From NCBI GenBank assembly GCA_016934955.1, contig JAFGRY010000031.1, positions 70,805 through 134,804 on the forward strand: DNA of 64,000 bases, read 5' to 3'. The notes beneath the pieces are model-generated. The model made no database searches, had not been told where the DNA came from, and saw only the letters and a program-made list of their open reading frames with translations. The stretch comes from a bacterium. GTDB taxonomy: Bacteria; Zhuqueibacterota; QNDG01; JAGLOF01. Made by a program: the position numbers and the translations under genes. Of this stretch, positions 1 to 64,000 are shown in pieces. The first letter of the stretch is position 1. Each line of letters starts with the position of its first letter.

Positions 1-303
1 CGAAATATGATCGAACGGGCGGTTCTCGTGTCACACGGCAGTGTCATCACCCTGCAGGACGCCGGGCTCGCATACCGTGACGGAACAGAGAGCAAGGGAC
101 CGGACGGCGGTCCGCCGCTTCTCCCCCCTCTCACACAATCGGGTGTGGATTTCTCCGCCCTCGAAGCCATGGTCGAGACATACTATTTCGATGCCGCGCT
201 TCGCCTCAGCGGCGGCAATGAAAGCGGTGCCGCGCGGCTGCTGAACCTGAACCACCATACATTCCGGTACCGGCGCAAAGCACATCCTCCATCCAGCGGC
301 TGA
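1..303 (+). CDS. C-terminal fragment of a sigma-54-dependent transcriptional activator (Fis-type HTH); 5' end lies outside the window
   Basis: The frame is open from base 1. The C-terminal 'GGNESGAARLLNLNHHTFRYRRK' fits the Fis-type helix-turn-helix that terminates NtrC-family enhancer-binding proteins. Stop at 301-303. Confidence 0.6.
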   Translation, partial: RNMIERAVLVSHGSVITLQDAGLAYRDGTESKGPDGGPPLLPPLTQSGVDFSALEAMVETYYFDAALRLSGGNESGAARLLNLNHHTFRYRRKAHPPSSG

Positions 304-319
304 TCCGCACCCCGGCGTT

Positions 320-337
320 ATTCGCAAAATTGCGAAT
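320..337. promoter_or_regulatory. Inverted repeat ATTCGCAA-aa-TTGCGAAT, candidate upstream activator site
   Basis: Perfect 8-nt arms separated by 2 nt, read directly from the sequence. It lies about 110-130 nt upstream of the sigma-54-like -24/-12 element, the usual distance for EBP binding sites. Confidence 0.3.
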
Positions 338-447
338 CCGCATTTGAAATTATGCTAATCAATCACCCGGGCGGACACCTCCCGGCCACTCTTCAAACCC
401 ACCCCAAAATCAATATAAACAAGATATTGAAATAATTGCATCTTTTC

Positions 448-463
448 TGGCACACTCTTCGCT
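448..463 (+). promoter_or_regulatory. Sigma-54 (-24/-12) type promoter candidate
   Basis: TGGCAC-actct-TCGCT has one mismatch to the consensus TGGCAC-N5-TTGCW. It sits 49 nt upstream of the receiver-gene ATG at 512 and just downstream of an EBP gene. Confidence 0.5.
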
Positions 464-511
464 TTGTTCCCGCCTGAACGACAGTGCGATCTAGGGCCGG
501 AGTGCGGACAG

Positions 512-946
512 ATGACGATCTACCAGACATTGCAGTCACTGCAGACGCTGCTCATCGATGACGACGAATGGATACGAAATGCGATGAGCATCGTCTTTGA
601 GAATGAGGGGTGTCCCTTTACTGCTGTTGAAACCGCTGAAGAGGCACTGGTATGCCTGAGACGGACCGCATATGACATTATTATCTGTGATTATCGCCTT
701 CCGGGTATGGACGGTCTGCAATTTTTTCAGCGCATCGGCGCCTCCTGCCCCGGCACAGTAAAGGTCCTGATCACCGCTTATGGCAGTGCGGAACTCTATG
801 AGACCGCCCTGACGGCAGGTATTCATGAAATTATCGAGAAACCGTTCAGCACCACCATCATCGAGGAAGCGCTGCAGCGGCTGCTCTCCCGCTCCGGACC
901 CGCACCTCACCCTATTAACGAAAAAGGAGACATTGCCGGAACATGA
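512..946 (+). CDS. Stand-alone response regulator receiver (CheY-like) protein
   Basis: Receiver motifs are present: 'LLIDDDE', 'IIICDYRLPGMDG', 'VLITAYG', 'EKPF'. I prefer the ATG at 512 (GGAG about 10 nt upstream) over the TTG at 464, which would lie upstream of the predicted sigma-54 transcription start. Confidence 0.85.
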   Translation: MTIYQTLQSLQTLLIDDDEWIRNAMSIVFENEGCPFTAVETAEEALVCLRRTAYDIIICDYRLPGMDGLQFFQRIGASCPGTVKVLITAYGSAELYETALTAGIHEIIEKPFSTTIIEEALQRLLSRSGPAPHPINEKGDIAGT

Positions 947-1007
947 TACTCATACAGACACCGTTTTCAACCACCACCTGTCACCGTTAATTCTGGAGGG
1001 ATATACA

Positions 1008-2294
1008 ATGAATCAAAAGGCTTACAACCCGTTCGACACGGCAAAGGCGCAGTTTGACAAGGTCGCCGAAATGCTGGAACTCGACAACGGGACCCGCGCG
1101 CTCCTGCGCAATACAATGAAAGAATACCATTTCAATATTCCGGTCCGCATGGATGACGGAACCGTCACGGTATTCCGCGGTTTCCGCGTGGTGCACAATG
1201 ACGCCCGGGGTCCGGCAAAAGGCGGTATTCGTTTTCACCCCCAGGAAACAATCGACACGGTTCGCGCCCTTTCGATGTGGATGACCTGGAAATGTGCGGT
1301 GGTCGACATTCCTCTGGGCGGTGCCAAAGGAGGGGTCATCTGTGATCCCCACCATCTCAGCAGCCGTGAGCAGGAGCAGATCTGCCGCGGCTGGATGCGC
1401 CAGCTTTCCCGGGATGTCGGTCCGCTGCAGGATGTACCGGCACCGGACGTCATGACAAATTCGCAGCACATGCTCTGGATGCTCGATGAATATGAAACAC
1501 TTCGCAATGGACGCTACCCGGGGGTTATCACCGGCAAACCGGTGGGCATGGGCGGATCACTGGGCAGAACCGAGGCCACGGGATACGGCGTCATGTACAC
1601 GGTGAGGGAGGCCCTGAAAGAGATGAATATCCGGCCCGAAGATACCACCGCCTCATTCCAGGGCTTCGGCAACGTCTCACAGTACGCCATTCGCCTCTAT
1701 CAGCAGATGGGCGGAACGGCCGTCGCGGCTTCCTGCTGGGACCAGAACGACCAACGGTCCTACACGTTCCGCAAATCCGGCGGCATCGACATGGAAGAGC
1801 TCATGCCGATCACCGACAAATTCGGTGCCATTGACCGGAAGAAGGCGGAAAAACTCGGGTATGAGATTCTCGACGGGGGTGAATGGATCACCCAGGATGT
1901 CGACATTCTGGTTCCGGCGGCGCTTGAAAATGAAATCAACGCCGAGACGGTGACCAGTATAAAGGACAGTGTAAAAATAATCGCCGAGGGTGCGAACGGT
2001 CCCACAACGATCGAAGCCGACAAGGTGCTGCACGAACGGGGCATCTTTGTCATTCCCGATTTTCTGGCGAACGCCGGAGGCGTGACCTGCAGTTATTTCG
2101 AGCAGGTGCAGTGCAACATGAATTACTACTGGGAAAAGGACGAAGTGCTGGGCAAACTGGACACGAAAATGACCGCGGCATTCATCGCCGTCAGCGAACT
2201 TGCCAAGCAGAAGAATCTCTATATGCGTGATGCCGCCTATGTGATTGCCATTGACAGAGTGGCTCAGGCATGTAAAAACCGTGGCTGGGCGTAA
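1008..2294 (+). CDS. gdhA: Glutamate dehydrogenase (Glu/Leu/Phe/Val dehydrogenase family)
   Basis: 'GPAKGGIRFHP', 'KCAVVDIPLGGAKGG' and 'GFGNVSQY' are catalytic-Lys and Rossmann motifs typical of hexameric GDH. ATG at 1008 is preceded by GGAGGG (995-1000). The 825 start would overlap the receiver gene. Confidence 0.95.
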   Translation: MNQKAYNPFDTAKAQFDKVAEMLELDNGTRALLRNTMKEYHFNIPVRMDDGTVTVFRGFRVVHNDARGPAKGGIRFHPQETIDTVRALSMWMTWKCAVVDIPLGGAKGGVICDPHHLSSREQEQICRGWMRQLSRDVGPLQDVPAPDVMTNSQHMLWMLDEYETLRNGRYPGVITGKPVGMGGSLGRTEATGYGVMYTVREALKEMNIRPEDTTASFQGFGNVSQYAIRLYQQMGGTAVAASCWDQNDQRSYTFRKSGGIDMEELMPITDKFGAIDRKKAEKLGYEILDGGEWITQDVDILVPAALENEINAETVTSIKDSVKIIAEGANGPTTIEADKVLHERGIFVIPDFLANAGGVTCSYFEQVQCNMNYYWEKDEVLGKLDTKMTAAFIAVSELAKQKNLYMRDAAYVIAIDRVAQACKNRGWA

Positions 2295-2329
2295 CACATC
2301 AACAGACACAGCTGCCTGTTACAACCAAC

Positions 2330-2363
2330 GTGCGGAAGGCTGCGCGGACACAGCCTTCCGCAC
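2330..2363 (+). other. Perfect 13-bp stem / 8-nt loop hairpin in the gdh-to-paralog-A spacer
   Basis: GTGCGGAAGGCTG (2330-2342), cgcggaca, CAGCCTTCCGCAC (2351-2363). No T-tract follows. Confidence 0.6.
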
Positions 2364-2410
2364 AGCCACCTCAGGATAACAGAGCCGAATCGGCGAGAAA
2401 GGTGTACATA

Positions 2411-4144
2411 ATGGGAGCACATGCTGGTATTCCCCCGTTTATCCGCAAAGAATTTACCGGGCAGGAAGCGGTTACCATGATCGGCAGCGGCGACATCGGA
2501 GGAAAGGCATCGGGGCTGCTGTCACTCGCTGCCGCCGTTGCCGGCAGTGCCGTCCCGGCTCAGTTTGCGGGAGCGGTAATCGATATACCCCGATTTACCG
2601 TCATCGCCACCGATTTCTTTGATCAATTCATGGCGGAAAACACCCTCTCCCCGTTCACCCGTGACGATCTGCCCGATGAACGGATCGCCCACCATTTTCA
2701 GCTGGCAGACCTGCCGGCTAACCTTGCCGGTGATCTCTGGGCGCTGACGCTGAACACGCATGTACCGCTGGCGGTCCGGTCATCGAGCCTTCTTGAGGAC
2801 AGCCTGAAACAACCGTTTGCCGGTATCTATGCGACGAAAATGATCCCCAACAATCAGCCCGATGCCGAAACGAGATTCGCCCGTTTGACGGAAGCGATCA
2901 AATTTGTATATGCCTCGACCTTTTTCAAAAACGCCCGTAACTACCGGCGGGCAACAGGGAGCGGCGTCAGGGATGAAAAAATGGCCGTGATCATTCAGGA
3001 AGTGGCCGGATTACCCCGGCACATGCGGTTTTATCCCGATATTTCCGGAGTTATCCGGACATACAATCCATACCCGTTCGGCAGTGCCGACCCGGAAAGC
3101 GGGATTGTCACCCTCGCCCTCGGCCTGGGCAAGACCATCGTCGACGGAGGCGTATCCTGGTCATTTTCTCCTGACTATCCGGCAGCCCCTCCCCCCTGCG
3201 GTTCGACAACCGAACTGCTCAAACAGACGCAAACATCTTTCTGGGCCGTGAACATGGCAAAATCCCCCGGAGCCGATCCTCTCAGGGAAACTGAATTCCT
3301 TCTCCATCTGGGATTGCGGGACGCGGAATATGACAATGTGCTGCCGCTCCTGGCGTCAACCTACGATCCGGCATCCGACACCGTCTATATCGGGACCGGC
3401 AGAGCCGGCCCGCGCATCCTCAATTTCGGACCGCTGCTGCAGCTCAACGACCTGCCGTTCACCGGTATCATCTCCGCCGTCTCGCACACCTGTCGAACCC
3501 TCGCCGGCGGCCATGTGGAAATCGAGTTCGCGGCCACTATCAACAAGCAGGAATCCCGGCCGCTCAGATTCAGCCTGCTGCAGATGCGAAAGACGGCGAT
3601 TCCCGCCGATTCGGTCAATTATGAGATCTTCGACACAGCTGGAGCGGCGCTGATAGTCTCTGAGCGGATACTGGGCAACGGCGTGAGAGATAACATTCGG
3701 GACATCGTGTTCGTTCGGCCGGACACGTTCGATTTCAGCCGTTCCCGGGAAGCGGCCAGGGAGATCGCCCTGCTGAACGATCGCCTGGTCAATGAAAACC
3801 GGCCCTATATTCTGATCGGCTTCGGCCGCTGGGGCAGCTCTGATCCCTGGCTGGGAATTCCGGTGAACTGGAGCCAGATATCGGGTGCATCGGTAATCGT
3901 GGAATGCGACCACCCGGAGCGGTCCATCGATTTCAGTCAGGGGTCACACTTTTTTCATAATGTTTCCAATCTAAATATTTTGTATTTTTCAGTGCGGCCC
4001 GGTATATCCGGACGCATAGACTGGGACTGGCTGATGCACCAGCTGCCCTGCCACTCGTCTCCGCTGGTACAGCATATTCGTCTGGGAACACCGCTGCGGA
4101 CCGCCGCATCATTCAGGCAGAGAAAGGGAGTCGTTGTCGTATGA
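2411..4144 (+). CDS. PEP/pyruvate-binding (PPDK_N ATP-grasp) domain protein, paralog A; no swivel-His domain seen
   Basis: Motifs 'GGKASGLL', 'VRSSSLLEDS..FAGIYATKMIPNN', 'EKMAVIIQEV', 'EIEFAA...LLQMRK', then a C-terminal 'GFGRWGSSDPWLGIPVNW...SQGSHFFHN'. ATG at 2411 has an AGAAAGG upstream. The alternative GTG at 2330 sits inside the hairpin. Confidence 0.8.
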   Translation: MGAHAGIPPFIRKEFTGQEAVTMIGSGDIGGKASGLLSLAAAVAGSAVPAQFAGAVIDIPRFTVIATDFFDQFMAENTLSPFTRDDLPDERIAHHFQLADLPANLAGDLWALTLNTHVPLAVRSSSLLEDSLKQPFAGIYATKMIPNNQPDAETRFARLTEAIKFVYASTFFKNARNYRRATGSGVRDEKMAVIIQEVAGLPRHMRFYPDISGVIRTYNPYPFGSADPESGIVTLALGLGKTIVDGGVSWSFSPDYPAAPPPCGSTTELLKQTQTSFWAVNMAKSPGADPLRETEFLLHLGLRDAEYDNVLPLLASTYDPASDTVYIGTGRAGPRILNFGPLLQLNDLPFTGIISAVSHTCRTLAGGHVEIEFAATINKQESRPLRFSLLQMRKTAIPADSVNYEIFDTAGAALIVSERILGNGVRDNIRDIVFVRPDTFDFSRSREAAREIALLNDRLVNENRPYILIGFGRWGSSDPWLGIPVNWSQISGASVIVECDHPERSIDFSQGSHFFHNVSNLNILYFSVRPGISGRIDWDWLMHQLPCHSSPLVQHIRLGTPLRTAASFRQRKGVVVV

Positions 4145-7100
4145 GTATCAAACAATCGGAAATGGATGATCTGCTCGACAGCCTGCAGGAACGGGCCAAG
4201 GAGCTTAACTGCTTTTACCAGCTGGAAGAAGTGCTCATCCGCCATGACCTGGAACTGCCCGAACTGTTCCGTCATATCATTGCCATCATACCTCCCGGCT
4301 GGCAGCATCCGAATATCTGTCAGGCCCGCATCATCTATGAGGACGCCGCCTATGAACCGGCCGGTTTCAAAACGCCGGTGGCGGTGCTCAGCGCCGACAT
4401 CACCATTCAGGAAGAAGTGAAAGGCAGGGTCGAGGTTTCCTATACCGAATCGGTTCCCGCCGGCAAAGACGGCTTTTTTCTCAAGGAGGAGAAACGGCTG
4501 ATCTCCACCATAGCCGACCGGATCGCCGGGACCATTCTCTACCGGCAGCTAAGCGGCGGAACCGGTATCGCCGCTGAGAAACAGAAGGAGCACCCGCTTC
4601 GGGATGATACCGAATGGGCCGCCATCATGGACATGCTGCTGAAATCGGACAAGAATCTCTTTATCCATATCTGCAGAAAAATGCTCCACTATCTGTACTG
4701 GAACGGTATTGAAGAGGCTGACACGCTGCTCAAACAGTTCGAGGTCAAGACAACAAAGGACGAACTGGAGGACTGCAACAGACCTTCGAGAAAAAGGACC
4801 ATGCTCCATCTTATCGATCTGAGCAAGGAGGTACTGAAAGTAGCCCAGGAGTCCTTTGACAGTGACCGCATTCTGAGAAATATTCAGAAATGGATCCAGG
4901 AGGACAAATCACGCTTCCTCATTCGGGCGATCGATGACCCGAACGCATCGATCTCTGAAATTATCGATGCGATTTCACGCTATCACACTATTGTGCAGGA
5001 AGGCTTCGAAATAGCACCGGCCATGGAGAAGGGACTGAGAGTCTCCCTTATCCGCCGTTTTTTCTCCGACCAGCTCGAATTCATCAATATTGCCAAACAG
5101 TACATCGACATTCATGACTACTATTACATCATCAAGGATCTGATCTTCAGCCCCAGAAGCCACGGGAGTCTCGGCGGGAAAAGCGCGGGGCTCTTTCTCG
5201 CCTCGCAGATCGTCAAAAAACACGCATCCGCGCATCCGGTCCTGCGGGACATCAGAACACCGAAAACATGGTACATCACATCAGACACCATGATCAACTT
5301 CCTCCACTACAACAACCTGGAACAGGTTATTGAACAGAAATACAAGGATATGGATGAAATTATCATCGAGTATCACAACATCATCCAGATATTCAAGAAC
5401 TCGCCCTTTCCACCGGAAATCCTTCGCCGGCTCTCCGTGCTCGTCGATGATATCGGCGAGATCCCCATTATCGTTCGCAGCTCGAGCCTGCTGGAGGATC
5501 GTCTCGGTGCCGCATTTTCGGGTAAATACAAAAGCCTCTTCCTTCCGAATCAGGGCAGCCGGGAGCAGCGTCTTGACGCCCTGACGGATGCGATTGCGGA
5601 GATCTACGCGTCCACATTCGGGCCGGATCCCATCGAATACCGCAAAGAGAAGGGGCTCATCGATTTTTTCGAAGAAATGGGCGTGATGATCCAGGAAGTT
5701 GTGGGAAAACAGGTCGGTGACTATTTCTTCCCCGCCTTCGCCGGCGTGGCCTTCAGCAACAATGATTTCCGCTGGTCGCCCCGCATAAAAAGAGAGGACG
5801 GACTTCTGCGCATGGTTCCCGGGCTGGGAACGCGGGCGGTGGACCGCCTGTCCGACGACTATCCCGTTCTCGTCTCGCCGGGCTGTCCCGAACTGAAAGT
5901 CTCGATCACACCCGATGAAGTGATCCGGTACTCGCCCAAATGCATCGATGTCATCAATCTGAAAACGCATACATTTGAGACGGTCGAAGTGCCGCAGCTG
6001 CTGAGGGAGCAGGGAGACAGCTATCCGCTGATCAGTAAAATCATTTCCGCGGTAAAAGACAACCACGTCACCGGTTCACTCTCTTCGCTCAATATTGACT
6101 TCAGCAGTGACGATCTGGTCGTGACATTCGACGGCATCATCACCAAAACACCCCTGGTCAAGCAGATATTCACGCTCCTGCAGCTGCTGAAACGGGAGTA
6201 CAGAACACCGGTTGATATCGAATTCGCCCATGACGGCGACCATCTCTATCTTCTCCAGTGCCGGCCCCAGTCACATTCGGGTGATCTCTCCCCCACGCCG
6301 ATACCCAGAGACATCCCCGCTGACAAAATGCTCTTCAGCGCCCAACGATACGTTGCGAACGGTACGGTGACGAACGTCACTCACATCGTCTATGTCGATC
6401 CGGAAGCGTACAGCCGTGCTGCAAACGAGGATGAGCTGAAGAGAGTGGGCCGTGCCGTCAGCCGGCTGAACCAGCTCCTTCCAAAACGGCAGTTCATCCT
6501 CATGGGACCGGGACGCTGGGGCAGCAGAGGTGACATCAAGCTGGGGGTGAGCGTCACCTATTCCGATATCAGCAATACGGCGGCCTTGATCGAAATCGCA
6601 AAAAAGACCGGCAATTTCACACCCGATCTTTCGTTCGGAACTCACTTTTTTCAGGATCTGGTCGAATCGTCGATACGCTACCTTCCGCTCTACCCGGATG
6701 ATGAACAGATCGTATTCAACGAAGCGTTCCTCCTCAAAAGCCGGAATCTTCTCTCGGAACTGATTCCCGAGTTCACTGATCTGGAGCAGACGATCCGGGT
6801 GATCGATGTGCCCGGCCAGACCGATGGCCGCGTCCTGAACATACTGATGAACGCCGACCTTGACGAAGCGGTGGCGCTATTCGCTGAACCCGGCAGGATA
6901 TACGCCCGGACACATGAAAAGATGACCAGCATCACCGACATCAGCGCCCCGGACGAATTCTGGAAATGGCGGTACCACATGGCGGAAACGATCGCCCGTC
7001 ATCTCGATGTTGAGCGGTTCGGGGTCCAGGGGTGTTATCTGTTCGGCAGCACGAAAAACGCCACGGCCGGCCCGGCCAGCGATATCGATCTGCTCATCCA

Positions 7101-7329
7101 CTTTCGGGGAACACCGCAGCAGGAACACGATCTTGTCAACTGGCTGGAAGGGTGGAGCCTGACTCTGGCCGAAATGAACTATCTGAAGACGGGATATCGA
7201 ACGGACGGCCTCCTGGATGTTCACATCATTACCGATGATGACATCAGGAACAAGACGAGCTACGCGGTAAAAATCGGCGCGGTGACCGACGCCGCGAAGG
7301 CGCTGCCGCTTACCCGGGCGGAAGCATGA
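4141..7329 (+). CDS. Multidomain PPDK_N protein, paralog B: N-terminal sensor-like region + PPDK_N ATP-grasp + shared C-module + C-terminal Pol-beta-type nucleotidyltransferase domain
   Basis: 'KELNCFYQLEEVL...GFFLKEEKRLISTIADRI' at the N-terminus; 'GGKSAGLFL', 'VRSSSLLEDRLGAAFSGKYKSLFLPN', 'VDIEFAHDGDHLYLLQCRPQ'; 'GPGRWGSRGD...SFGTHFFQDL'; C-terminal 'YLFGSTKNATAGPASDIDLLIHF' (NTase G-S...D-x-D). ATGA overlap with paralog A (4141-4144). Confidence 0.8.
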   Translation: MSIKQSEMDDLLDSLQERAKELNCFYQLEEVLIRHDLELPELFRHIIAIIPPGWQHPNICQARIIYEDAAYEPAGFKTPVAVLSADITIQEEVKGRVEVSYTESVPAGKDGFFLKEEKRLISTIADRIAGTILYRQLSGGTGIAAEKQKEHPLRDDTEWAAIMDMLLKSDKNLFIHICRKMLHYLYWNGIEEADTLLKQFEVKTTKDELEDCNRPSRKRTMLHLIDLSKEVLKVAQESFDSDRILRNIQKWIQEDKSRFLIRAIDDPNASISEIIDAISRYHTIVQEGFEIAPAMEKGLRVSLIRRFFSDQLEFINIAKQYIDIHDYYYIIKDLIFSPRSHGSLGGKSAGLFLASQIVKKHASAHPVLRDIRTPKTWYITSDTMINFLHYNNLEQVIEQKYKDMDEIIIEYHNIIQIFKNSPFPPEILRRLSVLVDDIGEIPIIVRSSSLLEDRLGAAFSGKYKSLFLPNQGSREQRLDALTDAIAEIYASTFGPDPIEYRKEKGLIDFFEEMGVMIQEVVGKQVGDYFFPAFAGVAFSNNDFRWSPRIKREDGLLRMVPGLGTRAVDRLSDDYPVLVSPGCPELKVSITPDEVIRYSPKCIDVINLKTHTFETVEVPQLLREQGDSYPLISKIISAVKDNHVTGSLSSLNIDFSSDDLVVTFDGIITKTPLVKQIFTLLQLLKREYRTPVDIEFAHDGDHLYLLQCRPQSHSGDLSPTPIPRDIPADKMLFSAQRYVANGTVTNVTHIVYVDPEAYSRAANEDELKRVGRAVSRLNQLLPKRQFILMGPGRWGSRGDIKLGVSVTYSDISNTAALIEIAKKTGNFTPDLSFGTHFFQDLVESSIRYLPLYPDDEQIVFNEAFLLKSRNLLSELIPEFTDLEQTIRVIDVPGQTDGRVLNILMNADLDEAVALFAEPGRIYARTHEKMTSITDISAPDEFWKWRYHMAETIARHLDVERFGVQGCYLFGSTKNATAGPASDIDLLIHFRGTPQQEHDLVNWLEGWSLTLAEMNYLKTGYRTDGLLDVHIITDDDIRNKTSYAVKIGAVTDAAKALPLTRAEA

Positions 7330-8188
7330 CGCGCGCCGCTTTCTCCGGTTCGCGGGGATCGAAACGGACGAGGGCAAGGTCAGGCCCCTCGTGAGCGGCC
7401 GAGAAGAGACAGGTGCCGTTTATCCGGTCCTGCCAGCTGCCCGTTATTCGCGCCGATTCATGGACATGCCCGTGCATGGTCACCAGGGGATGGCGGTTCT
7501 CGATAAACCGCTTTACGGCGATGCTTCCGACATGCACGTCCAGCGGTACGTAATCGACCATTTTCCCGTCAAGGGCGGCCCTGTCCAGTTTTGTCTGGTA
7601 GGGCGGCGCATGAAAAAGGAAAAGCGAGCGTGACAGATCCCTCCCGGCCGCGAGATGCTCAAGATCCTCGCTGATCGTCGTATATTCAAGCCGGGACACC
7701 GGCACCGGAACGGTCAGCGATCCTTCAAAGGGTGCCGTACACCCCGGATCGGTATACCGGGAAACATCGTACCGCTCCCAATCCTTCAGGCGAAAGGGGG
7801 TCGGCGGCACATTGGCGTAACCGTAAATGTCGAATCCGCGCCAGGAAACCCGCCGGTTGTGAACATAGGTCCAGAGTCCGGATGTGGCGACGTCCAGCAC
7901 CGAGGCCTCTTCAATCCGCGCGTCATCATTACCCAGAATTAAAAACACATCAGGATACTCATCCTCCAGGTCACGCCGCAGCCGGCTGAAGCCCTCCGCG
8001 AGGCAGGTATGAATGAAATCACGGTGCGACGCCTTCAGGGTGTCGGCGAAAAAGGCGGTCCCCCCCGGCAGCAGATCACCTCCCAGAAAGAGTGCAGCCG
8101 GCCGTTCCTTGCGGACAGCGGCGAACAGGGTCCTGTACAGGGCCATGTTTCCATGCAGATCGCTGACGAAAAAAACCTCGTTTTTCAT
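7310..8188 (-). CDS. Metallophosphoesterase (calcineurin-like)
   Basis: Ordered motifs 'VSDLHGN', 'GGDLL', 'GNDD', 'FHAPP', 'GHVHE'. The 3' end overlaps the 3' end of paralog B by 20 nt (convergent). Confidence 0.8.
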   Translation of the reverse strand: MKNEVFFVSDLHGNMALYRTLFAAVRKERPAALFLGGDLLPGGTAFFADTLKASHRDFIHTCLAEGFSRLRRDLEDEYPDVFLILGNDDARIEEASVLDVATSGLWTYVHNRRVSWRGFDIYGYANVPPTPFRLKDWERYDVSRYTDPGCTAPFEGSLTVPVPVSRLEYTTISEDLEHLAAGRDLSRSLFLFHAPPYQTKLDRAALDGKMVDYVPLDVHVGSIAVKRFIENRHPLVTMHGHVHESARITGSWQDRINGTCLFSAAHEGPDLALVRFDPREPEKAARVMLPPG

Positions 8189-8381
8189 TACCGGGCCGCG
8201 CCTTTCATTAATAAAAACAGATAAACTCCCCGTTCCGCTGCTGATAAATTAGGTGCTTTTCGAGTGAAAGTCAACTCAATTGTGGATGCCGCTGGCATAA
8301 ACAGACTCTGAAAAACCTTGTTTACCAGCCTTTATTTGCGTATTTTTCCAGAGCATTCCCGCCGACGATCAAGGAACGACA

Positions 8382-11354
8382 ATGAAAAAAATCGACGCCT
8401 TCTCTTCAGAAAACATCGAATTGTACGACGCTCACTTCCAGCAGTTTCAGAACCTGATGAGATTCCGCATTCGGGACGTGCTCATCGTCTCCAGTCTCTA
8501 TGATTTCCACGTCTTCGAAGAGGATGGACGGATTTACGAACTGCTGCGGAGCGAATACCAGGGCCTGAACCTGAGCCATACACCCGAGCTCACCCATATC
8601 AGCAGCGGCCACGAAGCGCTGCGGCTCATCTGCGACAACACCCAGTACGACCTGATCATCACGACGCTGCATATCGGTGACATGACACCGGGCGAGTTCG
8701 TGCGCATGCTGAGAAAATCGAAAATCGACACGCCCATTATCATGCTCGCATTTGACAACCGCGAGCTCGCCGACATGATCGCCCACGGCGAAGACAAGTA
8801 CTATGACCAGGTATTCATCTGGCAGGGCAATTACCGTCTCATTCTCGCCATCATCAAATTCCTGGAGGATCACATCAATGTCGCCCACGACACCGAGGTG
8901 CTGGGCGTGCAGTCGATCATTCTCGTTGAAGACAACATCAGGCACTATTCAACGCTTCTCCCCCTCATCTATATCGAGATCATCAACCAGACCCACCGGC
9001 TGATCAGGGAGGGCGTGAACCAGTCCCATAAAAATCTCCGCCAGCGGGCGAGGCCGAAAATCCTTCTCTGCACCACCTATGAAGAGGCGGTGGCGGTCTA
9101 TACCCGGTATCACGCAACCGTGCTCGGCATTATTTCGGACGTGGAATTCAGCCGCAACGGCGTTCCGGACAGGGAAGCGGGATTTCTGCTCGCCGGAGAA
9201 GTGAGGGAAAAACACCGGGATATCCCGATCCTTTTTCAGTCGTCCGTCAGCGAGAACAGAACCCGGGCGAGGGAGATGGGGTGCAGTTTTACCGGTAAAG
9301 ACTCGGACGACCTCGCGAAGACACTGCGGGAATTCATGCGCACCAGTCTCGGGTTCGGTGACTTCGTTTTCCGCACTCCCGATGGGAAAACGATCGACAC
9401 CGCCCAGGATCTCCATTCCATGGAGAAGAAACTAAAACACGTCCCTTTGGAAAGCATCAAATTCCATGCGGAACGAAACCATTTTTCGAACTGGCTCAAG
9501 GCCAGGACCGAATTCTGGCTGGCCAACAAGCTGCGGCCCCGCCGGACGTCCGATTTCGACAGTGTTCAGGATCTCAGGGACTATCTCATCGAATCGCTGA
9601 AAAATTACCGGCGGATACAGCAGCGCGGGCGCATCACTGACTTCAACCCGGAACTCTTCGACCCGTCCTACAGCCTTTCCCGCTACGGAGGCGGCTCCCT
9701 CGGCGGCAAGGCCCGCGGTCTCGGGTTCATCAACACCCTGATCCACAATTACGGCATCACGAAAAAATATCCGGGGGTGCGCATACACGTACCGGCGGCG
9801 CTGATCATCGCCACCGATGTCTTCGACGAATTCATGGATATGAACGGACTGCGCGCATTCGTGCTGCAGCATGAAGACAACAGCGAAATCGACGAGGCCT
9901 TCCGCAGCGCCGACCGCTATCCGCCGGGCCTCATCACCGCCCTGAAGGACTTTCTGAAGATTGTCAGCCGGCCCCTCGCCGTGCGTTCATCGGGCCTGCT
10001 GGAAGATTCGCATGTCCACCCCTTTGCCGGCGTGTATGAGACATTCATGCTCCCCAACAACCACCCCGACCCCGATGTCCGCCTCTCCCAGCTGCTGGAA
10101 CGCATAAAGGGCGTGTACGCCTCCGCCTTCTATCGCGTTTCCAAGGATTACATGAAAGCGACCACGTTCCGCCTGGAAGAGGAAAAAATGGCGGTTATCG
10201 TGCAGCTGCTCACGGGATCGGAAAGAAACGGAAAATTCTACCCCATTGTCTCGGGCACGGCGAATTCCTATAACTTCTATCCCGTCTACCCCCAGGAAAG
10301 CAAGGACGGTATTGCCTCGATCGCCCTCGGCCTGGGAACAACCGTGGTCGACGGCGGCCGCACGGTGAGATTCTCCCCTGCCTATCCGCACCACCTGCTT
10401 CAGTTCAGCAGCCCCAAAATGGCGCTGGAAAACAGCCAGCATGATTTTGTCGCGCTCTCCATGACGAACGATACAACCGATGAACTCCACCTTACCCGCT
10501 CCTACCCCGTTGCCGAAGCGGAAAAAGACGATGTGCTTCATTTTGTCGCCTCAACCTACTCACCGGAAAACGATGCCGTCTATGACGGCATATCGCGCTC
10601 GGGTCCCAGGATCATCAGTTTCGCGAATATCCTGAAGAATGATATCTTTCCCCTGGCAGAGATCATCAGGGAACTTCTGAGTATCGGCACCCGCAGCATG
10701 GGCACGCCGGTGGACATCGAATTCGCCGCGGACCTCGGCGGTCCGCGGGACAAACCGCGGCCGTTCAGTCTGCTTCAGATACGGCCCATGGTGCTTTCCC
10801 GGGAATCGGAGAAAATCCATATCACTCCTGCGGAAAAAAAACGTATCATCTGCCGAAGCGAACAGGTACTGGGGAACGGCGTAATCAACACGCTCGAGGA
10901 CATCGTGCTGGTTGACCGGGAAACATACGAGCGGTCCCGAAGCATCGAGGTGGCCGGGGAGGTGAGCCGGTTCAACGCCGCGCTGCTGGAACAGAAACGG
11001 CACTACCTGCTTATCGGTGTCGGCCGCTGGGGCTCCATGGATCCCTGGCTGGGCATCCCCGTCCGCTGGAGCATGATCTCCGGAGCCAGGGTTATTGTGG
11101 AGGCGGGATTCAGGGATTTTGAAGTGGAGCCGTCACAGGGAACCCATTTCCTGGAGAATCTCAATTCCTTCTCGATCGGCTATTTCACGCTCGACAACCG
11201 GGACGAACACGCGTTTCTGGACTGGGAATGGCTGAACGCCCTCCCCGCCATCGAACGAAAAACATATACACGCCACATCAGGCTCGACAGACCGCTTTCC
11301 ATCAGAATGAGCGGCAGACAGCGCCAGGGTGTCATTCTCAGACCGAAGGAATGA
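8382..11354 (+). CDS. PPDK_N protein, paralog C, with two N-terminal receiver-like domains (first degenerate)
   Basis: The first receiver-like region 'VLIVSSLYD...DLIITTLHIGDM' lacks the acidic pocket and acceptor Asp. The second, 'IILVEDN...LGIISDVEF...FQSS...TGK', looks competent. Then 'GGKARGLGF', 'VRSSGLLEDSHVHPFAGVYETFMLPNN', 'VDIEFAAD...LLQIRP', 'GVGRWGSMDPWLGIPVRW...SQGTHFLEN'. AAGGAA lies upstream of the ATG. Confidence 0.8.
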   Translation: MKKIDAFSSENIELYDAHFQQFQNLMRFRIRDVLIVSSLYDFHVFEEDGRIYELLRSEYQGLNLSHTPELTHISSGHEALRLICDNTQYDLIITTLHIGDMTPGEFVRMLRKSKIDTPIIMLAFDNRELADMIAHGEDKYYDQVFIWQGNYRLILAIIKFLEDHINVAHDTEVLGVQSIILVEDNIRHYSTLLPLIYIEIINQTHRLIREGVNQSHKNLRQRARPKILLCTTYEEAVAVYTRYHATVLGIISDVEFSRNGVPDREAGFLLAGEVREKHRDIPILFQSSVSENRTRAREMGCSFTGKDSDDLAKTLREFMRTSLGFGDFVFRTPDGKTIDTAQDLHSMEKKLKHVPLESIKFHAERNHFSNWLKARTEFWLANKLRPRRTSDFDSVQDLRDYLIESLKNYRRIQQRGRITDFNPELFDPSYSLSRYGGGSLGGKARGLGFINTLIHNYGITKKYPGVRIHVPAALIIATDVFDEFMDMNGLRAFVLQHEDNSEIDEAFRSADRYPPGLITALKDFLKIVSRPLAVRSSGLLEDSHVHPFAGVYETFMLPNNHPDPDVRLSQLLERIKGVYASAFYRVSKDYMKATTFRLEEEKMAVIVQLLTGSERNGKFYPIVSGTANSYNFYPVYPQESKDGIASIALGLGTTVVDGGRTVRFSPAYPHHLLQFSSPKMALENSQHDFVALSMTNDTTDELHLTRSYPVAEAEKDDVLHFVASTYSPENDAVYDGISRSGPRIISFANILKNDIFPLAEIIRELLSIGTRSMGTPVDIEFAADLGGPRDKPRPFSLLQIRPMVLSRESEKIHITPAEKKRIICRSEQVLGNGVINTLEDIVLVDRETYERSRSIEVAGEVSRFNAALLEQKRHYLLIGVGRWGSMDPWLGIPVRWSMISGARVIVEAGFRDFEVEPSQGTHFLENLNSFSIGYFTLDNRDEHAFLDWEWLNALPAIERKTYTRHIRLDRPLSIRMSGRQRQGVILRPKE

Positions 11355-12523
11355 TCCGGTCCCGCGCTGATTCCGGTCACCCGGCCATGACACTGACGGA
11401 AACGAAGGCGAGAACCGTTCTGCGGACCTACAGGACCCTGGACTCCTGGTTCATCAGCCGCTACGCCATGAATCTCTATCGAGGCTGCGCCCATAACTGC
11501 GCCTACTGCGACGGGCGGTATGAAGGGTACTATCTTCCCGGAATCTTCGGAGAGGACGTTACCGTCAAAATCAATGCCGCCGATGTTCTGAGAAGAGAAC
11601 TGGACCCGAGCCGCAGACGAACCCCGCTCACTCCCTGCTATCTCATGCTCGGAGGCGGCGTGGGCGACAGCTATCAGCCGGCCGAACGGACCCGCGGACT
11701 CACCCGGCAGGTCCTCGAGATCATGCTCGAGTACGGGCTTCCGGTGCATCTGCTCACAAAATCGGTCCTGGCCGCCCGGGACATGGATCTGCTGAGCCGC
11801 ATCAGCCGCTCGGCCGGGGTGCTGGTCACGGTCAGTTTCTCAACCCTGGACTCGGGCCTCAGCGCACTTTTCGAGCCGGGAGCATCCCCGCCCGAGGAGC
11901 GGATCGACCTTCTTGACCGGCTGAAAACAGCCTCCATTCCCTGCGGCATGGCGCTCATGCCGGTTATCCCCTTTCTCACCGATACGCCGGCCCACATCGA
12001 GACGGCGGTCCGGACCGCCGCGCACATGCGTCTCGATTACGTGCTCTTCTCCGGGATGACCCTGAAACCGGGCCGTCAGATGGAGCACTTTCTGAACCTG
12101 CTCGGCCGCCACTTTCCCGGGAAGATTGAAGAATATTACGCGATCTATCACGGCACCCGCAGGGGGGAAGCGTGCAGCGCGTACAGTGATCATATTCACT
12201 CGCTGTTCCGGGACGCCGTGACCCGCTACCGCATGCCCCCGCGCATACCCGCGCATCTGTTCAGCAGAGTGCTCACCCTCACCGACCTTGCCGCGGTCAT
12301 GCTCGATCAGATACATTACCTCTGCAGGCTCCACAACCGGCCCTCCTCCTTCGGCGCGGCGGCAAGGGCCGTCGCCGGTCTCCGGGAACCGCTGCCGACC
12401 CTGGCCGGACGGCTGCGAAGCATTAACGGTATCGGTCCCGTCACGGAAAAAGTGCTGTGTGAGATTCTGGAAAGCCGCACCAGCAGCTACTATCGCCGCC
12501 TGCTTTCCGCCCGTTTTTCCTGA
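11351..12523 (+). CDS. Radical SAM protein, SplB/COG1533-like, with C-terminal helix-hairpin-helix-like motif
   Basis: 'YRGCAHNCAYCDGRY' is a CX3CX2C cluster in the context typical of SplB-like radical SAM enzymes. C-terminal 'INGIGPVTEKVL'. ATG at 11351 overlaps the paralog C stop (ATGA); the alternative ATG is 11387. Confidence 0.75.
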   Translation: MIRSRADSGHPAMTLTETKARTVLRTYRTLDSWFISRYAMNLYRGCAHNCAYCDGRYEGYYLPGIFGEDVTVKINAADVLRRELDPSRRRTPLTPCYLMLGGGVGDSYQPAERTRGLTRQVLEIMLEYGLPVHLLTKSVLAARDMDLLSRISRSAGVLVTVSFSTLDSGLSALFEPGASPPEERIDLLDRLKTASIPCGMALMPVIPFLTDTPAHIETAVRTAAHMRLDYVLFSGMTLKPGRQMEHFLNLLGRHFPGKIEEYYAIYHGTRRGEACSAYSDHIHSLFRDAVTRYRMPPRIPAHLFSRVLTLTDLAAVMLDQIHYLCRLHNRPSSFGAAARAVAGLREPLPTLAGRLRSINGIGPVTEKVLCEILESRTSSYYRRLLSARFS

Positions 12524-12612
12524 CCGGAAAAAAGCATTGCTTTTCGGGCCCGGGTTCTCTATCTTATTGATTTATATGGGAACCTTACCACCGGCAAACG
12601 GGTAAAATAATA

Positions 12613-13344
12613 ATGAAATCGAGCTATTTCATTTCCGACATTCACCTGGGGACCGACACGGAGTATGCGTCACGGACCCGCCTGCGCCTGCTGCTGGATT
12701 TCTTTGCCGCGATCGAGAAGGATGCGGAGCATCTGTTCATTGTCGGTGATCTGTTCGATTTCTGGTTCGAGTATAAAAGCGTCATGCCCAAAGGACATTT
12801 TGATCTGCTCTACGCCCTGAAAAAAATGCGGGATGCGGGTACCGCCATTACCCTTCTTCGGGGAAACCACGATTTCTGGATCGCCGGTTTTTTTGAGGAT
12901 GAGCTGGGCATTCCTGTACACGACGATTTTCTCGATATCAGGCTGGGCGGCAAACGGTTCTACATCTCCCACGGCGATGGACTCGCCAAAGACGACAAAG
13001 GATATCGTTTTCTGAAAAAAATACTGCGCAATCCATTCAACATCCGGCTGTTCTCCCTGCTGCACCCTGATATTGGACACGCCCTTGCCACGTTTTCCTC
13101 CCGGCTGAGCCGTGATTACAGCCCCATACTGGACGACAGGGAGGACTATATGCAGTTCGCGAGGGAGATGTTCGGGCGGGACTATGACTGCGTGGTTCTG
13201 GGGCATACCCACGCCCCTGTGCTGCTCAGAGAGGCACATCATGTATACCTGAACACCGGAGACTGGATGAGCAGGTTCACCTACGGTAAATTCACCGACG
13301 GAAGACTTACCCTGGAGCACTGGCCGCTCCCGGAACAGCGGTAA
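12613..13344 (+). CDS. lpxH: UDP-2,3-diacylglucosamine hydrolase
   Basis: 'YFISDIHLG', 'GDLFDFW', 'GNHDFW', 'HGD', 'GHTH'; about 240 aa, typical LpxH layout. Confidence 0.8.
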   Translation: MKSSYFISDIHLGTDTEYASRTRLRLLLDFFAAIEKDAEHLFIVGDLFDFWFEYKSVMPKGHFDLLYALKKMRDAGTAITLLRGNHDFWIAGFFEDELGIPVHDDFLDIRLGGKRFYISHGDGLAKDDKGYRFLKKILRNPFNIRLFSLLHPDIGHALATFSSRLSRDYSPILDDREDYMQFAREMFGRDYDCVVLGHTHAPVLLREAHHVYLNTGDWMSRFTYGKFTDGRLTLEHWPLPEQR

Positions 13345-13375
13345 CGGTTTTCCCCGCATTGAAACAGGAACAGAT

Positions 13376-15586
13376 ATGAAACGGAATCGCAGAGAATACA
13401 CGATCAGAAAGGAACGAGAGATTTCCGGACCGGGGCTGCTGACACGCCGTCCCTGGCTGAAATATCCGCTTTTCATCATCGGGGGCATGACGCTGCTGGG
13501 CATCGTCTCACTGGTAATCCTCAGCCGGGATCTCCCTTCCCTCAGCGAACTTGAGCGCGCGGCCGACCCCAAGATGGTGACCCGTATCTATTCCGCGGAC
13601 GGACAGATACTCGATGAAATCAGCATCGAGAAACGGGTGCTCATTCCCATTGACCGTATACCGAAATACGTGCTGGACGCCACCATCGCGCTGGAGGACC
13701 GGAAGTTTTACCGCCACTGGGGACTCGATCTCCGCAGCATATTCAAATACACTGTTCTCAACATCGTCAACATGGACATCATCGGAGGGGGCAGTACTCT
13801 GACACAGCAGCTGGCGAAGAAGGTGTACCACAGTTCCCGCCAGACCCTGATCAGAAAAATCAGGGAAGGGCTCACCTCCCTGCAGATCGAACGAACCTAC
13901 TCCAAGACTGAAATTCTCGAAATGTACCTGAACAGGATGGAATTCGGCCGGGGCGCCTTCGGCATCCAGTCGGCGGCCAAAGCCTGGTTCGGGAAAAACA
14001 TCGAAGAGGTTACCATCGATCAGGCGGCCATGCTGGTGGGCATGATGCAGCTTCCCTACGGCTACTACTCGCCTGACCGTGACAGTGCGGCCGCGGTGGT
14101 GAGACGGAACGTGGTCATGGGGACGATGGTCGACATGGGCTATCTGGATCATGCGGCCTTCGACTCTCTCAAGACCCTGCCGCTGGAAGTCATCCCGAAA
14201 AACAGCGAAGAAAAGAAAATCGCCCCCTTCTTCTGCCAGTATGTAATCGATGAATTGAAAGAACAGTTCGGAGCAGGTCTCTGGACCGACGGATATTCCA
14301 TTTATACCACGCTGGACACCCGGGTACAGGCCTGCGCGGACAGTGCGATCAAAGGGTTCATTCCTGAACTGGAAGCAAAAATTCACGGCGAGATTCTGGA
14401 AAAGCGGTCATTTCTCAAATGGCTTCCAGACACACTGGAAACGGAGAAACAGATACTGGCATTCCTCGCCGATTCGGCCGCGGTCGACTCGCTGCTCACC
14501 AACCGGGCGACCCTTGAAACATCGCTCACCGCCATCGATCCGTCGAACGGCTACATCCTGGCCATGGTCGGCGGCCGGGAATGGGGGGATGGACCGGGCC
14601 AGACAAAATTCAATCACGCAACCCAGGCTGCCAGGCAGCCAGGTTCCTGTTTCAAGCCGCTCGCCTATACCGTATCGGTCGACAACGGATACCCGCCGTC
14701 TTCCCAGTTTCTCAACGTACCGCTGACCCTGGAGCTTCCCAACGGTGATGTCTGGCGGCCCCGCAACTATCAGGAAACAAGCGGCGGGCGCATCACCATG
14801 CGTGAAGGCCTTTACCGCTCACTCAACCTCATCTCCATCCGCATGGTGCAGAAACATCAGACGCAGCGGCAGATCGTGGAATACGCAAAGAACTTCGGCA
14901 TCACCACCCCTATCAGGCCCTATGCCAGTGTTGTCCTGGGTGCGGAAGTGGTGCATCCCATCGAGATGGTGTACGCCTTTGCCACCTTCGCGAACAGGGG
15001 TGTTCGCCAGAAGCCCATTGCCGTGCTGCGGGTCGAGGACAACCATGGAAACGTGGTGCTCGAATCGCACCCGGGCGGGCCGGAGGTCATCAGCCCCCAG
15101 ACCGCCTTCATCATGACCGACATGCTCCGCAGCGTGCTCGACGAACCCCGGGGCACCGGGCATGCGGCCCGCTGGAAATATAATTTCTACCGGCCCGCCG
15201 CCGGTAAAACCGGCACGACAAACGATTTCCGGGATGCCTGGTTCATCGGGTTCACTCCCCAGATCGCCTCGGCTGTCTGGGTCGGATTCGATGACGAACG
15301 GATCAAACTCGGGGAAGGCCAGTCGGGAAGCCAGACCGGACTGCCGGTGTGGGCACCCTTTATGCGCATGGCCCATGACACCCTTGAGCTGCCCCTGGCG
15401 GATTTTATCGAACCGCCGGGAATCGAGCATCACAGGATCTGCAAGGAGACGGGAAAACTCGCCCTCGACACCTGTCCCGACATTCAGGATGAAGTTTTCA
15501 TTGAAGGCACCGCGCCCATCGACACCTGCGATGTCCATGCCAATCCCTGGCAGTCACAGCGGGACACCAGGCGGCGCGTTTTTTAA
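13376..15586 (+). CDS. mrcA: Penicillin-binding protein 1A (bifunctional glycosyltransferase/transpeptidase)
   Basis: GT51 motifs 'ALEDRKFYRHWG' and 'GGSTLTQQLAK'; transpeptidase 'SCFKP' (SxxK), 'SLN', 'KTGTT'; N-terminal TM anchor. Confidence 0.9.
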   Translation: MKRNRREYTIRKEREISGPGLLTRRPWLKYPLFIIGGMTLLGIVSLVILSRDLPSLSELERAADPKMVTRIYSADGQILDEISIEKRVLIPIDRIPKYVLDATIALEDRKFYRHWGLDLRSIFKYTVLNIVNMDIIGGGSTLTQQLAKKVYHSSRQTLIRKIREGLTSLQIERTYSKTEILEMYLNRMEFGRGAFGIQSAAKAWFGKNIEEVTIDQAAMLVGMMQLPYGYYSPDRDSAAAVVRRNVVMGTMVDMGYLDHAAFDSLKTLPLEVIPKNSEEKKIAPFFCQYVIDELKEQFGAGLWTDGYSIYTTLDTRVQACADSAIKGFIPELEAKIHGEILEKRSFLKWLPDTLETEKQILAFLADSAAVDSLLTNRATLETSLTAIDPSNGYILAMVGGREWGDGPGQTKFNHATQAARQPGSCFKPLAYTVSVDNGYPPSSQFLNVPLTLELPNGDVWRPRNYQETSGGRITMREGLYRSLNLISIRMVQKHQTQRQIVEYAKNFGITTPIRPYASVVLGAEVVHPIEMVYAFATFANRGVRQKPIAVLRVEDNHGNVVLESHPGGPEVISPQTAFIMTDMLRSVLDEPRGTGHAARWKYNFYRPAAGKTGTTNDFRDAWFIGFTPQIASAVWVGFDDERIKLGEGQSGSQTGLPVWAPFMRMAHDTLELPLADFIEPPGIEHHRICKETGKLALDTCPDIQDEVFIEGTAPIDTCDVHANPWQSQRDTRRRVF

Positions 15587-15772
15587 GACAAACCACTCCG
15601 CGGCTGTTCTGAAAGCGCGTTTCGGGTCGGGTTGAGCCCTTCGACCGGCACATGCGGGATGTCAGCATCGTTCGTTTCGAACGCGGCGAAGGAGGTCACC
15701 CGCCATATCTGGGGCATGCCTGGAAAGGCTCGGCGAGAACGGGCTCTTTAATGGCCTTTTTCAGCCCCTGCG

Positions 15773-17092
15773 TTATTGTTCGACATATCCCCGGGGATCG
15801 ATCAGTTCGCCAATAAGAGGCGGCCGTTCCACCGGATGCTGCGAAAAGGCAAAGGCGTTCAGCACGCGACCGGCGATCACATCGTGTTCTTCCGGCATAT
15901 TCGTGTGCACCTCGGCGAGCGGCTCCCCTCCTTCCACCCGATCACCGCGCTTTTTCATCAGCACAATTCCCGCCTGAGCGTCGACTCCGGCCTCCTTGAC
16001 CGTCCGTCCGGCCCCGGTCTGTACCGCTGCCAGCCCGATCTCCCTGGCATCGATCCCGCTCACGAATCCGGGGCCGGGAGCGGCCAGGGGTATCCTGTAC
16101 CGCGCGAAAGCCATTCTCTCCGGCTCCCGCAGCACATCCGGATCGCCTCCCTGCATTTCCACCATGCTGCACAGCCGTCTGAATCCCTCACCGGACCTCA
16201 CTTCCGCCATGATCATGCGTTCTCCCTCGGCTAGCGAACGGGTCCTGCCTCCCAGGATGAGCATGAGCGCTCCCAGCCGTTTCACCACCGCCATGACATC
16301 ATCCGGCCCGCGGCCGTGCAGGCAGTCTATCGATTCCTTTACTTCGAGCCAGTTGCCCACCGCCAGGCCCAGGGGCTCATCCATGGCGGTCAGCTGCGCC
16401 ACAGTGGCAAGCGAGAGGCTGTTCCCCAGACGAACCAGCTCCCGGGCCAGGGCGAGCGTGTCTTTTCTGCCGGGCAGAAAAGCCCCCGATCCCGTTTTTA
16501 CGTCAAGCACGAGAGCATCGGCCCCTTCGGCTTTTTTCTTGCTGATAATGCTGGAACAGATCAGCGGGATACTGGGCACACAGCCGGTCACGTCCCGCAG
16601 GGCGTACATTTTTCTGTCCGCCGGGACCATACGCTCGCTCTGGCCGATCATGGCGAATCCGGTTTCCCTGATCACCGCCCTATATGCCGCATTGTCGAGC
16701 CCGGTGCGAAATCCCGGGATCGATTCCAGCTTGTCAAGAGTGCCCCCGGTATGGCCCAGTCCCCTGCCGGACATCATGGGCACGGGCACACCGGCGGCGG
16801 CGACAAGGGGCGCGAGAATGATTGAGACCTTGTCGCCCACTCCTCCCGTGGAGTGCTTGTCGACCTTGACGCCATCGATGCCGGTGAGATCGGCTGTTTC
16901 TCCCGATGCCAGCATGGCCGCGGTAAGCGCATCCAGTTCCCTGCGCTTCATCCCCTGAAAAAAGACGGCCATGAGGAGCGCGCTCATCTGATAATCGGGA
17001 ATGTCGCCCGCCGCATACATCTTCACCACACGGGTGATATCGCCGTCGGACAGTACCCCGCCGTCCCGTTTACGCTCGATCAGTTCAACCAT
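15773..17092 (-). CDS. deoA: Thymidine / pyrimidine-nucleoside phosphorylase
   Basis: 'MVELIERKRDGG', 'DKHSTGGVGDK', 'SGRGLGHTGGTLDKLE'. ATG at 17092 gives the usual N-terminus. The alternative GTG at 17107 overlaps the deoC stop. Confidence 0.9.
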   Translation of the reverse strand: MVELIERKRDGGVLSDGDITRVVKMYAAGDIPDYQMSALLMAVFFQGMKRRELDALTAAMLASGETADLTGIDGVKVDKHSTGGVGDKVSIILAPLVAAAGVPVPMMSGRGLGHTGGTLDKLESIPGFRTGLDNAAYRAVIRETGFAMIGQSERMVPADRKMYALRDVTGCVPSIPLICSSIISKKKAEGADALVLDVKTGSGAFLPGRKDTLALARELVRLGNSLSLATVAQLTAMDEPLGLAVGNWLEVKESIDCLHGRGPDDVMAVVKRLGALMLILGGRTRSLAEGERMIMAEVRSGEGFRRLCSMVEMQGGDPDVLREPERMAFARYRIPLAAPGPGFVSGIDAREIGLAAVQTGAGRTVKEAGVDAQAGIVLMKKRGDRVEGGEPLAEVHTNMPEEHDVIAGRVLNAFAFSQHPVERPPLIGELIDPRGYVEQ

Positions 17093-17103
17093 GTTCACGC
17101 GTA

Positions 17104-17823
17104 TCACTCCTCCCGGGCCGCTTGCCGGGCTTCAGTAATGATCCGCACCCCGCTGCTCGTTCCGATCCGGGCCGCCCCGGCCTCGATCATGGAACAGGCC
17201 TGCCTGCAGGTGGCAATACCCCCTGAGGCCTTGACGAGCACCGGCGTCGCCCCTGTCTCCCGGCGAAGAAGCCGTACGTCTGCGCAGGTCGCCCCGCCCG
17301 GCCCGAAGCCGGTGGATGTCTTTACAAAGGCAGCCCCTGCTTCCACTGCCGCCCGGCATCCCAGCCGTTTCTCTTCATCCGTGAGCAGCGCCGTTTCGAG
17401 AATGACTTTCAGCAGGGCTCCTCCTTCCCGGCAGACCCGCTCCACCGCCTGAATATCCCGGACCACCTCTTTGTAATCGCCCGCCTTGAGCGCCCCCACA
17501 TGAATCACCATATCGATCTCCCGGGCCCCCGCTTCCACAGCGTACCCGGCCTCATGGGCTTTGCTCGACGGCAGCGAACACCCCAGGGGGAACCCGACCA
17601 CCGTGCAGACAAGGGGACCCTCTCGCTGCAGCGAAGCAGCGGCAGCCGCTGTGAACACCGGATTCACACATACCGCTTTGAACCCGTATTCCACCGCTTC
17701 CCGGCAAAGACGATCGATCTCTTTGCGGGTAGCCGCCGGAGCCAGCAGAGTATGATCGATATAGTGCGCCAGAACCTCGGCTGCAGGAAGCGCAGGCCGC
17801 GGACCCTTCCGAGAAGTGCTCAT
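17104..17823 (-). CDS. deoC: Deoxyribose-phosphate aldolase
   Basis: 'IDHTLL', 'VCVNP', 'KVILET', 'FVKTSTGF', 'VKASGGI' (class I aldolase lysines). Confidence 0.9.
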   Translation of the reverse strand: MSTSRKGPRPALPAAEVLAHYIDHTLLAPAATRKEIDRLCREAVEYGFKAVCVNPVFTAAAAASLQREGPLVCTVVGFPLGCSLPSSKAHEAGYAVEAGAREIDMVIHVGALKAGDYKEVVRDIQAVERVCREGGALLKVILETALLTDEEKRLGCRAAVEAGAAFVKTSTGFGPGGATCADVRLLRRETGATPVLVKASGGIATCRQACSMIEAGAARIGTSSGVRIITEARQAAREE

Positions 17824-18851
17824 GCTGTATCACCCTTGCTGTTCAGATCACCCCGCAGGGTGCGGCAGTACTCGGCCGCTGCCAGTGCCGCTTCCGTTAT
17901 ACTCTGCGCATTAGCGATCCCCTTTCCGGCGATATCGAAAGCGGTGCCGTGGCCCGGTGCGGTGCGGACAAAGGGAAGCCCCAGGGTCATGACTATCGTA
18001 CGGTGGAAGTCAAGTGTTTTGGCGGCGATATGGCCCTGATCGTGATACAGGGCGAGTACACCGTCAAAGCGGCCCTCGTAGGCCTGGTGAAAGACAATGT
18101 CTGCGGATACAGGTCCCCGGACATCAAGGATTTCCCGCTGCGCTTCTTCAATGGCGGGCCGTATCACATCGATCTCCTCCCGTCCGCACAGGCCCTCTTC
18201 CCCGCCGTGGGGGTTCAGGGCGGCAACGGCCAGTGCCGGTTTCCCGATACCGAACCGGCGCAAACACCGTTCGCACCGGCGGATAGTCCTGAGCAGGCTT
18301 TCACGGGTGATCAGCGCGGGGACACCGCCCAGGGGGACATGCCCGGTGAGGAAAAAAATTCGCAGTCCTCCGGTGACGAACACCGTCAGCAGGTCCTCTT
18401 CCGAAACGGCGCACAGCTCCGCGATCAGCGATGTCTGGTCCAGGAGGGTGCTGCCGCAGCGCCGCAGCGCCTCTTTACTGACCGGAGCGGTGACAATGCC
18501 GTCGAGCATACCGCTGCGGGCGGCATCGACACAGGCGGTAATCGCGGCCAGAGAAGCGCGCCCGTTATCCGGATCGACAACACCGGGCAGGGCCGGCTCG
18601 GTGATGATACCGGTGGACCGGTAGGGGATCAGGGTGTCCGCGGGCTCCTCGGTGATCCGTTCATTCTCGATGGGCGCCGGAGAGAGGTCGGTCCCGGTAA
18701 GTTCAATCGCCTGCTCGAGCACCATTCTGTCACCGAATACGACCGGCACCAGCCGGGTTCTCATGTTCCGGTCGGCCAGAGCCCGGACAACCACCTCCGG
18801 ACCGATTCCCGATGGATCGCCAACGGTAATCCCGATGACCGGTTTCTTCAT
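17820..18851 (-). CDS. pdxA: 4-hydroxythreonine-4-phosphate dehydrogenase
   Basis: 'GITVGDPSGIGPEV', 'ALNPHGGE', 'HGTAFDIAGKG'. ATG at 18851 is preceded by GGGGAGGGAG. The alternative GTG at 18872 would code through that SD. Confidence 0.85.
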   Translation of the reverse strand: MKKPVIGITVGDPSGIGPEVVVRALADRNMRTRLVPVVFGDRMVLEQAIELTGTDLSPAPIENERITEEPADTLIPYRSTGIITEPALPGVVDPDNGRASLAAITACVDAARSGMLDGIVTAPVSKEALRRCGSTLLDQTSLIAELCAVSEEDLLTVFVTGGLRIFFLTGHVPLGGVPALITRESLLRTIRRCERCLRRFGIGKPALAVAALNPHGGEEGLCGREEIDVIRPAIEEAQREILDVRGPVSADIVFHQAYEGRFDGVLALYHDQGHIAAKTLDFHRTIVMTLGLPFVRTAPGHGTAFDIAGKGIANAQSITEAALAAAEYCRTLRGDLNSKGDTA

Positions 18852-18904
18852 TGCTCCCTCCCCACTTTTCACGGTTCCGGACCCTCGAAAGCCGGCATCA
18901 CGGG

Positions 18905-19267
18905 CTACTCTTCCCGTGACATCACCCGTTCATACATTTCAAGAATGAGGAATCCCGAAAGAAAAAGAGCACCGCCCACGACCAGAGCGATAACGATGAT
19001 CATCATCGCCATCTGTGCCAGTTCTTTTGCCGCGGAGGTTTCCCTTCTGCCTGACATCTCTCTGAACAGCGTATCATAGAAAAGCTTGCCGGCGAAAATA
19101 ACAAAGAGAAGTACACCTGCCGTAACCTTGTAAAAATCGAGGAGGTCCGGGGACCGCTGCTGCAGGGGCAGAAACAGCCAGATGACCAGCAGCCATTTTC
19201 CGATTTCCACAACCCAGGACTTCCAGGGTGCACTGTTCCCGTTTTTCTTGTGCTGGTTTCGTTCCAT
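18905..19267 (-). CDS. Hypothetical small membrane protein (about 3 TM)
   Basis: Hydrophobic stretches 'WLLVIWLFLPL', 'VTAGVLLFVIFAG', 'MMIIVIALVVGGALFLSGFLIL'. No family recognised. ATG at 19267 avoids overlap with yraN. Confidence 0.5.
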   Translation of the reverse strand: MERNQHKKNGNSAPWKSWVVEIGKWLLVIWLFLPLQQRSPDLLDFYKVTAGVLLFVIFAGKLFYDTLFREMSGRRETSAAKELAQMAMMIIVIALVVGGALFLSGFLILEMYERVMSREE

Positions 19268-19271
19268 TGAC

Positions 19272-19715
19272 TCAGAGCCAGAATGCATTCTTCAGGTGCC
19301 GCACCACGGGTTCGGGACCATCGAGATCAACGGCCACGACATCAAATCGGCAGTCGAGGTGCGGCGGCAGTCGCTTTCGCTGCAGATAGGCCTGGGCAAC
19401 CCTGCCGATCTGCAGCTGTTTTCTTCTCGTCACCCGTTCCTCGGGCATGCCGTAGCCTCCCCGGTATCGCGCCTTTACTTCCACAAATACGAGAAAGGAG
19501 TCGTTCCTGACGATCAAATCGATTTCTCCCCGGTAATGGCGGAAATTCCGTTCGAGAATGGTGTATCCAGCCTCCTGCAGAAAAGCGGCGGCGATGCGTT
19601 CACCCCGGCTTCCCGTGGTGCGATTGTTCGATCCTGCATCCAATACGTCCTGCACTGGCATGCCTCCTTCTGAAATGACGGCCGGCGGCGGCGAAGCGGA
19701 CCGCGGTTCATTCAC
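19272..19715 (-). CDS. yraN: YraN-family (UPF0102) endonuclease-like protein
   Basis: 'GERIAAAFLQEAGYTILERNFR...GEIDLIV...LVFVEVKAR'. The GTG start overlaps the rnhB stop (GTGA), so the N-terminus is uncertain. Confidence 0.75.
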   Translation of the reverse strand: MNEPRSASPPPAVISEGGMPVQDVLDAGSNNRTTGSRGERIAAAFLQEAGYTILERNFRHYRGEIDLIVRNDSFLVFVEVKARYRGGYGMPEERVTRRKQLQIGRVAQAYLQRKRLPPHLDCRFDVVAVDLDGPEPVVRHLKNAFWL

Positions 19716-20347
19716 AATCCTTTTACCTGAAAAGTGCGCCGATGGATGGGGCAGCGACCGTGCCGCCGTATTGCCTCCAGATGTTCCTTCGTTCCATATC
19801 CCTTATGGCGGGCAAAACCGTATTCCGGGAACATGTCATGGTATTCCAGCATCATCCGGTCCCGGGTGACTTTGGCGATGATCGATGCTGCGGCAATCGA
19901 AAAACAGCACCGGTCCCCGCCCTCGATGGCTGTCTGGGAAAAAAACCGTTCCGGCAGTCCCCGGCCGTCGATCAGCAGGTGGTCGGGTTTGACGGCGAGA
20001 GTGCCGACACTGATTCTCATCGCCTTATGGGTTGCCTTGAGAATATTGATCCTGTCTATCTCCTGTTCGTGGACGATCCCGGTGGAGACAGCCACCGCGG
20101 TTTCCATAATACAGTCATAGAGATCCTCACGCCTGCGGGGGCTGAGTTTCTTGGAATCGTTGACACCGGGGATGAATACGCCGGGCCTGAACATCACGGA
20201 AGCGGCGACTACCGGGCCGGCCAGCGGCCCCCGACCCGCTTCGTCGATACCGGCTACATGGCGGACACCCCTTTCCCAGAGAGCGCGCTCATAGCCGAGC
20301 ATCTCGAAAATGCGCCGTTCTTCCCCGGCTTTGTCGCAGCGGCTCAC
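19712..20347 (-). CDS. rnhB: Ribonuclease HII
   Basis: 'VAGIDEAGRGPLAGPVVAA', 'DSKKLS', 'IAAASIIAKVTRD', 'GYGT'. Confidence 0.9.
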   Translation of the reverse strand: MSRCDKAGEERRIFEMLGYERALWERGVRHVAGIDEAGRGPLAGPVVAASVMFRPGVFIPGVNDSKKLSPRRREDLYDCIMETAVAVSTGIVHEQEIDRINILKATHKAMRISVGTLAVKPDHLLIDGRGLPERFFSQTAIEGGDRCCFSIAAASIIAKVTRDRMMLEYHDMFPEYGFARHKGYGTKEHLEAIRRHGRCPIHRRTFQVKGL

Positions 20348-20356
20348 TTCTCACCC

Positions 20357-23317
20357 CTATTCGATGGTGATTTCATCGATAAAGATCCACGACTTTCCAC
20401 CGGCGCCGGCGTGCCAGTCCGGCACTTTTCCGAAATTTTCCGCGCGCACCCGCACATACCGCGCCGGCACCGGTTCGATGGTCACCGAAAATTCCCTGGG
20501 AATGACACCGTACCGGTCCAGGGGCAGGGTATTGACCACTGTCGACACCTGCCGGTATTCTTTCCCGTCTTCGGAAATCGAGAAATGCACCGCTTTCGGG
20601 AGCCAGATCCAGGAGCGGGCATCCTGAAGGAATCCCGCTGCCAGATACCGAACGGACTGTACGCTTCCCAGGTCAACGATGGCGTCAAAGTCCTGTCCCT
20701 GATAGCCCTGCCAGAGCTGATTGCGAAAATCGCTGCCGCCCCTGATAAAATCGATAAGCGCCAGATCTCCGCCGCCGGTATACTGACTGTCATAGGTGGA
20801 AAGGATCGTTACCGACCGGTCCTTGGGAATCCGGCTGAACTCGGCGATCAGGGGATAACTGGGGGGGACTCCCTGCTTCCTTGCTACCGCCTTGAGCAGC
20901 GTGGTATCATCGATGTCAAACGGACCTGTATACCGCTTGCCGTGCCGTTCCGGATCGGATCCGTCGAGCGTGTAGTAGATTTCCGCCTCGGGATCTCCTG
21001 CTGCGAGGGCAACCCGCTGTGACTTGAAGAAGGTCCGCCGCCCTTCACTCACCCAGGGTGACGTCAGCACGGGAAAATCATCGATGGAGGTCATGAACCG
21101 GTCATCCGGACCGCTTCCCCAGTCCCGGTTGGGCTGTGCACCCATCCGCAGGACCAGCGTGCCCCCCGCCATGATGTCATCGTGAGTGATATAATTTTTG
21201 CCGTAGGCCTCTCCGTTGAGAAGCGCCGATTGTATGTAGACGTTGCCGGGGCTGTTCTTCTCGGCCCGTATGCTGAACCTCGGGCCCGTTTCCAGCACAA
21301 TCTCTATCTCATCGAAAAGCGGACTGCCCAGGGCGTAGGAGGGGACACCCGGTGTCACCTGATACAGTCCCATTGCGCTCATCACCAGCCAGGCGGACAT
21401 CTGGCCGCAGTCTTCGTTTCCGGCAAGGCCGTCCGGCCTGTCCGAATAGAGGTCCGCCATGATCCGCCGCACCAGCTCCTGGGTTTTCCACGGCTGTCCC
21501 ACGGCATTGTAGAGATAGGCCATATGATGGCTCGGCTCGTTCCCGTGGGCATACTGCCCGATCAACCCGGTAATGTCTGATTGACGCCTGCCCGTCGTCC
21601 GTGAATCCGCGGCGAAAAGGCTGTCGAGCCTGGCCGCGGTCTTCTCCACACCGCCCATGAGCTCGATCATGCCGGCGATGTCCTGGGGCACGAAGAAACT
21701 GTACTGCCAGGAGTTCGCTTCCGTAAAATAGAAATTGACCTCCGCCGGATCGAACGGGATGTGCCAGGCGCCGTTCTGTTTGCCCCGCATGAATCCTGAC
21801 ACGGGGTCATATACATTGCGGTAGAACTGGGCGCGTCTGATGAACCGGCGGTACGTTTCCGTCTCACCCAGGGCAGCAGCCATCGCCGCGATGCACCAGT
21901 CATCATACGCGTATTCGAGGGTTTTCGAGACCGATTCCGACTCCGCGTCTCCGGGAATATATCCGTAGGTTCGATACTCCTTCAGCCCCAGATGGTCCTG
22001 ATCCGCGCTTTTTTGCATGGCGGTCAACGCCGTCTTTACATCGAAATCACTCAACCCCTTCATATATGCGTCGACGATAACGGGAATCGCGTGATACCCG
22101 ATCATGCATCCGGTGTAATTGGCCGCCAGTTCCCAGATGGGCAGGAGACCGCCCTGCTCGTACTGGGCGAGGAACGTTCGGATGAAATCCCGGGTGCGGT
22201 CCTGCTGGACAATGGTGAAGAGCGGATGTTCAGCCCTAAACGTGTCCCAGAGCGAAAAAACCGTGTACTGCCGGTGATCCGCCGCCTCGTGGATCTCCAT
22301 ATCCATGCCGCGGTACCGGCCGTCGACATCGGTGTACATGTTGGGCACGAGAAACGCGTGGTAGAGGGCGGTATAAAATTTCCGCCGGTCCACTTTTGAT
22401 CCGCCCCTGACCCTGATGCGGGACAGTTCCCGGTTCCACTCGGCATCGGCGCTGTCCCGGATGGCAATGAAATCCCAGCCGGGGATTTCGCTGTCGAGAT
22501 TTTTCCGGGCGCCCTCAACGCTCACCGCGGAGATTCCCACCTTCACCAGCAGCGGTTCGGCCGGATCGTTGGCGAACGAGAACACCGCCTTGATATTGGT
22601 GCCCGAGGCTGAGATCGCCCCGGGTACTATCCGGTCATCAGCGGCGATGGCCGTTTGTGTCACCGGACGGGAAAAACGGGCGACGAAATAGACATGCTGG
22701 TCACGCGCCCAGGCGGTTGACCTGCGGAATCCTTCAATTTCGGTGTCACTGACGACAGCTATCTTCGACTCGAGCACGGTATCCCGGTGTTTGAGATCGA
22801 ATAGAAGGGATGCCCGGCGGTTACTGTCGAACGTATAGCGGTGGAATCCGCAGCGCGTGGTCGCGGTGAGTTCGGCGGTAACGCCGTAGTCGGGCAGACG
22901 GACCCGGTAATATCCCGGGGCCGCGTATTCGTCCGACTTGGCGAACGACGATCCGTAGCCGCTGTCCGCCGGCGCGCCGTAGCCGTTTTCGAGTACGGGT
23001 TCTCCGTTACCGGGCATCACCAGAATGTCGCTGTAATCGGGAATACCGGTGCCGCTGAGGGCCGTGTGGCTGAACCCGTAGATCACGCTGTCCGAATAGT
23101 GATACCCGGAGCAGCCGTCCCACCCTTCCAGCCGGGTGTCGGGACTGAGCTGCACCATGCCGAAGGGCATGCTGGCGCCGGGATAGGTGTGCCCGTGGCC
23201 TCCGGTCCCGATAAAGGGGTCAACATACGATGTGTATGCCTGCGGGCGTGACCCGCAGGAGACCAGCAGGACGAGCACCGCCGCCGCGGCCACGGCGGCT
23301 GAAGTTCGATTGTTCAT
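20357..23317 (-). CDS. GH92 alpha-mannosidase lipoprotein with C-terminal F5/8 type C (discoidin) domain
   Basis: 'VDPFIGTGGHGHTYPGASMPFGMVQLSPDT' is the GH92 hallmark. Lipobox 'LLVSC'. The C-terminal roughly 150 aa is discoidin-like. Confidence 0.85.
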   Translation of the reverse strand: MNNRTSAAVAAAAVLVLLVSCGSRPQAYTSYVDPFIGTGGHGHTYPGASMPFGMVQLSPDTRLEGWDGCSGYHYSDSVIYGFSHTALSGTGIPDYSDILVMPGNGEPVLENGYGAPADSGYGSSFAKSDEYAAPGYYRVRLPDYGVTAELTATTRCGFHRYTFDSNRRASLLFDLKHRDTVLESKIAVVSDTEIEGFRRSTAWARDQHVYFVARFSRPVTQTAIAADDRIVPGAISASGTNIKAVFSFANDPAEPLLVKVGISAVSVEGARKNLDSEIPGWDFIAIRDSADAEWNRELSRIRVRGGSKVDRRKFYTALYHAFLVPNMYTDVDGRYRGMDMEIHEAADHRQYTVFSLWDTFRAEHPLFTIVQQDRTRDFIRTFLAQYEQGGLLPIWELAANYTGCMIGYHAIPVIVDAYMKGLSDFDVKTALTAMQKSADQDHLGLKEYRTYGYIPGDAESESVSKTLEYAYDDWCIAAMAAALGETETYRRFIRRAQFYRNVYDPVSGFMRGKQNGAWHIPFDPAEVNFYFTEANSWQYSFFVPQDIAGMIELMGGVEKTAARLDSLFAADSRTTGRRQSDITGLIGQYAHGNEPSHHMAYLYNAVGQPWKTQELVRRIMADLYSDRPDGLAGNEDCGQMSAWLVMSAMGLYQVTPGVPSYALGSPLFDEIEIVLETGPRFSIRAEKNSPGNVYIQSALLNGEAYGKNYITHDDIMAGGTLVLRMGAQPNRDWGSGPDDRFMTSIDDFPVLTSPWVSEGRRTFFKSQRVALAAGDPEAEIYYTLDGSDPERHGKRYTGPFDIDDTTLLKAVARKQGVPPSYPLIAEFSRIPKDRSVTILSTYDSQYTGGGDLALIDFIRGGSDFRNQLWQGYQGQDFDAIVDLGSVQSVRYLAAGFLQDARSWIWLPKAVHFSISEDGKEYRQVSTVVNTLPLDRYGVIPREFSVTIEPVPARYVRVRAENFGKVPDWHAGAGGKSWIFIDEITIE

Positions 23318-23356
23318 CTGTCTCTCCGTTTACATGCGTCGCAGAATGTAATGGAA

Positions 23357-25906
23357 TCAGTCCTCCTGATAACTGTCCACCAGGGATACAATGCGCAGCC
23401 GGGCCTTGAGGTTCACCCCCCTGACATCCGACCGCAGTATTACCTCCCGCTCTTCACCGGGAAGCAGATCGAAATAGTTGTCGGTGAACCTGCCGGGAAC
23501 ACCGTCACAGCGCAGATACACTGCCCGGGCGTATGTTTCGGACCGCAGTCTGATCCGGTATCCTTCCCGGCAGGAAGTGATATCCGTCGTGATCTCCGCC
23601 GCAGGCAGACGCAGATGCAGCGGCTTCACGAAGAGCCAGGTACGGGAAGCGAGCACCCTGCCGCCCGCGCTGAGAGTCAATGCCAGCACCGCCCGGTCCT
23701 GCATCCCTTCAGGCACGAGATCAGCGAGCGGCGCCTGAAAAAGGACCGTGGAGCTGTTGGCGGGAACGGATCGGTTCAGCTCATTTGCATAAAGCACCGT
23801 TCCGGTGAAATCGAGAACGCGAATCCCCAGCACCGCCGGTGTATTCCCGAGCCGGTCCGAACTGACATATACGGCGAGATCCTCCTTGTTCTGCACCGGA
23901 AGCAGCGCCAGGTCGGAAAAAACACGCCGGGCGGTGTAATGCAGTGCCTTCCAGCGGTTGTAGTAATCGACGCTGGACCAGGAAATGACCGGCCAGCAGT
24001 CGTTGAGCTGCCAGTAAAGGGTTCCCCGGCAATAGGGACGGGCGCGGCGGTGTGCTTCCAGAGCGATGCCGATGCCTCTCGCCTGCAGCAGCTGGCTTAC
24101 ATAGGCATAGGATTCGAAATCTTTCGGCCTGTTGTAGGTGCGGTTCATATAGAGGTCGATGGCCTCACTTCCGAAAGGATGTTTCTGATGATTCTTCATG
24201 GCGGGCGAATCCGGGGTTCTGTCTTCCGGAAGGGTGAAGGCCATGATCGTCTTCATGTCCGGCATACTCTGAAATCCGTACTCGCTCATAAACCGGCCCA
24301 CTTTTCGCTCATAGACATCGAACGGTTCTTTGCCCCACCAGACCCCCCAGTAATGCATATCCCCCGACAAGAGTGCTTCCTCGTGTCCCCAGCCGATGCT
24401 CGGGGATGACGGCCAGTAGAACCGTCCCGGATCTTCCGCCCCGACAATGTCCGGAAGCATGCGGTGAAACAGTGTTTGATAATCGTTCCAGATCCGTTCC
24501 TGAACCGGGCCGCTGTACCCGTACTGCTCCTGCCATCCCCAGTTATGCCAGGCCTCATCGATCTCGTTGTTGCCGCACCAGAGAGCGATGCAGGGGTGAT
24601 TTCGCAAACGCCGTACATTCTGGGTCGCCTCTTCCCTCACGGTTTCCAGGAAGCGCTCATCCCCCGGATACATGGCGCAGGCGAAGATGAAATCCTGCCA
24701 GACCAGGAGCCCCGCTTCATCACAGAGATCGTAAAAGAGATCGTTTTCGTAAATTCCCCCTCCCCACACCCGCAGCATATTCATATTCGCGTCGACACTG
24801 CTTTCGATCAGCGCCCGATAACGCGAATCGCTTACCCGGGGAAGAAAACTGTCCTGGGGTATGTAATTGGCGCCTTTGGCGAACATGTCGATGCCGTTGA
24901 GGCGGAAACCGAAACTGCTGCCGCTGCTGTCCGGGGTTTGGATCACTTCCAGGGTGCGAATACCGATGCGCCGTGAGAGCGACGTTCGCAGGCTGTTTTC
25001 AGGCTCGAGTGTTCCCGTGATGCTGTACAGGTGCTGTTTACCCAGACCATTGCACCACCATAGTTCAGGATCGGGGATGGAAAATCCGACCTCGATGCGG
25101 TTGTCTCCGGGCTCCAGGTCCGCATTTTTTTCAAGCCGGCCTCCGGCAAAGGAAAGTCGCACCCGGGACTGCCGGGAATCGGGAGACGAGATAAAAAACA
25201 CCGCCCTGCAGCGAGCGCTGTGCCTGTCAACCGACTCCTGAATGATCTGCAGATCCTCCAGCCGCGGGCCGTTCCAGTACTCCAGATACACGGGACGCCA
25301 GATGCCGCAGGTCACGAAGCGGGGACCCCAGTCCCACCCATACTGATAGGGCGCCTTGCGCGTGAACGCCCGCTGGTCCGGGAGCGGGTAGCCGAGCCGG
25401 GAGGCGAACAGTGAATCTTCTCTCAGCGGGGATCGGAACCGGACGGTCAGTGTGTTGGCGCCCGCCCTGAGATATGGACCGCATTCCGCGGACCAGGTGC
25501 GGAACATGTTGTCAGTACGAAGCAGCAGCATGCCGTTGAGAGTGACGAGCGCGTAGGTGTCGAGCCCTTCGAAGACAAGGCGGACGTGGTCACAGGCGCG
25601 CATTGCCGGATCAGCCTCGAATTCAGTCCGGTAGACCCAGTCCCGCTCTCCGATCCACTGCAGATACTGCTCATTGTCCGCGAAAAAGGGGTCGTCGATT
25701 TCACCGGCTGCCAGCAGATCGGTGTGGATACAGCCGGGCACCCGCGCCGGGATCGAGCCCTCCCGGCCCGATTCACTGACCGTCCAGCTGCTGTCAAGAA
25801 CGATGCGGTCCATTTCTCCCCCGCCTTCCCGCGAGCAGGAAAGCTGAAACAAGAGAACCGCCGCCGCGGAAAAACATCCCGTATATATCAGTATTTTCAT
25901 ACTCAT
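23357..25906 (-). CDS. GH2 beta-mannosidase, predicted lipoprotein
   Basis: 'IPARVPGCIHTDLLAAGEIDDPFFADNE', 'WWCNGLGKQHLY', 'RVWGGGIYE', 'LWCGNNE', 'FMSEYGFQS' fit beta-mannosidase-type GH2. Lipobox 'QLSC'. Confidence 0.8.
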   Translation of the reverse strand: MSMKILIYTGCFSAAAVLLFQLSCSREGGGEMDRIVLDSSWTVSESGREGSIPARVPGCIHTDLLAAGEIDDPFFADNEQYLQWIGERDWVYRTEFEADPAMRACDHVRLVFEGLDTYALVTLNGMLLLRTDNMFRTWSAECGPYLRAGANTLTVRFRSPLREDSLFASRLGYPLPDQRAFTRKAPYQYGWDWGPRFVTCGIWRPVYLEYWNGPRLEDLQIIQESVDRHSARCRAVFFISSPDSRQSRVRLSFAGGRLEKNADLEPGDNRIEVGFSIPDPELWWCNGLGKQHLYSITGTLEPENSLRTSLSRRIGIRTLEVIQTPDSSGSSFGFRLNGIDMFAKGANYIPQDSFLPRVSDSRYRALIESSVDANMNMLRVWGGGIYENDLFYDLCDEAGLLVWQDFIFACAMYPGDERFLETVREEATQNVRRLRNHPCIALWCGNNEIDEAWHNWGWQEQYGYSGPVQERIWNDYQTLFHRMLPDIVGAEDPGRFYWPSSPSIGWGHEEALLSGDMHYWGVWWGKEPFDVYERKVGRFMSEYGFQSMPDMKTIMAFTLPEDRTPDSPAMKNHQKHPFGSEAIDLYMNRTYNRPKDFESYAYVSQLLQARGIGIALEAHRRARPYCRGTLYWQLNDCWPVISWSSVDYYNRWKALHYTARRVFSDLALLPVQNKEDLAVYVSSDRLGNTPAVLGIRVLDFTGTVLYANELNRSVPANSSTVLFQAPLADLVPEGMQDRAVLALTLSAGGRVLASRTWLFVKPLHLRLPAAEITTDITSCREGYRIRLRSETYARAVYLRCDGVPGRFTDNYFDLLPGEEREVILRSDVRGVNLKARLRIVSLVDSYQED

Positions 25907-25955
25907 ACCGCTTCACCTGTTATGTATCAGTGTCAAACGGCGCAGCCGTAACGCA

Positions 25956-27095
25956 TCACCGGAGCAGCTGGTAGCTGCGAAAGCTGCCCAGAAATCCGGC
26001 GGCCGCGGCAAACAGAAAAACGCTTCCCGTACCAAAACGATCCAGAATGAGGCCTGCGACGATCGGCCCGGCGATCATTCCCAGACTCATGCTCATATTG
26101 AAATACCCCATGAGACTGCCCATGCCGTGATGCCGCCCGAGCTGCGTGGCCACCGCACCGGCCGCCGGAAATGCGAACCCGCTCCCGACCCCCATGAGTA
26201 TCCCGAGCAGCAGCAGGTGGGTGAATGTCCCTGTCAGGGGAAGAAGAAGAAGGGCCGTCGCGGTGATGCCGTTGCCGGCAGCCACGAGGACATGCCGCTG
26301 AAGCCTGTCCGCGACAGCCCCGGATACCTGCTGCAGTATTCCCGTCAGCACGATATTGACGGAAAGGAGAATGCCGACACGGCTGCTGCCGATATCCAGA
26401 CCGGCGGCGAATACGGGAAGAAAGGAAAGCAGGGTGGCGCGGCACACGGCGTTGCTGAAACGAAAGACCAGGAGCCCCCGGAACCGGTTACTCTGCCACA
26501 GCACCCGGAAAGAAGATACCTCCTGCAGGCGGTCAGCCTGCCGGCGTTGGTCGGGCAGGAAAACCATGACCAGCAGCAGGGAAACAAAAGAGAGGACACC
26601 CATCAGGTAGAAGGGGGCGGCCATACCGGTTTTGTCAAGGAGCATTCCGCCAAGCAGGGGACCGGCGCCGAATCCCAGAAAGAGCGCGAATCCGAACCCG
26701 CCCATCATGCGTCCCTCTTTTCCCGGGGGCGAGAGATCACCGATGATCGCGGCGGCAATGGGGATCACCATGGCTGACCCGGTGCCGTGCAGGAAGCGCA
26801 CGATCACCAGGTGGGCGATCCCTCCGGCCCAGGCATAGCCGAGAGATGAGAGCGTATAGATGGAGAGTCCCAGGACAATGAAGCGTTTGCGGCCCTGCCG
26901 GTCGGAAAGACGGCCGGCCACCGGCATGAACACGGCCCGCGAGACGGAAAAACCGGCCCAGATGAATCCCAGCCAGAATCCTGTCGCTCCCAGGGTCTCC
27001 GCGTAGACCGGCATCACCGGTGCGATAATACCGGCGCCCAGCATTGCCGTAAAAAGCGCCACATAGAGAACAAGCGTTATTCGGTGTTCTCTCAT
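25956..27095 (-). CDS. MFS transporter
   Basis: About 12 hydrophobic segments and the MFS loop motif 'GRLSDRQGRKRF'. Confidence 0.8.
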   Translation of the reverse strand: MREHRITLVLYVALFTAMLGAGIIAPVMPVYAETLGATGFWLGFIWAGFSVSRAVFMPVAGRLSDRQGRKRFIVLGLSIYTLSSLGYAWAGGIAHLVIVRFLHGTGSAMVIPIAAAIIGDLSPPGKEGRMMGGFGFALFLGFGAGPLLGGMLLDKTGMAAPFYLMGVLSFVSLLLVMVFLPDQRRQADRLQEVSSFRVLWQSNRFRGLLVFRFSNAVCRATLLSFLPVFAAGLDIGSSRVGILLSVNIVLTGILQQVSGAVADRLQRHVLVAAGNGITATALLLLPLTGTFTHLLLLGILMGVGSGFAFPAAGAVATQLGRHHGMGSLMGYFNMSMSLGMIAGPIVAGLILDRFGTGSVFLFAAAAGFLGSFRSYQLLR

Positions 27096-27682
27096 GAAGT
27101 ACCAGCCGCGCCCCAGGTATTATAATACACGATCTCGGACAGCGCCTTTCTCGGGCGCGCGGGCGGATCTTCATCGGGATAGCCCAGCGTCAGCAGTTCC
27201 ACCACTCCCACGGATTCCGGAATATCGAGTATCTCCCTCACCTGATCGGGATAGAATGACCCGATCCAGCAGGAGCCGAGCCCGAGGGCGGCGGCGGCCA
27301 GGGTCATATGATCGATGGCGATAGCGAGATCAATGGGCGCGGTGGGCATGCCGCACCGCATGATGTATTCCGGCTCAACGGAGCAGCAGGCGATCACCAC
27401 CGGCGCCCCGGCGACGAACGCCTGATTATTGGCTGCCGTCGCCAGGCGCCGGCGACGGTGCTCATCGGTAACGACGACAAATCGCCAGTCCTGCCTGTTA
27501 TTGGCCGAGGGAGCCAGTCTTGCCGCTTCCAGCACATGGCCCAACGCATGATCATCCACCGGATCGGGCTTGTATTTTCGAATGGATCGTCTTGCGGCAA
27601 TTACTTCGAACAGATTTTCAGAACCGTCGCACATACTGCCTCCCTTGGACATGGCGGCCCGCTGATGACCCCTTCGGATCAT
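27092..27682 (-). CDS. Nitroreductase family protein
   Basis: 'RRSIRKY', 'APSANNRQDWRFVVV'. 4-nt overlap with the MFS gene. Confidence 0.8.
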   Translation of the reverse strand: MIRRGHQRAAMSKGGSMCDGSENLFEVIAARRSIRKYKPDPVDDHALGHVLEAARLAPSANNRQDWRFVVVTDEHRRRRLATAANNQAFVAGAPVVIACCSVEPEYIMRCGMPTAPIDLAIAIDHMTLAAAALGLGSCWIGSFYPDQVREILDIPESVGVVELLTLGYPDEDPPARPRKALSEIVYYNTWGAAGTS

Positions 27683-27697
27683 GCAGGGAACCGATGG

Positions 27698-28246
27698 TTA
27701 TTTCTCAAAAGCGTAATAATCAAAATCGAGCTGACCCCGGTTCTGCCGCATCTGCAGCTGTTCTTCCGTAACCGCCGCCTCGTAGAACTTGGTATCGAGC
27801 AGCCAGGCACCCGTCATCTGCGCACCGGTCAAATCGGCTCCCGAGAGATCGCTCAGTATCAGTTCAGCAAAGGAAAGGTCGGCATCGACAAAGAGGGCGC
27901 CGCGAAGATCGGCATGCGGCAGCATCGCCCAGCTGAGATCGGCACAGGAGAAATCGGCATTTCTCAGATCGACACCGGCCCGGTACCTCCGGCCCTTCTC
28001 CAGGGTCCAGGGCCCTCTGAGATTCTGATGAGAAAAATCGATCCCTCGGAAATCGTTCCCATCCTGCACCGGGGGCAGATCAGCGAGCGGATCGACTCCG
28101 GCGAGGAGCGAGTCGAAGGGGGTCCCCTCATTAAGCGCGATGACGATATGGTTGATCAGATCCCCGTTCCAGCGGTTTTTCAGCCGCTCTCTTTCTTCTG
28201 CGGTGTACCTGTGCATTGAATCCTCCGAAGATGTCATCACTGACAC
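27698..28246 (-). CDS. Pentapeptide-repeat protein
   Basis: Runs of A(D/N)LxG pentads: 'ADFSCADLSWAMLPHADLRGALFVDADLSFAELILSDLSGADLTGAQM'. Confidence 0.8.
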   Translation of the reverse strand: MSVMTSSEDSMHRYTAEERERLKNRWNGDLINHIVIALNEGTPFDSLLAGVDPLADLPPVQDGNDFRGIDFSHQNLRGPWTLEKGRRYRAGVDLRNADFSCADLSWAMLPHADLRGALFVDADLSFAELILSDLSGADLTGAQMTGAWLLDTKFYEAAVTEEQLQMRQNRGQLDFDYYAFEK

Positions 28247-28262
28247 GCGATTATGGAGCCGT

Positions 28263-29879
28263 TTACCCCCCGGGTTCCCCGGTCGCTCTCAGACATCGTA
28301 CAGCCTCGACAATGAGGACGAGAGCCACCGCCAGCAGCGTTATCCCGGCGCCGAAGAGCAGATAATTGCCTGCGGCCAGATTGTCCAGCACCAGACTGCC
28401 CAGAGCGGTAAGCGTAACGGCGAACATGAAAAACATCGGGTACTTCACGAAGCCGTTTTTTCGTTTCAGTTTCGCGAACCAGACCGTCACCGCGAGCAGC
28501 ACAATAGCGGCCAGAAGCTGATTCGCTGACCCGAAGAGCGGCCAGAGGCTTGACCCTGTTCCGGATATGGTAAAGACGAACGCCGTGGCGGCCGTAACCC
28601 CGGTGGCCACATACCGGTTGGCGATTACGGATCTGCCCGGGACGCCTCCCGTGAATTCCTGAAAAATGAACCGCCCCAGGCGTGTCGCCGTATCGAGGGA
28701 TGTGAGGGCGAAGGCGGATATGGCCAGCGCGGCGAAGACCGCCGCCGCTTTGCGGGGAATGCCGAGGGACGCGATGAAGCCGCCGACTCCATTGGAAAAA
28801 ATGGTGATCGGACCGCCGCCTTCGGCTTTCAGCAGCTGCGTATAATCTCCCTTGAGCAGCACGGCGGCGGTGATCAGGGCGAGCACCGCGAGCACGCCCT
28901 CGATGAGCATGCTTCCATACGCTACGGGAGTGACATCGGCCTCGTTGTCAAGCTGTTTGGAAGTCGTGCCCGATGCGACCAGCGAATGGAATCCGGAAAT
29001 TGCGCCGCACGCCACGGTCACGAAGAGAATGGGAAACATCGGGCCGATATCCGCCGTGAAGGGGGCGATGGCCGGAAACTCTATCCTGGGATTGCTGACA
29101 ACGATACCCGCGACCCCGGCGATGAGCACGAAATAGAGGAGAAACGAATTGAGGAAATCACGGGGCTGCAGGAGAATCCAGACCGGGGTGACCGAGGCGA
29201 TACACACATACACAAACAGAATGTAGATCCACCAGGAAAAACCGAGGCTGACCGGCAGCAGAATGCCCAGGTAGACGCAGGTGAACAGCAGCAGCACGCC
29301 CGCGGCTGTCACCGCCCAGAGCGGCAGGTGCAGCCGGTAGACGCTGAGCCCGAAAAGAACGGCCAGGCCGATGAACATGACGGATGAGCTGGCGGCGGCC
29401 GGTTCCCGGGCGAAGGTGCTGGCAACCGCCTTGGCGAATACCGCAATCACGAGAATGAGCATGAGCCAGGTAAAAATAAGGAACAGCCGTTTGCCGGAGC
29501 GTCCGATGTAGTGCTCGATAACTTCACCGATGGACCTGCCCCCGTGACGCACCGATGCGATTACGGAAGCGAAATCATGTACGCCTCCGAAAAAAATACT
29601 GCCGATGACAATCCAGAGAAAAACCGGAACCCATCCGAACACGGCCGCATACACCGGCCCCAGGATCGGACCCGCTCCGGCGATCGAAGCGAAATGGTGA
29701 CCGAGCAGTACGGGAGTTCGGGCCGGCACAAAATCGACTCCATCCTGTTCCGTATGAGCCGGTGTCGGCGCTGCCGGATCGATCTGGAATTTCCGAATGA
29801 GGAATTTCCCGTACAGGATGTATCCGGCGATAAAAAAGAGTATGGCGGCGATGATAAGAATGGATGCACTCATGGTCAT
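28263..29879 (-). CDS. cstA: Carbon starvation protein A (peptide/pyruvate transporter family)
   Basis: 'LLGHHFASIAGAGPILGPV' and a polytopic membrane profile typical of CstA. Confidence 0.85.
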   Translation of the reverse strand: MTMSASILIIAAILFFIAGYILYGKFLIRKFQIDPAAPTPAHTEQDGVDFVPARTPVLLGHHFASIAGAGPILGPVYAAVFGWVPVFLWIVIGSIFFGGVHDFASVIASVRHGGRSIGEVIEHYIGRSGKRLFLIFTWLMLILVIAVFAKAVASTFAREPAAASSSVMFIGLAVLFGLSVYRLHLPLWAVTAAGVLLLFTCVYLGILLPVSLGFSWWIYILFVYVCIASVTPVWILLQPRDFLNSFLLYFVLIAGVAGIVVSNPRIEFPAIAPFTADIGPMFPILFVTVACGAISGFHSLVASGTTSKQLDNEADVTPVAYGSMLIEGVLAVLALITAAVLLKGDYTQLLKAEGGGPITIFSNGVGGFIASLGIPRKAAAVFAALAISAFALTSLDTATRLGRFIFQEFTGGVPGRSVIANRYVATGVTAATAFVFTISGTGSSLWPLFGSANQLLAAIVLLAVTVWFAKLKRKNGFVKYPMFFMFAVTLTALGSLVLDNLAAGNYLLFGAGITLLAVALVLIVEAVRCLRATGEPGG

Positions 29880-29946
29880 GATCCGCTTTTGTCACTGTCA
29901 GCAGCGTACAATCAGGCCCCGGGATGCTGCCGGGGCCTGGCGATTT

Positions 29947-30552
29947 TCAGAATTGCACGTTCGGCGCCGCCTGCGCGTCCGAATCAGCTTCAAAATAGGC
30001 GCGAATGTCGAATCCGAGAATCCTCGCGATTATGGCCGCGGGGAACACCCTGATCCTGCGGTTATACGCCTGCACGCTCTCGTTAAAACGCTTTCTGGCC
30101 ACGGCGATGCGGTTTTCAGTGCCTGCGAGCTCATCCTGCAGACGAATGAAGCTCTCGTTCGCTTTCAGATCGGGATACCGTTCCGCCACGACCATCAGCC
30201 GCTGCAGTGCTCCGCCCAGGCTGGCCTGGGCCTCCTGGAACCTGGCCAGGTTTTCCTGGGTCAGGTCCTCCGCCCGCAGCTGGGTGACGCCGCCCAGTTT
30301 CGCACGGGCCTCCGTTACCGCCTCAAACGTGGTCCGCTCGTGGGTGGCGTACCCTTTTACCGTTTCCACGAGATTGGGGATGAGATCAGCTCTCCGCTGA
30401 TAGTAGGTCTGTACATCCGCCCATGTCTGATTTACCGTTTCATCAAGGGAAACGATCGAATTATAGGTCCCGCCGACCGCCAGGACCAGTATGAGAATCA
30501 CCACGATCAGAGCGGCACCGCAGCCGCAGCCGATTTTCATGCCTTTTGTCAT
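29947..30552 (-). CDS. lemA: LemA family protein
   Basis: N-terminal TM, 'YNSIVSLDE', 'QYYQRRADLIPNLVETVKGYATHE', 'AERYPDLKANESF', 'RIAVARKRFNESVQAYN'. Confidence 0.85.
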   Translation of the reverse strand: MTKGMKIGCGCGAALIVVILILVLAVGGTYNSIVSLDETVNQTWADVQTYYQRRADLIPNLVETVKGYATHERTTFEAVTEARAKLGGVTQLRAEDLTQENLARFQEAQASLGGALQRLMVVAERYPDLKANESFIRLQDELAGTENRIAVARKRFNESVQAYNRRIRVFPAAIIARILGFDIRAYFEADSDAQAAPNVQF

Positions 30553-30569
30553 GTGAACGTCCTCCCGGG

Positions 30570-31304
30570 TTATTGTACTTTCAACGTATCGATAATCCTG
30601 CTCAGTTTTGTCACTTCCCGAATGTACGCCTCCATCAGTTTGTCGAAATCAACCGGCAGCTTCCCGGAGCCGGGGTCAGCAGCCGCGGCCAGGCGGGTAA
30701 ACAGACCGTGATCCAGAGAATACGTTTTACAGGCGGCTTCGATAACCGCATGCCGCTTGTCGGGGATCTCCGCACCGGCAATGAACAGCATCGCCCGAAG
30801 AAGGGCAGCGAACGCGGCAAGAGATTCAGCGATCAGCCGCTTGAGCAGTTTTCTGGAACCGCCGCTTCTGATGTACTCCTGCCGCAGTCGGAGCAGGTAT
30901 CCCTTGACTTCCCGTTCACACTGCAGGCGGAGATCCTGTTTGCCGATGGTCAGGCCGGCGAGGATATCCTTCCCCCAGATGAGCCGGTAGCTGTTCCGCA
31001 TATTGAGGAACTCTACCGGGTAGCTGTCCAGGGATGATCTGATATAGGCGTCGGTGAGAAACAAGGGCAGCGACACTCCTTTTGCCTTCCATCTCTTCAG
31101 ATAGGGACGCACGTCTGAAATGCGGGATATGCCCTCTTCCGTAAGTACGACGAGAAAATTAATATCGGACGTCCCGGGAACATAATCACCGGTTACGCTG
31201 CTGCCGTACCTGATCACCGAAATAACGGCATTCCCGAACAGGTCCTCGATCTGCTTCATAAATGCATGTGATACGGCCGTCAATTTTTCCGCTGTATTTC
31301 CCAT
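30570..31304 (-). CDS. Pol-beta-superfamily nucleotidyltransferase domain protein with C-terminal helical domain
   Basis: 'IRYGSSVTGDYVPGTSDINFLVV' (G-S...D-x-D/N NTase core), followed by an alpha-helical half. Confidence 0.6.
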   Translation of the reverse strand: MGNTAEKLTAVSHAFMKQIEDLFGNAVISVIRYGSSVTGDYVPGTSDINFLVVLTEEGISRISDVRPYLKRWKAKGVSLPLFLTDAYIRSSLDSYPVEFLNMRNSYRLIWGKDILAGLTIGKQDLRLQCEREVKGYLLRLRQEYIRSGGSRKLLKRLIAESLAAFAALLRAMLFIAGAEIPDKRHAVIEAACKTYSLDHGLFTRLAAAADPGSGKLPVDFDKLMEAYIREVTKLSRIIDTLKVQ

Positions 31305-31321
31305 TGTGCTCCTCCCGCTGT

Positions 31322-32068
31322 TTAAAAACTCCGGGTGGCTCCCCCCCCGCTGCTCATTCCGCCGCCGAATCCGCCGAACCCGCCGCCGAATCCGCCGCCT
31401 CCGAACCCGCCGCCGCTTCTTCCGCCTCCCATCATACTGCCCAGCAGCAGCCAGGGAATGATGCGCCCCCGGGTGAGAATGATGAGAATAACGATGATGA
31501 CGAAGAAGGCGCCCCCGCCCCCTTGCCGCGAGCGGGATGAATCCGTGCTGTCCCTCGCCGGCATCAGGGATCCGGAGATCTCAACACCGCTGTCACGGGC
31601 GATAATGCCGGCCACCGCGGCGGCGGCCCGGTACAACCCTCTGCCGTACTCCCCGTTTCTGAAATCGGGCAGAGAGTACCTGTCGAGTATCGCGCCCGCG
31701 GTCCCGTCGGTGATGATTCCTTCCAGTCCGTCACCGACCTCCATCCTCACCTGCCGTCCCCCGGCATCGAAAAGAATGAGCAGGCCGTCATCCACACCCC
31801 TGCGGCCGATGCCCCAGGCCGCGAACAGTTCCACGGCATAGGTCTCCGGAGACTCGTCTCCCAGCGACCGGACCGTGACGACGGCAATCTGGGCCCCGGT
31901 CTTTTCTTCCAGTTCCTGCGCCAGTGCCGTGATCCGCCGTTCATATTCAGTCTCGATGACCCCGACGAAATCGTTTACAAAACCTCTGTATGCCGGGTAA
32001 TCCCGCTGCTGTCCATTGAGGGCGGCGGCCACCGTCACACACAACAGCAGTAAGTTCTTTCCCTTCAT
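31322..32068 (-). CDS. TPM-domain (YgcG-like) protein with TM segment and Gly-rich tail
   Basis: 'VNDFVGVIE', 'GAQIAVVTV', 'WGIGRRGVDDGLLILF...VRMEVGDGLEG', then a TM segment and 'GGGFGGGGFGGGFGGFGGG'. Confidence 0.8.
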   Translation of the reverse strand: MKGKNLLLLCVTVAAALNGQQRDYPAYRGFVNDFVGVIETEYERRITALAQELEEKTGAQIAVVTVRSLGDESPETYAVELFAAWGIGRRGVDDGLLILFDAGGRQVRMEVGDGLEGIITDGTAGAILDRYSLPDFRNGEYGRGLYRAAAAVAGIIARDSGVEISGSLMPARDSTDSSRSRQGGGGAFFVIIVILIILTRGRIIPWLLLGSMMGGGRSGGGFGGGGFGGGFGGFGGGMSSGGGATRSF

Positions 32069-32098
32069 GACAACTCCCTTGCTTGCTGATCCGCGGTA

Positions 32099-32551
32099 TC
32101 AGCCGGAGCGGTCCTCGATGAGGGCCGACAGGCCTCCGGAGCCGACAAAGCCGCCGAAGTCATCCAGAGAATCGCAGATGCGGTCCGAGAGAATTCGAAC
32201 GACCCAGTTTGTCAGCATGGGAGTGATCGAAACGATGGGAACGCCGGCCCGCCGCGCTTCCCACATTTCAATACTGCTCCCCATGCTCGCCTCCGGCAGA
32301 TACACGATAAGCGCCGTCGATTCCGTCACGATCCTCACGTGCTCGTGAAATACCGATGCGGCCTTTTCCGTAGGGTAATCGACCGAGGAGGGATGATTTT
32401 CCACGGGACAGACAATGGTGCATTCCGGGAACGTCTGCGCGAGCACCGATTTGATCACCTGCCGATAATTCTGATCGAAAACCGATGTTCCCTGTATCGA
32501 TCCCTGAATGATTCCGGCAATAAAAAACTGCATGTTGGCTGTCACTTCCAT
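32099..32551 (-). CDS. Hypothetical protein, possibly nucleoside 2-deoxyribosyltransferase-like fold
   Basis: The N-terminal 'FFIAGIIQGS' and later 'IVYLPEASMGSSIEMWEARRAGVPIV' resemble the NDT-like 'FLAGP...GT..E.G.A' arrangement. This is pattern recognition only. Confidence 0.35.
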   Translation of the reverse strand: MEVTANMQFFIAGIIQGSIQGTSVFDQNYRQVIKSVLAQTFPECTIVCPVENHPSSVDYPTEKAASVFHEHVRIVTESTALIVYLPEASMGSSIEMWEARRAGVPIVSITPMLTNWVVRILSDRICDSLDDFGGFVGSGGLSALIEDRSG

Positions 32552-32565
32552 GATGATCGCCGGAA

Positions 32566-33042
32566 CTAGATTATCGGATTGTTTTCCCGGGTGCGGCCTT
32601 TCGAGTGGGGCGTGTTCCCGCCCCTGAGATATGCCGGCTGATTCCTGTTGCTGTGCTGCATTCTTCCGGGTATGATCCGTTTGTACTGGATTTTAGCCTG
32701 CCCGAAATTCACGAGGACACCGACCTCACAGTCGATCAGGCTCAGCCCCCTGAGCACCTGTTGCATCTCGTGGTCATACAGGGTGTCCTGGCAGCGGATA
32801 CTCAGCAGCGCTTTCTTTTCGATGATAAAATCAAAGGTCACTTCACCGATGGGCGTATCCTTGTACTGCACCTCGACCCTGTTCCGGGCCGAATAATCGA
32901 GTTCCCTGGAAGCGAGCTCGATATCGAGCGCCTTTTGATAGAACTCAACGGGATATCCGGGGCCGAGAGTCTTGTGCACTTCGATACAGGCGCCGATAAT
33001 CTTGTACACCTTGTCATTCATATCTTTCAAGCCGCTCATCAC
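32566..33042 (-). CDS. GxxExxY family protein (PD-(D/E)XK-like) with a C-terminal extension
   Basis: 'IIGACIEVHKTLGPGYPVEFYQKALDIEL...' includes the G-x-x-E-x-x-Y signature. It is about 30 aa longer than I expect for the family. Confidence 0.7.
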   Translation of the reverse strand: MMSGLKDMNDKVYKIIGACIEVHKTLGPGYPVEFYQKALDIELASRELDYSARNRVEVQYKDTPIGEVTFDFIIEKKALLSIRCQDTLYDHEMQQVLRGLSLIDCEVGVLVNFGQAKIQYKRIIPGRMQHSNRNQPAYLRGGNTPHSKGRTRENNPII

Positions 33043-33055
33043 ATCATCTCCTTTA

Positions 33056-33829
33056 TTACCGCGTTCGATTACGCTGCCACATATAGTACATTCCCTTTAA
33101 GGTGAGAAAGGGATCGATTACTTCTATCTCCCGGGATCGTCCCTCGAAAAGCGGGGCGATGCCTCCCGTGGCGATCACCCGGACCGGTCCGCCGCCGAGC
33201 TCATTTCTGATCATGGCGGCCAGGCCGTCGATCATGGCCACGGTGCCCCAGAGGATTCCGGACTGCAGACTCAGTTCCGTCGAGGTGCCGATCACCGATT
33301 CGGGAAACTCCAGGGCCACCCGGGGCAGTACCGCCGAGACCCGGTGCAGATCCGCAGACGCTCCCATCAGGCCGAGAGCGATAATGCCGCCCCTGTACTC
33401 CCCGGCGGCGGAGATCACATCGAATGTCGTCGCCGTCCCGAAATCGACAATGATCGCGGGCCCGCCGTAGTGCTGATATCCGGCAACGGCATTGCAGATT
33501 CTGTCGGCGCCGACAGCCCTGGCGGGTTCATATCGTATGGTCAGTCCCGTATCGAGTTCAGGGCCGATCAGCAGCGGCTCACACTGCAGATAAACGGTGC
33601 TCATGTCGGTGAACACTTTTTTCAGGGAAGGAACGACGGACGAAATGACCGCGCCCTCAAACCGCGCCGCATCGATTCCCCGGTCCTGACACCACATTTT
33701 CAGGATGATCCAGGTCTCGTCAGCGGTCCGCTGCATATCTGATGAGAGCCGCCAGTGGGAGATCAGTTCGTCGCCGCGGTACACGCCGATAACGGTCTGC
33801 GTATTGCCGATATCAATTACAAGCAGCAT
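33056..33829 (-). CDS. coaX: Type III pantothenate kinase
   Basis: 'MLLVIDIGNTQT', 'DRICN', 'IIVDFGTATTFD', 'IATGG'. ATG at 33829 gives the canonical N-terminus; the alternative TTG is at 33862. Confidence 0.85.
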   Translation of the reverse strand: MLLVIDIGNTQTVIGVYRGDELISHWRLSSDMQRTADETWIILKMWCQDRGIDAARFEGAVISSVVPSLKKVFTDMSTVYLQCEPLLIGPELDTGLTIRYEPARAVGADRICNAVAGYQHYGGPAIIVDFGTATTFDVISAAGEYRGGIIALGLMGASADLHRVSAVLPRVALEFPESVIGTSTELSLQSGILWGTVAMIDGLAAMIRNELGGGPVRVIATGGIAPLFEGRSREIEVIDPFLTLKGMYYMWQRNRTR

Positions 33830-33862
33830 GGCTCTTCCGGCAGGGTGTGGTTCACTGGGCAA

Positions 33863-34219
33863 TCAGTCATCGGAAAGGTCCTTCATGATCTCTTTTACCG
33901 CGTCTTTCTCCGACGCATAGATTTCCAGTATCGACTCCAGCCTTGCGATTCTGACCAGCGATTTCAGTTTTTCGCCCAGGCAGCAGAAGATAATTTCCTT
34001 GTCGTTCGCTTCGGCCTGCCTGATGCCGAAAAGAAGGGCCCCCAGACCGGTGCTGTCCATGTAGGCCACGCTGGCGAGATTGAGCAGCAGAATATCGCAA
34101 TCTTCAGTGAGCAGCTGCAAAAAAGTGGTTTTCATATCGGGCGCTTCCGTATGTGTCAGGTGATCGGACTCGACGCGTACGACACAGAAACCATCCTTCT
34201 TCTCCAATTGATACTTCAT
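33863..34219 (-). CDS. STAS-domain anti-sigma-factor antagonist (SpoIIAA-like)
   Basis: 'LLLNLASVAYMDSTGLGALL' with the conserved phospho-Ser position (DST GLG); about 118 aa. Confidence 0.8.
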   Translation of the reverse strand: MKYQLEKKDGFCVVRVESDHLTHTEAPDMKTTFLQLLTEDCDILLLNLASVAYMDSTGLGALLFGIRQAEANDKEIIFCCLGEKLKSLVRIARLESILEIYASEKDAVKEIMKDLSDD

Positions 34220-34260
34220 GTTCCTGTTCCTGTTTGGTTAAGGGGTAGACGGATCTTCGC

Positions 34261-34995
34261 TCAGTTCAATCCGCCCTCTTCGGCGAAACTGTAATAGGTG
34301 TCTCCGGCGATAATGATATGATCGACCACCGGTATGCCCATGATATCTCCCGCTTTGATCATCTGACGGGTCACTCTGCGGTCTTCCGGAGAAGGCAGCC
34401 GGTTTCCCGAAGGATGATTGTGCAGCAGAATGATACCCGCGGAACGGTGATCGACCGCTGCTTTGAATACTTCCCTGGGATGCACGATGCTCGCGTTAAG
34501 TGTTCCGGTGGTCACGGTCTCATGCCTGATGACCTGGTTGGCGTTATTGAGCAGCAGCACCTGGAACACCTCGGTCTTCAGGGTCCGCAGCCGGTGGCCG
34601 TAGGCGCCCACAGCATCCGAGGGTGCGCCGATCGTCACCTGCTTTCCAGCCGCGCTTTCCGCGACCCGCCTGCCCAGCTCAAAAGCCGCCGACAGCCTCG
34701 CCGCGCATGCGGGGCCGATACCCTCCAGACGTGTCAGCTCGGGAGGATCAGCGCCGCTCAGCGGCAGCAGTCCTCCGAATCGCAGCAGCAGCTGCTTGCC
34801 AAGGTCAACAGCGGTCATTCCGCGGGTGCCGGATCCGATGAGAAGCGCGATCAGTTCTGAATCGCCCAGCGACACGGCACCCAGCTCGGCCAGTCGTTCC
34901 CGCGGCCTCTCCGCCTCGGGCCATTCCCGCAATCGCACGTGCCTGCAGGCGGCCGCTTCCCGGCCGCCGCGTTTTTCCCTGGTCATGTTCAACAT
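34261..34995 (-). CDS. radC: RadC-family JAB-domain protein
   Basis: 'ERPRERL', 'ELIALLIGSG', C-terminal 'HNHPSGNRLPSPED' JAMM motif. Confidence 0.85.
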   Translation of the reverse strand: MLNMTREKRGGREAAACRHVRLREWPEAERPRERLAELGAVSLGDSELIALLIGSGTRGMTAVDLGKQLLLRFGGLLPLSGADPPELTRLEGIGPACAARLSAAFELGRRVAESAAGKQVTIGAPSDAVGAYGHRLRTLKTEVFQVLLLNNANQVIRHETVTTGTLNASIVHPREVFKAAVDHRSAGIILLHNHPSGNRLPSPEDRRVTRQMIKAGDIMGIPVVDHIIIAGDTYYSFAEEGGLN

Positions 34996-34999
34996 CCTG

Positions 35000-35842
35000 T
35001 CAATAATTCACGGTCTTCCTGGCCGCTGCCGCGTTCCTGATCTCCTCCAGAATGGCGTAGGGAACCTTGAACTGTCCCATGGTCATGGATCCGTTCCGGC
35101 CGCCGTGACAGTCCGAGCCGCCGCTGACCAGCAATCCATGGTTATGCGCGATGTCCTGAAGTCTGGCCATGCGTTTGTCATTGAGCTTTGGATGAACGAT
35201 CTCGATACCGTCCAGACCCGACTTGATCAGGTGGAGAATGATCTCGTTGGATATGATCGGTCCCGGATGCGCCAGAAACGAAAGACCGCCGCTCTCATTG
35301 ATGAGGCCGATCGCTTTTTCAGGCGAGATGCGGTATTTCTCTTCATAGGCGCGGCACCCGTAGCCGATGTAGCGGTAGAATGACTCCTGGAACGTCTCGA
35401 CATACCCTTTTTCCATGAGTATTTCCGCGATGTGGGGCCTGCCGATGATATCGCCCCGGGCTTTGGACATCACCTCTTCCAGACTTATATGCACGCCCAT
35501 GTCGTTGAGATTGCCAACGATCTTTTCAGCGCGCCGCACCCGTTCATCCCGGAAAAGATCAAGATACTCGGCGAGCCGGGGATAGGTTTCATCGACGAAA
35601 TAGCCAAGCACATGAATATCCCGTCCCGAGTACTGACTGCTGAATTCGATACATTTGACAATTTCCACGCCGTGTTTTTCCCCGGCGACGACCGCCTCCT
35701 CATATCCGCCGACTGTATCGTGGTCGGCAATGGCGATTGCCCGCAGCCCGAACTTCCGGGCCGCGGCGACTGTTTCTTCGGGACTGAGAAGCCCGTCGGA
35801 ATAATACGTATGTACGTGAAGGTCAACCCATTCTTCCGTCAT
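35000..35842 (-). CDS. PHP-domain metal-dependent phosphoesterase
   Basis: 'DLHVHTYYSDG', 'IADHDT', 'AHP', 'GGSDCHG'. Confidence 0.8.
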   Translation of the reverse strand: MTEEWVDLHVHTYYSDGLLSPEETVAAARKFGLRAIAIADHDTVGGYEEAVVAGEKHGVEIVKCIEFSSQYSGRDIHVLGYFVDETYPRLAEYLDLFRDERVRRAEKIVGNLNDMGVHISLEEVMSKARGDIIGRPHIAEILMEKGYVETFQESFYRYIGYGCRAYEEKYRISPEKAIGLINESGGLSFLAHPGPIISNEIILHLIKSGLDGIEIVHPKLNDKRMARLQDIAHNHGLLVSGGSDCHGGRNGSMTMGQFKVPYAILEEIRNAAAARKTVNY

Positions 35843-35936
35843 ATCCCTTTCACTTTCATGGTAAATGTATATATTAAAAAATCAATATCAACAAAAATCC
35901 TTGCTTTTACGATCCCGATTCGCTACACTAACGGAC

Positions 35937-36320
35937 ATGAAAGCAAGTTGTATACCTGGATGCGTGATCTGCCTGCTCCTGGCGCTTGCCTGCGGAGGAG
36001 CCGGAGATCGCTCCGGGCAAAAGGCCGCCGATCGCCTGCTCGTTTCCTATATCGAGGTCCTCAGGCATGACATGGCCGCGGCCCGGACTCTCACCGCCGC
36101 CGACAGCGCCGGTGTCGTCTCCGTTGAGGATTCGCTGGATGCTGAAACCATGCGGTCGGCGCTCCGCCACCTCAACGAGCGCCCCGAACGCTGGAACCGC
36201 TTTTTCAAGGCGGCTGCGGCGGCACTGAACGTCGAATCACTGCCTGCCGATACAGCCGCGCTGCCCGCCCTTTTTCGCAGAGCCACGGTCAACAAATCCT
36301 CGGCAGCTGCTCGCCGCTGA
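35937..36320 (+). CDS. Hypothetical lipoprotein
   Basis: 'MKASCIPGCVICLLLALACGG' signal plus lipobox. No family recognised. The 3' end overlaps the hypE 3' end by 32 nt. Confidence 0.5.
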   Translation: MKASCIPGCVICLLLALACGGAGDRSGQKAADRLLVSYIEVLRHDMAAARTLTAADSAGVVSVEDSLDAETMRSALRHLNERPERWNRFFKAAAAALNVESLPADTAALPALFRRATVNKSSAAARR

Positions 36321-37299
36321 GCATGTCCAGCACCCGCCTGCTCCCCATCTCCGTTTCCAGCACCACCCTGCCCGACCCGCTGTTCCCGACTCTTCCGGCG
36401 ATTACGGCCTCTGTCCCGTATGTCTGCCCGCGCATTGCCTCGAGGAGAGCGCCGGCCGCATCGGCGGCGGCACAGGCCACGAGTACGCCTTCGTTTGCAA
36501 CATAGAGCGGATCGAACCCGAGCAGTTCACAGGCGCCGCGTACGGCTTCAGTAACGGGAACCGACCGCTCCTCAAGGATAATATCGCAGGCAGCCTGGGA
36601 GGCGATTTCATTAAGCACGGTGGCCAGCCCCCCCCGGGTCGCGTCCCGCATCACGTGAATATCGCCCGTGACCTCGAGCATCGCCGCTGTCAGCCGGTTG
36701 AGCGGTGCCACATCCGACTCGATCGTGCTGGAAAAACCGAGGCCTTCCCGCGACGTCATAATGGCCATGCCGTGCCGGCCCACAGGACCGCTGATGATTA
36801 CCGCGTCTCCGGGGTGAGCCCTGCCTGCTGACACCGGCATACCGGGATTCATGTATCCGATACCGGCGGTGGTAATGAAGATACTGTCCGCGGCCCCCCG
36901 GGGGACGACTTTCGTGTCCCCGGTGACGATGGTCACTTCAGCCTCATCCGCGGTATCCTTCATGGAGCGGACGATCCTTCTCAGATCTGCCAGCGGGTAT
37001 CCTTCCTCGAGAATGAAGGCCGCGCTGAGATAGCGGGGCAGGGCGCCCATGACCGCCAGGTCATTCACCGTACCGCATACCGCCAGTCTGCCGATGTCGC
37101 CCCCGGGGAAAAATACCGGATCGACGACAAAAGCATCTGTGGTGAACGCGGCGGCTCCCTCTCCCGGCTCCACCACCGCGCTGTCGTTGAGCTGCAGTAG
37201 ATACCGGTTGCCGAGAATCGGCAGAAACAGTTCTTCCGTCAGCTGTCTGGACAGCCGGCCGCCGCCGCCGTGCGCCAGCGTGATATTCTCATGCATCAT
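36289..37299 (-). CDS. hypE: Hydrogenase maturation carbamoyl dehydratase HypE
   Basis: 'ITLAHGGGG', AIR-synthase-like fold motifs, and the C-terminal 'GEQLPRIC' (PRIC) signature. Start at MMHEN; the longer 37458 extension overlaps hypD. Confidence 0.9.
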   Translation of the reverse strand: MMHENITLAHGGGGRLSRQLTEELFLPILGNRYLLQLNDSAVVEPGEGAAAFTTDAFVVDPVFFPGGDIGRLAVCGTVNDLAVMGALPRYLSAAFILEEGYPLADLRRIVRSMKDTADEAEVTIVTGDTKVVPRGAADSIFITTAGIGYMNPGMPVSAGRAHPGDAVIISGPVGRHGMAIMTSREGLGFSSTIESDVAPLNRLTAAMLEVTGDIHVMRDATRGGLATVLNEIASQAACDIILEERSVPVTEAVRGACELLGFDPLYVANEGVLVACAAADAAGALLEAMRGQTYGTEAVIAGRVGNSGSGRVVLETEMGSRRVLDMLSGEQLPRIC

Positions 37300-38407
37300 G
37301 CATCTGCCCAATGTCGGCTCGTCGGGATACGCGGTATCGAAAGGCCGCGGCGCACGCCCCTTCACTGGAAACCATGCAGGGACCGACCGGAGTTTCAGGC
37401 AGGCAGCCGTCACCGAAAAGCGGGCACTCCCGGGGATCACTGATACCCTGAAGCACACTGCCGCAGATGCAGCCCGCCGCTTCTTTTGTTTCCTCCACGG
37501 TCACCGGAAACCTGACCGCGGCATCGTACCGCCGGTACGCATCCCGCATGACAAGGCCCGACGCCGTGATCATCCCGATCCCCCGCCATACGGAATCAAC
37601 GGGCCGAAACACTTTTTCCATCAGCGCCACTGCCGCGGGGTTGCCTTCCGGCCTCACTACTCTGCGGTACTGGATCTCGACACGGCTGTCGCCGCCGGCC
37701 ACCTGCCGTGCAAGCATGGCGATACTCTGGAGGATATCCAGACCCTCAAACCCGCCGATGACGCAGGCGATGCCGTGCTCTTCGGCGATCGGCCTGTAGG
37801 GAGAGGATCCAATGACCGCACTGACATGTCCGGGACAGAGAAAACCGTCGATGGCGACCCGCCCCCGGCAGAGAAGCTCCATGGCCGGGGGAACGACTTT
37901 GTGGGCGCTCAGTACTGAATAGTTGTTCAGGTTCTCCTGCTCCGCGGTGATGATCGACGCGGCGATTGTGGGAGCGGTGGTCTCAAACCCGACACCGATA
38001 AATACGACCTGCATCTCCGGATTGTTCCTCGCCAGCTCCAGGGCGTCGAGCGTCGACGCGACCACCCTGACCGACCGGCCCGCCGCGCGTTCCTGTCCGA
38101 GACTGGAGGTCGATCCGGGCACCTTGACCATGTCGCCGAACGTGGCGATGATGATTCCGGGGTGCCGCGCCAGGGCGACCGCATGGTCGATGGTGCCGTT
38201 CGGCGTCACGCACACCGGGCATCCGGGTCCGGAGATCAGCCGCATGCCGGCAGGCAGCATCTCCCTGATCCCGTTTCTGGCAATGGACATGGTATGGGTG
38301 CCGCACACTTCCATAAAGGTCATGGGGCGGCCCGCCGCCGCCGCGGCGATCTCTTCCTTCAGTCTGCCTGCCGCTTTCCCCGACCTGAATTCATCAATAT
38401 ACTTCAC
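37289..38407 (-). CDS. hypD: Hydrogenase maturation factor HypD
   Basis: 'MEVCGTHT', 'GPGCPVCVT', 'GFETTAP', 'PGHVS', 'CxC' region. Confidence 0.9.
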   Translation of the reverse strand: MKYIDEFRSGKAAGRLKEEIAAAAAGRPMTFMEVCGTHTMSIARNGIREMLPAGMRLISGPGCPVCVTPNGTIDHAVALARHPGIIIATFGDMVKVPGSTSSLGQERAAGRSVRVVASTLDALELARNNPEMQVVFIGVGFETTAPTIAASIITAEQENLNNYSVLSAHKVVPPAMELLCRGRVAIDGFLCPGHVSAVIGSSPYRPIAEEHGIACVIGGFEGLDILQSIAMLARQVAGGDSRVEIQYRRVVRPEGNPAAVALMEKVFRPVDSVWRGIGMITASGLVMRDAYRRYDAAVRFPVTVEETKEAAGCICGSVLQGISDPRECPLFGDGCLPETPVGPCMVSSEGACAAAFRYRVSRRADIGQMHDA

Positions 38408-38622
38408 CCCAGCCCTTCCATTTCCCGGAAAAGGGCTATTGTCTCCAATGCCTCTTCTTCATCGAGTTTCTGAATGGCGAAACCGGCGTGCACGATGATG
38501 TAATCACCGGGCCGCGGATCTTTGATCATCTGCAGCCCGACATTTCTTTTTACGCCGCTTATTTCCACGACGCCGGTTTCACCGTCAATAGACAGAATTT
38601 GCATGGGCACCGCAAGACACAT
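38404..38622 (-). CDS. hypC: Hydrogenase maturation chaperone HypC
   Basis: N-terminal 'MCLAVPMQI' and 'GDYIIVHAGFAI'; 72 aa; 4-nt overlap with hypD. Confidence 0.9.
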   Translation of the reverse strand: MCLAVPMQILSIDGETGVVEISGVKRNVGLQMIKDPRPGDYIIVHAGFAIQKLDEEEALETIALFREMEGLG

Positions 38623-38631
38623 TCCGCATCC

Positions 38632-38994
38632 TCATGGTATTAATGAGAGCATCGCTATCTCGTAAACGACCAGCCCCTCGTAAAAAATGATGAAGAGGCC
38701 GGTGATTTCCTCGAGCGTACAGAGTCCAAACACCTTTTTCTCTCCGTGAAGCAGCAGGAACAGCAATCCGAAAGAGGTGATGACATACTTGACGAGCAGA
38801 AAAAACTCACGGCTGACTGCCAGAGCGTTTCTCATGATGGGATTTGCTTCCCACGCCCCTCTTTCGATCAGGATAATTGTCATGGTTCCGTCAAGCAGAC
38901 AGAGTAACAGCAATAGAAAAAGATACAGGACATATTTGGGACGAAACAGGGTGGGCTCTGTTTCCAGAAAATAATAGTGGTCCGATTTCCGCAA
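38632..38994 (-). CDS. Small 4-TM membrane protein (DUF5658-like, tentative) inserted in the hyp operon
   Basis: 'LLCLLDGTMTIILIERGAWEANPIM' and three further hydrophobic segments. GC by hand count is lower than the flanking hyp genes (25/60 at 38881-38940). Confidence 0.5.
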   Translation of the reverse strand: MRKSDHYYFLETEPTLFRPKYVLYLFLLLLLCLLDGTMTIILIERGAWEANPIMRNALAVSREFFLLVKYVITSFGLLFLLLHGEKKVFGLCTLEEITGLFIIFYEGLVVYEIAMLSLIP

Positions 38995-39116
38995 TATGCA
39001 GCTGGCTCCCTTCCGTACGGTTTTGATTGTGACAGTGAGATATCACTGAAAAGATAGCAAAACTAAACAGATAATACAAGCGCAATTTGCCTGTTCGGAT
39101 CCGTGAGGCGAGAGAT

Positions 39117-41429
39117 TTATTTACATTTCCCCGCGGCGATCACGGCCTGCCCGAGAGCGAGCCCTCCGTCATTTGCCGGGACAACCCGGTGGGTCAGCAC
39201 GGTGAACCCGGCCTGCTCGAGTCTGGCCGCGAGTCCTTCCAGCAGATAGCGGTTCTGAAAGCAGCCGCCGCTCATGGCCACTGCCGAAATCTTCTCCTTC
39301 CTGCCCAACTCCGCGCAAAGGCCGGTAAACAGGTCCAGGAGGCCGTCATGGAATCTGCGGCTGACAACACCGGCCCCGAGGCCCCCGGCCGCATCCGCGG
39401 CGGCCCGGAGCACCGCCTCATCCGGCGAGATGGTGATCACCCCGTCCCGTCCACTGCAGGGAAACGGGTACGGGTCCCCGGCCGGTTCGGCGGCGATCGT
39501 CATCTCGAGGGCCATGGCCGCTTCACCCTCAAACTGGCCGGCGTCTTTGAGACCGGCGATGGCCGCGAACGCATCGAACAGTCTGCCGAGGCTCGACGTA
39601 GGGACGGTATTGATACCGGTCCGCAGCATTCCCAGGACTATGGTCACCGGCTCCTCCCCGATCCGGTGAAAAAACGGCAGCTGCTGCAGCAGATCGAACA
39701 GCGCCCGCTCCGCCCCTTCCGCTCCCCGTCGGGAGCAGAGCGCCCGGTGGAGCAGCGAGACGGCCATGCGCCAGGGATCGCGGGCGGCGGCGTCACCGCC
39801 CGGCATGAGCCGGTACTCGAAATGGGCGGCCCTCCGGTACTGTTTTAGGTCGGCGATCAGCACCTCGCCGCCCCAGACAGCCCCGTCTTCTCCGTAGCCG
39901 GTACCGTCGAGGGCCAGCCCGATGACCGGATCACTGCGGCCGTTTTCCGCCAGGCAGGATGCGATGTGGGCATGGTGGTGCTGCACGCCGCAGACGGGAA
40001 GGTCCCGCCCCTGGGCCCAGGCGGTGGTGTAGTAGTCCGGATGCAGATCATGGGCGATCAGCCGCGGTTCAACCGCGAGAATCCGTTTCAGATGCTCGAT
40101 CGTCTCTTCGAAATACTCCCGGGCCTTCGATGTCTCGAGATCACCGATATGCTGGCTGAGAAACGCTTCCCGCCCCCTGGTCAGGCAGATCGTGTTCTTC
40201 AACTCGCCGCCCACGGCGAGAACCGGAGGATCGATACCGGCGGTCAGGAAGACCGGCGTCGGCACGTATCCCCGGGAGCGCCGGACCGGGCGCGGATACC
40301 CGGCCGCCACCTGGAACACCGAATCATCCGCCCGCTGATAAATATCCCGGTCGCTCACGAGAAAGAAATCGGCGATTGTTCCCAGCCGGTGCAGGGCGTC
40401 GTCGTTATCACAGGCGATGGGTTCGTCGGAGAGATTGCCGCTGGTCATGACAATGGTCGAGGGACCTGCCTGCATGAGCAGGACATGAAGCGGGGTGTAG
40501 GGAAGCATCACGCCTATGTAGCGGTTGCCCGGTGCGATATCCGGCCCGAGGGCGAACCCGGGCCGCTTGCGCAGAAGCACAATGGGACTGCGCGGGTGTT
40601 CCAGCAGCGATGATTCCCGGGAATCGATCAAGGCGCAGGAAGCGGCTTCCTTGAGCGACGCAGCCATCACCGCCAGCGGTTTCGCGTACCGGTGCTTTCT
40701 CTCGCGCAGCTGGACGACGGCGTCGTTGTTTCCGGCATCACAGGCGAGATGAAAGCCGCCCAGACCTTTCACGGCCAGGACCCGCCCCTCGCGCAGCAGC
40801 CGTCCCGCCTCGGCCAGCGGATCATGCACCGGTTGTTCCCGGCCCTGACGGTCCAGCAGCATGACCCGGGGACCGCACACGGGACAGGCGTTCGGCTGGG
40901 CGTGAAACCGGCGGTCGGCCGGATCATGATACTCCCTGCTGCATTCGGGGCACATGACAAAAGGCGCCATGGTCGTTGCCGGACGGTCATAGGGAATATC
41001 ACGGATAATGGTAAAGCGGGGTCCGCAGTTCGTACAGTTGATAAAGGGGTAGCGGTACCTGCGGTTGCCCGGATCGAGCAGCTCATCACGGCAGTCCCGG
41101 CAAAGGGCGATATCAGGGGAAATCAGGGTCTGCCGCCCTGCTTCATTGCGGCTGCCGATGATCGCGAATGCCGATTCCCCGGCGGGGGGACGATCGGTCG
41201 CGGACACCTCGACGATGCGGGAGAGCGGCGGCGCCTCGGTTACCAGGCGTTTCTCAAAATCAGCAAGGGCAGCGGGCCCGCCCTCGATTTCTATTTCCAC
41301 GCCTTGCGGTGTATTGGTAACAAACCCGGCAAGGCCCAGTTCCGTGGCCAGCCGGTAGACAAAGGGACGAAATCCGACACCCTGAACGATCCCCTGCACC
41401 AGCAGCTGTCTGCGCTGTTTTGGTTCCAT
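39117..41429 (-). CDS. hypF: Carbamoyltransferase HypF
   Basis: Acylphosphatase 'VQGVGFRPFVYRLA', two Zn-finger pairs 'CRDCRDEL...CTNCGPRF' and 'CPECSREY...CPVCGPR', plus YrdC-like and Kae1-like C-terminal domains. Confidence 0.95.
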   Translation of the reverse strand: MEPKQRRQLLVQGIVQGVGFRPFVYRLATELGLAGFVTNTPQGVEIEIEGGPAALADFEKRLVTEAPPLSRIVEVSATDRPPAGESAFAIIGSRNEAGRQTLISPDIALCRDCRDELLDPGNRRYRYPFINCTNCGPRFTIIRDIPYDRPATTMAPFVMCPECSREYHDPADRRFHAQPNACPVCGPRVMLLDRQGREQPVHDPLAEAGRLLREGRVLAVKGLGGFHLACDAGNNDAVVQLRERKHRYAKPLAVMAASLKEAASCALIDSRESSLLEHPRSPIVLLRKRPGFALGPDIAPGNRYIGVMLPYTPLHVLLMQAGPSTIVMTSGNLSDEPIACDNDDALHRLGTIADFFLVSDRDIYQRADDSVFQVAAGYPRPVRRSRGYVPTPVFLTAGIDPPVLAVGGELKNTICLTRGREAFLSQHIGDLETSKAREYFEETIEHLKRILAVEPRLIAHDLHPDYYTTAWAQGRDLPVCGVQHHHAHIASCLAENGRSDPVIGLALDGTGYGEDGAVWGGEVLIADLKQYRRAAHFEYRLMPGGDAAARDPWRMAVSLLHRALCSRRGAEGAERALFDLLQQLPFFHRIGEEPVTIVLGMLRTGINTVPTSSLGRLFDAFAAIAGLKDAGQFEGEAAMALEMTIAAEPAGDPYPFPCSGRDGVITISPDEAVLRAAADAAGGLGAGVVSRRFHDGLLDLFTGLCAELGRKEKISAVAMSGGCFQNRYLLEGLAARLEQAGFTVLTHRVVPANDGGLALGQAVIAAGKCK

Positions 41430-41488
41430 TTTTCAATATACATATTTTTCGTCCCAAATAAAAAAGGAATTCAGCCGGCTCCATTTTC

Positions 41489-41512
41489 CCGTTGTTTTTA
41501 CCGTTGTTTTTA
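41489..41512. repeat. Perfect tandem direct repeat (CCGTTGTTTTTA)x2 in the hypF / symporter divergent region
   Basis: Read directly: 41489-41500 is identical to 41501-41512. Confidence 0.9.
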
Positions 41513-41580
41513 AGTATACTATTTATTAATCTTAGTGCAACATCGACAATTCCCGCTATTGACAAGAGAAGGAGCTGCCC

Positions 41581-43383
41581 ATGATCATGAAACCCGTTGA
41601 TTTTGCCATCATCGGTCTCTTCCTGGCCATCGTGATCATCATCGGTATTATCGCATCCAAAACCGCAAAGAAAAGCACCGCCCAGTTCTTTCTGGGAGGC
41701 AGAACCATGCCCTGGTGGCTGCTGGGCGTATCGATGGTAGCCTGTACGTTTTCCGCGGACACGCCGAATCTGGTCACTGATATGGTCCGGCAGGCGGGCG
41801 TCGCGAAAAACTGGGCCTGGTGGGCATTCCTCATCACCGGCATGGTGACGGTGTTCATCTACGCCAAGCTCTGGCGACGGTCGAGCGTGATGACCGATCT
41901 CGAGTTCTACGAGATACGGTACAGCGGCAGGGGCGCGTCCTTCCTGAGGATATTCAGATCGCTCTACCTGGGAGTGCTCTTCAACTGCCTGATCATGGGT
42001 ACCGTTTCCCTCGCCGCGATCAAGATCGGAGCAGTGATGTTCGGACTGAGCCCGCTGACCACCGTTGTTATGGCATCAGTGTGCGTGGTGATCTACTCGG
42101 CGCTGGGCGGGCTCAAAGGCATCATGTGGGCCGACTTTTTTCAGTACAGTATCGCCATGTTCGGGGCCGTGTTCGCGGCGGTTATCGCCGTGCGGCAGCC
42201 CGAGATCGGGGGCCTGAGCGGACTGTTGTCAAACCCCGCCCTCACCGGAAAGCTGACCTTCTTTCCGGACCTCGGGAACCCCTCCGTATACATCGCGCTT
42301 CTCATCATTCCCATCGCGGTGCAATGGTGGTCGGTCTGGTATCCGGGTGCGGAACCGGGCGGCGGCGGCTACATCGCCCAGCGGATGCTTTCGGCAAAGA
42401 ATGAAAAACACGCCATCGGCGGCACTCTGTTTTTCAACTTCGCCCATTACGCCCTCAGGCCCTGGCCCTGGATTCTCGTGGCCCTGGCCTCGCTTATCAT
42501 CTATCCGGACCTGGCCGCGATAAAGGCCGAGTTTCCCAATATCGCCGATCAGTACCTCAGGCACGACATTGCCTACCCCGCCATGCTGACAAAACTGGGT
42601 ACCGGCTGGCTGGGGCTGGTGATTGCGTCTCTCATCGCCGCATACATGTCGACCATCGGCACCCACCTCAACTGGGGATCCTCCTACGTGGTCAACGATT
42701 TCTACAAGCGGGTGATGCGGCCCGGCGCCTCGGAAAAAGAGCTGGTGCTCATCGGCAGGATTACCACCGTAAGCCTGATGGTGCTGGCCGCGGTCATCGC
42801 CATTTCCGTGCTCAATAACGCGGCCCAGGCATTCAACTTCATCATCCTGTCCGGTGCGGGGACGGGGGCGATCTATCTGCTCAGATGGTTCTGGTGGCGA
42901 ATAAACGCCTGGACCGAAATCGTGGGAATGGTCACCGCGACCGTTTTCGCGGTGATATTCATCTTCTTTGTCGGCGATGACGCCGTCGCCACCGGTCTGC
43001 TCGACGGGTTCACCGTGAAACTGCTGGTAACCGTCGTTGCCACCTCCATCGCCTGGATCATCGCCATGTTCGTGACCAGGCCGGTGGATTCCGCGGTGCT
43101 GAGAGAGTTCTACCGCAAAACGAAACCGGGAGGACCCGGCTGGAAAAAAGTAGTGGAAGAAGCGAAAGCCGCAGGTGATCCGATCGAATCCGATGACCGG
43201 GTATGGGAAATGCCGCTGCAGATTCTCTGTGTGTTCATCGGCTGTGTCACCATATATTCGGCCCTGTTCGCCATCGGCAGTTTCGTGTACACACATGTTC
43301 TCATCGGCATCGTTCTGAGCGTCATTACGGTTCTGGGCACGATCTTTCTCTTCAAATCCTTCACCAAACTCAAAGCCGCCTGA
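41581..43383 (+). CDS. Sodium:solute symporter (SSF) family transporter
   Basis: About 13-14 TM segments; 'FFLGGRTMPWW', 'YIAQRMLSAK' fit the SSF family. GGAG lies upstream of the ATG. Confidence 0.8.
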   Translation: MIMKPVDFAIIGLFLAIVIIIGIIASKTAKKSTAQFFLGGRTMPWWLLGVSMVACTFSADTPNLVTDMVRQAGVAKNWAWWAFLITGMVTVFIYAKLWRRSSVMTDLEFYEIRYSGRGASFLRIFRSLYLGVLFNCLIMGTVSLAAIKIGAVMFGLSPLTTVVMASVCVVIYSALGGLKGIMWADFFQYSIAMFGAVFAAVIAVRQPEIGGLSGLLSNPALTGKLTFFPDLGNPSVYIALLIIPIAVQWWSVWYPGAEPGGGGYIAQRMLSAKNEKHAIGGTLFFNFAHYALRPWPWILVALASLIIYPDLAAIKAEFPNIADQYLRHDIAYPAMLTKLGTGWLGLVIASLIAAYMSTIGTHLNWGSSYVVNDFYKRVMRPGASEKELVLIGRITTVSLMVLAAVIAISVLNNAAQAFNFIILSGAGTGAIYLLRWFWWRINAWTEIVGMVTATVFAVIFIFFVGDDAVATGLLDGFTVKLLVTVVATSIAWIIAMFVTRPVDSAVLREFYRKTKPGGPGWKKVVEEAKAAGDPIESDDRVWEMPLQILCVFIGCVTIYSALFAIGSFVYTHVLIGIVLSVITVLGTIFLFKSFTKLKAA

Positions 43384-43393
43384 GCGGTGATAC

Positions 43394-43427
43394 AAAAAAA
43401 GGCCGGGCGGCACTGCCCGGCCTTTTT
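43394..43427. terminator. Bidirectional rho-independent terminator
   Basis: A7, GGCCGGGC (43401-08), loop, GCCCGGCC (43415-22), T5, between convergent genes. Confidence 0.75.
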
Positions 43428-43463
43428 CATACCGCCCTCCGGCATGAACCGAACCTCGTTCAC

Positions 43464-44735
43464 TTACGCGTCTGAGGCAATCTCTCCGGCTTTTTTCAAT
43501 GCTACTTTGGTGAGGATCGGACCGATGATCTCAAAGAAGATACAGGTTGCCGTAATGGTGGTGATGACGGTGGAGCCAAGAATGTCTCCGGTGGTGACCA
43601 CCTTCTCGCCGGTCTTCTCGACGATCCGTCCCAGGCCCGCGAATTCATGTTTTACGATCAGGGAAAGGCCGATGGCCACACCGGCCTGGGAGAGAATCCC
43701 CAGTCCGATCCATTTCTTTATCTTTTCCTCCACGTGACCGGTGATGCCCCCCAGCCGGGCACCGAATATGAGCCCGGAGGCGCGAAGGGCCGCGTACACG
43801 ATCCCGAGCACGCCCAGGGACGGCAGCGCCTTCAGGTGCAGATTGGCGCCGGCCAGGGTGAAAAAGAGGATGAACAGCAGCGGCATGAGCAGCGGCAGAC
43901 GGTCATGCATGCGCTGGACGAGAAAATGCGGCTGGGTGTTGACGATCACCATGCCGATGACCATATTGGTAAGGATCAGGGAAAGATGGAATATGGTGCA
44001 GAGACCGATGGAAACGAAGACGAATCCCACCAGCAGAACGATGATGTCGTTCTGATTGGCGAGCCTGGCCGCCAGCAGCGAAAGCACCGTTGCCAGGATG
44101 CCTCCCACCAGCAGGCTCAGTGCGACTTCTTTCAGCGGCATCAGCAGTGAACTGAACAGATGGCTCTCGCCGCCGCCGGTCTGGGAGGCCAGCAGCATCC
44201 GGGCGAACGCGGCGGCAAAACCGAAAATGATGATCCCGAGACCATCGTCGAAGCCCACAACCGCATACAGGGCCTTGGTAAGGCTGCCCTTGGCCTTGTA
44301 CTCCTGAATTATCGCCACCGTACCCGCCGGGGCGCTGGCCGGGGCGATGGACCCGAAAATCAGCGCCATGGGCAGATCGCCGGTAAGAATGAGTACGCCG
44401 GCGAAAACGAAGAAAAAGGCGGTAAATGACTCGAACAGGATGATATTGACAATGCCGCTGCCGAGTTTTTTAAGAGAAAGAAACCTCAGCTCGAGCCCGA
44501 TACTGAGCGCGACGAACCCCAGGGCGATCTCGGTCACGAAGGAGAGCTGCTCCTGGATGGGCTGAGAGAGAATGTTGAAAAGCGAAGGGCCGAGCACCAC
44601 ACCAAAAATCATGAATCCGATAATCGAGGGCAGCCGGAAGAAACGCATATTGCGTCCGAAATAGTACCCGATAATGATCATTAATCCGGTGATGAGCAGC
44701 GTGGGTATCTCTATGGCGTTCATGAATTCGTGCAT
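43464..44735 (-). CDS. Cation:proton antiporter (Na+/H+ exchanger family)
   Basis: About 11-12 TM segments with a Na_H_exchanger-like profile ('GVVLGPSLFNIL', 'ALGFVALSIGLEL'). Confidence 0.75.
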   Translation of the reverse strand: MHEFMNAIEIPTLLITGLMIIIGYYFGRNMRFFRLPSIIGFMIFGVVLGPSLFNILSQPIQEQLSFVTEIALGFVALSIGLELRFLSLKKLGSGIVNIILFESFTAFFFVFAGVLILTGDLPMALIFGSIAPASAPAGTVAIIQEYKAKGSLTKALYAVVGFDDGLGIIIFGFAAAFARMLLASQTGGGESHLFSSLLMPLKEVALSLLVGGILATVLSLLAARLANQNDIIVLLVGFVFVSIGLCTIFHLSLILTNMVIGMVIVNTQPHFLVQRMHDRLPLLMPLLFILFFTLAGANLHLKALPSLGVLGIVYAALRASGLIFGARLGGITGHVEEKIKKWIGLGILSQAGVAIGLSLIVKHEFAGLGRIVEKTGEKVVTTGDILGSTVITTITATCIFFEIIGPILTKVALKKAGEIASDA

Positions 44736-44746
44736 CGTATCCTCTC

Positions 44747-45559
44747 TCAGATCTCCAGCGAGCCGTTTTTATAAATGAGATCGACGATGGAAATCATGAT
44801 TCCCTTTCCGCCATCGAGGCTGTCCACGAGGCTGTTCAGCTTCTGCAGGATCTGGTTGGTCGATGTCTTTTTAACCGTGCACTGAATGATCCGGTGGAAT
44901 CCCGTATGGTCGGACGACCAGAAGCTTGAAAAAAGCGGCATATTGTAGAGGTATCTGCCCGCATTCTCGGCTTCGAGCACAGAGATGTTCGCCCCTTCGG
45001 TCTCGGTAAATATTTCGAGAACATCCTGAAAACAGTCTTCTATCTGCACCACGACCGTCAACAGGTTGTAGTCGTAGGTAACTTTCACCGGTTCGCTCTC
45101 CTGACGCTGTTTCATGATGAAATCGAAGAGCGCCCCGGCGCTTTCAGCGGCCATGACTTTTTCGACGCTGCCCTCCTGGCGGAAAAAGCGGGCGATACCG
45201 CTGAGAATTCCCAGGTGCTGATCCCGCTTGGAACGGGGAGCGACCACAAAAACGAAGAGCCGGGTCGGCCTGCCGTCCAGGGATTTGTAATCGACTCCCC
45301 CGGGCATGGTGACGATACCGACCACAAATTCATCGATCGTGTCGGTGGCAAAATGGGGGATGGCGATGGCATGTGAGAATCCGGTGCTTCCGGTCCGTTC
45401 CCTCTCCATAAATCCCCTGTAAATATCGTCGGTCTTCATGGCCTGCATCTGCGGATGCCGCTTCGCCACTTCGCTGACAATACGCAGGGCAGCCTCCTTG
45501 TTATCAGCGGCGGCACCGACTTCTATACATGCGGGGGTGATGTATTCGGCCAGTTTCAT
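44747..45559 (-). CDS. PTS EIIA(Ntr/Fru)-type domain protein with an unassigned C-terminal domain
   Basis: 'LAEYITPACIEVG...KEAALRIV', 'RERTGSTGFSHAIAIPH' (EIIA-2 His region). ATG at 45559 is preceded by GAGAGGAG. It lies 11 nt upstream of the antiporter gene. Confidence 0.7.
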   Translation of the reverse strand: MKLAEYITPACIEVGAAADNKEAALRIVSEVAKRHPQMQAMKTDDIYRGFMERERTGSTGFSHAIAIPHFATDTIDEFVVGIVTMPGGVDYKSLDGRPTRLFVFVVAPRSKRDQHLGILSGIARFFRQEGSVEKVMAAESAGALFDFIMKQRQESEPVKVTYDYNLLTVVVQIEDCFQDVLEIFTETEGANISVLEAENAGRYLYNMPLFSSFWSSDHTGFHRIIQCTVKKTSTNQILQKLNSLVDSLDGGKGIMISIVDLIYKNGSLEI

Positions 45560-45633
45560 GCAGCATCTCCTCTCTTGAGTAACAGCGGGAAAATTACAAA
45601 AAATTTCTGCGAATACCAATGGGATTCTTTTAG

Positions 45634-45666
45634 AAAACAAAAAACCCGGAAGGGAGCTCTTCCGGG
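45634..45666 (-). terminator. Rho-independent terminator (minus strand)
   Basis: Stem CCCGGAAG (45645-52) / CTTCCGGG (45659-66) with a 6-nt loop. On the minus strand it is followed by TTTTTTGTTTT. Confidence 0.7.
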
Positions 45667-45693
45667 TGCATCGTTTTCAGATGCCGCGGCCGA

Positions 45694-46857
45694 TCAAGGC
45701 TGTTCCCGAACCGTAATGAACGTATGGGCGAGCACTTCCAGCGGCTGCAGGAACGGGAGTTTGTCCTGTCCGGGCCTGAACACGAAAACATCAATCATGT
45801 AGAGACGCCTGTCGCCGGGGTCGTAAAACAGATAATTGACGAAGGGGCCGCCGCTCGTCGGACGGTCGTCCGCCCAGAGCCCGCGGGTCACGAGAGCGGT
45901 TCTTCCGAGGAACGTCGTCCGCTTCGGCTGGAAAAAGTGACGATCGACGTAGGTTGAATCGTAGTACTGATCGCAGAGCCGGTTCCGGGTTTCAATCATC
46001 CAGCGGGGATTGATCAGTGCGGTGTCACCGTTTTCAACCCAGTGAACGAACAGGTATCTTCCGGGAGAAAAGGGACTGAACGCGGCGAAAGAGGCGTCTT
46101 CGCTGGATTCAACCAGTTCCATATCCGCAAATTTGGTAAATGACCAGCCGAATCTCTCGAGCAGGTCCCTGGTAACCGCCGCTTCTTTCCGGGACGTGAA
46201 GAGCGCCCCCCGCCTGCAGGTCATGGCATCCTCTTCGATCTGAGCGAACAGTTCATCCCCGCGCCGTTCGAGTTCCACTTGCAGGCAGTCCGGGGAATCG
46301 GCCCAGCCGGCGATCACCAGCCTGCCGCCGTTGACGGCGTCGCCGCGCCTGATCAGGCGGATTTCGGTTTCCGCCGTATCGGCGGGCCCGCCCGGGAGTT
46401 CGGAGATGAGAGCGCGGACGGGGCTGCTCGCCCGGGAGGCGAGCACAATCTGATAATTATACCCGGCGAGCTGAGACGGTTTGGCATCGTTGAAGAGAAC
46501 CAGCTGAAACTGCTTTTCCGGCTGCGGCGTGCGGACGATCCGTTCGAACTGCCGGCTGAGGACCGGTCCCCAGTAGTTTATATCCGCGGCATCGACGACG
46601 ACCGCGATCCGGTTGTCGAACCGGGGGTGCTCCGGCTTGATGTTCCGGAATGAGAGGTAGACCAGCACAACGATCACGGGAATAAAGAGCACTTCAATAA
46701 CGGGAATGTATCTGCGTCTGCGCCGTTCATTGAGCCTGTCGGTTTTCTGCAGCAGTTTTTCGAGCCATCCCCACTGAAATATCCGCTGCAGCCTGAACAG
46801 CAGCGCGATCAGAACAAACGGAACGATGACGATAAGCACCAGTGTGAACAGCATCAT
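45694..46857 (-). CDS. Hypothetical N-terminally membrane-anchored protein
   Basis: Start 'MMLFTLVLIVIVPFVLIALLF' overlaps the upstream stop (ATGATGA). No family recognised. Confidence 0.55.
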   Translation of the reverse strand: MMLFTLVLIVIVPFVLIALLFRLQRIFQWGWLEKLLQKTDRLNERRRRRYIPVIEVLFIPVIVVLVYLSFRNIKPEHPRFDNRIAVVVDAADINYWGPVLSRQFERIVRTPQPEKQFQLVLFNDAKPSQLAGYNYQIVLASRASSPVRALISELPGGPADTAETEIRLIRRGDAVNGGRLVIAGWADSPDCLQVELERRGDELFAQIEEDAMTCRRGALFTSRKEAAVTRDLLERFGWSFTKFADMELVESSEDASFAAFSPFSPGRYLFVHWVENGDTALINPRWMIETRNRLCDQYYDSTYVDRHFFQPKRTTFLGRTALVTRGLWADDRPTSGGPFVNYLFYDPGDRRLYMIDVFVFRPGQDKLPFLQPLEVLAHTFITVREQP

Positions 46858-47240
46858 ATCCTCCCTCCTGCCTGCCTGCGGTACAGCCAGCGCAGCAGCA
46901 GCCAGATAATCATACTTGCCATGAGAATCACCAGCCCCGAGATAACGCACACCAGCGAGGCTCCGTAGCCGCCGGCAACGACGGCGGGGGATATATCATG
47001 CGCCGTCTCGATGACACGCATCGCCGCGTACAGGCCCAGATAGTGGGCGAAGAATCCCAGCACCGCGGAAAAAGCACCCCAGAAGAGAATGGATCCAAAC
47101 CGGGATTCATCTTCGGAAGCGACAGCGGTTTTTCCGCTGTAAAGAGCGACAATATGCCTGATGGTCACCACCAGGATGATGACAGCAATGAGAAACTGCA
47201 TCCAGATGAACTGACCGCCCGACCGCAGTATGGCAATCAT
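46854..47240 (-). CDS. Small 3-TM membrane protein, possible MotA/TolQ/ExbB-type channel core
   Basis: 'GAFSAVLGFFAHYLGLYAAMRVIETAHDISPAVVAGGYGASLVCVISGLVILMASMIIW' resembles the MotA_ExbB 'LGLLGTV.G...A.....d...vA.GI..AL..T..GL.vAIP' region. This is pattern recognition only. Confidence 0.4.
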   Translation of the reverse strand: MIAILRSGGQFIWMQFLIAVIILVVTIRHIVALYSGKTAVASEDESRFGSILFWGAFSAVLGFFAHYLGLYAAMRVIETAHDISPAVVAGGYGASLVCVISGLVILMASMIIWLLLRWLYRRQAGGRI

Positions 47241-47253
47241 ACATACCTCCAGG

Positions 47254-48030
47254 TTACAGATAGACGGATGTTTCAGCGTATTCTATCTTTTGAATCGAGC
47301 GCTCGATGACATACCAGAGGAGCAGGGCAAGGAGCGTCACCAGCAGCACCGTGGTCATGAGACCGCTTGACCGCGACAGGTACCCGGTTATATGGCGCAT
47401 CTGCATGGCTGCGCCGGGATCACCGGGCTGCCGGATCACGATCATGTCGAACATCGGCGACATGAAGGCGCCGCCGGAATGGTAGAGTTCGAGAAAGTAT
47501 CCGCCGATTCCCAGGATACAATTTACCGCGGCCATGAGAGGAAGCATGAACAAACCCTGCCGCAGGGCCTGCACGTTGTGCCGCCGCATCACATGGATCT
47601 GAAACAGTTTTTCCGCACCCCTGGCCAGAATGTAGAATCCGATAGCGGCGACGGGAAGGAGAAACACGCTGCTGTTGCGATGAAAATCCGCAATAATCAC
47701 CGCACGGGCCGACAGCAGCACCAGCGCGAGGCTCATCAGCAATAGCACCGCCCGTTCCATTCCCGTCTGAACACCGCCCGGCAGCCGGTCCAGAAGTTTT
47801 CGCAGGGGGGTGCGGTGGATGCGCATCAATTCCCGGATCACCTCATCGGAGAGCGCAAACGCGCGCCTCGCCGACTCGGCCGCCTCCCGTTCATGCATGC
47901 CTGCGGCAATATTGTGCTCATAGGCGTCTTCAAGATCGTATTTCAGCTCACAGAGAATCCTTGATTTCCGGGGCTGGGGCAGATCCAGACGCCGGGATAC
48001 TGCCTGCAGATCCTGTGAAAAACCGCTCAT
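47254..48030 (-). CDS. PadR-associated membrane protein
   Basis: N-terminal soluble helix 'ILCELKYDLEDAYEH' followed by about 5 TM segments. ATGA overlap with the PadR stop. Confidence 0.55.
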   Translation of the reverse strand: MSGFSQDLQAVSRRLDLPQPRKSRILCELKYDLEDAYEHNIAAGMHEREAAESARRAFALSDEVIRELMRIHRTPLRKLLDRLPGGVQTGMERAVLLLMSLALVLLSARAVIIADFHRNSSVFLLPVAAIGFYILARGAEKLFQIHVMRRHNVQALRQGLFMLPLMAAVNCILGIGGYFLELYHSGGAFMSPMFDMIVIRQPGDPGAAMQMRHITGYLSRSSGLMTTVLLVTLLALLLWYVIERSIQKIEYAETSVYL

Positions 48031-48374
48031 GGCGCAGTCTCCCCGATGATTGCTCGAAAATGGGTGAAAAACCCCTCCCATTGCTGCAGCAGGGAGGCCC
48101 GGTATTTTTTCCCTTCCGCAGTAAGCGAGTAGTATTTCCGCTTGCGCCTGGGCCCTTCCTGTTTCCAGCTCCCGCGGATAAGTCCGTCTTTTTCGAGTTT
48201 ATGCAGGATCGGATAGAGCGTCCCGTGATTGAACCCGAAAAATCCGTCGCTCTGCTCTTCCAGTTCCCGGGCCAGATCGTATCCGTGTTTTTTCCCGGTC
48301 CCGATAATACTGAGAATGAGCAGTTCATTGCAGTACCTTGTCAGGGTCGGAACCGTCAGGATCGCTCTCTGCAT
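48027..48374 (-). CDS. PadR family transcriptional regulator
   Basis: 'LLILSIIGTGKKHGYDLARELEE...GTLYPILHKLEKDGLI...RKYYSLTAEG'. ATG at 48374 gives the usual length of about 115 aa. Confidence 0.85.
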   Translation of the reverse strand: MQRAILTVPTLTRYCNELLILSIIGTGKKHGYDLARELEEQSDGFFGFNHGTLYPILHKLEKDGLIRGSWKQEGPRRKRKYYSLTAEGKKYRASLLQQWEGFFTHFRAIIGETAP

Positions 48375-48588
48375 AGGCCACCTTGCCGCATACCGGCAGT
48401 TATATCTGTTCTCTATATATAGAAAGTCTACATAACTAGAATCAATATATGCACACAGGCGGAATTTGTCAAGCGGTTTTTCCATTCGGGCGGCCGCCGC
48501 CCGAAACAGCTTGATTTTTTCTCTTGTTTGTTCTAATTTAACGTCACGGAAGCAACCGCAACGAATGACGATACAGTGGAGAAACCGG

Positions 48589-49155
48589 ATGGCGAAAGTA
48601 TGCAATCTCAAGAAAAACAATATTGTTAAAATCGAGGGTGACATTTATCAGATTCTGCAGATACGCACACGCACCCCGTCTGCCCGGGGAGCGGCGACAC
48701 TGTATGATATCCGTTATACCAACATGCTCACGCATCAGAAACTGGACAGAACCTATAAAGGTGACGAGATCGTCGAGGACGCGGACCTGGGACGCACAAA
48801 AGTGCAGTATCTGTACCGTGATGACCGCACGTTCCACTTTATGAAAAACGATGATTACAGCCAGCACGTTCTGGACATGGATCAGCTGGGCGGCCAGGTT
48901 GACTGGCTGCTGGAAGGGCAGGAGGGCATCGACGGCATGTTTCTGGAAGGGAATCTCATCGCGATAACGCTGCCGCACACCGTGGAACTGGAAATCATCG
49001 AGACGGCTCCCAGCATCAAAGGAGCCTCCGCCACAGCCAGAACGAAACCGGCGACGCTCGCCACCGGTGCGCAGGTACAGGTTCCGGAGTATATATCAGA
49101 GCATGAGATGATCAAGGTCAACACGGAAACGGGAGAATTCATTTCCCGGGTCTGA
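48589..49155 (+). CDS. efpL: Elongation factor P-like protein (YeiP/EfpL subfamily)
   Basis: 188 aa. The loop 'TPSARGAATLYDIRY' and 'ETAPSIKGASATARTKPATLATGAQVQVPEYI' closely resemble E. coli YeiP as I recall it ('SPTARGAATLYKMRF', '[23 protein letters not shown]'), rather than the EF-P 'KPGKG' loop. Confidence 0.75.
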   Translation: MAKVCNLKKNNIVKIEGDIYQILQIRTRTPSARGAATLYDIRYTNMLTHQKLDRTYKGDEIVEDADLGRTKVQYLYRDDRTFHFMKNDDYSQHVLDMDQLGGQVDWLLEGQEGIDGMFLEGNLIAITLPHTVELEIIETAPSIKGASATARTKPATLATGAQVQVPEYISEHEMIKVNTETGEFISRV

Positions 49156-49234
49156 AAGCGCGTGACAGATGGAACGCTCAGCCCGACTTGCAGTTTCACT
49201 ATATTTCAATAACAGGAATGGAGGCACCGCAGAG

Positions 49235-51130
49235 ATGGCCGAAACATCTGCAAAAAATTACAAATTCAAAGCTGAAGTCAGCCAGCTGCTTGACATTCTC
49301 ACCCACTCACTGTATCAGCACCGCGACGTCTTCATCCGGGAGCTTATTTCCAATGCCGCGGACGCCCTGGATAAAATACGGTTCAAAGATGTGCAGGGTG
49401 ACACATTCGCCGACAGCGATCTGCCCCTGAAAATCTCCATCACTCTGGACAAGGAGGCCCGCACCTTCACCATCGCCGATACGGGCATAGGGATGACCGA
49501 CGAGGAACTGAAACAGAACATCGGCACTATCGCCCGTTCGGGGACCGCCGATTTTCTCAAGACTCTCAGCCAGGAGAAGGAAGGGGACCTAACCCTTATC
49601 GGGCGGTTCGGCGTGGGATTCTATTCCGTTTTCATGGCCGCGGAAAAAGTGGTGGTCGTCTCGAAATCCGCTGATCCGCACGCCGCCGCGTGGCGCTGGA
49701 CAAGCGATGGCAAGAATTCTTTTAAAATAGAGCCCGCCCCTTCCGCGACGAAACGGGGCACCGCCATCACCGCCTACCTGCGGGAAGACGCCGAAGAGTT
49801 CAGCGAACCGCTGCGTGTCAGGACCGCCATCGAAAAATATTCCAATTTCGTGCCCTTCCCCATCGAGCTCGACGGCGAAACGGTCAATACCGTGTCAGCC
49901 ATCTGGCGGGAGCCGAAATCCCGGGTCAAGAAAAAAGACTATCATGAATTCTATAAATTCATCGCCCATCAGCATGAGGACCCGCTGACCTGGATGCACT
50001 TTTCAGCGGATGTGCCGATTCAGTTCCACACCCTGCTCTTCGTGCCGCGCTCCAACTTCGAGCACCTGGGCTTCGGCAGGGATGAAGAGGGGATCAATCT
50101 CTTCGTCAAACGGGTGATGATCGATCCGCACGCCAAGGAGATCCTGCCCCCCTACCTCAGGTTCGTGAGGGGCGTTCTCGAAAGTGATGATCTGCCCCTG
50201 AATATCAGCCGGGAAACGCTTCAGGAGAACCCCTACCTGATGAAGATCAGGAACACCGTGGTGGGCAAATTCCTGACGCACCTGGCGGAATTCGCGGAAA
50301 AGCAGCCCGACGACTACGCGGTTTTCTGGGAACAGCACGGCCGTATCCTCAAGGAGGGGTACAACGACTACTCCCAGAAAGACAAAGTGGCGGCCCTCTT
50401 CCGTTTCAACTCATCCGCCTCCGGGGATGAGAAGAAACTGACATCTCTTGACGAATACATCGAACGCATGCCGGAAAAACAGGAAGAGATCCTCTTTCTC
50501 TCGGGCGCCTCCCGGGATGCGCTCGTCAACAGTCCGGCCCTGGAATTTTTCCAGTCACGGAAGATTGAAGTGCTCTTCTGCTATGATCCCATCGACGAAT
50601 TCGTCCTTCCCGGCCTCCTCGAATACAAAGGGAAAAGGATCACCTCAGCCGACCAGACGGACCTCGGGAAGCTCAAGGAGGCGGTCCCGGCTGAAAGCGG
50701 CAAGGATGAGGAAACCGGCGAGATCGATATCAAAGGACTTGAAAAACTCACCAGACGCATGAAAAACATTCTCGGAGTGAGAGTCGAGGATGTCACGCTC
50801 TCGGACCGGCTGGTCAGCAGTCCCGCCATGCTCACGGGCAGGGACAAGCACATGTCTTCCCAGATGGAAAAGATCATGCACATGGTGAACAAGGATGTCA
50901 CGCTCTCACCGAAAATACTCGAAATAAACAAACGGCATCCGTTCATCGCCGATCTGCTGACGATTTATGAAAAGGACGCCAAGGATCCGCTGCTCACCAA
51001 ACTGGTCAATTCGCTCTTCAGCAGCGCCCTGCTCCTTGACGGCACCATCGATGATCCGCATACCATGGCTGCGTCGATCCAGGAGCTGATGATCGATACA
51101 GCGGGAATGTACATCGAAAATAAAAAATAG
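49235..51130 (+). CDS. htpG: Molecular chaperone HtpG (Hsp90)
   Basis: 'FKAEVSQLLDILTHSLYQHRDVFIRELISNAADALDK', 'GIGMT', 'IGRFGVGFYS'. ATG at 49235 has a GGAGG upstream. Confidence 0.95.
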   Translation: MAETSAKNYKFKAEVSQLLDILTHSLYQHRDVFIRELISNAADALDKIRFKDVQGDTFADSDLPLKISITLDKEARTFTIADTGIGMTDEELKQNIGTIARSGTADFLKTLSQEKEGDLTLIGRFGVGFYSVFMAAEKVVVVSKSADPHAAAWRWTSDGKNSFKIEPAPSATKRGTAITAYLREDAEEFSEPLRVRTAIEKYSNFVPFPIELDGETVNTVSAIWREPKSRVKKKDYHEFYKFIAHQHEDPLTWMHFSADVPIQFHTLLFVPRSNFEHLGFGRDEEGINLFVKRVMIDPHAKEILPPYLRFVRGVLESDDLPLNISRETLQENPYLMKIRNTVVGKFLTHLAEFAEKQPDDYAVFWEQHGRILKEGYNDYSQKDKVAALFRFNSSASGDEKKLTSLDEYIERMPEKQEEILFLSGASRDALVNSPALEFFQSRKIEVLFCYDPIDEFVLPGLLEYKGKRITSADQTDLGKLKEAVPAESGKDEETGEIDIKGLEKLTRRMKNILGVRVEDVTLSDRLVSSPAMLTGRDKHMSSQMEKIMHMVNKDVTLSPKILEINKRHPFIADLLTIYEKDAKDPLLTKLVNSLFSSALLLDGTIDDPHTMAASIQELMIDTAGMYIENKK

Positions 51131-51162
51131 CCAACAACACCTATTCGAAGAGGGAGAAGCGT

Positions 51163-52059
51163 ATGAAATTCCAACGTATCATTGCAGCAGCGGTCCTGCT
51201 GAGCCTGGCGGCCGGCAGCGCGGTCATCGCCCAGGGCCTGGAGGACAACGTGTCGGTGTATACGTCCGCGAACGGGAAACGGTACCTGCAGCCGCTGGCC
51301 GACGTCTTCGGCGCCAACCTGAACAGCGGGTTTTTCCGGACAGCGAAAATCAAGAAGTTCGGACTGTCCCTGGAGTTCGGGATCAAGGCCATGGTCGCGC
51401 CGATTCCCGATGAGAAAAAACTGTTTACGCTCGTGGAAGATGAAATCGCCGGTGTCACCTGGACACCGGCCTATGACCAGGAAGTGGCCACGGTGTTCGG
51501 TCCGGAAGGATCGGAGACCGCCTATGGTATGATGGGGATCGACATCGAGACACCGGGCGGTGCCATTGACACCGATTTCTTTCCCCTGGCGGTACCCCAG
51601 CTCACCGTCGGAGCCCTGTTCGGCACGGAAGTGACCCTGCGCTGGTTGCAGTATACCATAAACGACGAGATCGGAGAGATCATGTTCTGGGGGTGGGGTA
51701 TCAGGCACAACCTCAGCCAGTACATTCCCCTCTGTCCGGTTGATATCGCGGCCGGCTACTACCATCAGACCTTCGAGATCGGCGACCTGATCACCGCCGG
51801 CGCCACCTACTACGGGTTCCAGGCCAGCAAAAAGTTCAGCATTCTCACCCTCTACGGCGCCATCGGCATGGAAAAATCGAACCTGGATATTTCCTACACC
51901 CAGGAGGGTGCCGGGGGCGTGGCCTTTAACATGGAAGGAGAGAACAGCACCCGGACCACGCTCGGGTTCTCTCTCGATCTCTCGATTCTCAAACTGCACG
52001 CCGATTACAGCATCGCCGCCCAAAATGTCATTACCGCGGGAATCGGGCTGGGCATCTGA
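51163..52059 (+). CDS. Secreted / outer-membrane protein of unknown function
   Basis: Signal peptide 'MKFQRIIAAAVLLSLAAGSAVIAQG' and alternating beta-strand-like composition. RBS GAGGGAGAAG. Confidence 0.55.
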   Translation: MKFQRIIAAAVLLSLAAGSAVIAQGLEDNVSVYTSANGKRYLQPLADVFGANLNSGFFRTAKIKKFGLSLEFGIKAMVAPIPDEKKLFTLVEDEIAGVTWTPAYDQEVATVFGPEGSETAYGMMGIDIETPGGAIDTDFFPLAVPQLTVGALFGTEVTLRWLQYTINDEIGEIMFWGWGIRHNLSQYIPLCPVDIAAGYYHQTFEIGDLITAGATYYGFQASKKFSILTLYGAIGMEKSNLDISYTQEGAGGVAFNMEGENSTRTTLGFSLDLSILKLHADYSIAAQNVITAGIGLGI

Positions 52060-52082
52060 CACCCGGCTCTGCCATAACAAGC

Positions 52083-52118
52083 AAAAAGCCGGACGCCCCC
52101 ACGGGGCGTCCGGCTTTT
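52083..52118. terminator. Bidirectional rho-independent terminator
   Basis: A5, GCCGGACGCCCC (52088-99), cac, GGGGCGTCCGGC (52103-14), T4, between convergent genes. Confidence 0.8.
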
Positions 52119-52160
52119 CCATGTCCTTTCCCGCTCGAAAGGCACCAGGGGGCACGGCGG

Positions 52161-52706
52161 TCAATAGTAATTGTAATTCTCCACGTAGTAGACCTCAACC
52201 GGCACTTCCGTGGTTTCACCGGCCCGGCCCGCGGCGACCGCCTGCCCCAGGTAATTCACGATGCCCCGTTCTTCAAAGCCGATAATCAGCCAGTTCAGCC
52301 CTTCGATACCGCTGACCGTACCGCTGGCGGTGGAATCGGTGGCGATCCGAAGCTCCTGCTCGGAAAACAGCGAGACCGAATCCTGTTCAGTGAGAAAATG
52401 TTTCATCAGATCCCGGCTCATGGGCACCTGTTCAGTGGCCGCCGGCCCGTTGTAAATAAAATTGAAGTAGTTCTGGGCCGCTGTACTATTCTGAAAAACC
52501 GTCAGGCTGTCGTAGCGGGAAATATCGGCCACCAGCACCCAGACCAGGTCGGTCAGCTGCTGCTTGCCCATGGTTCCGTCAGCATCACGAAAGGTGACGT
52601 TGAGAACAAACCGGGGCGGCTGCCGCTCACTCTCGACCAGGCCGCAGGCCGTGGTAAAAAACAGCACGGCCAGAAACAAAAACAGAACGATCTTTAACGT
52701 GCTCAT
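52161..52706 (-). CDS. Hypothetical lipoprotein
   Basis: 'MSTLKIVLFLFLAVLFFTTACG' signal plus Cys. AGGA lies about 9 nt upstream of the ATG at 52706. Confidence 0.55.
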   Translation of the reverse strand: MSTLKIVLFLFLAVLFFTTACGLVESERQPPRFVLNVTFRDADGTMGKQQLTDLVWVLVADISRYDSLTVFQNSTAAQNYFNFIYNGPAATEQVPMSRDLMKHFLTEQDSVSLFSEQELRIATDSTASGTVSGIEGLNWLIIGFEERGIVNYLGQAVAAGRAGETTEVPVEVYYVENYNYY

Positions 52707-52734
52707 GGGAAATGAGTCCTCATGCAAATGTCAG

Positions 52735-53841
52735 TTAAAACGATGTCTGCAGTCCGGCGCTGCCGCTGAATCCCGAAAGACTGACCCGGCCGCCCATGGT
52801 CTGGTAGGTGCCGACGCCGAAAGCGAGCTCGCCGCTGAAGAGCAGGCCCGGAGCGATCTCAGCCTCCACACCGGCCCCGGGACCGAAAAGGGTGACGCCG
52901 CCGTAGCCGAAATCATTATCCGAATAGAGCTTGAGACGAAGAAGCGCGGTATATTTCACGCCCGGCCGCAGGGTGTACCAGGCGGCAGCCTGGAGATCCA
53001 GCTGGTTGCCGTTCCGGTTCAGCCGCTCGTAGGCGAGCACACCGGTTCCCGATATGGTTTTACTTTTCATTTTCATCCGTTCCCGGATAAAAAAGACAAT
53101 ATCCCAGGGATCCCGGTCGATCACCGAGAGCAGCTGCAGAAGGAGTGTGGAACCGGACTTAAACACCGGGTTGCCGCCCCAGGTGTCGTCAAAATAGAGT
53201 GAATAGAGGATATCGCCGTAAAAGCCGCCCCGGTTCACCCCGAGAGTGAAGGTCACTTCATCGCCGGGGACATACTGGATATCGGAGGTCGAGTAGGGGA
53301 CGAATCCGCCTTTTCTCAGGTAACTGATACCGCCTCCGAGCATCCAGTCTCCGGCCGCGAAGGCGCTGCTGAGGCCGGCCTGGGCATCGAATCCCTGCCC
53401 GTAACAGGGCACTTTAAAGCTGAATGTCTGCCGGCTGATCACGCTGGCCACCGCCCACTCATCCGGAGTGAGGCGGCTCTTTCCCGCGGGAAGATTGAGG
53501 CCGAACGTGAAGAGCAGTTTCTCATCGAGGAACAGGACATGCCCGCCGGCCTTGATGTCCGAAAGGCCGCTGAGGCTAAAGGAATTCCCCGCCACCAGGC
53601 GTGAAAGCGCGGGAGCGGTCATCAGATAGACCTGCAGGTTTTCATTGACCGGGTATTTCACGGAAAAGGGAACGGCGAACTCACTGACCCGGTCGTTTCC
53701 CGCCTTCCAGCCGGTAAAGGAGAGTTCCGCCCTGGCTGCCATGTCCGAGCGCAGCCGGTAGGCCTGCTGGGGCATCACCGCCGAAGGGGTGAACGCGAGA
53801 ATGAACAGCACCATGCATGCGGGGGTCGTACGGGCAATCAT
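52735..53841 (-). CDS. Putative outer-membrane beta-barrel protein
   Basis: N-terminal signal peptide, alternating Gly/aromatic beta-strand pattern, and a C-terminal '...GLQTSF' ending in Phe. Confidence 0.5.
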   Translation of the reverse strand: MIARTTPACMVLFILAFTPSAVMPQQAYRLRSDMAARAELSFTGWKAGNDRVSEFAVPFSVKYPVNENLQVYLMTAPALSRLVAGNSFSLSGLSDIKAGGHVLFLDEKLLFTFGLNLPAGKSRLTPDEWAVASVISRQTFSFKVPCYGQGFDAQAGLSSAFAAGDWMLGGGISYLRKGGFVPYSTSDIQYVPGDEVTFTLGVNRGGFYGDILYSLYFDDTWGGNPVFKSGSTLLLQLLSVIDRDPWDIVFFIRERMKMKSKTISGTGVLAYERLNRNGNQLDLQAAAWYTLRPGVKYTALLRLKLYSDNDFGYGGVTLFGPGAGVEAEIAPGLLFSGELAFGVGTYQTMGGRVSLSGFSGSAGLQTSF

Positions 53842-53864
53842 TGTCTTTCTCCTGTTTCAGCGGT

Positions 53865-55202
53865 CTACCAGTCGGGAAGCGTCACTTGAATTTCGATCAG
53901 GAGCCGGTTGACATCACCGAAATCTGTCGTGGTCTCCTCTTTGGTTGTTCGTCGCTCATCCACGCCGGGCAAAAACCTCTGGTTGAGCACATCGCCCACA
54001 TGCTGCAGGTGTGCCCGCCTGGGGTCACCGGGCCGCGGGCTCCGACCTCCGGGAGGTACCGGAGCCGTCTCCGGAAGAGAAGGCAGGCCGACACCTCCCT
54101 TTTCCATTATCCGGGTGCGGGACAGGGACTGCGCCACTTTCGTGAAGCCCGGATCCAGCCTCAGGGCGTTGTCGTAATACCTGCCGGCCATCTCGTAATT
54201 TCCCGCATCCTCGTAGTCCATCCCCTGACAGTAGGCGATGAAGGCAAGGACATTTTCAGTGGGCAGTCTGCTGATCGCGTCCCGCTCTTCCAGGGAAAGA
54301 GTGATCCCCATCTCTTCGATGAGCCCCAGCACCAGTTTTTTCTCGAGGGCGAACAGATCATCTATTCTGCCCGCAATACTTCTGCTGACCGCATAGGAAC
54401 CCTCCTTCACCGCAAAGACTCCGGCATCGATGCGCAGGCTCTGGCCCGAAAGATCGACAAATCCTCCCTGGACGACCCGGGAAACACCCAGCAGCCTGCC
54501 CATTCTGGGCGCGGTACCGGCATCGGTCATACCCGTCATGGAGAGTTTCATTTCATCCATCATCGCCTGCAGCCGGGCCCGCTCGATCACCTCGAGCCCG
54601 CGCACATGGGAAAGATCGGTGATGAGCATGTCGGTGAGCCCTTTCTGCAGGGGGTCGAGTTTCCGCTTGTCTCCGAGGTTCCCGAAATAGAGCACCGCCA
54701 CCGCGGAATCGGAAACGGAAGCCGCGTCGAGCATCGATTCCTGGGCCAGTGAGCGCCGGGATTCAGTTATTAATTTCTTTCGCAGCAGGTCGGTGAGTTT
54801 CGCCTCGATCTCCGTGCGGGCCGAGGCGAGGCGGCTGATATCCCGGTATCTGCGGTAGACGCCGATCGCCTTGTCATACTGCTCCAGTCCCTCATACGCG
54901 GATCCAAGGAAGAGCAGGGTGCGTCCGTCGGTGGAATCAGCGGTAAACGCTTTCAGCAGGATCTGCCTGGCCGCGTCGAACCGTCCCCTGTTGTAGTAGA
55001 TGACACCCAGTTCCCGTACGGCCTTCGCGGCCGATTCACCATTCCGGATGCAGTCCGCAAAGGCGCGCACGGCCGCGCCCTCGTTCCCCTGTTGAAGATA
55101 GCGGACTCCCGTCGCGTAGCGCGAGGAGGCGCATCCGGCCAGGACGATAATGGGCAGCAGCCGGCAGAGGAAACGGGCACCTGCCGGAAAATAGTTTTTC
55201 AT
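53865..55202 (-). CDS. Lipoprotein with N-terminal TPR repeats and a CsgG/TolB-N-like (COG1462/COG5616-type) domain
   Basis: Lipobox 'IVLAGC', TPR-like helices, then 'VAVLYFGNLGDKRKLDPLQKGLTDMLITDLSHVRGLEVIERARLQAMMDE'. ATG at 55202. Confidence 0.55.
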   Translation of the reverse strand: MKNYFPAGARFLCRLLPIIVLAGCASSRYATGVRYLQQGNEGAAVRAFADCIRNGESAAKAVRELGVIYYNRGRFDAARQILLKAFTADSTDGRTLLFLGSAYEGLEQYDKAIGVYRRYRDISRLASARTEIEAKLTDLLRKKLITESRRSLAQESMLDAASVSDSAVAVLYFGNLGDKRKLDPLQKGLTDMLITDLSHVRGLEVIERARLQAMMDEMKLSMTGMTDAGTAPRMGRLLGVSRVVQGGFVDLSGQSLRIDAGVFAVKEGSYAVSRSIAGRIDDLFALEKKLVLGLIEEMGITLSLEERDAISRLPTENVLAFIAYCQGMDYEDAGNYEMAGRYYDNALRLDPGFTKVAQSLSRTRIMEKGGVGLPSLPETAPVPPGGRSPRPGDPRRAHLQHVGDVLNQRFLPGVDERRTTKEETTTDFGDVNRLLIEIQVTLPDW

Positions 55203-55212
55203 GTGAATTCCC

Positions 55213-56313
55213 CTAAAATTGCACCAGAAAGCGTGACCCGTGAGGGGTATTGTCCTCGAGGGTGATTGTCCCGCCATGGGCTTCAACCGCCAGCTTGCAG
55301 AACGCGAGACCGAGACCGATCTGCCTCATCCCCTGATTCTCGTTTTCGATCACCTTGAACTTGTCGAATACGGCTTCCCGATACTCCTCGGGGATGCCGG
55401 GGCCCTGGTCCTCAACCGCGAACAGCACACCGCCGCCGCCGCGGCTGCTGTCCACGGCTCTGGCGGCCCTGACCACGATCTCGCTGTCATCATCGGTGTA
55501 CTTGATCGCGTTGGAAACCAGGTTGTTAAGCACTTTGAGCGCGAGATTCCCGTCGGCGAAGAGAGCGGGAACATCGCCGGGGATATCTCCTCTGAGAGTG
55601 ATATTCCTGACTTCAGCCAGCACGGCATGATTTCTGATCACCTTATCGACCAGGTCGGGCACGGGAATCTCTCCCCGGTTGATGATAAGCTTTTCCGATT
55701 CCATTTTCGCCATCAGGAGCAGATCGGAGAGATAGAGGTTGATCCGTTTCGCCTCTTTCCTGATTTTTTCCACATCTTCCAGATCACGGGGATCGCTCAG
55801 ATTTCTGCGCAGAAAATCGCTGTACCCGAGAATGGCGCAGATCGGACTGCGCATATCATGAACAACCATATTCGCCAGCTCCTCACGCAGCGTCAGAATG
55901 TTCTGCAGGGTGTCGTACTGGCTTTTAATCCGCAGCATGGAGCGGACACGCGCCCTCAGCTCGATGCCGCTGACCGGCTTTGAAAGAAAATCGTCGGCGC
56001 CCGCCAGGAGCCCGCGGCGCAGATCCTCCTTGCTGTCCAGCGCGGTCACAAGGATAATCGGTATGTGCTGCCACAATTTGTTCTCCTTGATGATCCGGCA
56101 CAGTTCCATACCATCCATGCCGGGCATCATCATGTCGAGCAGGAGCAGATCCGGAGAAGGGTCGGCCCGTTCCATCAGCTCAAGGGCGTTCTCCGCATTC
56201 TCGGCAAAGAGCAGCCTGTAGTCTTCAGACGCGAGAAGCGCCTCCAGGGTCGAACGGGCGCTTGCCTCATCGTCGACGATCAGAATCGTATTGCCCTGTT
56301 TCAGTTCTTTCAG
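55213..56313 (-). CDS. Receiver-histidine kinase fusion (REC + HisKA + HATPase_c); probable CTG start
   Basis: The first ATG (56175) falls inside the receiver domain. The in-frame upstream sequence encodes 'KELKQGNTILIVDDEASARSTLEALL...' back to a CTG at 56313, preceded by GGAGG plus a 6-nt spacer. H-box 'HDMRSPICAILGY'; 'NLVSNAIKYT', 'DQGPGIP', 'GLGLAF'. Confidence 0.7.
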   Translation of the reverse strand: MKELKQGNTILIVDDEASARSTLEALLASEDYRLLFAENAENALELMERADPSPDLLLLDMMMPGMDGMELCRIIKENKLWQHIPIILVTALDSKEDLRRGLLAGADDFLSKPVSGIELRARVRSMLRIKSQYDTLQNILTLREELANMVVHDMRSPICAILGYSDFLRRNLSDPRDLEDVEKIRKEAKRINLYLSDLLLMAKMESEKLIINRGEIPVPDLVDKVIRNHAVLAEVRNITLRGDIPGDVPALFADGNLALKVLNNLVSNAIKYTDDDSEIVVRAARAVDSSRGGGGVLFAVEDQGPGIPEEYREAVFDKFKVIENENQGMRQIGLGLAFCKLAVEAHGGTITLEDNTPHGSRFLVQF

Positions 56314-58313
56314 TGATCACCTCCCGAATTCAGATACGACACGATCAGTGCAAGGAGCGATTGCAGCCGAACCGGCTTGCTCAGGTACTCGTTTGCCCCC
56401 GCACCGATACAACGGTCCCTGTCACCGGGCATCGCCAGGGCGCTGATCGCGATGACCGGCACCTTCTTGTATTCGGATCCGGAGCGTATCCTGCGAATCG
56501 CCTCCAGGCCGTCCATGCCCGGCATTTGAATATCCATGAGGATGAGCCGGATCCCGGGATTGAGGGCCGCGACGGCTTCCAGTCCGTTTCTGGCGACAGT
56601 GACGGTGAATCCTTTTTTGCTCAGATAATCCCGTATGGTCATTATATTCTGTTCATTGTCTTCGGCCAGCAGAATGTGACCGGCGGCGGAGGGACCGGCA
56701 TCGGACTTCCCCGCCGTTGTTCCGTCGTCCCTCTGGGATTGATCCGTGGGCGTTTCCGGATCGATGAAGGGGATCGATACGGTGAAGGTGCTTCCCCTGC
56801 CCTGTTCGCTGACCAGGGAAATGCCGCCGCCGTGCAGCTCCGTCAGCCTCCGGACCAGGGCGAGCCCCAGCCCGGTGCCCGCGTGAGCGCGGGACAGGCG
56901 CGAATCGAGCTGCTCGAAAGGCCGGAACAGCCGCTGCATATCCTCGGGGGCGATGCCGATTCCGGTGTCCCTGACGGCGAAATTCAGGGTGGTCCGCTCA
57001 TCGTCGCTGTCGACCGACAAATCGATTCTGCCGCCTTCAGGAGTGAATTTCACCGCGTTGGAAAGCAGGTTGACCAGGATCTGCTTTAGCCGCCGTTCAT
57101 CGGCAAGAAAGGTGGTAATGGTATCCTGAATATGGGAATGAATCTGTATCTGCTTCTTGACCGCGTTCTGCCTGACCATGGCGATACTGCTGGCGATAAC
57201 GCCGTTGATGTCTACGGGGATACGTTCGAATTCCAGTTTCCCCGCCTCTATCTTGGAAATATCGAGAATATCGTTTATGAGAGAGAGCAGATGGCGCCCG
57301 CTGTCCTGGATGATCTGAAGCGACCGGTACTGTTTTGAATTGATATCACCGTAGACATTTTCCTGCAGCGCTTCGGACATGCCCAGAATTGCATTGAGGG
57401 GTGTTCTCAGTTCATGGCTCATGTTTGCCAGAAATTCGTCTTTCAACCGTACCGCCCTGGCCAGTTCCGCATTGGCCAGGCTCAGTTCCTGGGTTCGTTC
57501 ATCCACCCGCCTGGCCAGCGAGGCGCGTTCTTCTTCCAGATCGGCCTCGACCTGTCTGCGCTGGGTGATATCACGAAAGACCAGCACGACTCCCAGAATG
57601 GCGTTATTCTCATTCCTGATCGGGGCCAGATTGACTTCAATGGGAATCTGTCTCCCGGAAGGCACCGATAAGAAGATATCATCCCTGGCGGTGAACTGCT
57701 CACCCTTGAGCACCTCCTCGAACACCTTGGCAAGCTGATACCGGCCCTCCGCGAGGACGGCATTGAACACATCGAAGACCGGTTTTCCCACCGCCCTGCT
57801 CTCTTTCCATTCCGAGAGATCGGCCGCAACCGGATTGATAAACGATATGCGGCTTTCAAGATCGGTGGCGATCACGCCGTCTCCGATACTTTCCAGTATG
57901 GTTGACAGCCACGCCTTGCGTTCCCGCAGCTCTGCATCCATGCGGTTCTTGTAGAGAGCCGTCTCGATAACCACATAGAGCTCTTCATCGATGAACGGTT
58001 TGATGATATACCCGGAGGGCTGGCTGTCCTTCACCCGCCTGAGCGTCTGCTGGTCGGCATGGGATGTCAGATAGACAATAGGAATATCATGCCTGGACTT
58101 GATGAGCTCGGCTGTCTGGATGCCGTCGAGATCTCCGTGCAGAATGATATCCATGAGGATGAGATCGGGCAGCGACTGCTCAAGGATGTCCACCGCTTTC
58201 TGTCCCGAATCCACGATGTCATGCACCCGGTAGCCCAGATCCTGGAGCCTGGTCTTGATGTCTTCGGCAACCAGCCTCTCATCCTCGACGACAAGAACTG
58301 ATGTATCACTCAT
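56310..58313 (-). CDS. Hybrid sensor histidine kinase (REC-PAS-HisKA-HATPase_c-REC)
   Basis: 'VLVVEDE...LILMDIIL', PAS 'LSTILESIGDGVIATD', H-box 'SHELRTPLNAILG', 'NLLSNAVKFT', 'DTGIGI', 'GTGLGL', C-terminal 'ILLAEDN...LILMDIQMPGMDG'. Confidence 0.9.
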   Translation of the reverse strand: MSDTSVLVVEDERLVAEDIKTRLQDLGYRVHDIVDSGQKAVDILEQSLPDLILMDIILHGDLDGIQTAELIKSRHDIPIVYLTSHADQQTLRRVKDSQPSGYIIKPFIDEELYVVIETALYKNRMDAELRERKAWLSTILESIGDGVIATDLESRISFINPVAADLSEWKESRAVGKPVFDVFNAVLAEGRYQLAKVFEEVLKGEQFTARDDIFLSVPSGRQIPIEVNLAPIRNENNAILGVVLVFRDITQRRQVEADLEEERASLARRVDERTQELSLANAELARAVRLKDEFLANMSHELRTPLNAILGMSEALQENVYGDINSKQYRSLQIIQDSGRHLLSLINDILDISKIEAGKLEFERIPVDINGVIASSIAMVRQNAVKKQIQIHSHIQDTITTFLADERRLKQILVNLLSNAVKFTPEGGRIDLSVDSDDERTTLNFAVRDTGIGIAPEDMQRLFRPFEQLDSRLSRAHAGTGLGLALVRRLTELHGGGISLVSEQGRGSTFTVSIPFIDPETPTDQSQRDDGTTAGKSDAGPSAAGHILLAEDNEQNIMTIRDYLSKKGFTVTVARNGLEAVAALNPGIRLILMDIQMPGMDGLEAIRRIRSGSEYKKVPVIAISALAMPGDRDRCIGAGANEYLSKPVRLQSLLALIVSYLNSGGDH

Positions 58314-58488
58314 ACGGAAAACCTGTCATTGGAGGAATCCGTACCTGGTGCAGGCAGCGGACACCTCTGCATGGCGAAACGTCGGCGCCCCCGGGTTCCG
58401 TCTTCAACCGGAGGCCGATGAATACGTTCGGTATGGAATGAATTAAAATAGCGAATTAGAATACAAAAATCAAGTACCCGCGGCGGTT

Positions 58489-61029
58489 TTAGCGTTCCCG
58501 CCCCTCTGCCGGGGAAAGAAAGACAATGTCTTTCAGGCCGTCCCCGCTCTTGTCTGTAACCCTGAAATAGTATCCCCAGGGCCCGTATATATTGCAGACC
58601 TTGACGAGGACGAAGTTAAGCCCCTTCTCCAGATGCACGTTGATGATATCATTGTCAAATATCGAGTCCCGAAAAATATTGTTCTTCCACACCGCCCTGC
58701 CGTTGAGGAACACTTTCACCGCTTCATTGGAGCCCAGCCGGAACTGGGCCTCGGTGGCGCGCGAGGCCTTGATCACCGTCATGCCGTACGCGACCGACCA
58801 CCCGCTTTCGGGAAACCGTTTCTGCAGATCGATATACCCTTCGCGGCAGTCGTCGGACCGGACCAGCCAGGGCACAGTGCCCCGGCCGGGCCGCACTGTT
58901 TCCGGAGAGAACGTCTTGTTGAATCCGTTGCGGTTGTCGTAGGGTCCGGCGAACAGCCATCGTTCCTCTTCCGGCACGCCGCAGCGCTGCAGCTGCTTAC
59001 GCGCCTTGTCCTCCTCACCGATTTTGTAGTACAGATCTGCAAGATATGTCCTGAAAACCATCTCCGATCGCTGCAGCTCCTTTTTTTGACAAAAATCGAT
59101 GGCGGAGCGATATTCGTCGATGTACGGACCCGGATTGTCCCGGGCGAACTCATTGTAATATCGATAGATCGACCAGCCGCGGTAATTGATCGGAAGATCC
59201 TCGGTCCTGTCAAGGAGGGTGAGAAATTCGCTGAAAAAGGGCCGGAGCGGTTCACCGTGCTCCTCCCAGAGACCCGCCCGCATGCAGAGTATGGCCGGAA
59301 GAAAACGGCCGGTGACGGCGAGATAGTCCGGTTTGTTCTCGAGCATGTCGAGGACAGCCGCTGCTGTTTCATCGAGCCGAACCCCGTAATCGAGAGAGAT
59401 CCTGATCAGCAGGTTGAGGGCAATCGGCACCGTTCCGGCCATACGCATGACCTCATCATACTGGCGCTCCCAGTATGCCCGCCTCGTCGCAGCATCATTC
59501 ACTTTCGGATCGATCTCCTCCCTCAGCAGCTGTACCTCCAGGAGGTTGTCATTGTACTCGGCCAGCTTTTCGAGGCTGGAAAGAGCCAGGGCATAGTCGC
59601 CGAGCCGCCACTGCAGGAGGGCTATCTGGCGGTAGGCGGCCGCTTTGTTCGCCCTGTCGCTGACCAGCGGCAGAAATCGCTGGAGATAGATGTCGAGCGC
59701 ATTCTCATAATCTCCGCGGGCGATATCGACCTGGGCCAGACCGGCAAGGGAGTAACTGAAACTGCTGTCCCTGGCAAGCGATGCACGGTAAAAGTCTTCG
59801 GCCTTGTTCAGGGTGCCTTCCCGCAGAAAAATTTCCGCGTTGCTGTCATAAGGGTTCGGCTCGTCCGGCTCCATGACCCGGTACCGGTCGAGGATGGCGT
59901 GGGCGTCCTGAAAATTGCCCTGCTCAGCGAAAATATATCCAAGTATGTTGTACGCCGCGGCGTACGTGGGATCGAGGGAAAGGATGCGCTTGTAATACCG
60001 TACCGCCTCATCCCGCTTGTGCAGGCTCCAGAAAATGTTGCCGATATTCTGAATGGGATCGATATCGTTCGGATATTCCTCGAGCCATGCCTGCGACACT
60101 TCCATTGTCCTGCCCGGATCACCGTCAAGACGCGATTTGAAGACATCGATCTCATATTTTTCCCGGAGTGACGCCTGGTCACGCAGCGCCATCAGTTTCG
60201 ACATCCAGCGCGCGCTGTTGTCATTGTCTCTCCTGGTGATGGATATCCTCAGCAGGCTGATGTAGGCGAGTACGAAATTCGAATCGATTTCAACGGCCTT
60301 CCTGAGGCTCTCATAGGCCGCACTCTGCCTGAAACGGTTGATCAGCTGGACGCCGTTCACGTAGTGCTGCCACGCTTCGATGGAGGGAGATTCCTCGCTC
60401 AGGGAAAGGTGACGGGATTGACTCTGGGTATCGTCAAAGGAAAGTGTCAGCTCCTCTTTCATGACTCCCGAGAGATGATCGACCATGGAAAAAAGCTGCT
60501 CCAGCCCCGCTCCCTCGGCTGTTTCCTCACGAAGAACGGTGCCGCTGTCGGCTTCGTGCAGCTGTACGGTGATACAGAGTGAATCTCCCGTTTTTGTGAT
60601 GTTGCCGCTGAGATAGGCCTCGAGATTCGCCTTTCTGGCAAAGACAGCGGCCATATCCATGTCGATATCCCTGGCGGTTGAATCGCCTCCGAGACGTTCC
60701 GTCAGCTCATACAGCCGTTCCGTACCAAGCACCGACAACCGCTGAGACTGGGAGAGGCTTCTCACGAACATCTCGGTCAGCCCCTGCTGAAGCCAGTCGA
60801 GATCGTAATCACCGGTGCGGTTTTGGAAAAAAAACACGGCGACGGCCCTTCGGCTGGCGGGTTCGAGATAGATGGAAGTGGAGGTGTCGGCCGTGGCCGG
60901 CTGGACGCTCTCCCCCCCCGAGAGCCGTATTCTGCGCTGATCATTATCAGGGGCGCAGGAGAACAGCGCCGGCAGAAGGACACCCGCGACGATCACTCTC
61001 ACAGCGAGGGTATTATGACCTGGACTCAT
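58489..61029 (-). CDS. Large TPR lipoprotein (paralog B): TolB-N/CsgG-like N-domain + TPR array + C-terminal beta-sandwich-like domain
   Basis: Lipobox 'ALFSC'; 'VAVFFFQNRTGDYDLDWLQQGLTEMFVRSLSQSQRLSVLGTERL'; many TPR-like repeats; C-terminal 'WLFAGPYDNRNGF...VKVCNIYGPWGYYFRVTD'. Confidence 0.6.
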   Translation of the reverse strand: MSPGHNTLAVRVIVAGVLLPALFSCAPDNDQRRIRLSGGESVQPATADTSTSIYLEPASRRAVAVFFFQNRTGDYDLDWLQQGLTEMFVRSLSQSQRLSVLGTERLYELTERLGGDSTARDIDMDMAAVFARKANLEAYLSGNITKTGDSLCITVQLHEADSGTVLREETAEGAGLEQLFSMVDHLSGVMKEELTLSFDDTQSQSRHLSLSEESPSIEAWQHYVNGVQLINRFRQSAAYESLRKAVEIDSNFVLAYISLLRISITRRDNDNSARWMSKLMALRDQASLREKYEIDVFKSRLDGDPGRTMEVSQAWLEEYPNDIDPIQNIGNIFWSLHKRDEAVRYYKRILSLDPTYAAAYNILGYIFAEQGNFQDAHAILDRYRVMEPDEPNPYDSNAEIFLREGTLNKAEDFYRASLARDSSFSYSLAGLAQVDIARGDYENALDIYLQRFLPLVSDRANKAAAYRQIALLQWRLGDYALALSSLEKLAEYNDNLLEVQLLREEIDPKVNDAATRRAYWERQYDEVMRMAGTVPIALNLLIRISLDYGVRLDETAAAVLDMLENKPDYLAVTGRFLPAILCMRAGLWEEHGEPLRPFFSEFLTLLDRTEDLPINYRGWSIYRYYNEFARDNPGPYIDEYRSAIDFCQKKELQRSEMVFRTYLADLYYKIGEEDKARKQLQRCGVPEEERWLFAGPYDNRNGFNKTFSPETVRPGRGTVPWLVRSDDCREGYIDLQKRFPESGWSVAYGMTVIKASRATEAQFRLGSNEAVKVFLNGRAVWKNNIFRDSIFDNDIINVHLEKGLNFVLVKVCNIYGPWGYYFRVTDKSGDGLKDIVFLSPAEGRER

Positions 61030-63599
61030 AACGGCACCCTGTATCGTATATGGGGAGCGCCCCGTCCATCACTGTCGGTGATCCGGAAATAGACACCCCA
61101 GGCACCGTAATCGTTGCTTGTTTTCATGAGGATCGTATTGATCCCGGGCACCAGGTGCGCATCGATACAGACCTCATCGATCACCGCGTTTCTATCCACA
61201 TTAATTTTCCAGATCTCTTTATTGTTGAGGTAGAGGCGCTGGGGTCCCGTGGCTCCGGTCCGCAGCTGCACATCCTGTTCAATGTCCGACTCGACAAACA
61301 GCAGGGTATAGGCTGCCGACCAGTTCCGATCGGGATACCACGCACTGAAATCGAGATAGCCGTCATGAAACGCATCGGCGAACGGCTTCCAGACATCCCC
61401 CTGTTCGGCATACCCCTCCCAGGCTGCTGCCGTTACATCGATATCGTTATAGGTGAACCCCTGGCGGTCAGCATACGGACCGGCTGTGAGCCATGCCTGC
61501 TCCGGCGGAATTCCGCAGATGGCCAGCTCCCCGGAGGCGGCCGATGGCTTCCCGGTACGGAAATACAGATCTGCACGAAACGACCTCAGCAGCATTTCCA
61601 TTTTCAGCAAACCCTGCTTCCGGCAGCGGTCGATCATCCGCGCATACACGGCAAACACCGTATCAGGCGCGGTGCTGAACTGATCGTTGAGATAGAGACA
61701 GCTTTCCCAGAACCGGCTGATGTAAACGGGTCCCCCGGTCCGGACGATGGTCTCCAGCACATCTTCCAGTACCCGGCCGCTGCGTGCGGCATCGCCGGGT
61801 CCGGGCCGATACCGGTGGGACAGTATCTCCGGCAACAGCCGCTCCGGGCCCTTCACCAGATCACTGTAATCGTGCTCCGCCAGATAGGCGGCGGTTTCAG
61901 GGCCCTTGATATCGAGATAGACGCCCAGTCTGAGCAGCAGGGACAGGGCCGGCTCGCTGTAGGCGGCGGCCGCGGTCAGAATATCATACTGCTGCGCCCA
62001 GTACTGCCCGGCATCGAAGCCGGGATCCCGGTCCGTGCGGATACGGGCGATCTGAATCATCGATTCATACAGTACCTGGGCAAAGGCCTTCAGTTTCTGG
62101 AAAGAGGCTTCCGCCATGTCATAGTCGCCTTTTCTCCAGCAGGTCAGTCCGATCTGCCGCAGAAGATCGGCTTTGCTGTTTCGGTCGGGCGTGTAATCGA
62201 AGCACTCGAAGAAGATCTTCCTCGCTTCTTCATACCGGCCCTGGTCAGCCTGCAGCCGCCCCAGCGCGATCCGGGAGCTGAGAAAATTCGCATTCTTCAT
62301 CAGGGAAATGGAATAGAACTTTTCCGCCTTCCGGTAGTTGCCCTGGTACGCCGCTATTTCTCCGGCACTGTCCCAGGTGTTCGATTCCTCCGGGTATCGC
62401 TCCCTGATCAGCACCTCATAACGGGCGGCCCGTTCAAAGTCCCCCATCCGCGCGTGGACGTAGGCGAGGAATGTATTCACCACTTTATTGAAGGGATCGA
62501 TCTCAAGCACGTTGTTGAAATACGCGGCGGCGAGGTTCCACTCGGACCAGCTGTAATAGATATTGGCGAGATTGATGTTGGGATCGATATCGCCGGGATA
62601 GGCTTCGTACCATTGCCGGGAGATATCCATGATCCGCGCCTGATCGTTGGTCGCCTGGGCTTCCAGAATATCGATCTGGTAGCGTTCCCGCAGCGAGGCC
62701 GAATCACGCAGGCTCAGCACTTTCCGGTATGTCTCGTAGGCCTCGGCATCTTCCCCCAGAGAGAGCAGCAGGGGCGAAAGCCGCAGGTAGACATCGATAT
62801 AGGTCGAATCCTCCCCGAGAGCGGCCCGGAATTCATTCACCGCATCCTGGCGAAGGTACTGGTTGGCGTAATTGACCCCCGCGATATAGTGTTTGAGCGC
62901 CTCCAGCGACCGGGTAGCCGGCTGAATGATCCGTTCTTCATCCTCCGCGCCCTGGGCCAGGGTCTGCTGCAGATTGTCCCGTATGGTCCCGGACAGGTCG
63001 TCGACCATCGCGAAGATATGTTCGAGTCCCACCGCAGCCGCGGATTCTTCCTGGATGAGTTTACCGTGGGCCGCTTCATGCAGGTGCACCGTGATGCGAA
63101 GCGAATCGCCCGTTCGGCTGATGTCTCCCCGCAGAAACGCCTCCACATTCGCCTCCTTGGCGAAACGGATTGCGTTCTCCAGTTCCAGTTCAGCGGAGTC
63201 GGTTTCGCCTCCCAGCCGGGTCAGCACATCATAAAACCGTTCCGTGCTCATCACCGAGATACGCTGCGACTGGGCCAGGGCCCGGATGAACATCTCGGCC
63301 AGTCCCTGCCTGAGCCATTCCAGCCGGGGGTCACCGGTACGGTTGTCGAAAATCATGACCGCGATCGCCCGGCGCAGCGCCGGCTGAAGATAGAGAAGAG
63401 ACGCGGGCTGTTCACTGATCCTGGCCGCGGGGCCGGTGGAAGAGAGTCGTATCTTTCTCTTTTCTCCGTTGCCGCCGCAGTGCAGGCTGAGAACCAGCAC
63501 CCCCAGGGCGGCGGCCGCGACCGCCAGCCGGCCCGGCGTCACGCGCGCTGCATGTTTAAACGGTGCACCATCCATATTGGTTTTATCCCTGCGAACCAT
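61026..63599 (-). CDS. Large TPR protein (paralog A) with the same architecture as 58489-61029
   Basis: 'IAVMIFDNRTGDPRLEWLRQGLAEMFIRALAQSQRISVMSTERF', TPR array, 'WLTAGPYADRQGF...MKTSNDYGAWGVYFRITD'. ATGA overlap with the downstream paralog. The signal/lipobox 'LSLHCG' is atypical. Confidence 0.6.
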   Translation of the reverse strand: MVRRDKTNMDGAPFKHAARVTPGRLAVAAAALGVLVLSLHCGGNGEKRKIRLSSTGPAARISEQPASLLYLQPALRRAIAVMIFDNRTGDPRLEWLRQGLAEMFIRALAQSQRISVMSTERFYDVLTRLGGETDSAELELENAIRFAKEANVEAFLRGDISRTGDSLRITVHLHEAAHGKLIQEESAAAVGLEHIFAMVDDLSGTIRDNLQQTLAQGAEDEERIIQPATRSLEALKHYIAGVNYANQYLRQDAVNEFRAALGEDSTYIDVYLRLSPLLLSLGEDAEAYETYRKVLSLRDSASLRERYQIDILEAQATNDQARIMDISRQWYEAYPGDIDPNINLANIYYSWSEWNLAAAYFNNVLEIDPFNKVVNTFLAYVHARMGDFERAARYEVLIRERYPEESNTWDSAGEIAAYQGNYRKAEKFYSISLMKNANFLSSRIALGRLQADQGRYEEARKIFFECFDYTPDRNSKADLLRQIGLTCWRKGDYDMAEASFQKLKAFAQVLYESMIQIARIRTDRDPGFDAGQYWAQQYDILTAAAAYSEPALSLLLRLGVYLDIKGPETAAYLAEHDYSDLVKGPERLLPEILSHRYRPGPGDAARSGRVLEDVLETIVRTGGPVYISRFWESCLYLNDQFSTAPDTVFAVYARMIDRCRKQGLLKMEMLLRSFRADLYFRTGKPSAASGELAICGIPPEQAWLTAGPYADRQGFTYNDIDVTAAAWEGYAEQGDVWKPFADAFHDGYLDFSAWYPDRNWSAAYTLLFVESDIEQDVQLRTGATGPQRLYLNNKEIWKINVDRNAVIDEVCIDAHLVPGINTILMKTSNDYGAWGVYFRITDSDGRGAPHIRYRVPL

Positions 63600-63614
63600 G
63601 CCAGCCGTGAACGG

Positions 63615-64000
63615 TCATGCGCATGCTTTCAGCACAATGACCGTCATGTCGTCGTGCTGGGGCGCCGCTCCCGTGAATCCGTTTACGTCCCCGATTATTT
63701 TTTCCCGCAGCTCGACGGCCCCCAGGTCCCGGCAGCCGTCGGGATAGGTTTCCAGCCGCTGCTCGCTGAAAACGTCTTTAGCGGCGTTCATCGCTTCGGA
63801 GATACCGTCGGTGTAAAAGATAAACACATCGTCTTTTTCAAAGGAGATCGCCTTCTCGCGGATCACATCGGCGAAGAGACCGTCTTCCGCAAGCCCGATG
63901 CCGAGTCCGGCCGGCGTCAGCGATTCAGTGCGGCCGTTCTTCGCATCGAAGTAGATGAGCGCATTGTGACCCGCCCGTGCATAGCGAAGCCGTTTTTTCT
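63615..64000 (-). CDS. PP2C/SpoIIE-type serine phosphatase, C-terminal part (5' end outside window)
   Basis: My hand translation shows the frame open to the window edge: '...RAGHNALIYFDAKNGRTESLTPAGLGIGL...DDVFIFYTDGISEAMN...APQHDDMTVIVLK', matching SpoIIE-domain C-terminal motifs. Confidence 0.75.
   Translation of the reverse strand, partial: KKRLRYARAGHNALIYFDAKNGRTESLTPAGLGIGLAEDGLFADVIREKAISFEKDDVFIFYTDGISEAMNAAKDVFSEQRLETYPDGCRDLGAVELREKIIGDVNGFTGAAPQHDDMTVIVLKACA

Follow-up and report, generated by a model that had tools for sequence, protein, structure and literature searches.

The locus described here lies near the start of a 64,000-nucleotide stretch of bacterial DNA (GCA_016934955.1 JAFGRY010000031.1:70805-134804), referred to below as the window. 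It holds three paralogous genes, A, B and C, together with genes for a glutamate dehydrogenase (GDH), a metallophosphoesterase and a radical SAM protein, preceded by the tail of a sigma-54 enhancer-binding protein (EBP) gene and a stand-alone receiver gene. A first-pass annotation made from the sequence alone had named the three paralogs and all of these neighbours, and all are present as described, the neighbours being recognised by Pfam and similar matches; the ATGA overlaps from A to B, at 4141, and from C to the radical SAM gene, at 11351, were likewise read correctly. A, B and C are members of a large uncharacterised family which almost always lies beside a GDH gene and which appears not to have been described to date.

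Paralog A (2411..4144, + strand; 577 aa, MBN2416423.1) consists of a PPDK_N ATP-grasp domain and a new C-terminal module, with nothing else apparent by Pfam, AF2 modelling and Foldseek. Paralog B (4141..7329, +; 1062 aa, MBN2416424.1) is composed of an N-terminal domain, the ATP-grasp domain (Pfam PPDK_N, residues 343-716), the module and a Pol-beta nucleotidyltransferase (NTase; Pfam NTP_transf_2, residues 958-1000). Paralog C (8382..11354, +; 990 aa, MBN2416426.1), annotated in the database as ‘histidine kinase’, contains a pseudo-receiver, a receiver, a linker, the ATP-grasp domain and the module, as read from Pfam and the conservation of receiver motifs. Pfam detects PPDK_N in each paralog (A, E 4e-29; B, E 2e-58; C, E 3.5e-33) and neither the PF00391 swivel nor the PF02896 barrel in any of them at E ≤ 0.01, in keeping with their initial description as swivel-less PPDK_N paralogs; the C-terminal parts of A and B stay empty even at E ≤ 10, the NTase of B excepted. 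Foldseek searches with the AF2 model of A (pLDDT 86.7) placed the ATP-grasp domains of rifampin phosphotransferase and PPDK at the top (5hv3, E 1e-13; PPDK, E 1e-6), with HpeI (9goj) also among the top structural matches. Across 42 sequences covering all three paralog types, K32, R123, E372, Q391 and R393 are invariant; by motif position these correspond to the ATP-site residues of PPDK, and to judge from its sequence the ATP-grasp domain of A, B and C is catalytically intact. The family is large, with at least 8,000 scored candidates for A and 7,879 for C at E ≤ 1e-5, the best 120 of each being ca. 580 and ca. 1,000 aa long, respectively.

The shared C-terminal module is encoded on the + strand at 3632..4141 in A (residues 408-577), at 6310..6870 in B, where it is internal since the NTase comes after it, and at 10830..11351 in C, the latter two placed by alignment. 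It had been put at roughly 100 aa; the domain is real and discrete, but measures ca. 170 aa, and in A it is modelled by AF2 with pLDDT 94.3 and pTM 0.91. The invariant pattern in the alignment of A, B and C is GxGRWGS..D..LG..V..S.IS...E...S.G.HF, and the GPGRWGS...E...SFGTHF of the B module is kept in 25 B homologues. The module was rightly called unrecognised: no match was found in Pfam, NCBIfam or PDB sequence profiles, and Foldseek against PDB and BFVD gave no fold at E<0.001 (best TM 0.31), including no similarity to phosphohistidine domains. It occurs in ca. 2,250 protein clusters, always after PPDK_N in the full-length proteins examined. Among 516 unique modules an Arg, a Glu, a Ser and three Gly residues are 100% conserved and a His 99.8%, a set which looks like an active site. 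This His (H513 in A), within the motif GxGRWG...E...SxG[ST]HF, is the sole invariant His of the whole protein in the 42 sequences, and the linker that precedes the module (A residues 391-410) has a pLDDT of only 59-69. The place of the swivel is taken by a new C-terminal domain. The earlier statement that these proteins cannot act as classical dikinases holds as far as the canonical swivel is absent, but is too strong, because the module, joined by a low-confidence linker, holds in its G-[ST]-H-F loop the single His that is invariant among the three paralogs; a phospho-His relay via a non-homologous carrier may be an alternative to the canonical swivel.

The paralogs carry signal-input domains, as first proposed. 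In C, alignment of 120 homologues resolves the two receiver-like domains, of which Pfam sees a single weak one (residues 62-126), into a conserved pseudo-receiver lacking the acceptor Asp and a true receiver with E183/D184, D253 and K306. The N-terminal domain of B, initially called sensor-like, is 320 aa in length and conserved among homologues but matches no known domain or profile, which leaves that label putative. At the other end of B, the minimal Pol-beta-type NTase (6980..7326, +; PF01909 and PF18765) scores 28 bits against a PF01909 cutoff of 21, retains an invariant GS...DxD motif (G969, S970, D981, D983) and gives weak PDB profile matches to the minimal NTases 2rff and 1wot, so that its initial assignment stands. 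Natural A-B fusions of ca. 1,640 aa also exist. The metallophosphoesterase (7310..8188, − strand; Pfam Metallophos) is convergent with B, divergent from C and keeps all its metal-binding motifs, with DxH, GD, GNDD, H and GHxH invariant.

The GDH gene (1008..2294, +; true start ATG 1008) encodes a hexameric-type enzyme with ELFV_dehydrog_N and ELFV_dehydrog matches, which aligns over its full length with Thermococcus GDH (1euz, E 1e-118); its identity in most related loci is 71-78%, against ca. 51% for A. In the GDH-A spacer lies a GC-rich stable hairpin without a U-tract (2330..2364, +), the region 2292-2412 folding at -41 kcal/mol (z -4.5), and 47 of 71 such spacers from other loci contain unbroken stems of 9 bp or more. 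This suggests unequal expression, with GDH abundant and A/B scarcer.

A tie to glutamate or nitrogen had been no more than guessed at, and it has become the strongest result. GDH lies directly upstream of A in 73 of 75 loci and B follows A in 67/67, at loci carrying ca. 15 different phylum-level MAG labels; an independent search with C-type genes found GDH upstream in 60 of 69 and on either side in 46 of 50. Two units are conserved elsewhere: GDH as first gene with A and B, often accompanied by the metallophosphoesterase (after B in 45 of 61 loci, 39 of them convergent), and GDH with C. Apart from GDH, no further gene family is conserved in the surroundings of the cassette, and a full-length C occurs near an A/B cassette at only ca. 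7 of 80 loci. Single loci show the arrangements GDH-C-GDH and GDH-C-AlaDH, the linkage of C-type genes thus reaching alanine dehydrogenase (L084), and in another (L085) the metallophosphoesterase is divergent from a C-type gene. In tandem GDH-C-GDH-C-GDH arrays every C paralog has its own GDH paralog. Furthermore, the A/B genes are paired with the 72-78% class of GDH, and C with a 34% class on its upstream side; a GDH downstream of C, where there is one, belongs mostly to a 46-48% class.

The remainder of the neighbourhood is not kept, and sigma-54 control, receiver, trio and radical SAM gene do not form one conserved unit. The radical SAM gene is found in 0 of 168 related loci and does not follow C in the closest relative (L001). 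The stand-alone CheY-like receiver (513..946, +; likely start ATG 513; Pfam Response_reg, E 3e-22) recurs only in that relative among 80 loci and is lineage-specific. EBP genes, represented in the window by a 3' end with a Fis-type HTH (7..303, +; Pfam HTH_8, E 3e-6) whose homologue in the closest relative is a full REC and Sigma54_activat protein, lie near the cassette at only 8 of 80 loci. The sigma-54-type -24/-12 element TGGCACactctTCGCT (448..463, +), ca. 50 nt upstream of the receiver gene, is the sole match with at most one mismatch within the window and has a GG-N10-GC counterpart, TGGCATaatctCTGCA, at the equivalent position in the closest relative, but the overall count of sigma-54-like motifs in the window is not above chance, and such a motif precedes GDH at 3 of 75 loci and is absent in 72 of 75. 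The promoter, the EBP and the stand-alone receiver are local additions outside the conserved core.

Our favoured reading, held tentatively, is that A, B and C modify the neighbouring GDH covalently, in an ATP-dependent and signal-controlled way; that GDH is the target, the chemistry involved and which way regulation runs are what we infer. The ATP-grasp domain would carry out dikinase-type ATP cleavage, the invariant His in the G-[ST]-H-F loop of the module, which is tethered by the flexible linker, would take a phosphoryl or pyrophosphoryl group, and this group would then be moved onto a GDH residue to switch GDH activity. Input would reach C through its true receiver (Asp253), with a histidine kinase as the source, and B through its N-terminal domain, with A acting as the partner of B. 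The NTase of B would attach AMP as a further mark, much as GlnE does to glutamine synthetase, and the metallophosphoesterase would erase the marks. The linkage of both A/B and C to GDH favours covalent modification, and the invariant ATP-site residues, with rifampin phosphotransferase and PPDK as nearest structures, favour competence for group transfer. A regulator is further suggested by the true receiver in C, the additional conserved domain in B, the A-B fusions and the structured GDH-A spacer; the motifs retained in NTase and phosphoesterase fit writer and eraser. A protein target rather than a shared small molecule is indicated by the tandem arrays and by the matching of distinct GDH types to distinct enzyme types.

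Known systems offer partial parallels. GlnE and GlnD, acting on glutamine synthetase and PII, place a nitrogen-assimilation enzyme under nucleotidyl transfer by a signal-controlled Pol-beta-fold NTase, and B may be functionally analogous in having an NTase with a plausible eraser nearby; kinship is claimed at the level of the NTase superfamily only, the target would be GDH rather than GS, and GlnE has no counterpart of the ATP-grasp and module core. PpsR and PDRP, beside ppsA and ppdK, could likewise be likened to A/B/C as covalent on/off regulators with unusual phosphoryl-transfer chemistry encoded next to the enzyme they control, although they are DUF299 proteins, not ATP-grasp enzymes, and no homology is claimed. 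C resembles response regulators with enzymatic outputs in setting its receiver upstream of an enzymatic domain, but we did not find this output domain described as such, and the first of the two receiver-like domains in C is a pseudo-receiver, itself conserved.

Several points weigh against covalent modification. Adjacency alone does not distinguish a regulator from a metabolic partner, the module has no fold likeness to phosphohistidine domains, and the number of invariant residues in it fits a catalytic site that binds a substrate no less well than it fits a carrier. In addition, the window has one GDH gene for three paralogs, the metallophosphoesterase is missing from 16 of 61 cassettes, and we know of no PPDK_N-family enzyme that phosphorylates another protein.

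A somewhat unlikely alternative is that the paralogs are metabolic partners which split ATP as dikinases do, to AMP + Pi, and so activate a small molecule that the dehydrogenase consumes or produces, the module being the substrate-binding catalytic domain; with 2-oxoglutarate or pyruvate, for example, phosphorylation at the carbonyl or enol could allow amination at low ammonium. Known acceptors in the PPDK_N family are small molecules or glucans, reached via a canonical swivel, as in the characterised relatives PpsA, PPDK, rifampin phosphotransferase, PigC/RedH and the HpeI-type split dikinases. The ATP-grasp domain of A/B/C is homologous to theirs (PPDK_N; Foldseek), and the PEP-utilising dikinases share with A/B/C the GGK, VRSS, [DE]IEF and LLQxR motifs and a conserved His after Ser/Thr in a separate, flexibly linked domain. 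Unlike these dikinases, A/B/C lack PF00391, PF02896 or any other known acceptor domain, no relationship of their C-terminal domain to phosphohistidine domains can be detected in sequence or fold, they are fused to a receiver, an N-terminal domain of no known family or an NTase, and they are linked to GDH, not to genes of pyruvate/PEP metabolism or antibiotics. Split dikinases (phenylphosphate synthase; HpeI/AcvA-type) demonstrate that PPDK_N can function in a polypeptide which has no swivel of its own, yet they encode a separate swivel subunit, and none is conserved near the GDH cassettes. The active-site-like residues, the operon order GDH-A-B, typical for pathway genes, and the alanine dehydrogenase linkage, a further 2-oxoacid/ammonium enzyme, would suit a metabolic role. 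Receiver or sensor-type inputs and multiple paralogs per genome are nonetheless unusual for pathway enzymes, a C for each GDH in tandem arrays would be needless if the metabolites were identical, the spacer suggests unequal expression, and the NTase and phosphoesterase are left without a role.

It is improbable that A/B or C act as an ATP-dependent activase, assembly factor or stable partner, converting the GDH hexamer between inactive and active states with no covalent mark. A physical complex would fit the tight linkage, the A-B fusions and the unusual conservation of the cassette GDH across phyla, and Bacteroides GdhA is reportedly made yet inactive in E. coli without downstream DNA. Against this, PPDK_N chemistry and the invariant His/Arg/Glu/Ser site speak for group transfer rather than mechanical work, and NTase and phosphoesterase again go unexplained. 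These two do resemble synthase/phosphodiesterase pairs, and with the input domains they might suggest a nucleotide-derived signal, made by the ATP-grasp and NTase proteins, degraded by the metallophosphoesterase and co-regulated with GDH for nitrogen or carbon status without acting on it directly; we regard this as very unlikely, for neither GDH as the single conserved neighbour across so many phylum-level labels nor the individual GDH of each C paralog is explained, and A and C have no NTase. An anti-phage defence or toxin-antitoxin module around the minimal NTase has very little likelihood: PADLOC matches the NTase to candidate PDC-S09 (E 4e-8) and the phosphoesterase to PDC-S10 (E 8e-7), but over ca. 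40 residues of generic domains and with no match for A or C, and the neighbour that recurs throughout is a housekeeping GDH, within a cassette that is syntenic and highly conserved in sequence. Functionless PEP synthase genes that lost swivel and barrel, as the best NCBIfam matches (PEP synthase models, far below cutoffs) might imply, are refuted by thousands of intact homologues with 50-65% identity across phyla, invariant catalytic residues and a conserved, confidently folded added module.

Since the large family uniting PPDK_N with this module almost always adjoins a GDH gene, A, B and C probably form a so far uncharacterised control system for GDH, with covalent modification as the tentatively preferred mode. 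An old report on Bacteroides, listed among the references of PMC4539542, is said to describe a trans-acting gene downstream of gdhA; if linked, the A/B/C family may explain it.

The locus extends from the 3' end of a sigma-54 activator gene (7–303, + strand; HTH_8) through a CheY-like receiver (513–946, +) and a glutamate dehydrogenase (GDH) of the ordinary hexameric type (1008–2294, +) to the three paralogs A (2411–4144, +), B (4141–7329, +) and C (8382–11354, +), each joining a PPDK_N ATP-grasp domain to a shared C-terminal module of ca. 170 residues, and further includes a metallophosphoesterase gene (MPE; 8188–7310, −) and a radical SAM gene (11351–12523, +). The two ATGA overlaps claimed in the first-pass annotation are both real. 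The paralogs lie on a MAG contig of 141 kb whose sole label is ‘bacterium’, where A is deposited as ‘hypothetical’ (MBN2416423.1), B as ‘nucleotidyltransferase domain-containing’ (MBN2416424.1) and C as ‘histidine kinase’ (MBN2416426.1). The GDH carries both ELFV domains over its full length in Pfam (PF02812, 183 bits; PF00208, 239 bits), with residues 7–427 aligning to 1euz at E 1.6e-118. The MPE matches PF00149 (33.5 bits against a cutoff of 21.5) and contains all of the metal-binding motifs DxH, GD, GN[DH], H and GHxH, residues D10, H12, G37, D38, G86, N87, D88, H193, H239 and H241 being invariant among 19 homologues; Pfam and NCBIfam assign it to no subfamily and the closest PDB entry, 2yvt, reaches only E 0.007. 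Beyond the radical SAM gene lie genes (12613–15586, +) for a metallophosphoesterase that resembles LpxH, though short of the equivalog cutoff, and for a class A penicillin-binding protein; both are ordinary envelope genes and mark the end of the locus. Approximately 45 kb away, two hybrid histidine kinase genes (55213–58313, −) with the architectures PAS-HisKA-HATPase-REC and REC-HisKA-HATPase are possible partners of the stand-alone receiver, the sigma-54 enhancer-binding protein (EBP) or C.

The catalytic core of the three proteins is readily recognised. Pfam places PPDK_N (PF01326) in A (E 4e-29), B (E 2e-58) and C (E 3.5e-33), and the ATP-site motifs GGK, VRSS, [DE]IEF and LLQxR are invariant in A-, B- and C-type proteins, as are the ATP-site residues K32, R123, E372, Q391 and R393 across their alignment; the ATP site is intact in all three. 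Foldseek searches with the full A model retrieve ATP-grasp relatives only, namely rifampin phosphotransferase (RPH; E 1e-13), HpeI and PPDK (E 1e-6), and full-length alignments against multidomain RPH and PPDK do not exceed a TM of 0.42 (query-normalised). The ATP-grasp domain is shared with the dikinases PpsA, PPDK and RPH, whereas their swivel and acceptor domains were not found in A, B or C. The swivel (PF00391, GGxTSH) gives no match at E ≤ 0.01 in the full proteins and none at E ≤ 10 in their C-terminal parts, and the acceptor domain, be it the PF02896 TIM barrel or the rifampin-binding type, is without a Pfam match in any of them. The Pfam scan accordingly agrees with the first-pass annotation, finding PPDK_N in all three proteins and no PEP-utiliser swivel or barrel.

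In place of these domains, the alignment of A, B and C runs on past the ATP-grasp domain into the shared module, with the invariant pattern GxGRWGS..D..LG..V..S.IS...E...S.G.HF. In the full-length model of A, built with 42 homologues (pLDDT 86.7, pTM 0.88), pLDDT dips to 59–69 at residues 391–410 between the ATP-grasp domain and the C-terminal part, and the linker leading to the module is predicted to be flexible. The module by itself (residues 408–577 of A) reaches a pLDDT of 94.3. Its sequence yields no Pfam match at E ≤ 10, no NCBIfam match at E ≤ 1 and no PDB profile match below E 0.9, while its model, compared by Foldseek with the PDB and BFVD, finds nothing better than E 0.08 or TM 0.31, and no swivel domain. 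The earlier description of these proteins as swivel-less, with an unrecognised module, is hence correct across Pfam, NCBIfam, PDB profiles and Foldseek. A profile of the module, searched against 1.84 billion representative proteins, gave 2,251 clusters at E ≤ 1e-3 (604 at E ≤ 1e-30), a family size of ca. 2,250 counted as clusters at 50% identity. The HMM search and fold comparison proposed at first pass reveal a widespread, confidently folding domain with no recognisable relative by Pfam, NCBIfam, PDB or Foldseek. PPDK_N directly precedes the module in every full-length architecture checked, with further sequence after the module in the B type only; a stand-alone module was considered and rejected, the short matches being truncated gene calls that start inside the ATP-grasp domain. 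Among 516 unique modules, Arg, Glu, Ser and three Gly residues are 100% conserved and a His is conserved in 99.8%, and H513 (A numbering) is the sole His that stays invariant when A-, B- and C-type proteins are compared from end to end. This invariant set reads as an active-site-like signature, and the module is possibly a non-homologous phospho-His carrier. A diverged or permuted swivel, suspected from ‘ILIGxG..P’ and ‘G[ST]H’, received no support from Pfam, NCBIfam, PDB profiles or Foldseek, and one local match, between the module and the start of the RPH swivel, scored −1.5 bits and amounts to noise.

The paralogs differ in the domains surrounding this core. B ends in a minimal Pol-beta nucleotidyltransferase (NTase; PF01909, 28.1 bits against a Pfam cutoff of 21), in which the GS...DxD motif is intact, G969, S970, D981 and D983 being invariant across 25 homologues. 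Its N-terminal domain of 320 residues retains ca. 40% identity across loci, with several invariant residues, and belongs to no family in Pfam or NCBIfam, nor do PDB profiles give an informative match. In C, the first region is a conserved pseudo-receiver, with DD replaced by SS and the acceptor Asp by Thr, while the second is a true receiver, in which E183, D253 and K306 are conserved in at least 97% and D184 in at least 85% of 120 homologues; Pfam detects the first region only, as a weak match. With E183/D184, D253 and K306 in place, C is not a histidine kinase but a response regulator whose output, made up of PPDK_N and the new module, is enzymatic. Neither of the names given to homologues of C, ‘CheY-like chemotaxis protein’ and ‘phosphoenolpyruvate synthase’, fits, and some of these homologues show weak DUF5752 matches between the receiver and ATP-grasp domain. 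Natural A-B fusions of ca. 1,630–1,650 residues occur in other genomes (P0127, P0128, P0131, P0133, P0138 and P0141), implying that A and B act together; in P0128, residues 21–587 match A with 47% identity and residues 932–1447 match the B core. A further pairing variant is seen at a related locus (L081, 97–5404), where a C-type gene (1001 residues) overlaps the start of a B-like gene (769 residues) encoding the B-type N-terminal region and core without the NTase.

Comparison across genomes identifies the conserved unit. Scanning genomes with A gave 80 loci under ca. 15 phylum-level MAG labels, including Acidobacteriota, Bacteroidota, Ignavibacteriota, Zixibacteria, Gemmatimonadota and Planctomycetota. 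GDH lies directly upstream of A on the same strand in 73 of 75 loci, B follows A in all 67 of 67, and the MPE follows B in 45 of 61, in 39 of them with the convergent orientation seen in the window. When all ORFs of the 80 loci were clustered all against all, no further family exceeded ca. 10% of loci. The cassette GDH shares 71–78% identity with the window GDH in most loci, A only ca. 51%. The first-pass interpretation holds for the enzymes and for their link to glutamate, and fails on how far the conserved locus extends. Of the 80 loci, only that of the closest relative (L001) has the stand-alone receiver. The radical SAM gene, listed in the neighbourhood at first pass, is present in 0 of 168 related loci, does not follow C even in L001, and is probably an unrelated passenger; its product is of the Rv2578c/PA0069 (SplB-like) type, well under the cutoffs of those families, with a C-terminal helix-hairpin-helix, and the gene is translationally coupled to C via ATGA. 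Between GDH and A, a stable GC-rich hairpin with a 13-bp stem and no U-tract (2330–2364) is consistent with a plentiful enzyme whose regulators, encoded next, are scarce; the region 2292–2412 folds at −41 kcal/mol (z −4.5). Comparable stems, 9 bp or longer, are present in 47 of 71 other GDH-A spacers, across phyla and with differing spacer sequences, and the hairpin may set GDH against A/B expression or protect the 3' end of the GDH mRNA.

Homologues of C show a comparable association. Six C-homologue loci comprised three of GDH-C-GDH, one of GDH-C-AlaDH, one of GDH-C and one with the MPE divergent from C. A metagenome scan added 80 further loci. Among C-type genes with enough flank, GDH was directly upstream of C on the same strand in 60 of 69, downstream in 32 of 69 and on either side in 46 of 50. 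The upstream GDH is a ca. 450-residue type, 34% identical to the window GDH; the downstream one is mostly of a ca. 415-residue type with 46–48% identity. Approximately ten loci on metagenomic contigs (L091, L093, L104, L108, L113, L120, L128, L131, L137 and L142) form GDH-C-GDH-C-GDH tandem arrays, in which each C is preceded by its own ca. 450-residue GDH paralog and the ca. 415-residue GDH is often last. A few loci have C adjoining the MPE-B-A-GDH cassette as in the window (L133, L164 and L167). At L084, an alanine dehydrogenase gene (12244–13371) follows the GDH-C pair, and acetyl-CoA hydrolase, malic enzyme and 2-oxoacid:ferredoxin oxidoreductase genes come next. Taken together, the family is linked to genes for amino-acid dehydrogenases, and may serve these enzymes more broadly.

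Transcriptional control of the cassette is lineage-specific. The best sigma-54-type site of the window, TGGCACactctTCGCT at 448–463, has one mismatch to the consensus and lies near the EBP 3' end, with the sigma-54 motif count of the window not above chance; in L001, TGGCATaatctCTGCA occupies the equivalent position and follows a complete EBP gene of the NtrC type. Sigma-54 control is plausible in the window organism as a feature local to its lineage, and was rejected as a general cassette feature, a sigma-54-like motif preceding GDH in only 3 of 75 other loci and EBP genes occurring in 8 of 80. GntR/FCD regulators and tandem universal stress protein genes are each found in 6 of the 80; one or the other, and no NtrC-type EBP gene, lies just upstream of the cassette GDH in L005, L008, L010, L015, L025 and L054, and in L022, L044, L063 and L069. 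What the window combines is the cassette with a C paralog and, plausibly, NtrC/sigma-54 control confined to its lineage.

The GDH linkage of the family is near-obligate. A protein target is favoured over a metabolite by the tandem arrays, in which every GDH paralog comes with a C paralog of its own, by the pairing of different GDH classes with different enzyme types, by two-component and sensor-type inputs that suit regulators, and by the stable GDH-A hairpin, which would separate abundant GDH from scarce regulators. These paired paralogs and classes, input domains and hairpin lead us to commit, with confidence somewhat short of even, to ATP-dependent covalent modification of GDH itself, in which the module His would relay the phosphoryl group, the B NTase would act as a second writer adding another mark, and the MPE would be the eraser of both. 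It is rather doubtful that the complete scheme holds, i.e. a previously unrecognised and phylogenetically widespread post-translational GDH switch, perhaps also acting on other amino-acid dehydrogenases, that combines a swivel-less dikinase, a phosphoryl carrier of new fold, control through C and two-component signalling or through the B sensor, an AMP mark and the MPE eraser. The main rival, an ATP-coupled metabolic partner of GDH working on 2-oxoacids or amino acids, is unlikely, the pairing of individual enzymes with individual GDHs and the regulatory input domains pointing away from a metabolite substrate. An activase or complex partner of GDH is a fainter possibility, as is a small-molecule signalling role. 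Anti-phage defence was rejected, PADLOC returning only domain matches of ca. 40 residues (the NTase to candidate system PDC-S09, the phosphoesterase to candidate system PDC-S10) and none for A and C.

Literature searches (PF01326; GDH with dikinase and ATP-grasp; related terms) found no paper on this enzyme family in the collection searched. A 1996 study of Bacteroides thetaiotaomicron by Baggio and Morrison reportedly concluded that trans-acting gene(s) downstream of gdhA are needed for GdhA activity, with ca. 3 kb of downstream DNA said to be required in trans in E. coli; a C-type gene is about that long, and one placed downstream of gdhA would parallel the loci with Bacteroidota-like neighbour genes (L082, L083 and L088). 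Yamamoto et al. in 1987 are said to have described reversible inactivation of B. fragilis GDH in vivo. Were covalent switching of GDH true, it would identify the former gene(s) and explain the latter inactivation. In 2D-gel proteomics of B. fragilis (PMC4539542), the NAD(P)H-dependent GDH gives three separate spots (9, 10 and 11), compatible with charge isoforms and hence with covalent modification, though only suggestive of it.

A, B and C appear to represent a new and very widespread branch of the dikinase superfamily containing a domain of unrecognised fold, and no other gene is linked to the family as closely as GDH. Carbon and nitrogen metabolism meet at GDH, whose control in bacteria is generally ascribed to transcription, allostery or proteolysis; no covalent cascade like the one acting on glutamine synthetase is known for it. 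Whether the enzymes modify GDH or are its metabolic partners, they are misnamed in the databases as ‘histidine kinase’, ‘phosphoenolpyruvate synthase’ or ‘hypothetical protein’. As metabolic partners, they would constitute an ATP-coupled variant of the GDH reaction. If they modify GDH, they would represent a new use of dikinase chemistry and would add a new level of control to nitrogen metabolism in dominant phyla of soil, sediment and gut.

Follow-up and report, generated by a model that had tools for sequence, protein, structure and literature searches.

Organisation of the locus and of protein B

The window analysed here is a stretch of 64,000 nucleotides of contig JAFGRY010000031.1. Near its beginning, the gene of an NtrC-type enhancer-binding protein (Pfam HTH_8) ends at position 303, ahead of the following features.

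448..463, +, sigma-54-type promoter-like element TGGCAC-N5-TCGCT, ahead of the operon (sequence reading)
513..946, +, single-domain response regulator, first gene of the operon (ATG at 513; Pfam Response_reg, E 2.9e-22)
1008..2294, +, dedicated glutamate dehydrogenase (GDH) of the B-linked clade, 428 aa (Pfam ELFV_dehydrog domains)
2411..4144, +, paralog A, PPDK_N and shared module without a regulatory head (Pfam PPDK_N, E 4e-29)
4141..7329, +, protein B, an open reading frame of 1062 aa
4141..4560, +, B aa 1-140, predicted GAF-like sensor domain (AlphaFold2 and Foldseek)
4603..5160, +, B aa 155-340, all-helical linker (predicted secondary structure)
5167..6288, +, B aa 343-716, PPDK_N ATP-grasp (Pfam PF01326, E 1.9e-58)
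6313..6915, +, B aa 725-925, module common to A, B and C (module HMM and alignments)
6916..7326, +, B aa 926-1062, minimal Pol-beta nucleotidyltransferase, NTase (Pfam, Foldseek and profile matches)
7310..8188, -, convergent metallophosphoesterase (Pfam Metallophos, E 7e-8), its 3' end overlapping B by 20 nt
8382..11354, +, paralog C, receiver domain(s), PPDK_N and shared module (Pfam Response_reg and PPDK_N; module 58 bits)

The true start of the GDH gene is at 1008, after a GGAGGG Shine-Dalgarno sequence, and not at 825. Paralog A is translationally coupled to B, its TGA stop codon overlapping the ATG of B (ATGA), and the two are fused in homologues of ~1630 aa.

The five-part fusion of protein B is confirmed as one real chain. 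A sequence-only reading of this DNA had considered that two separate genes might have been joined artificially by the assembly or through a frameshift, a possibility that we regard as negligible since about 7,900 full-length homologues (~55% identity) exist, the same architecture recurring in thousands of independent assemblies, and since uninterrupted full-length matches without internal stops are present in 80 genome loci. The family is spread over at least 591 species and more than 15 phyla; its hosts are nearly all uncultivated. A Pfam scan of relatives of unusual length disclosed no additional domains. The family is large; full-text searches found no studied member and no paper on the B architecture or its link to GDH. 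The four domains assigned to B by the sequence-only reading, namely a sensor-type head, PPDK_N, a shared module and an NTase, all hold, and the strings that it quoted lie where it had placed them: KELNCFYQLEEVL at aa 20-32, QARIIYED at 61-68, GRVEVSY at 95-101, GFFLKEEKRLISTIADRI at 111-128, GPGRWGS at 789-795, SFGTHFFQDLVE at 831-842 and GCYLFGSTKNATAGPASDIDLLIHF at 965-989.

Domains of protein B

Conservation counts for B residues refer to an alignment of 109 full-length homologues. The N-terminus of B is predicted to be a sensor-type domain with a GAF-like fold. In the AlphaFold2 model, whose pLDDT is 80-92 across the sheet (aa 40-130), the head displays the helix, antiparallel sheet and helix of the GAF fold, and its best Foldseek matches are GAF domains (3cit with a TM-score of 0.63, then 4g3v, 4g3k, 8jrc and 3ci6; Nlh1/Nlh2, NifA and PtsP are among them), with modest scores (E 9e-3 to 9e-2, probability ~1.0, TM 0.5-0.63). 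At the sequence level, no Pfam family, GAF included, matched aa 1-160 even at an E-value of 10. Residue C24 of the head is near-invariant (108/109). The only other copy of the sensor domain in this genome is that of the histidine kinase encoded directly upstream of the operon (122 bits), which is in line with the resemblance to sensor kinases first noticed from the sequence; it is likewise carried by the histidine kinase of an HK-EBP-GDH-B locus in a Chitinispirillaceae MAG. In a search for the sensor domain in a large protein collection, the 120 matches listed were all B-family proteins. The helical linker that follows the head, for which Pfam gave no family match when the piece was searched in isolation, is also found in sensor-less relatives of ~770 aa.

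The PPDK_N core, expected near aa 340-715, is delimited by Pfam at 343-716. Its nucleotide-site residues K347, R446, E452, D453, D692, E694, Q706 and R708 are each conserved in 109/109 homologues. Its sequence matches in the PDB are the ATP-grasp domains of rifampin phosphotransferase and PEP synthase, and NCBIfam gave sub-threshold PEP-synthase-like matches over the ATP-grasp only, far below the curated cut-offs. By analogy with PEP synthase, PPDK and rifampin phosphotransferase (EC 2.7.9.x), whose ATP-grasp is homologous and whose nucleotide-site residues are all kept, it is likely that this domain transfers phosphate from ATP. In contrast to these dikinases, B is devoid of the swivel (GGxTSH), the PEP/pyruvate TIM barrel and the rifampin-binding domain, and possesses instead an unclassified module of 200 aa, a sensor head and an NTase tail. 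No Pfam match to the phospho-His swivel (PEP-utilizers, PF00391) was obtained in A, B or C, the only two such domains of the genome being those of PtsI and PPDK on other contigs, and neither Pfam nor NCBIfam detected a second-substrate domain (PEP-utilizers_C TIM barrel or rifampin-binding) beyond the ATP-grasp. A PPDK_N ATP-grasp can function without a swivel in the same chain, as in HpeHI, CreHI and PpsAB (phenylphosphate synthase), in which an adjacent partner bears the swivel His and the substrate site (PMC12167813). These systems belong to aromatic catabolism, whereas the context of B is that of GDH, and no swivel or substrate partner adjoins B, whose neighbours are a response regulator, the GDH, the metallophosphoesterase and a radical SAM enzyme.

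The GRWGS module noted in the earlier reading lies within a region common to the three paralogs: an HMM of the B module gives 50 bits with A and 58 bits with C, and N777, GxGRWG (789-794), D798, G802, E818 and S831, G833, H835 and F836 (SxGxH835F) are among the residues invariant across A, B and C. The isolated module has no Pfam match and no sequence relative in the PDB, the profile search giving chance matches to longin domains (E 0.01), and no PDB structure matching its fold was present among the top 50 Foldseek matches. The order of its secondary-structure elements and its G-[ST]-H motif had looked suggestive of a swivel. The possibility of a diverged swivel phospho-His domain was not supported by an hhalign comparison with 27 PtsI/PPDK swivel domains (probability 0.14), and no swivel-bearing structure was present among the top 50 Foldseek matches. 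Conservation and a predicted position at the N-terminus of a helix make H835 a candidate phosphate carrier. Since the ATP-grasp of B lacks a domain needed by every characterised relative, the module should be either a phosphate carrier or a substrate site of a novel type.

At aa 958-1000 the C-terminal domain matches NTP_transf_2, scoring 28.1 bits when all of B is searched and 31.7 bits when the C-terminal piece is searched by itself, against a gathering score of 21; the Polbeta and MTPAP-like models match more weakly. The model of aa 717-1062 (pLDDT 87.7) contains a Pol-beta palm fold, with Foldseek probabilities of 0.97-1.0 to 6xz0, 2rff, 8xeh and 7bxo and E-values of only 4e-3 to 3e-2; AAD(9), MNT, MntA and AadA are among the fold matches, and 2rff, 1wot and KNTase among the profile matches. 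The completeness of the acidic triad, a point left for verification by the sequence-only reading, is now established: the domain has the hG[GS] motif (G969-S970), the D-x-D motif (D981-I-D983) and the third carboxylate (D1026), G969, S970, D981 and D1026 being conserved in 109/109 homologues and D983 in 106/109. As judged by its residues, the NTase is catalytically complete. It shares its fold and its G-S, D-x-D and third-Asp signature with the antitoxin MntA, the aminoglycoside enzymes ANT/AadA and Sulfolobus 2RFF; unlike the MNT proteins, it sits at the end of an enzyme of 920 aa, has no HEPN partner and is optional in the family. Minimal NTases can AMPylate a protein tyrosine, as MntA shows (see also the titles of PDB entries 7bxo and 7ae9). 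Many B orthologues of the same order are without the NTase, keep everything else including the gene context, and remain linked to GDH, which weakens the suggestion that B carries out two chemistries on one substrate or nucleotidylylates itself.

A dedicated glutamate dehydrogenase

B and a dedicated GDH make up a conserved unit of two genes, with B as its core, and B is co-inherited with one GDH clade. In 59 of 65 B loci from more than 15 phyla, a co-directional GDH gene lies directly upstream, and in one phylum sample the linked clade is present in all 22 genomes with a sensor-bearing B and in none of the 33 without, counts that are not phylogenetically independent. The gap between GDH and the next gene of the cluster (A if present, otherwise B) is typically ~100 nt. 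Identity among the linked GDHs is 69-93% within the phylum and ~70-76% between phyla, whereas in same-order genomes without B it is 48% at the most. The closest solved relative of the GDH of this operon is 1EUZ (E 1.6e-118), and the linked enzyme is a canonical, apparently active GDH. The strict GDH linkage, which the sequence-only reading did not contain, is the strongest clue to the system.

The linked GDHs have in common 18 invariant positions that are specific to the clade, and an insert of six residues with the signature WDQxDQxxY, in which W244 is invariant and Y252 is found in 97%; it reads CWDQNDQRSY (aa 243-252) in this operon. The insert (S/C-W-D-Q-x-D-Q/K-x-x-Y) replaces the conserved D-S-x-G-G turn after the second Rossmann strand, a turn that in GDH folds contacts the adenosine ribose of NAD(P).

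Around this unit, the composition of the cluster varies. A metallophosphoesterase gene lies downstream of B in 32 of the 65 loci and is convergent with it in 30, and its co-occurrence with A has an odds ratio of 20 (p 3e-5; the counts are not phylogenetically independent). Both were seen only with NTase-bearing B, neither adjoining the eight NTase-less orthologues, a small sample from one phylum. When the neighbourhoods of 80 loci were clustered, the only conserved neighbours were GDH, the PPDK_N paralogs and the phosphoesterase; glutamate-synthase-like genes adjoin some B loci.

Proposed function and comparison with known systems

We propose, as our best guess and with a probability of about 0.45, that B is a ligand-gated, ATP-dependent modifier or regulator of its GDH. 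The arrangement of PPDK_N and module behind a GAF-like head in B, or behind receiver domains in C, was counted in favour of a regulatory character, as was the sensor domain shared with the upstream histidine kinase here and with the Chitinispirillaceae locus. More tentatively, and with considerable doubt about the scheme as a whole, the cluster could be a covalent GDH switch composed of a sensor-gated, swivel-less ATP-grasp, a phosphate relay through the His-bearing domain and, in its extended form, an NTase/phosphoesterase pair acting as writer and eraser. A metabolite, plausibly 2-oxoglutarate, glutamine or an amino acid, would bind the sensor head and gate the ATP-grasp, which would pass a phosphate of ATP through the shared module, with H835 as the candidate carrier; the phosphate would be accepted by the partner GDH or by a GDH-bound ligand, and GDH activity would be switched in this way. 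Since the sensor domain is also borne by the histidine kinase driving the sigma-54 activator of the operon, expression and activity would both be under the control of a single signal. The extended form would have a second layer, made up of the NTase, paralog A and the convergent metallophosphoesterase, in which a protein hydroxyl would be nucleotidylylated by the NTase and the group taken off again by the phosphoesterase.

A metabolic partnership would account for the operon linkage and the co-inheritance just as well as regulation would. It can be envisaged that B, A and C act in glutamate/2-oxoglutarate metabolism, as dikinases of small molecules or as ATP-dependent ligases, with the module as the substrate-binding and phosphate-carrying part, GDH as the supplier or remover of substrate and the sensor as a means of tuning the flux. 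The PPDK_N enzymes characterised so far, which include PEP synthase, PPDK, rifampin phosphotransferase and HpeHI (PMC12167813), all phosphorylate either small molecules or glucans, and the apparently active, canonical nature of the GDH and the glutamate-synthase-like genes beside some loci agree with such a role. We nevertheless consider it unlikely, as neither a swivel nor a known substrate-binding domain was found in B, two to three paralogs with receiver or GAF-like heads resemble signalling outputs, and a metabolic role does not account for the obligatory presence of a distinct GDH clade bearing a surface insert of its own.

Located at the end of the second dinucleotide-fold strand, that insert could instead set coenzyme specificity. 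In another reading, the system might make, modify or recycle the nucleotide cofactor of the dedicated GDH, leaving the GDH protein itself unmodified. The two nucleotide-handling domains of B and the phosphoesterase of the cluster would suit this idea, which is deduced from the insert position only and appears to us quite improbable: NTase-less systems keep the same insert (7/7), and no cofactor-biosynthesis genes are conserved near B loci. Even less probable, and hardly credible in our view, is a toxin-antitoxin (MNT/HEPN-type) or anti-phage element marked by the C-terminal NTase, with an incidental GDH linkage. The last 100 aa do have MNT antitoxins among their best matches, in fold and in sequence, and PADLOC gave weak, partial matches to the candidate system PDC-S09; these span 36-41 residues only and do not correspond to a known defence system. 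Pfam detected no HEPN domain in B and the flanking genes, from the window start to 18872, the locus is chromosomal, vertically stable, housekeeping-like and very highly conserved across phyla, and the NTase can be absent with the other parts retained.

GDH stands at the junction of carbon and nitrogen metabolism and carries a large share of the flux in protein-fermenting anaerobes. The B family has been kept at ~55% identity between phyla and is inherited strictly together with its own GDH clade; if the proposed regulation of GDH by B is correct, it would constitute a previously unrecognised covalent GDH switch, widespread in uncultivated anaerobes. Its logic would be similar, by analogy only, to the control of glutamine synthetase by GlnE/GlnD and to PtsP (GAF-EI) of the nitrogen PTS, in that a multidomain enzyme which senses metabolites and transfers nucleotides or phosphate would serve one central enzyme of nitrogen metabolism. 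The fold matches of the B head include the GAF domains of PtsP and NifA. The NTase of B has no sequence relationship to those of GlnE and GlnD, the Pfam matches of B to NTases being NTP_transf_2, Polbeta and MTPAP-like only and NCBIfam giving no match to GlnE or GlnD, and its target would be GDH and not glutamine synthetase. The phosphate donor would be ATP through the ATP-grasp and not PEP. Assembled from unrelated parts, the system would do for GDH what the GlnE/GlnD cascade does for glutamine synthetase.

Domain architecture and spread of protein B

The open reading frame of protein B encodes 1062 residues, with the following segments:

4141-7329 (+): protein B
B aa 1-140: sensor domain, predicted as helix, 4-5-strand sheet, helix (pLDDT 80-92)
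B aa 155-340: linker, all helical, no match
B aa 343-716: PPDK_N ATP-grasp domain, every nucleotide-site residue kept in 109/109 sequences
B aa 725-925: shared module, common to B and its paralogs A and C
B aa 926-1062: minimal Pol-beta nucleotidyltransferase (NTase), supported by fold and profile

The sequence-only reading had proposed a PPDK_N core and a C-terminal NTase. Every string that it quoted occurs where it was placed, and both domains are borne out by Pfam: PPDK_N covers aa 343-716 (E 1.9e-58), and NTP_transf_2 matches aa 958-1000, with G969-S970, D981-x-D983 and D1026 conserved. The latter match reaches 28 bits with whole B and 31.7 bits with the isolated C-terminus (gathering score 21), the Polbeta and MTPAP-like models being weaker; fold matches of the NTase are AAD(9), MNT, MntA and AadA, and its profile matches 2rff, 1wot and KNTase. 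The sensor domain, to which no Pfam model matches, has GAF domains as its best PDB fold matches (3cit, TM 0.63; Aquifex Nlh1/Nlh2, NifA, PtsP, CodY), and its C24 is kept in 108/109 sequences. Since NCBIfam gives sub-threshold PEP-synthase-like matches alone, over the ATP-grasp, no curated family covers B. B and paralog A overlap at ATGA, start codon of B and TGA of A, with a GAAAGGGAG ribosome-binding site ahead of the start; at its stop, B overlaps the gene of the convergent metallophosphoesterase.

About 7,900 homologues emerged from a word-indexed search, of which the best 120 come from many phyla, are mostly about 1060 aa long (55-79% identity) and cover 98-100% of B; that the fusion is an artefact, a possibility raised by the sequence-only reading, is thus very unlikely. 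When cluster representatives at 50% identity were searched exhaustively with HMMER, 10,697 matched, and a scan that took one genome for each species found B encoded in at least 591 species. The best 80 of these genomes are all metagenome-assembled (MAGs) and include Acidobacteriota, Ignavibacteria/Bacteroidota, Calditrichota, Zixibacteria, Planctomycetota, Spirochaetota, Bacillota, Chloroflexota, Gemmatimonadota, Myxococcota, Fermentibacteria and Eisenbacteria. Proteins of about 1630 aa turn out to be A fused to B, and one homologue of 1202 aa (P0039) carries the N-terminal sensor domain doubled in tandem, which confirms it as an independent module. Database names are limited to 'PEP/pyruvate-binding domain-containing' or 'nucleotidyltransferase domain-containing' protein, and full-text literature searches found no paper on the architecture of B or its link to glutamate dehydrogenase (GDH).

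A distinct glutamate dehydrogenase clade beside B

1008-2294 (+): GDH, 428 aa, canonical hexamer-type, best solved relative 1EUZ
1734-1763 (GDH aa 243-252): 6-residue insert, [SC]-W-D-Q-x-D-[QK]-x-x-Y

The longest GDH frame (825-2294) begins within the response-regulator gene and homologues align only from its residue ~62; the ATG at 1008, after a GGAGGG site, is almost certainly the real start. A GDH gene lies directly upstream on the same strand in 59 of the 65 loci with enough upstream sequence, typically about 100 nt from the next cluster gene (A where present, otherwise B). When all neighbours in 80 loci were clustered without supervision, conservation was confined to GDH, the PPDK_N paralogs and a metallophosphoesterase. 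The linked GDHs, ~70-76% identical between phyla, form their own clade; their insert, which replaces the turn D-S-x-G-G that follows strand 2 of the dinucleotide (Rossmann) fold, and 18 invariant positions (among them H115, C126, H154, W244, Y252, W293 and C361) are absent from the GDHs of genomes without B. In a phylogenetic profile of the linked GDH, 22/22 genomes with a sensor-bearing B have one of 69-93% identity, versus 0/33 others (Fisher p 8e-16, kinship ignored), the best GDH being at most 48% identical in 20 same-phylum genomes without B and 49-55% identical in 13 genomes with only sensor-less relatives of B. It is very probable that B is functionally coupled to its GDH.

Core, optional parts and signal input

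Many orthologues of B within the window's own order stop at about aa 917, without the NTase. In this small sample (eight loci, seven reaching upstream of B), the special GDH lies directly upstream in 7/7, W244 and Y252 are kept in all seven, and an adjacent A or phosphoesterase occurs in 0/8; in two of the eight, an A/C-like paralog lies farther off, at a few kb. The core of the system is therefore GDH plus the sensor-PPDK_N-module unit, and NTase, A and phosphoesterase are an optional add-on set. Among 65 NTase-bearing loci, A is found in 43 and the phosphoesterase in 32 (30 convergent), and they go together (28/11/2/16, odds ratio 20, p 3e-5, kinship ignored). The sensor-less relatives (~770 aa, 42-46% identity) are not beside GDH.

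Several neighbourhoods differ in their flanking genes. Four NTase-less GDH-B loci (L113, L116, L117, L119) are flanked by glutamate-synthase-like genes, encoding a Glu_synthase domain protein, a 2Fe-2S/4Fe-4S protein and a GltD-like flavoprotein. Sensor-less relatives (L120-L123) adjoin a CHASE2-adenylate cyclase in two genomes and trpA in two others. A paralog-C-type gene (receiver, PPDK_N, module) near B in eight loci of other genomes (L037, L045, L048, L055, L056, L063, L067, L079) has beside it another GDH-like gene, a divergent one (32-38% identity). In the window, by contrast, a radical SAM gene follows C, and contig C19 carries the sole further GDH-like gene. Neither of the two genes following C is conserved beside B in other genomes:

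11228-12523: radical SAM gene, longest frame overlapping the end of paralog C
12613-13344: second metallophosphoesterase, after the radical SAM gene

Signal input may be shared with the genes upstream:

C52:67855-69720 (contig C52, ~1.1 kb upstream of the window start): histidine kinase, 621 aa; sensor domain, then PAS, HisKA, HATPase
7-303: tail, ending at 303, of an NtrC-type sigma-54 enhancer-binding protein that follows the kinase
448-463: sigma-54-like promoter, then response regulator, GDH, A and B in order

No protein of the source genome other than B and this kinase (122 bits) has the sensor domain, and sensor-bearing kinase, enhancer-binding protein, GDH and B follow one another likewise in a Chitinispirillaceae MAG; both kinases support the link that the sequence-only reading drew between this N-terminal motif and sensor kinases. 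As the domain is common to B and the upstream kinase, one ligand is suggested to control both transcription and B activity.

Possible roles of B and the shared module

How B and GDH are coupled is what we infer. We favour, at a probability of roughly 0.45, the proposal that B would modify or regulate GDH in an ATP-dependent manner, gated by a ligand, because the PPDK_N-plus-module unit stands behind signalling heads (GAF-like in B, receiver domains in C), because B must be accompanied by a separate GDH clade, one with its own surface insert, and because the optional NTase and phosphoesterase resemble a writer-eraser pair. That B works together with GDH as a dikinase or ligase of small molecules is a serious, if rather unlikely, rival. 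A role centred on the GDH cofactor is a slim possibility, opened by the position of the GDH insert, at the site that in GDH folds generally receives the adenosine ribose of NAD(P). It is very unlikely that B is a defence or toxin-antitoxin element.

The shared module has no Pfam match and no solved sequence relative; all 50 PDB fold matches listed map to the NTase and none to the module. With a module HMM made from B, A scores 50 bits and C 58 bits, and N777, GxGRWG (789-794), D798, G802, E818, S831, G833, H835 and F836 are invariant across the three classes. In the predicted model (pLDDT 87.7), a strand precedes GRWGS and H835 starts a helix. The idea of the module as a diverged phospho-His swivel domain found no support, hhalign giving a probability of 0.14 for its alignment against 27 swivel domains from PtsI and PPDK genes of the same phylum. 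In the source genome, PEP-utilizers domains occur solely in PtsI and PPDK, which lie on other contigs, and B is therefore without a swivel element. It differs in this from all characterised PPDK_N enzymes, which use one, the two-component dikinases HpeHI, CreHI and PpsAB included (PMC12167813).

Follow-up and report, generated by a model that had tools for sequence, protein, structure and literature searches.

The window analysed here, a 64,000-nucleotide stretch from a genome of candidate division KSB1 (Zhuqueibacterota), carries at its end a string of eight co-directional minus-strand genes spanning about 12 kb, which we term G1 to G8 from upstream to downstream. G1 (63615-65618, of which 63615-64000 lies in the window) encodes a PP2C/SpoIIE-family phosphatase of 667 aa; it extends 1.6 kb past the window, to window-equivalent position 65618, and its full sequence was taken from the contig (L004:2420-4423). 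G2 (61026-63599) and G3 (58489-61029) encode lipoproteins of 857 and 846 aa, called giants below; G4 (56310-58313) and G5 (55213-56313) encode kinases, the former a hybrid histidine kinase; G6 (53865-55202) encodes a lipoprotein of 445 aa, G7 (52735-53841) a predicted outer-membrane beta-barrel of 368 aa, and G8 (52161-52727) a lipoprotein of 188 aa. The junctions from G1 to G8 measure 15, -4 (ATGA), 175, -4 (CTGA), 10, 23 and 7 nt, the ATGA overlap joining G2 to G3 and the CTGA overlap G4 to G5; with the G8 start placed at ATG 52706 the last gap becomes 28 nt. A bidirectional intrinsic terminator with no assigned strand (52083-52119; 17-bp stem with 11 G-C pairs, a T run after the stem), flanked by A and T runs and sitting between convergent genes, closes the string; the remaining matches of the terminator scan are at chance level (8 found, 10.1 expected).

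Much of this had been proposed in a sequence-only reading of the window: eight co-directional genes, tightly spaced at most junctions, for a PP2C phosphatase, two giant TPR lipoproteins, two kinases, a TPR/CsgG-like lipoprotein, an outer-membrane barrel and a lipoprotein, ending at a strong bidirectional terminator. The ORF listing and junction arithmetic give the same eight genes, and its domain calls are borne out, as are the barrel and the envelope location of the string's products. Its gaps of 15, 10 and 175 nt and its two overlaps stand, 175 nt being the one large gap; its gap of 22 nt is in fact 23.

G1 is built in the order TM1, conserved periplasmic domain of ~140 aa, TM2, HAMP, GAF-like region, PP2C. 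Pfam SpoIIE (PF07228) matches it at 147 bits (cut-off 25) over profile positions 1-190 of 192, and HAMP at 55.7 bits; the GAF_2 match, at 22.1 bits, is under its cut-off. Alignment of 20 orthologues reveals invariant residues G460 G461 D462 Y463 D465, A479 D480 V481 G483 G485, T603 D604 G605 and D656 D657, whose motifs (GGDYxD, ADVSGxG, TDG and DD) we take to hold the conserved metal-binding aspartates of the PP2C/SpoIIE family. In the same alignment the periplasmic domain, which has invariant residues of its own, is conserved to the same degree as the catalytic domain. In the source genome, SpoIIE-type phosphatases number about 15 and STAS ORFs 12.

The giants G2 and G3 are divergent paralogues, 35% identical over their full length (E 5e-174). 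G2, which has TPR Pfam matches, starts with a signal peptide and its Cys, continues with an alpha/beta domain of TolB-N/CsgG type and a TPR solenoid, and ends in a beta-sandwich. The AlphaFold model of G3 (pLDDT 80, pTM 0.70) places the alpha/beta domain at residues 61-195, helical repeats at 217-683 and the beta-sandwich at 692-838. An R-K-I-R-L-S motif following the lipobox Cys of G3 is invariant, C25, R32, I34 and L36 being the fully conserved positions in an alignment of 21 sequences. One relative, 71% identical to G2, lies in the same gene order; elsewhere the phosphatase has a single-copy partner, and this is the orthologue of G3, matching G3 better than G2. PADLOC found no defence-system relation apart from one TPR match. 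Foldseek with the full-length giant model returned only TPR proteins, and searching the PDB with a profile of the entire giant was uninformative as well, TPR matches swamping the result.

The sequence-only reading had also noticed a CsgG/TolB-N-like domain common to three of the lipoproteins, and this proves correct: G2, G3 and G6 share it, with a BLASTP match of G2 to G6 at E 1e-7 over ~200 aa and a profile-profile match (hhalign) of the giants' N-domain to G6 at 99.3% probability (E 6.7e-21, 132 columns). Pfam CsgG scores 14.1 bits on G3, against a cut-off of 20.8. A clean profile of the alpha/beta domain found no solved relative by sequence in the PDB, and a search with a mixed CsgG-like alignment was swamped by TPR matches. 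The alpha/beta domain of G2 together with the TPRs that follow it, 31-59% of the protein, matches hundreds of signalling proteins at E 1e-14 to 3e-29. In these the module is fused, after a single TM helix (present ahead of the module in P0010, P0040 and P0085), to Ser/Thr kinases, wHTH regulators or adenylate cyclases; the cyclase family TIGR04510 matches the giant at 106 bits over positions 243-662, the full-length cut-off of 400 not being reached. The module is thus fused to signalling outputs in some proteins and split from them in the giant, a Rosetta-stone relation. A literature search on TolB-like/TPR/kinase proteins and on COG5616 found nothing relevant.

The C-terminal domain of the giants is a jelly-roll without a model in the Pfam copy searched. 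It is a widespread mobile domain, found in 12,973 representative proteins and combined in some with GGDEF. It gives weak hints of GH2_N, PA14 and RhaB_D2 type, and its profile finds no more than marginal matches, to pilus chaperones (E 0.09) and GH2 beta-glucuronidases (E 0.5).

Phosphatase and giant travel together. Some 40 loci from KSB1, Calditrichota and other MAGs have the two genes side by side, that for the PP2C lying directly upstream of the giant's in ~40 of the ~44 loci having enough upstream DNA. All-against-all clustering of the neighbours in 68 loci yielded the giant (67 loci) and PP2C (42 loci) as the sole recurrent families; no third one accompanies the pair, the next being present in 6 of the 68. 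Of the 41 related genomes, 19 have the PP2C periplasmic domain, and the same 19 and no others have the full-length giant, an agreement of 19/19 that is not to be read as a probability since the genomes are kin. In two of the 19 (G015 and G039) the genes for the two proteins are on separate contigs.

We consider it most likely that the giant is the periplasmic co-sensor of the phosphatase, because the same N-domain and TPR module is fused elsewhere to signalling outputs. Module A (G1-G3) would then be a split trans-envelope sensor: one or more ~850-aa lipoproteins would act as extracytoplasmic co-sensor, contacting the conserved ~140-aa domain that the phosphatase exposes to the periplasm between its two TM segments, and the HAMP and GAF-like regions would pass the contact on to the cytoplasmic PP2C. 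No gene for a STAS protein, kinase or sigma factor lies beside the pair, and the substrate of the phosphatase is thus a guess: the PP2C may remove phosphate from Ser/Thr of a partner whose gene lies elsewhere, the most probable candidate being a partner-switching protein of STAS type.

The giants might instead be structural or enzymatic-scaffold proteins of the envelope—wall-synthesis activators like LpoB and LpoA, or TPR docking platforms—with the PP2C pathway controlling no more than their abundance or assembly and adjacency reflecting co-regulation. The lipobox, ~35-aa disordered linker and TolB-N/LpoB-like globular domain of the giants form a layout that resembles that of LpoB; TPR solenoids are common scaffolds, and the C-terminal jelly-roll is, as noted, mobile and widespread. 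Nevertheless, we regard this explanation as unlikely. The catalytic domain of the PP2C is cytoplasmic and the lipoprotein extracytoplasmic, hence the lipoprotein cannot be its direct substrate; the N-domain and TPR module is repeatedly fused to kinase, wHTH and cyclase outputs, and the jelly-roll is itself also found with GGDEF; and strict co-occurrence with one periplasmic sensor domain better fits a receptor and co-receptor pair.

Downstream of module A lie the two kinases, in which the sequence-only reading had seen no obvious DNA-binding output. Pfam and NCBIfam agree, giving REC-PAS-HisKA-HATPase_c-REC for G4 and, from Pfam, REC-HisKA-HATPase_c for G5, with neither an HPt nor a DNA-binding output domain in either protein. 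Both are cytoplasmic proteins lacking a TM segment. G5 starts at a CTG overlapping the TGA stop of G4; this start places 46 N-terminal receiver codons, bounded by the TGA, upstream of the first ATG, and GGAGG stands 7 nt upstream of it. With these receiver codons and this GGAGG, we rejected a frameshifted or truncated G5 in favour of the CTG start. The G5 orthologue of genome G001 begins with an ATG inside the same overlap.

The sister genomes G001 and G002, which belong to the family of the source genome, lack both the giant and the PP2C sensor domain. Both have 56%-identical orthologues of G5 directly upstream of their G6 orthologues, and in G001 a 51%-identical G4 orthologue precedes those of G5-G8. 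Only in this family, in G001 and G002 as in the source genome, do G4 and G5 stand ahead of the G6-G7-G8 trio (module B); the two soluble cytoplasmic kinases are likely co-expressed with it. The 175-nt spacer between G3 and G4 (58314-58488, minus strand) marks the boundary of the two modules. By reading of its sequence it contains an AT-rich promoter-like element, TTGATT-17-TATTTT; the terminator scan found no terminator-like hairpin there, the spacer RNA has no unusual structure (fold z-score -0.34), and alignment with the corresponding upstream region in G001 brought out no convincing conserved element. With no terminator in the spacer, read-through co-transcription from G3 into G4 may occur.

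Whether the eight genes form one system is a separate matter. The sequence-only reading had them as a dedicated envelope signalling or assembly system, in which lipoprotein scaffolds and the barrel would be coupled both to a His-Asp phosphorelay (G4, G5) and to the Ser/Thr phosphatase G1. The envelope proteins, the tight spacing and the shared domain on which it drew all stand; conservation as one set does not, for the parts are conserved as separate modules. The complete G1-G8 set was found in none of the 41 relatives and 75 public loci examined, while dozens of genomes have one of the sub-modules by itself: G6-G7-G8 are adjacent in 17 other loci, always on contigs apart from the PP2C/giant pair, and are preceded there by unrelated genes (PAP2, radical SAM, MtaB, SUI1). 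A single system would account for the co-directional, close-packed genes with their two 4-nt overlaps, for the lack of any terminator detected before 52083-52119, for the homologous alpha/beta domain in G2/G3 and G6, and for genome G020, which also has SpoIIE-domain and HK-like proteins ahead of a G6-G7 pair. It would not account for sister genomes that hold G4-G8 without G1-G3, nor for the largest gap, with its promoter-like element, falling at the module boundary; moreover G4 and G5, having no TM segment, could not read a periplasmic lipoprotein directly. We therefore think a single system quite improbable. The separate inheritance of the sub-modules, the sister genomes devoid of G1-G3 and the 175-nt gap at the boundary speak for two or three units set side by side, and our preferred interpretation, held with moderate confidence, is that envelope modules conserved independently of each other lie side by side in an arrangement specific to this lineage, module A being a split sensor and module B an outer-membrane complex.

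Within module B, G6 consists of N-terminal TPRs, the CsgG/TolB-N-like alpha/beta domain, one further TPR, a low-complexity linker and a C-terminal motif, FLPGxDxRxPxQE...FG, conserved in an 18-member alignment. Its TPR matches and a Pfam CsgG (PF03783) match at 36.7 bits (cut-off 20.8) uphold the earlier description of a TPR/CsgG-like lipoprotein. The CsgG match covers profile positions 32-101 of 210 and omits the channel-forming half, so we rejected a true CsgG channel: only the periplasmic alpha/beta fold is common to the two. A PDB profile search with the whole of G6 was swamped by TPR matches.

For G7 the model (pLDDT 84, pTM 0.78) shows a barrel of ~16-18 strands. The protein has a type I signal peptide and ends in an aromatic residue, other members of its family ending in F, L or Y. 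The 50 Foldseek matches listed of 304 at E <= 0.001 are all beta-barrels, nearly all of them natural outer-membrane proteins; they include FadL/TodX, porins, FapF, the PelB barrel and CymA, and are generic, with TM 0.4-0.5. G7 falls in no Pfam or NCBIfam family, its homologues are all named 'hypothetical', and its profile finds no solved relative by sequence in the PDB. PorP/SprF and PorV were considered and rejected, none of 16 family members having a Pfam match to them at E <= 1 and NCBIfam giving no match either; one member has a weak BBP2_2 match. G8 has a ~170-aa domain that in longer homologues, of up to 720 aa, stands at the N-terminus and is joined to PEGA, Big_2 or other beta-sandwich domains assigned by Pfam. 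Of the 17 other trio loci, 13 have downstream of the barrel gene an ORF that matches G8 by BLAST. Lipoboxes and conserved motifs add to the evidence for the module. A paralogous locus in the same genome has, between its G6-like and G7-like genes, a gene for a protein of 2508 aa that ends in a T9SS sorting domain; the place of this barrel paralogue after a T9SS-tailed protein is the one tie of the family to T9SS barrels.

Module B would on this basis be an outer-membrane complex of a ~16-18-strand barrel and lipoprotein partners, with the TPR/CsgG-like lipoprotein as scaffold beneath the barrel and a variable beta-sandwich lipoprotein in addition; its probable role is to export or anchor a component of the cell surface. 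That G6-G7(-G8) form a gate for polymer export (exopolysaccharide or amyloid) of the PelB/PelC or CsgG/FapF kind, rather than a device for anchoring lipoproteins or adhesins, is suggested by the PelB barrel and FapF among the structural matches of G7, by the weak BBP2_2 match and by the joining in G6 of TPRs to a CsgG-family domain, reminiscent of the TPR scaffold and lipoprotein ring of PelBC (PMC12141448), but is very improbable given that the loci read show no recurrent glycosyltransferase, synthase or amyloid-subunit genes next to the trio, that the barrel matches are generic and the CsgG match lacks the channel-forming half, and that the third partner is a beta-sandwich lipoprotein or, in the paralogous locus, a giant T9SS-tailed protein.

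Carried further, and tentatively, the juxtaposition of modules might represent two undescribed devices: a split trans-envelope receptor, widespread in KSB1 and Calditrichota, and a three-part outer-membrane machine for displaying or exporting surface proteins. In the receptor, the lipoprotein would dock by its invariant RKIRLS/TolB-N-like end, read ligands through its TPR solenoid and glycan-binding-like jelly-roll, and gate the transmembrane PP2C, bringing information on the envelope or on extracellular glycans into a partner-switching network. The machine would combine barrel, TPR/CsgG-like lipoprotein and a cargo-like beta-sandwich lipoprotein, and its paralogue would serve the 2508-aa adhesin-like protein with the T9SS tail. 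FCB-group bacteria are rich in PP2C partner-switching phosphatases whose inputs are almost never known; a strictly co-inherited lipoprotein partner offers a concrete, testable input device for one of them, and a likely role for the large unannotated class of 'TolB-like + TPR' ectodomains. Three unannotated families or domains are defined here—the ~850-aa lipoprotein, its jelly-roll and the G7 barrel family—together with an outer-membrane trio conserved in uncultured phyla. The locus also illustrates that close spacing alone can pass unrelated modules off as a single operon.

Among known systems, G1 most resembles SiaA of Pseudomonas aeruginosa and other membrane HAMP-PP2C phosphatases, in which two TM segments likewise surround a periplasmic domain followed by HAMP and PP2C. 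SiaA dephosphorylates a small phospho-Thr partner protein (PMC7647112). The NCBIfam SiaA model matches G1 in the HAMP region only, at 56.9 bits against a cut-off of 700. Unlike SiaA, G1 has no adjacent siaB, siaC or siaD-like genes, its only recurrent neighbour being the giant; it differs also in its family-specific periplasmic domain, its GAF-like insert and its invariable pairing with a ~850-aa lipoprotein.

The giants, for their part, share their alpha/beta domain and TPRs with COG5616-type and TIGR04510 kinases, CadC-like wHTH regulators and cyclases (E to 3e-29). In all of these a single TM helix precedes the module, which is placed outside the membrane; the giant, by contrast, is a lipoprotein in its own right, extended by further helices and a C-terminal jelly-roll, and the output of module A, the PP2C, is encoded by a separate neighbouring gene.

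Outer-membrane lipoproteins that act as co-sensors of inner-membrane signalling proteins are known in NlpE-CpxA, RcsF-IgaA and QseG-QseE, and LpoB-PBP1B exemplifies the principle of reaching across. Module A would follow the same logic, a lipoprotein reporting the state of the envelope to a signalling protein that is embedded in the membrane and encoded close by. In sequence the one tie to these systems is the LpoB/TolB-N-like fold class (E 0.08 for Pfam LpoB), and module A pairs its lipoprotein with a PP2C phosphatase in place of a histidine kinase.

Module B, finally, recalls PelB/PelC and CsgG in its elements: TPRs, an outer-membrane barrel and a lipoprotein of CsgG/TolB-N type. In PelBC (PMC12141448) a TPR scaffold and a 16-strand barrel are accompanied by 12 lipoproteins arranged in a ring. 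Compared with G7 the PelB barrel gives a TMq of 0.50, no better than porins. In the trio the TPRs belong to the lipoprotein, whereas PelB has them on its barrel, and there are no Pel or curli genes nearby; G6, unlike CsgG, has no channel-forming half; and, as in neither PelBC nor CsgG, a third lipoprotein is conserved as part of the set.

The eight minus-strand genes of the string, taken from the ORF listing of the window (C52:70805-134804) and extension of its contig (source assembly 4.4 Mb, 52 contigs), begin with G1 (63615-65618), whose 667-aa product has two TM helices flanking a ~140-aa extracytoplasmic stretch, then HAMP, a GAF-like region and SpoIIE/PP2C. There follow the paralogous giant lipoproteins G2 (61026-63599; 857 aa) and G3 (58489-61029; 846 aa); the kinases G4 (56310-58313; REC-PAS-HisKA-HATPase-REC) and G5 (55213-56313; REC-HisKA-HATPase); and a trio comprising G6 (53865-55202; TPR and a CsgG-family domain), the barrel G7 (52735-53841) and the lipoprotein G8 (52161-52727), the last two without a Pfam or NCBIfam family. 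The junctions from G1 to G8 measure 15, -4, 175, -4, 10, 23 and 7 nt. A divergent EamA-type gene lies upstream of G1, and at the other end, between convergent genes, the string closes with a hairpin whose 17-bp stem is flanked by A and T runs. The tightly spaced string described in the sequence-only reading is therefore confirmed. G5 appears to initiate at a CTG (56311-56313) overlapping the G4 TGA stop (56310-56312), because the first 46 codons of its receiver lie upstream of its first ATG and GGAGG stands 7 nt 5' of the CTG; its orthologue in sister genome G001 has an ATG start within the same ATGA overlap. On the plus strand, opposite G2 and G1, there is an open frame of ~1140 codons, from 61050 past 64000 to position 3433 of locus L004; given the strong homologues of the two sense genes, this frame most likely reflects codon composition and is non-coding.

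The proposal that these genes form one dedicated system is partly supported: the string and its parts stand, but the set is not conserved, and only the PP2C-giant pair and the trio recur, separately. With the giant as probe in 41 related genomes and the species-representative collection, and all eight proteins scored against ORFs of the fetched loci, giant-bearing loci came from candidate division KSB1 / 'Candidatus Zhuqueibacterota' and, in the case of remoter relatives, from Calditrichota. Among about 44 loci that extend far enough upstream, about 40 have PP2C immediately ahead of the giant or of several giants in tandem, and none of G4-G8 was found at the fetched giant loci. All-against-all clustering of neighbours placed the giant at 67 loci, PP2C at 42 and the next family at just 6; four metagenome contigs carry the same pair. 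Of the 41 relatives, 35 have G7 homologues, which lie on different contigs from the pair. G6 and G7 adjoin in 17 other fetched loci, in 13 of which a G8-like lipoprotein follows, and the genes preceding the trio show no relation between one genome and the next (PAP2, radical SAM, MtaB, SUI1), with two exceptions. One is G020, with a SpoIIE protein and an HK-like protein upstream; the other is the pair of sister genomes G001 and G002, from the window's own family, in which orthologues of G4-G5 (51-56% identity) precede G6-G8 and neither a full-length giant nor the PP2C sensor domain was found. The 175-nt gap is exactly the boundary between G1-G3 and the kinases and trio. It contains an AT-rich element, TTGATT-17-TATTTT; no hairpin was found in it, and read-through may be possible.

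The kinases had been described as cytoplasmic and without DNA-binding output, and Pfam and NCBIfam bear this out: together with ORF reading they revealed no TM segment, HPt domain or DNA-binding domain in G4 or G5. For this reason, and because G4-G5 accompany the trio in a single family only, these kinases are unlikely to read the lipoproteins directly; co-expression with the trio is the simplest reading.

G1 scored 147 bits for SpoIIE/PP2C, 55.7 bits for HAMP and a sub-threshold 22 bits for the GAF-like region. In the orthologue alignment all PP2C aspartate motifs are intact, and invariant positions are as numerous in the periplasmic as in the catalytic domain. The first 200 residues (TM1, periplasmic domain, TM2) are present in exactly the 19 of 41 genomes having a full-length giant, a perfect 19/22 split with a hypergeometric chance of about 4e-12, which is not a true probability because the genomes are related; in two of the 19 (G015, G039) PP2C and giant are on separate contigs. 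As its output, G1 would probably feed a partner-switching cascade. About 15 SpoIIE-type phosphatases and 12 STAS ORFs were counted in the genome, and no STAS ORF or further SpoIIE-type phosphatase among them was found next to the pair. One of the 12 STAS ORFs, and as such a candidate substrate, is on the minus strand at 33899-34210 (53 bits to PF01740), in the PP2C contig at a distance of about 30 kb.

G2 and G3 share 35% identity over their full length. In the AlphaFold model of G3 (pLDDT 80, pTM 0.70) a signal helix and a disordered linker (residues 23-60) lead into an alpha/beta domain (61-195), which is followed by about 13 helical hairpins (217-683) and a beta-sandwich (692-838). The lipobox Cys is nearly invariant in 21 aligned family members, and a few residues past it the 21 orthologues share an invariant R-x-I-x-L (consensus RKIRLS; G3 residues ~30-35, 60925-60942) within a variable, low-confidence linker; the motif looks like a docking peptide. 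The N-domain and TPR part matches TIGR04510, and hundreds of Ser/Thr kinases, wHTH regulators and cyclases have a homologous C-terminal ectodomain, preceded by a single TM helix in the three examples inspected. Other proteins thus carry this module joined to signalling outputs of three kinds, and here it is encoded beside a fourth, PP2C. From this, from co-occurrence and from the conserved periplasmic domain, we infer that the giant lipoprotein is an extracytoplasmic co-sensor of the phosphatase.

The beta-sandwich of the giants (in G3, 58492-58986, residues ~682-846), for which the Pfam copy searched held no model, is a widespread mobile domain: its profile matched 12,973 representative proteins at E <= 0.001, of which 6,441 reach E <= 1e-10 and 360 reach E <= 1e-30. 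It is mostly C-terminal, at times repeated, and accompanies TPR arrays, Laminin_G_3 and, in a single instance, GGDEF; in Poribacteria it is carried by proteins of 900-3800 aa alongside TPR and Laminin_G_3. GH2_N, RhaB_D2 and PA14-type signals, all weak, suggest a galactose-binding-like jelly-roll, for which a glycan ligand is plausible, though unproven. At four KSB1 loci (L042, L044, L056, L076) PP2C is followed by a ~700-aa giant-like paralogue and then at least one full-length copy; such paralogues match only G3 residues ~12-490, so the jelly-roll may be missing from them. Tandem expansion of the giant is recurrent.

A CsgG/TolB-N-like domain common to G2, G3 and G6, also claimed earlier, was upheld by comparing a 17-sequence profile for the N-domain of the giants with an 18-sequence profile for the G6-family domain (99.3% probability, E 6.7e-21, 132 columns); BLASTP aligned ~200 aa of G2 and G6 at E 1e-7. 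G3 matches CsgG and LpoB faintly in Pfam, and the shared domain is a TolB-N/CsgG/LpoB-type periplasmic fold. A CsgG channel was rejected, the Pfam CsgG match of G6 (36.7 bits, cut-off 20.8) spanning only profile positions 32-101 of 210.

In the trio, the G7 model is all-beta (pLDDT 84), and the structural matches listed are all beta-barrels, nearly all of them natural outer-membrane proteins: FadL/TodX/CymD, general porins, FapF, CymA and the PelB barrel (TMq 0.50). Family members start with a type I signal peptide and end in F, L or Y; all database relatives are named 'hypothetical' and have no Pfam domain. G6-family proteins run from a perfect lipobox through 3-4 TPRs, the CsgG-like domain, one TPR and a low-complexity linker that varies greatly in length (about 20-100 aa) to a conserved terminal motif, FLPGxDxRxPxQE...FG...(I/V)PLP (53865-53990), a tail that could plug into or bind the barrel. 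G8 corresponds to the ~170-aa lipoprotein domain at the N-terminus of homologues in which PEGA, Big_2 or similar beta-sandwiches are added. Elsewhere in the genome, a paralogous locus (L129; contig C47, 93000-112000; gene positions are those within L129) encodes a small CsgG-like protein (4485-5264), a G6-like TPR/CsgG-like lipoprotein (5271-6698), a 2508-aa protein with Laminin_G_3, ASH, FlgD_ig and a T9SS C-terminal sorting domain (6713-14239) and a G7-like barrel (14275-15429). Since an SprA homologue (contig C29, 34587-35903) is present besides the T9SS-tailed protein, a type IX secretion system seems to be encoded in this KSB1 genome.

PelBC, with its TPR scaffold, 16-strand barrel and ring of 12 lipoproteins (PMC12141448), is the nearest architectural analogue of the trio; no polymer-synthesis genes were found alongside the trio at the loci inspected. 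Tentatively, the trio might form a complex in the outer membrane and serve to anchor or export a surface component. What is new is a probable sensor pair in which PP2C and lipoprotein are strictly coupled, and an outer-membrane trio without annotation, both in uncultured phyla, each a variation on kinds of system already known.
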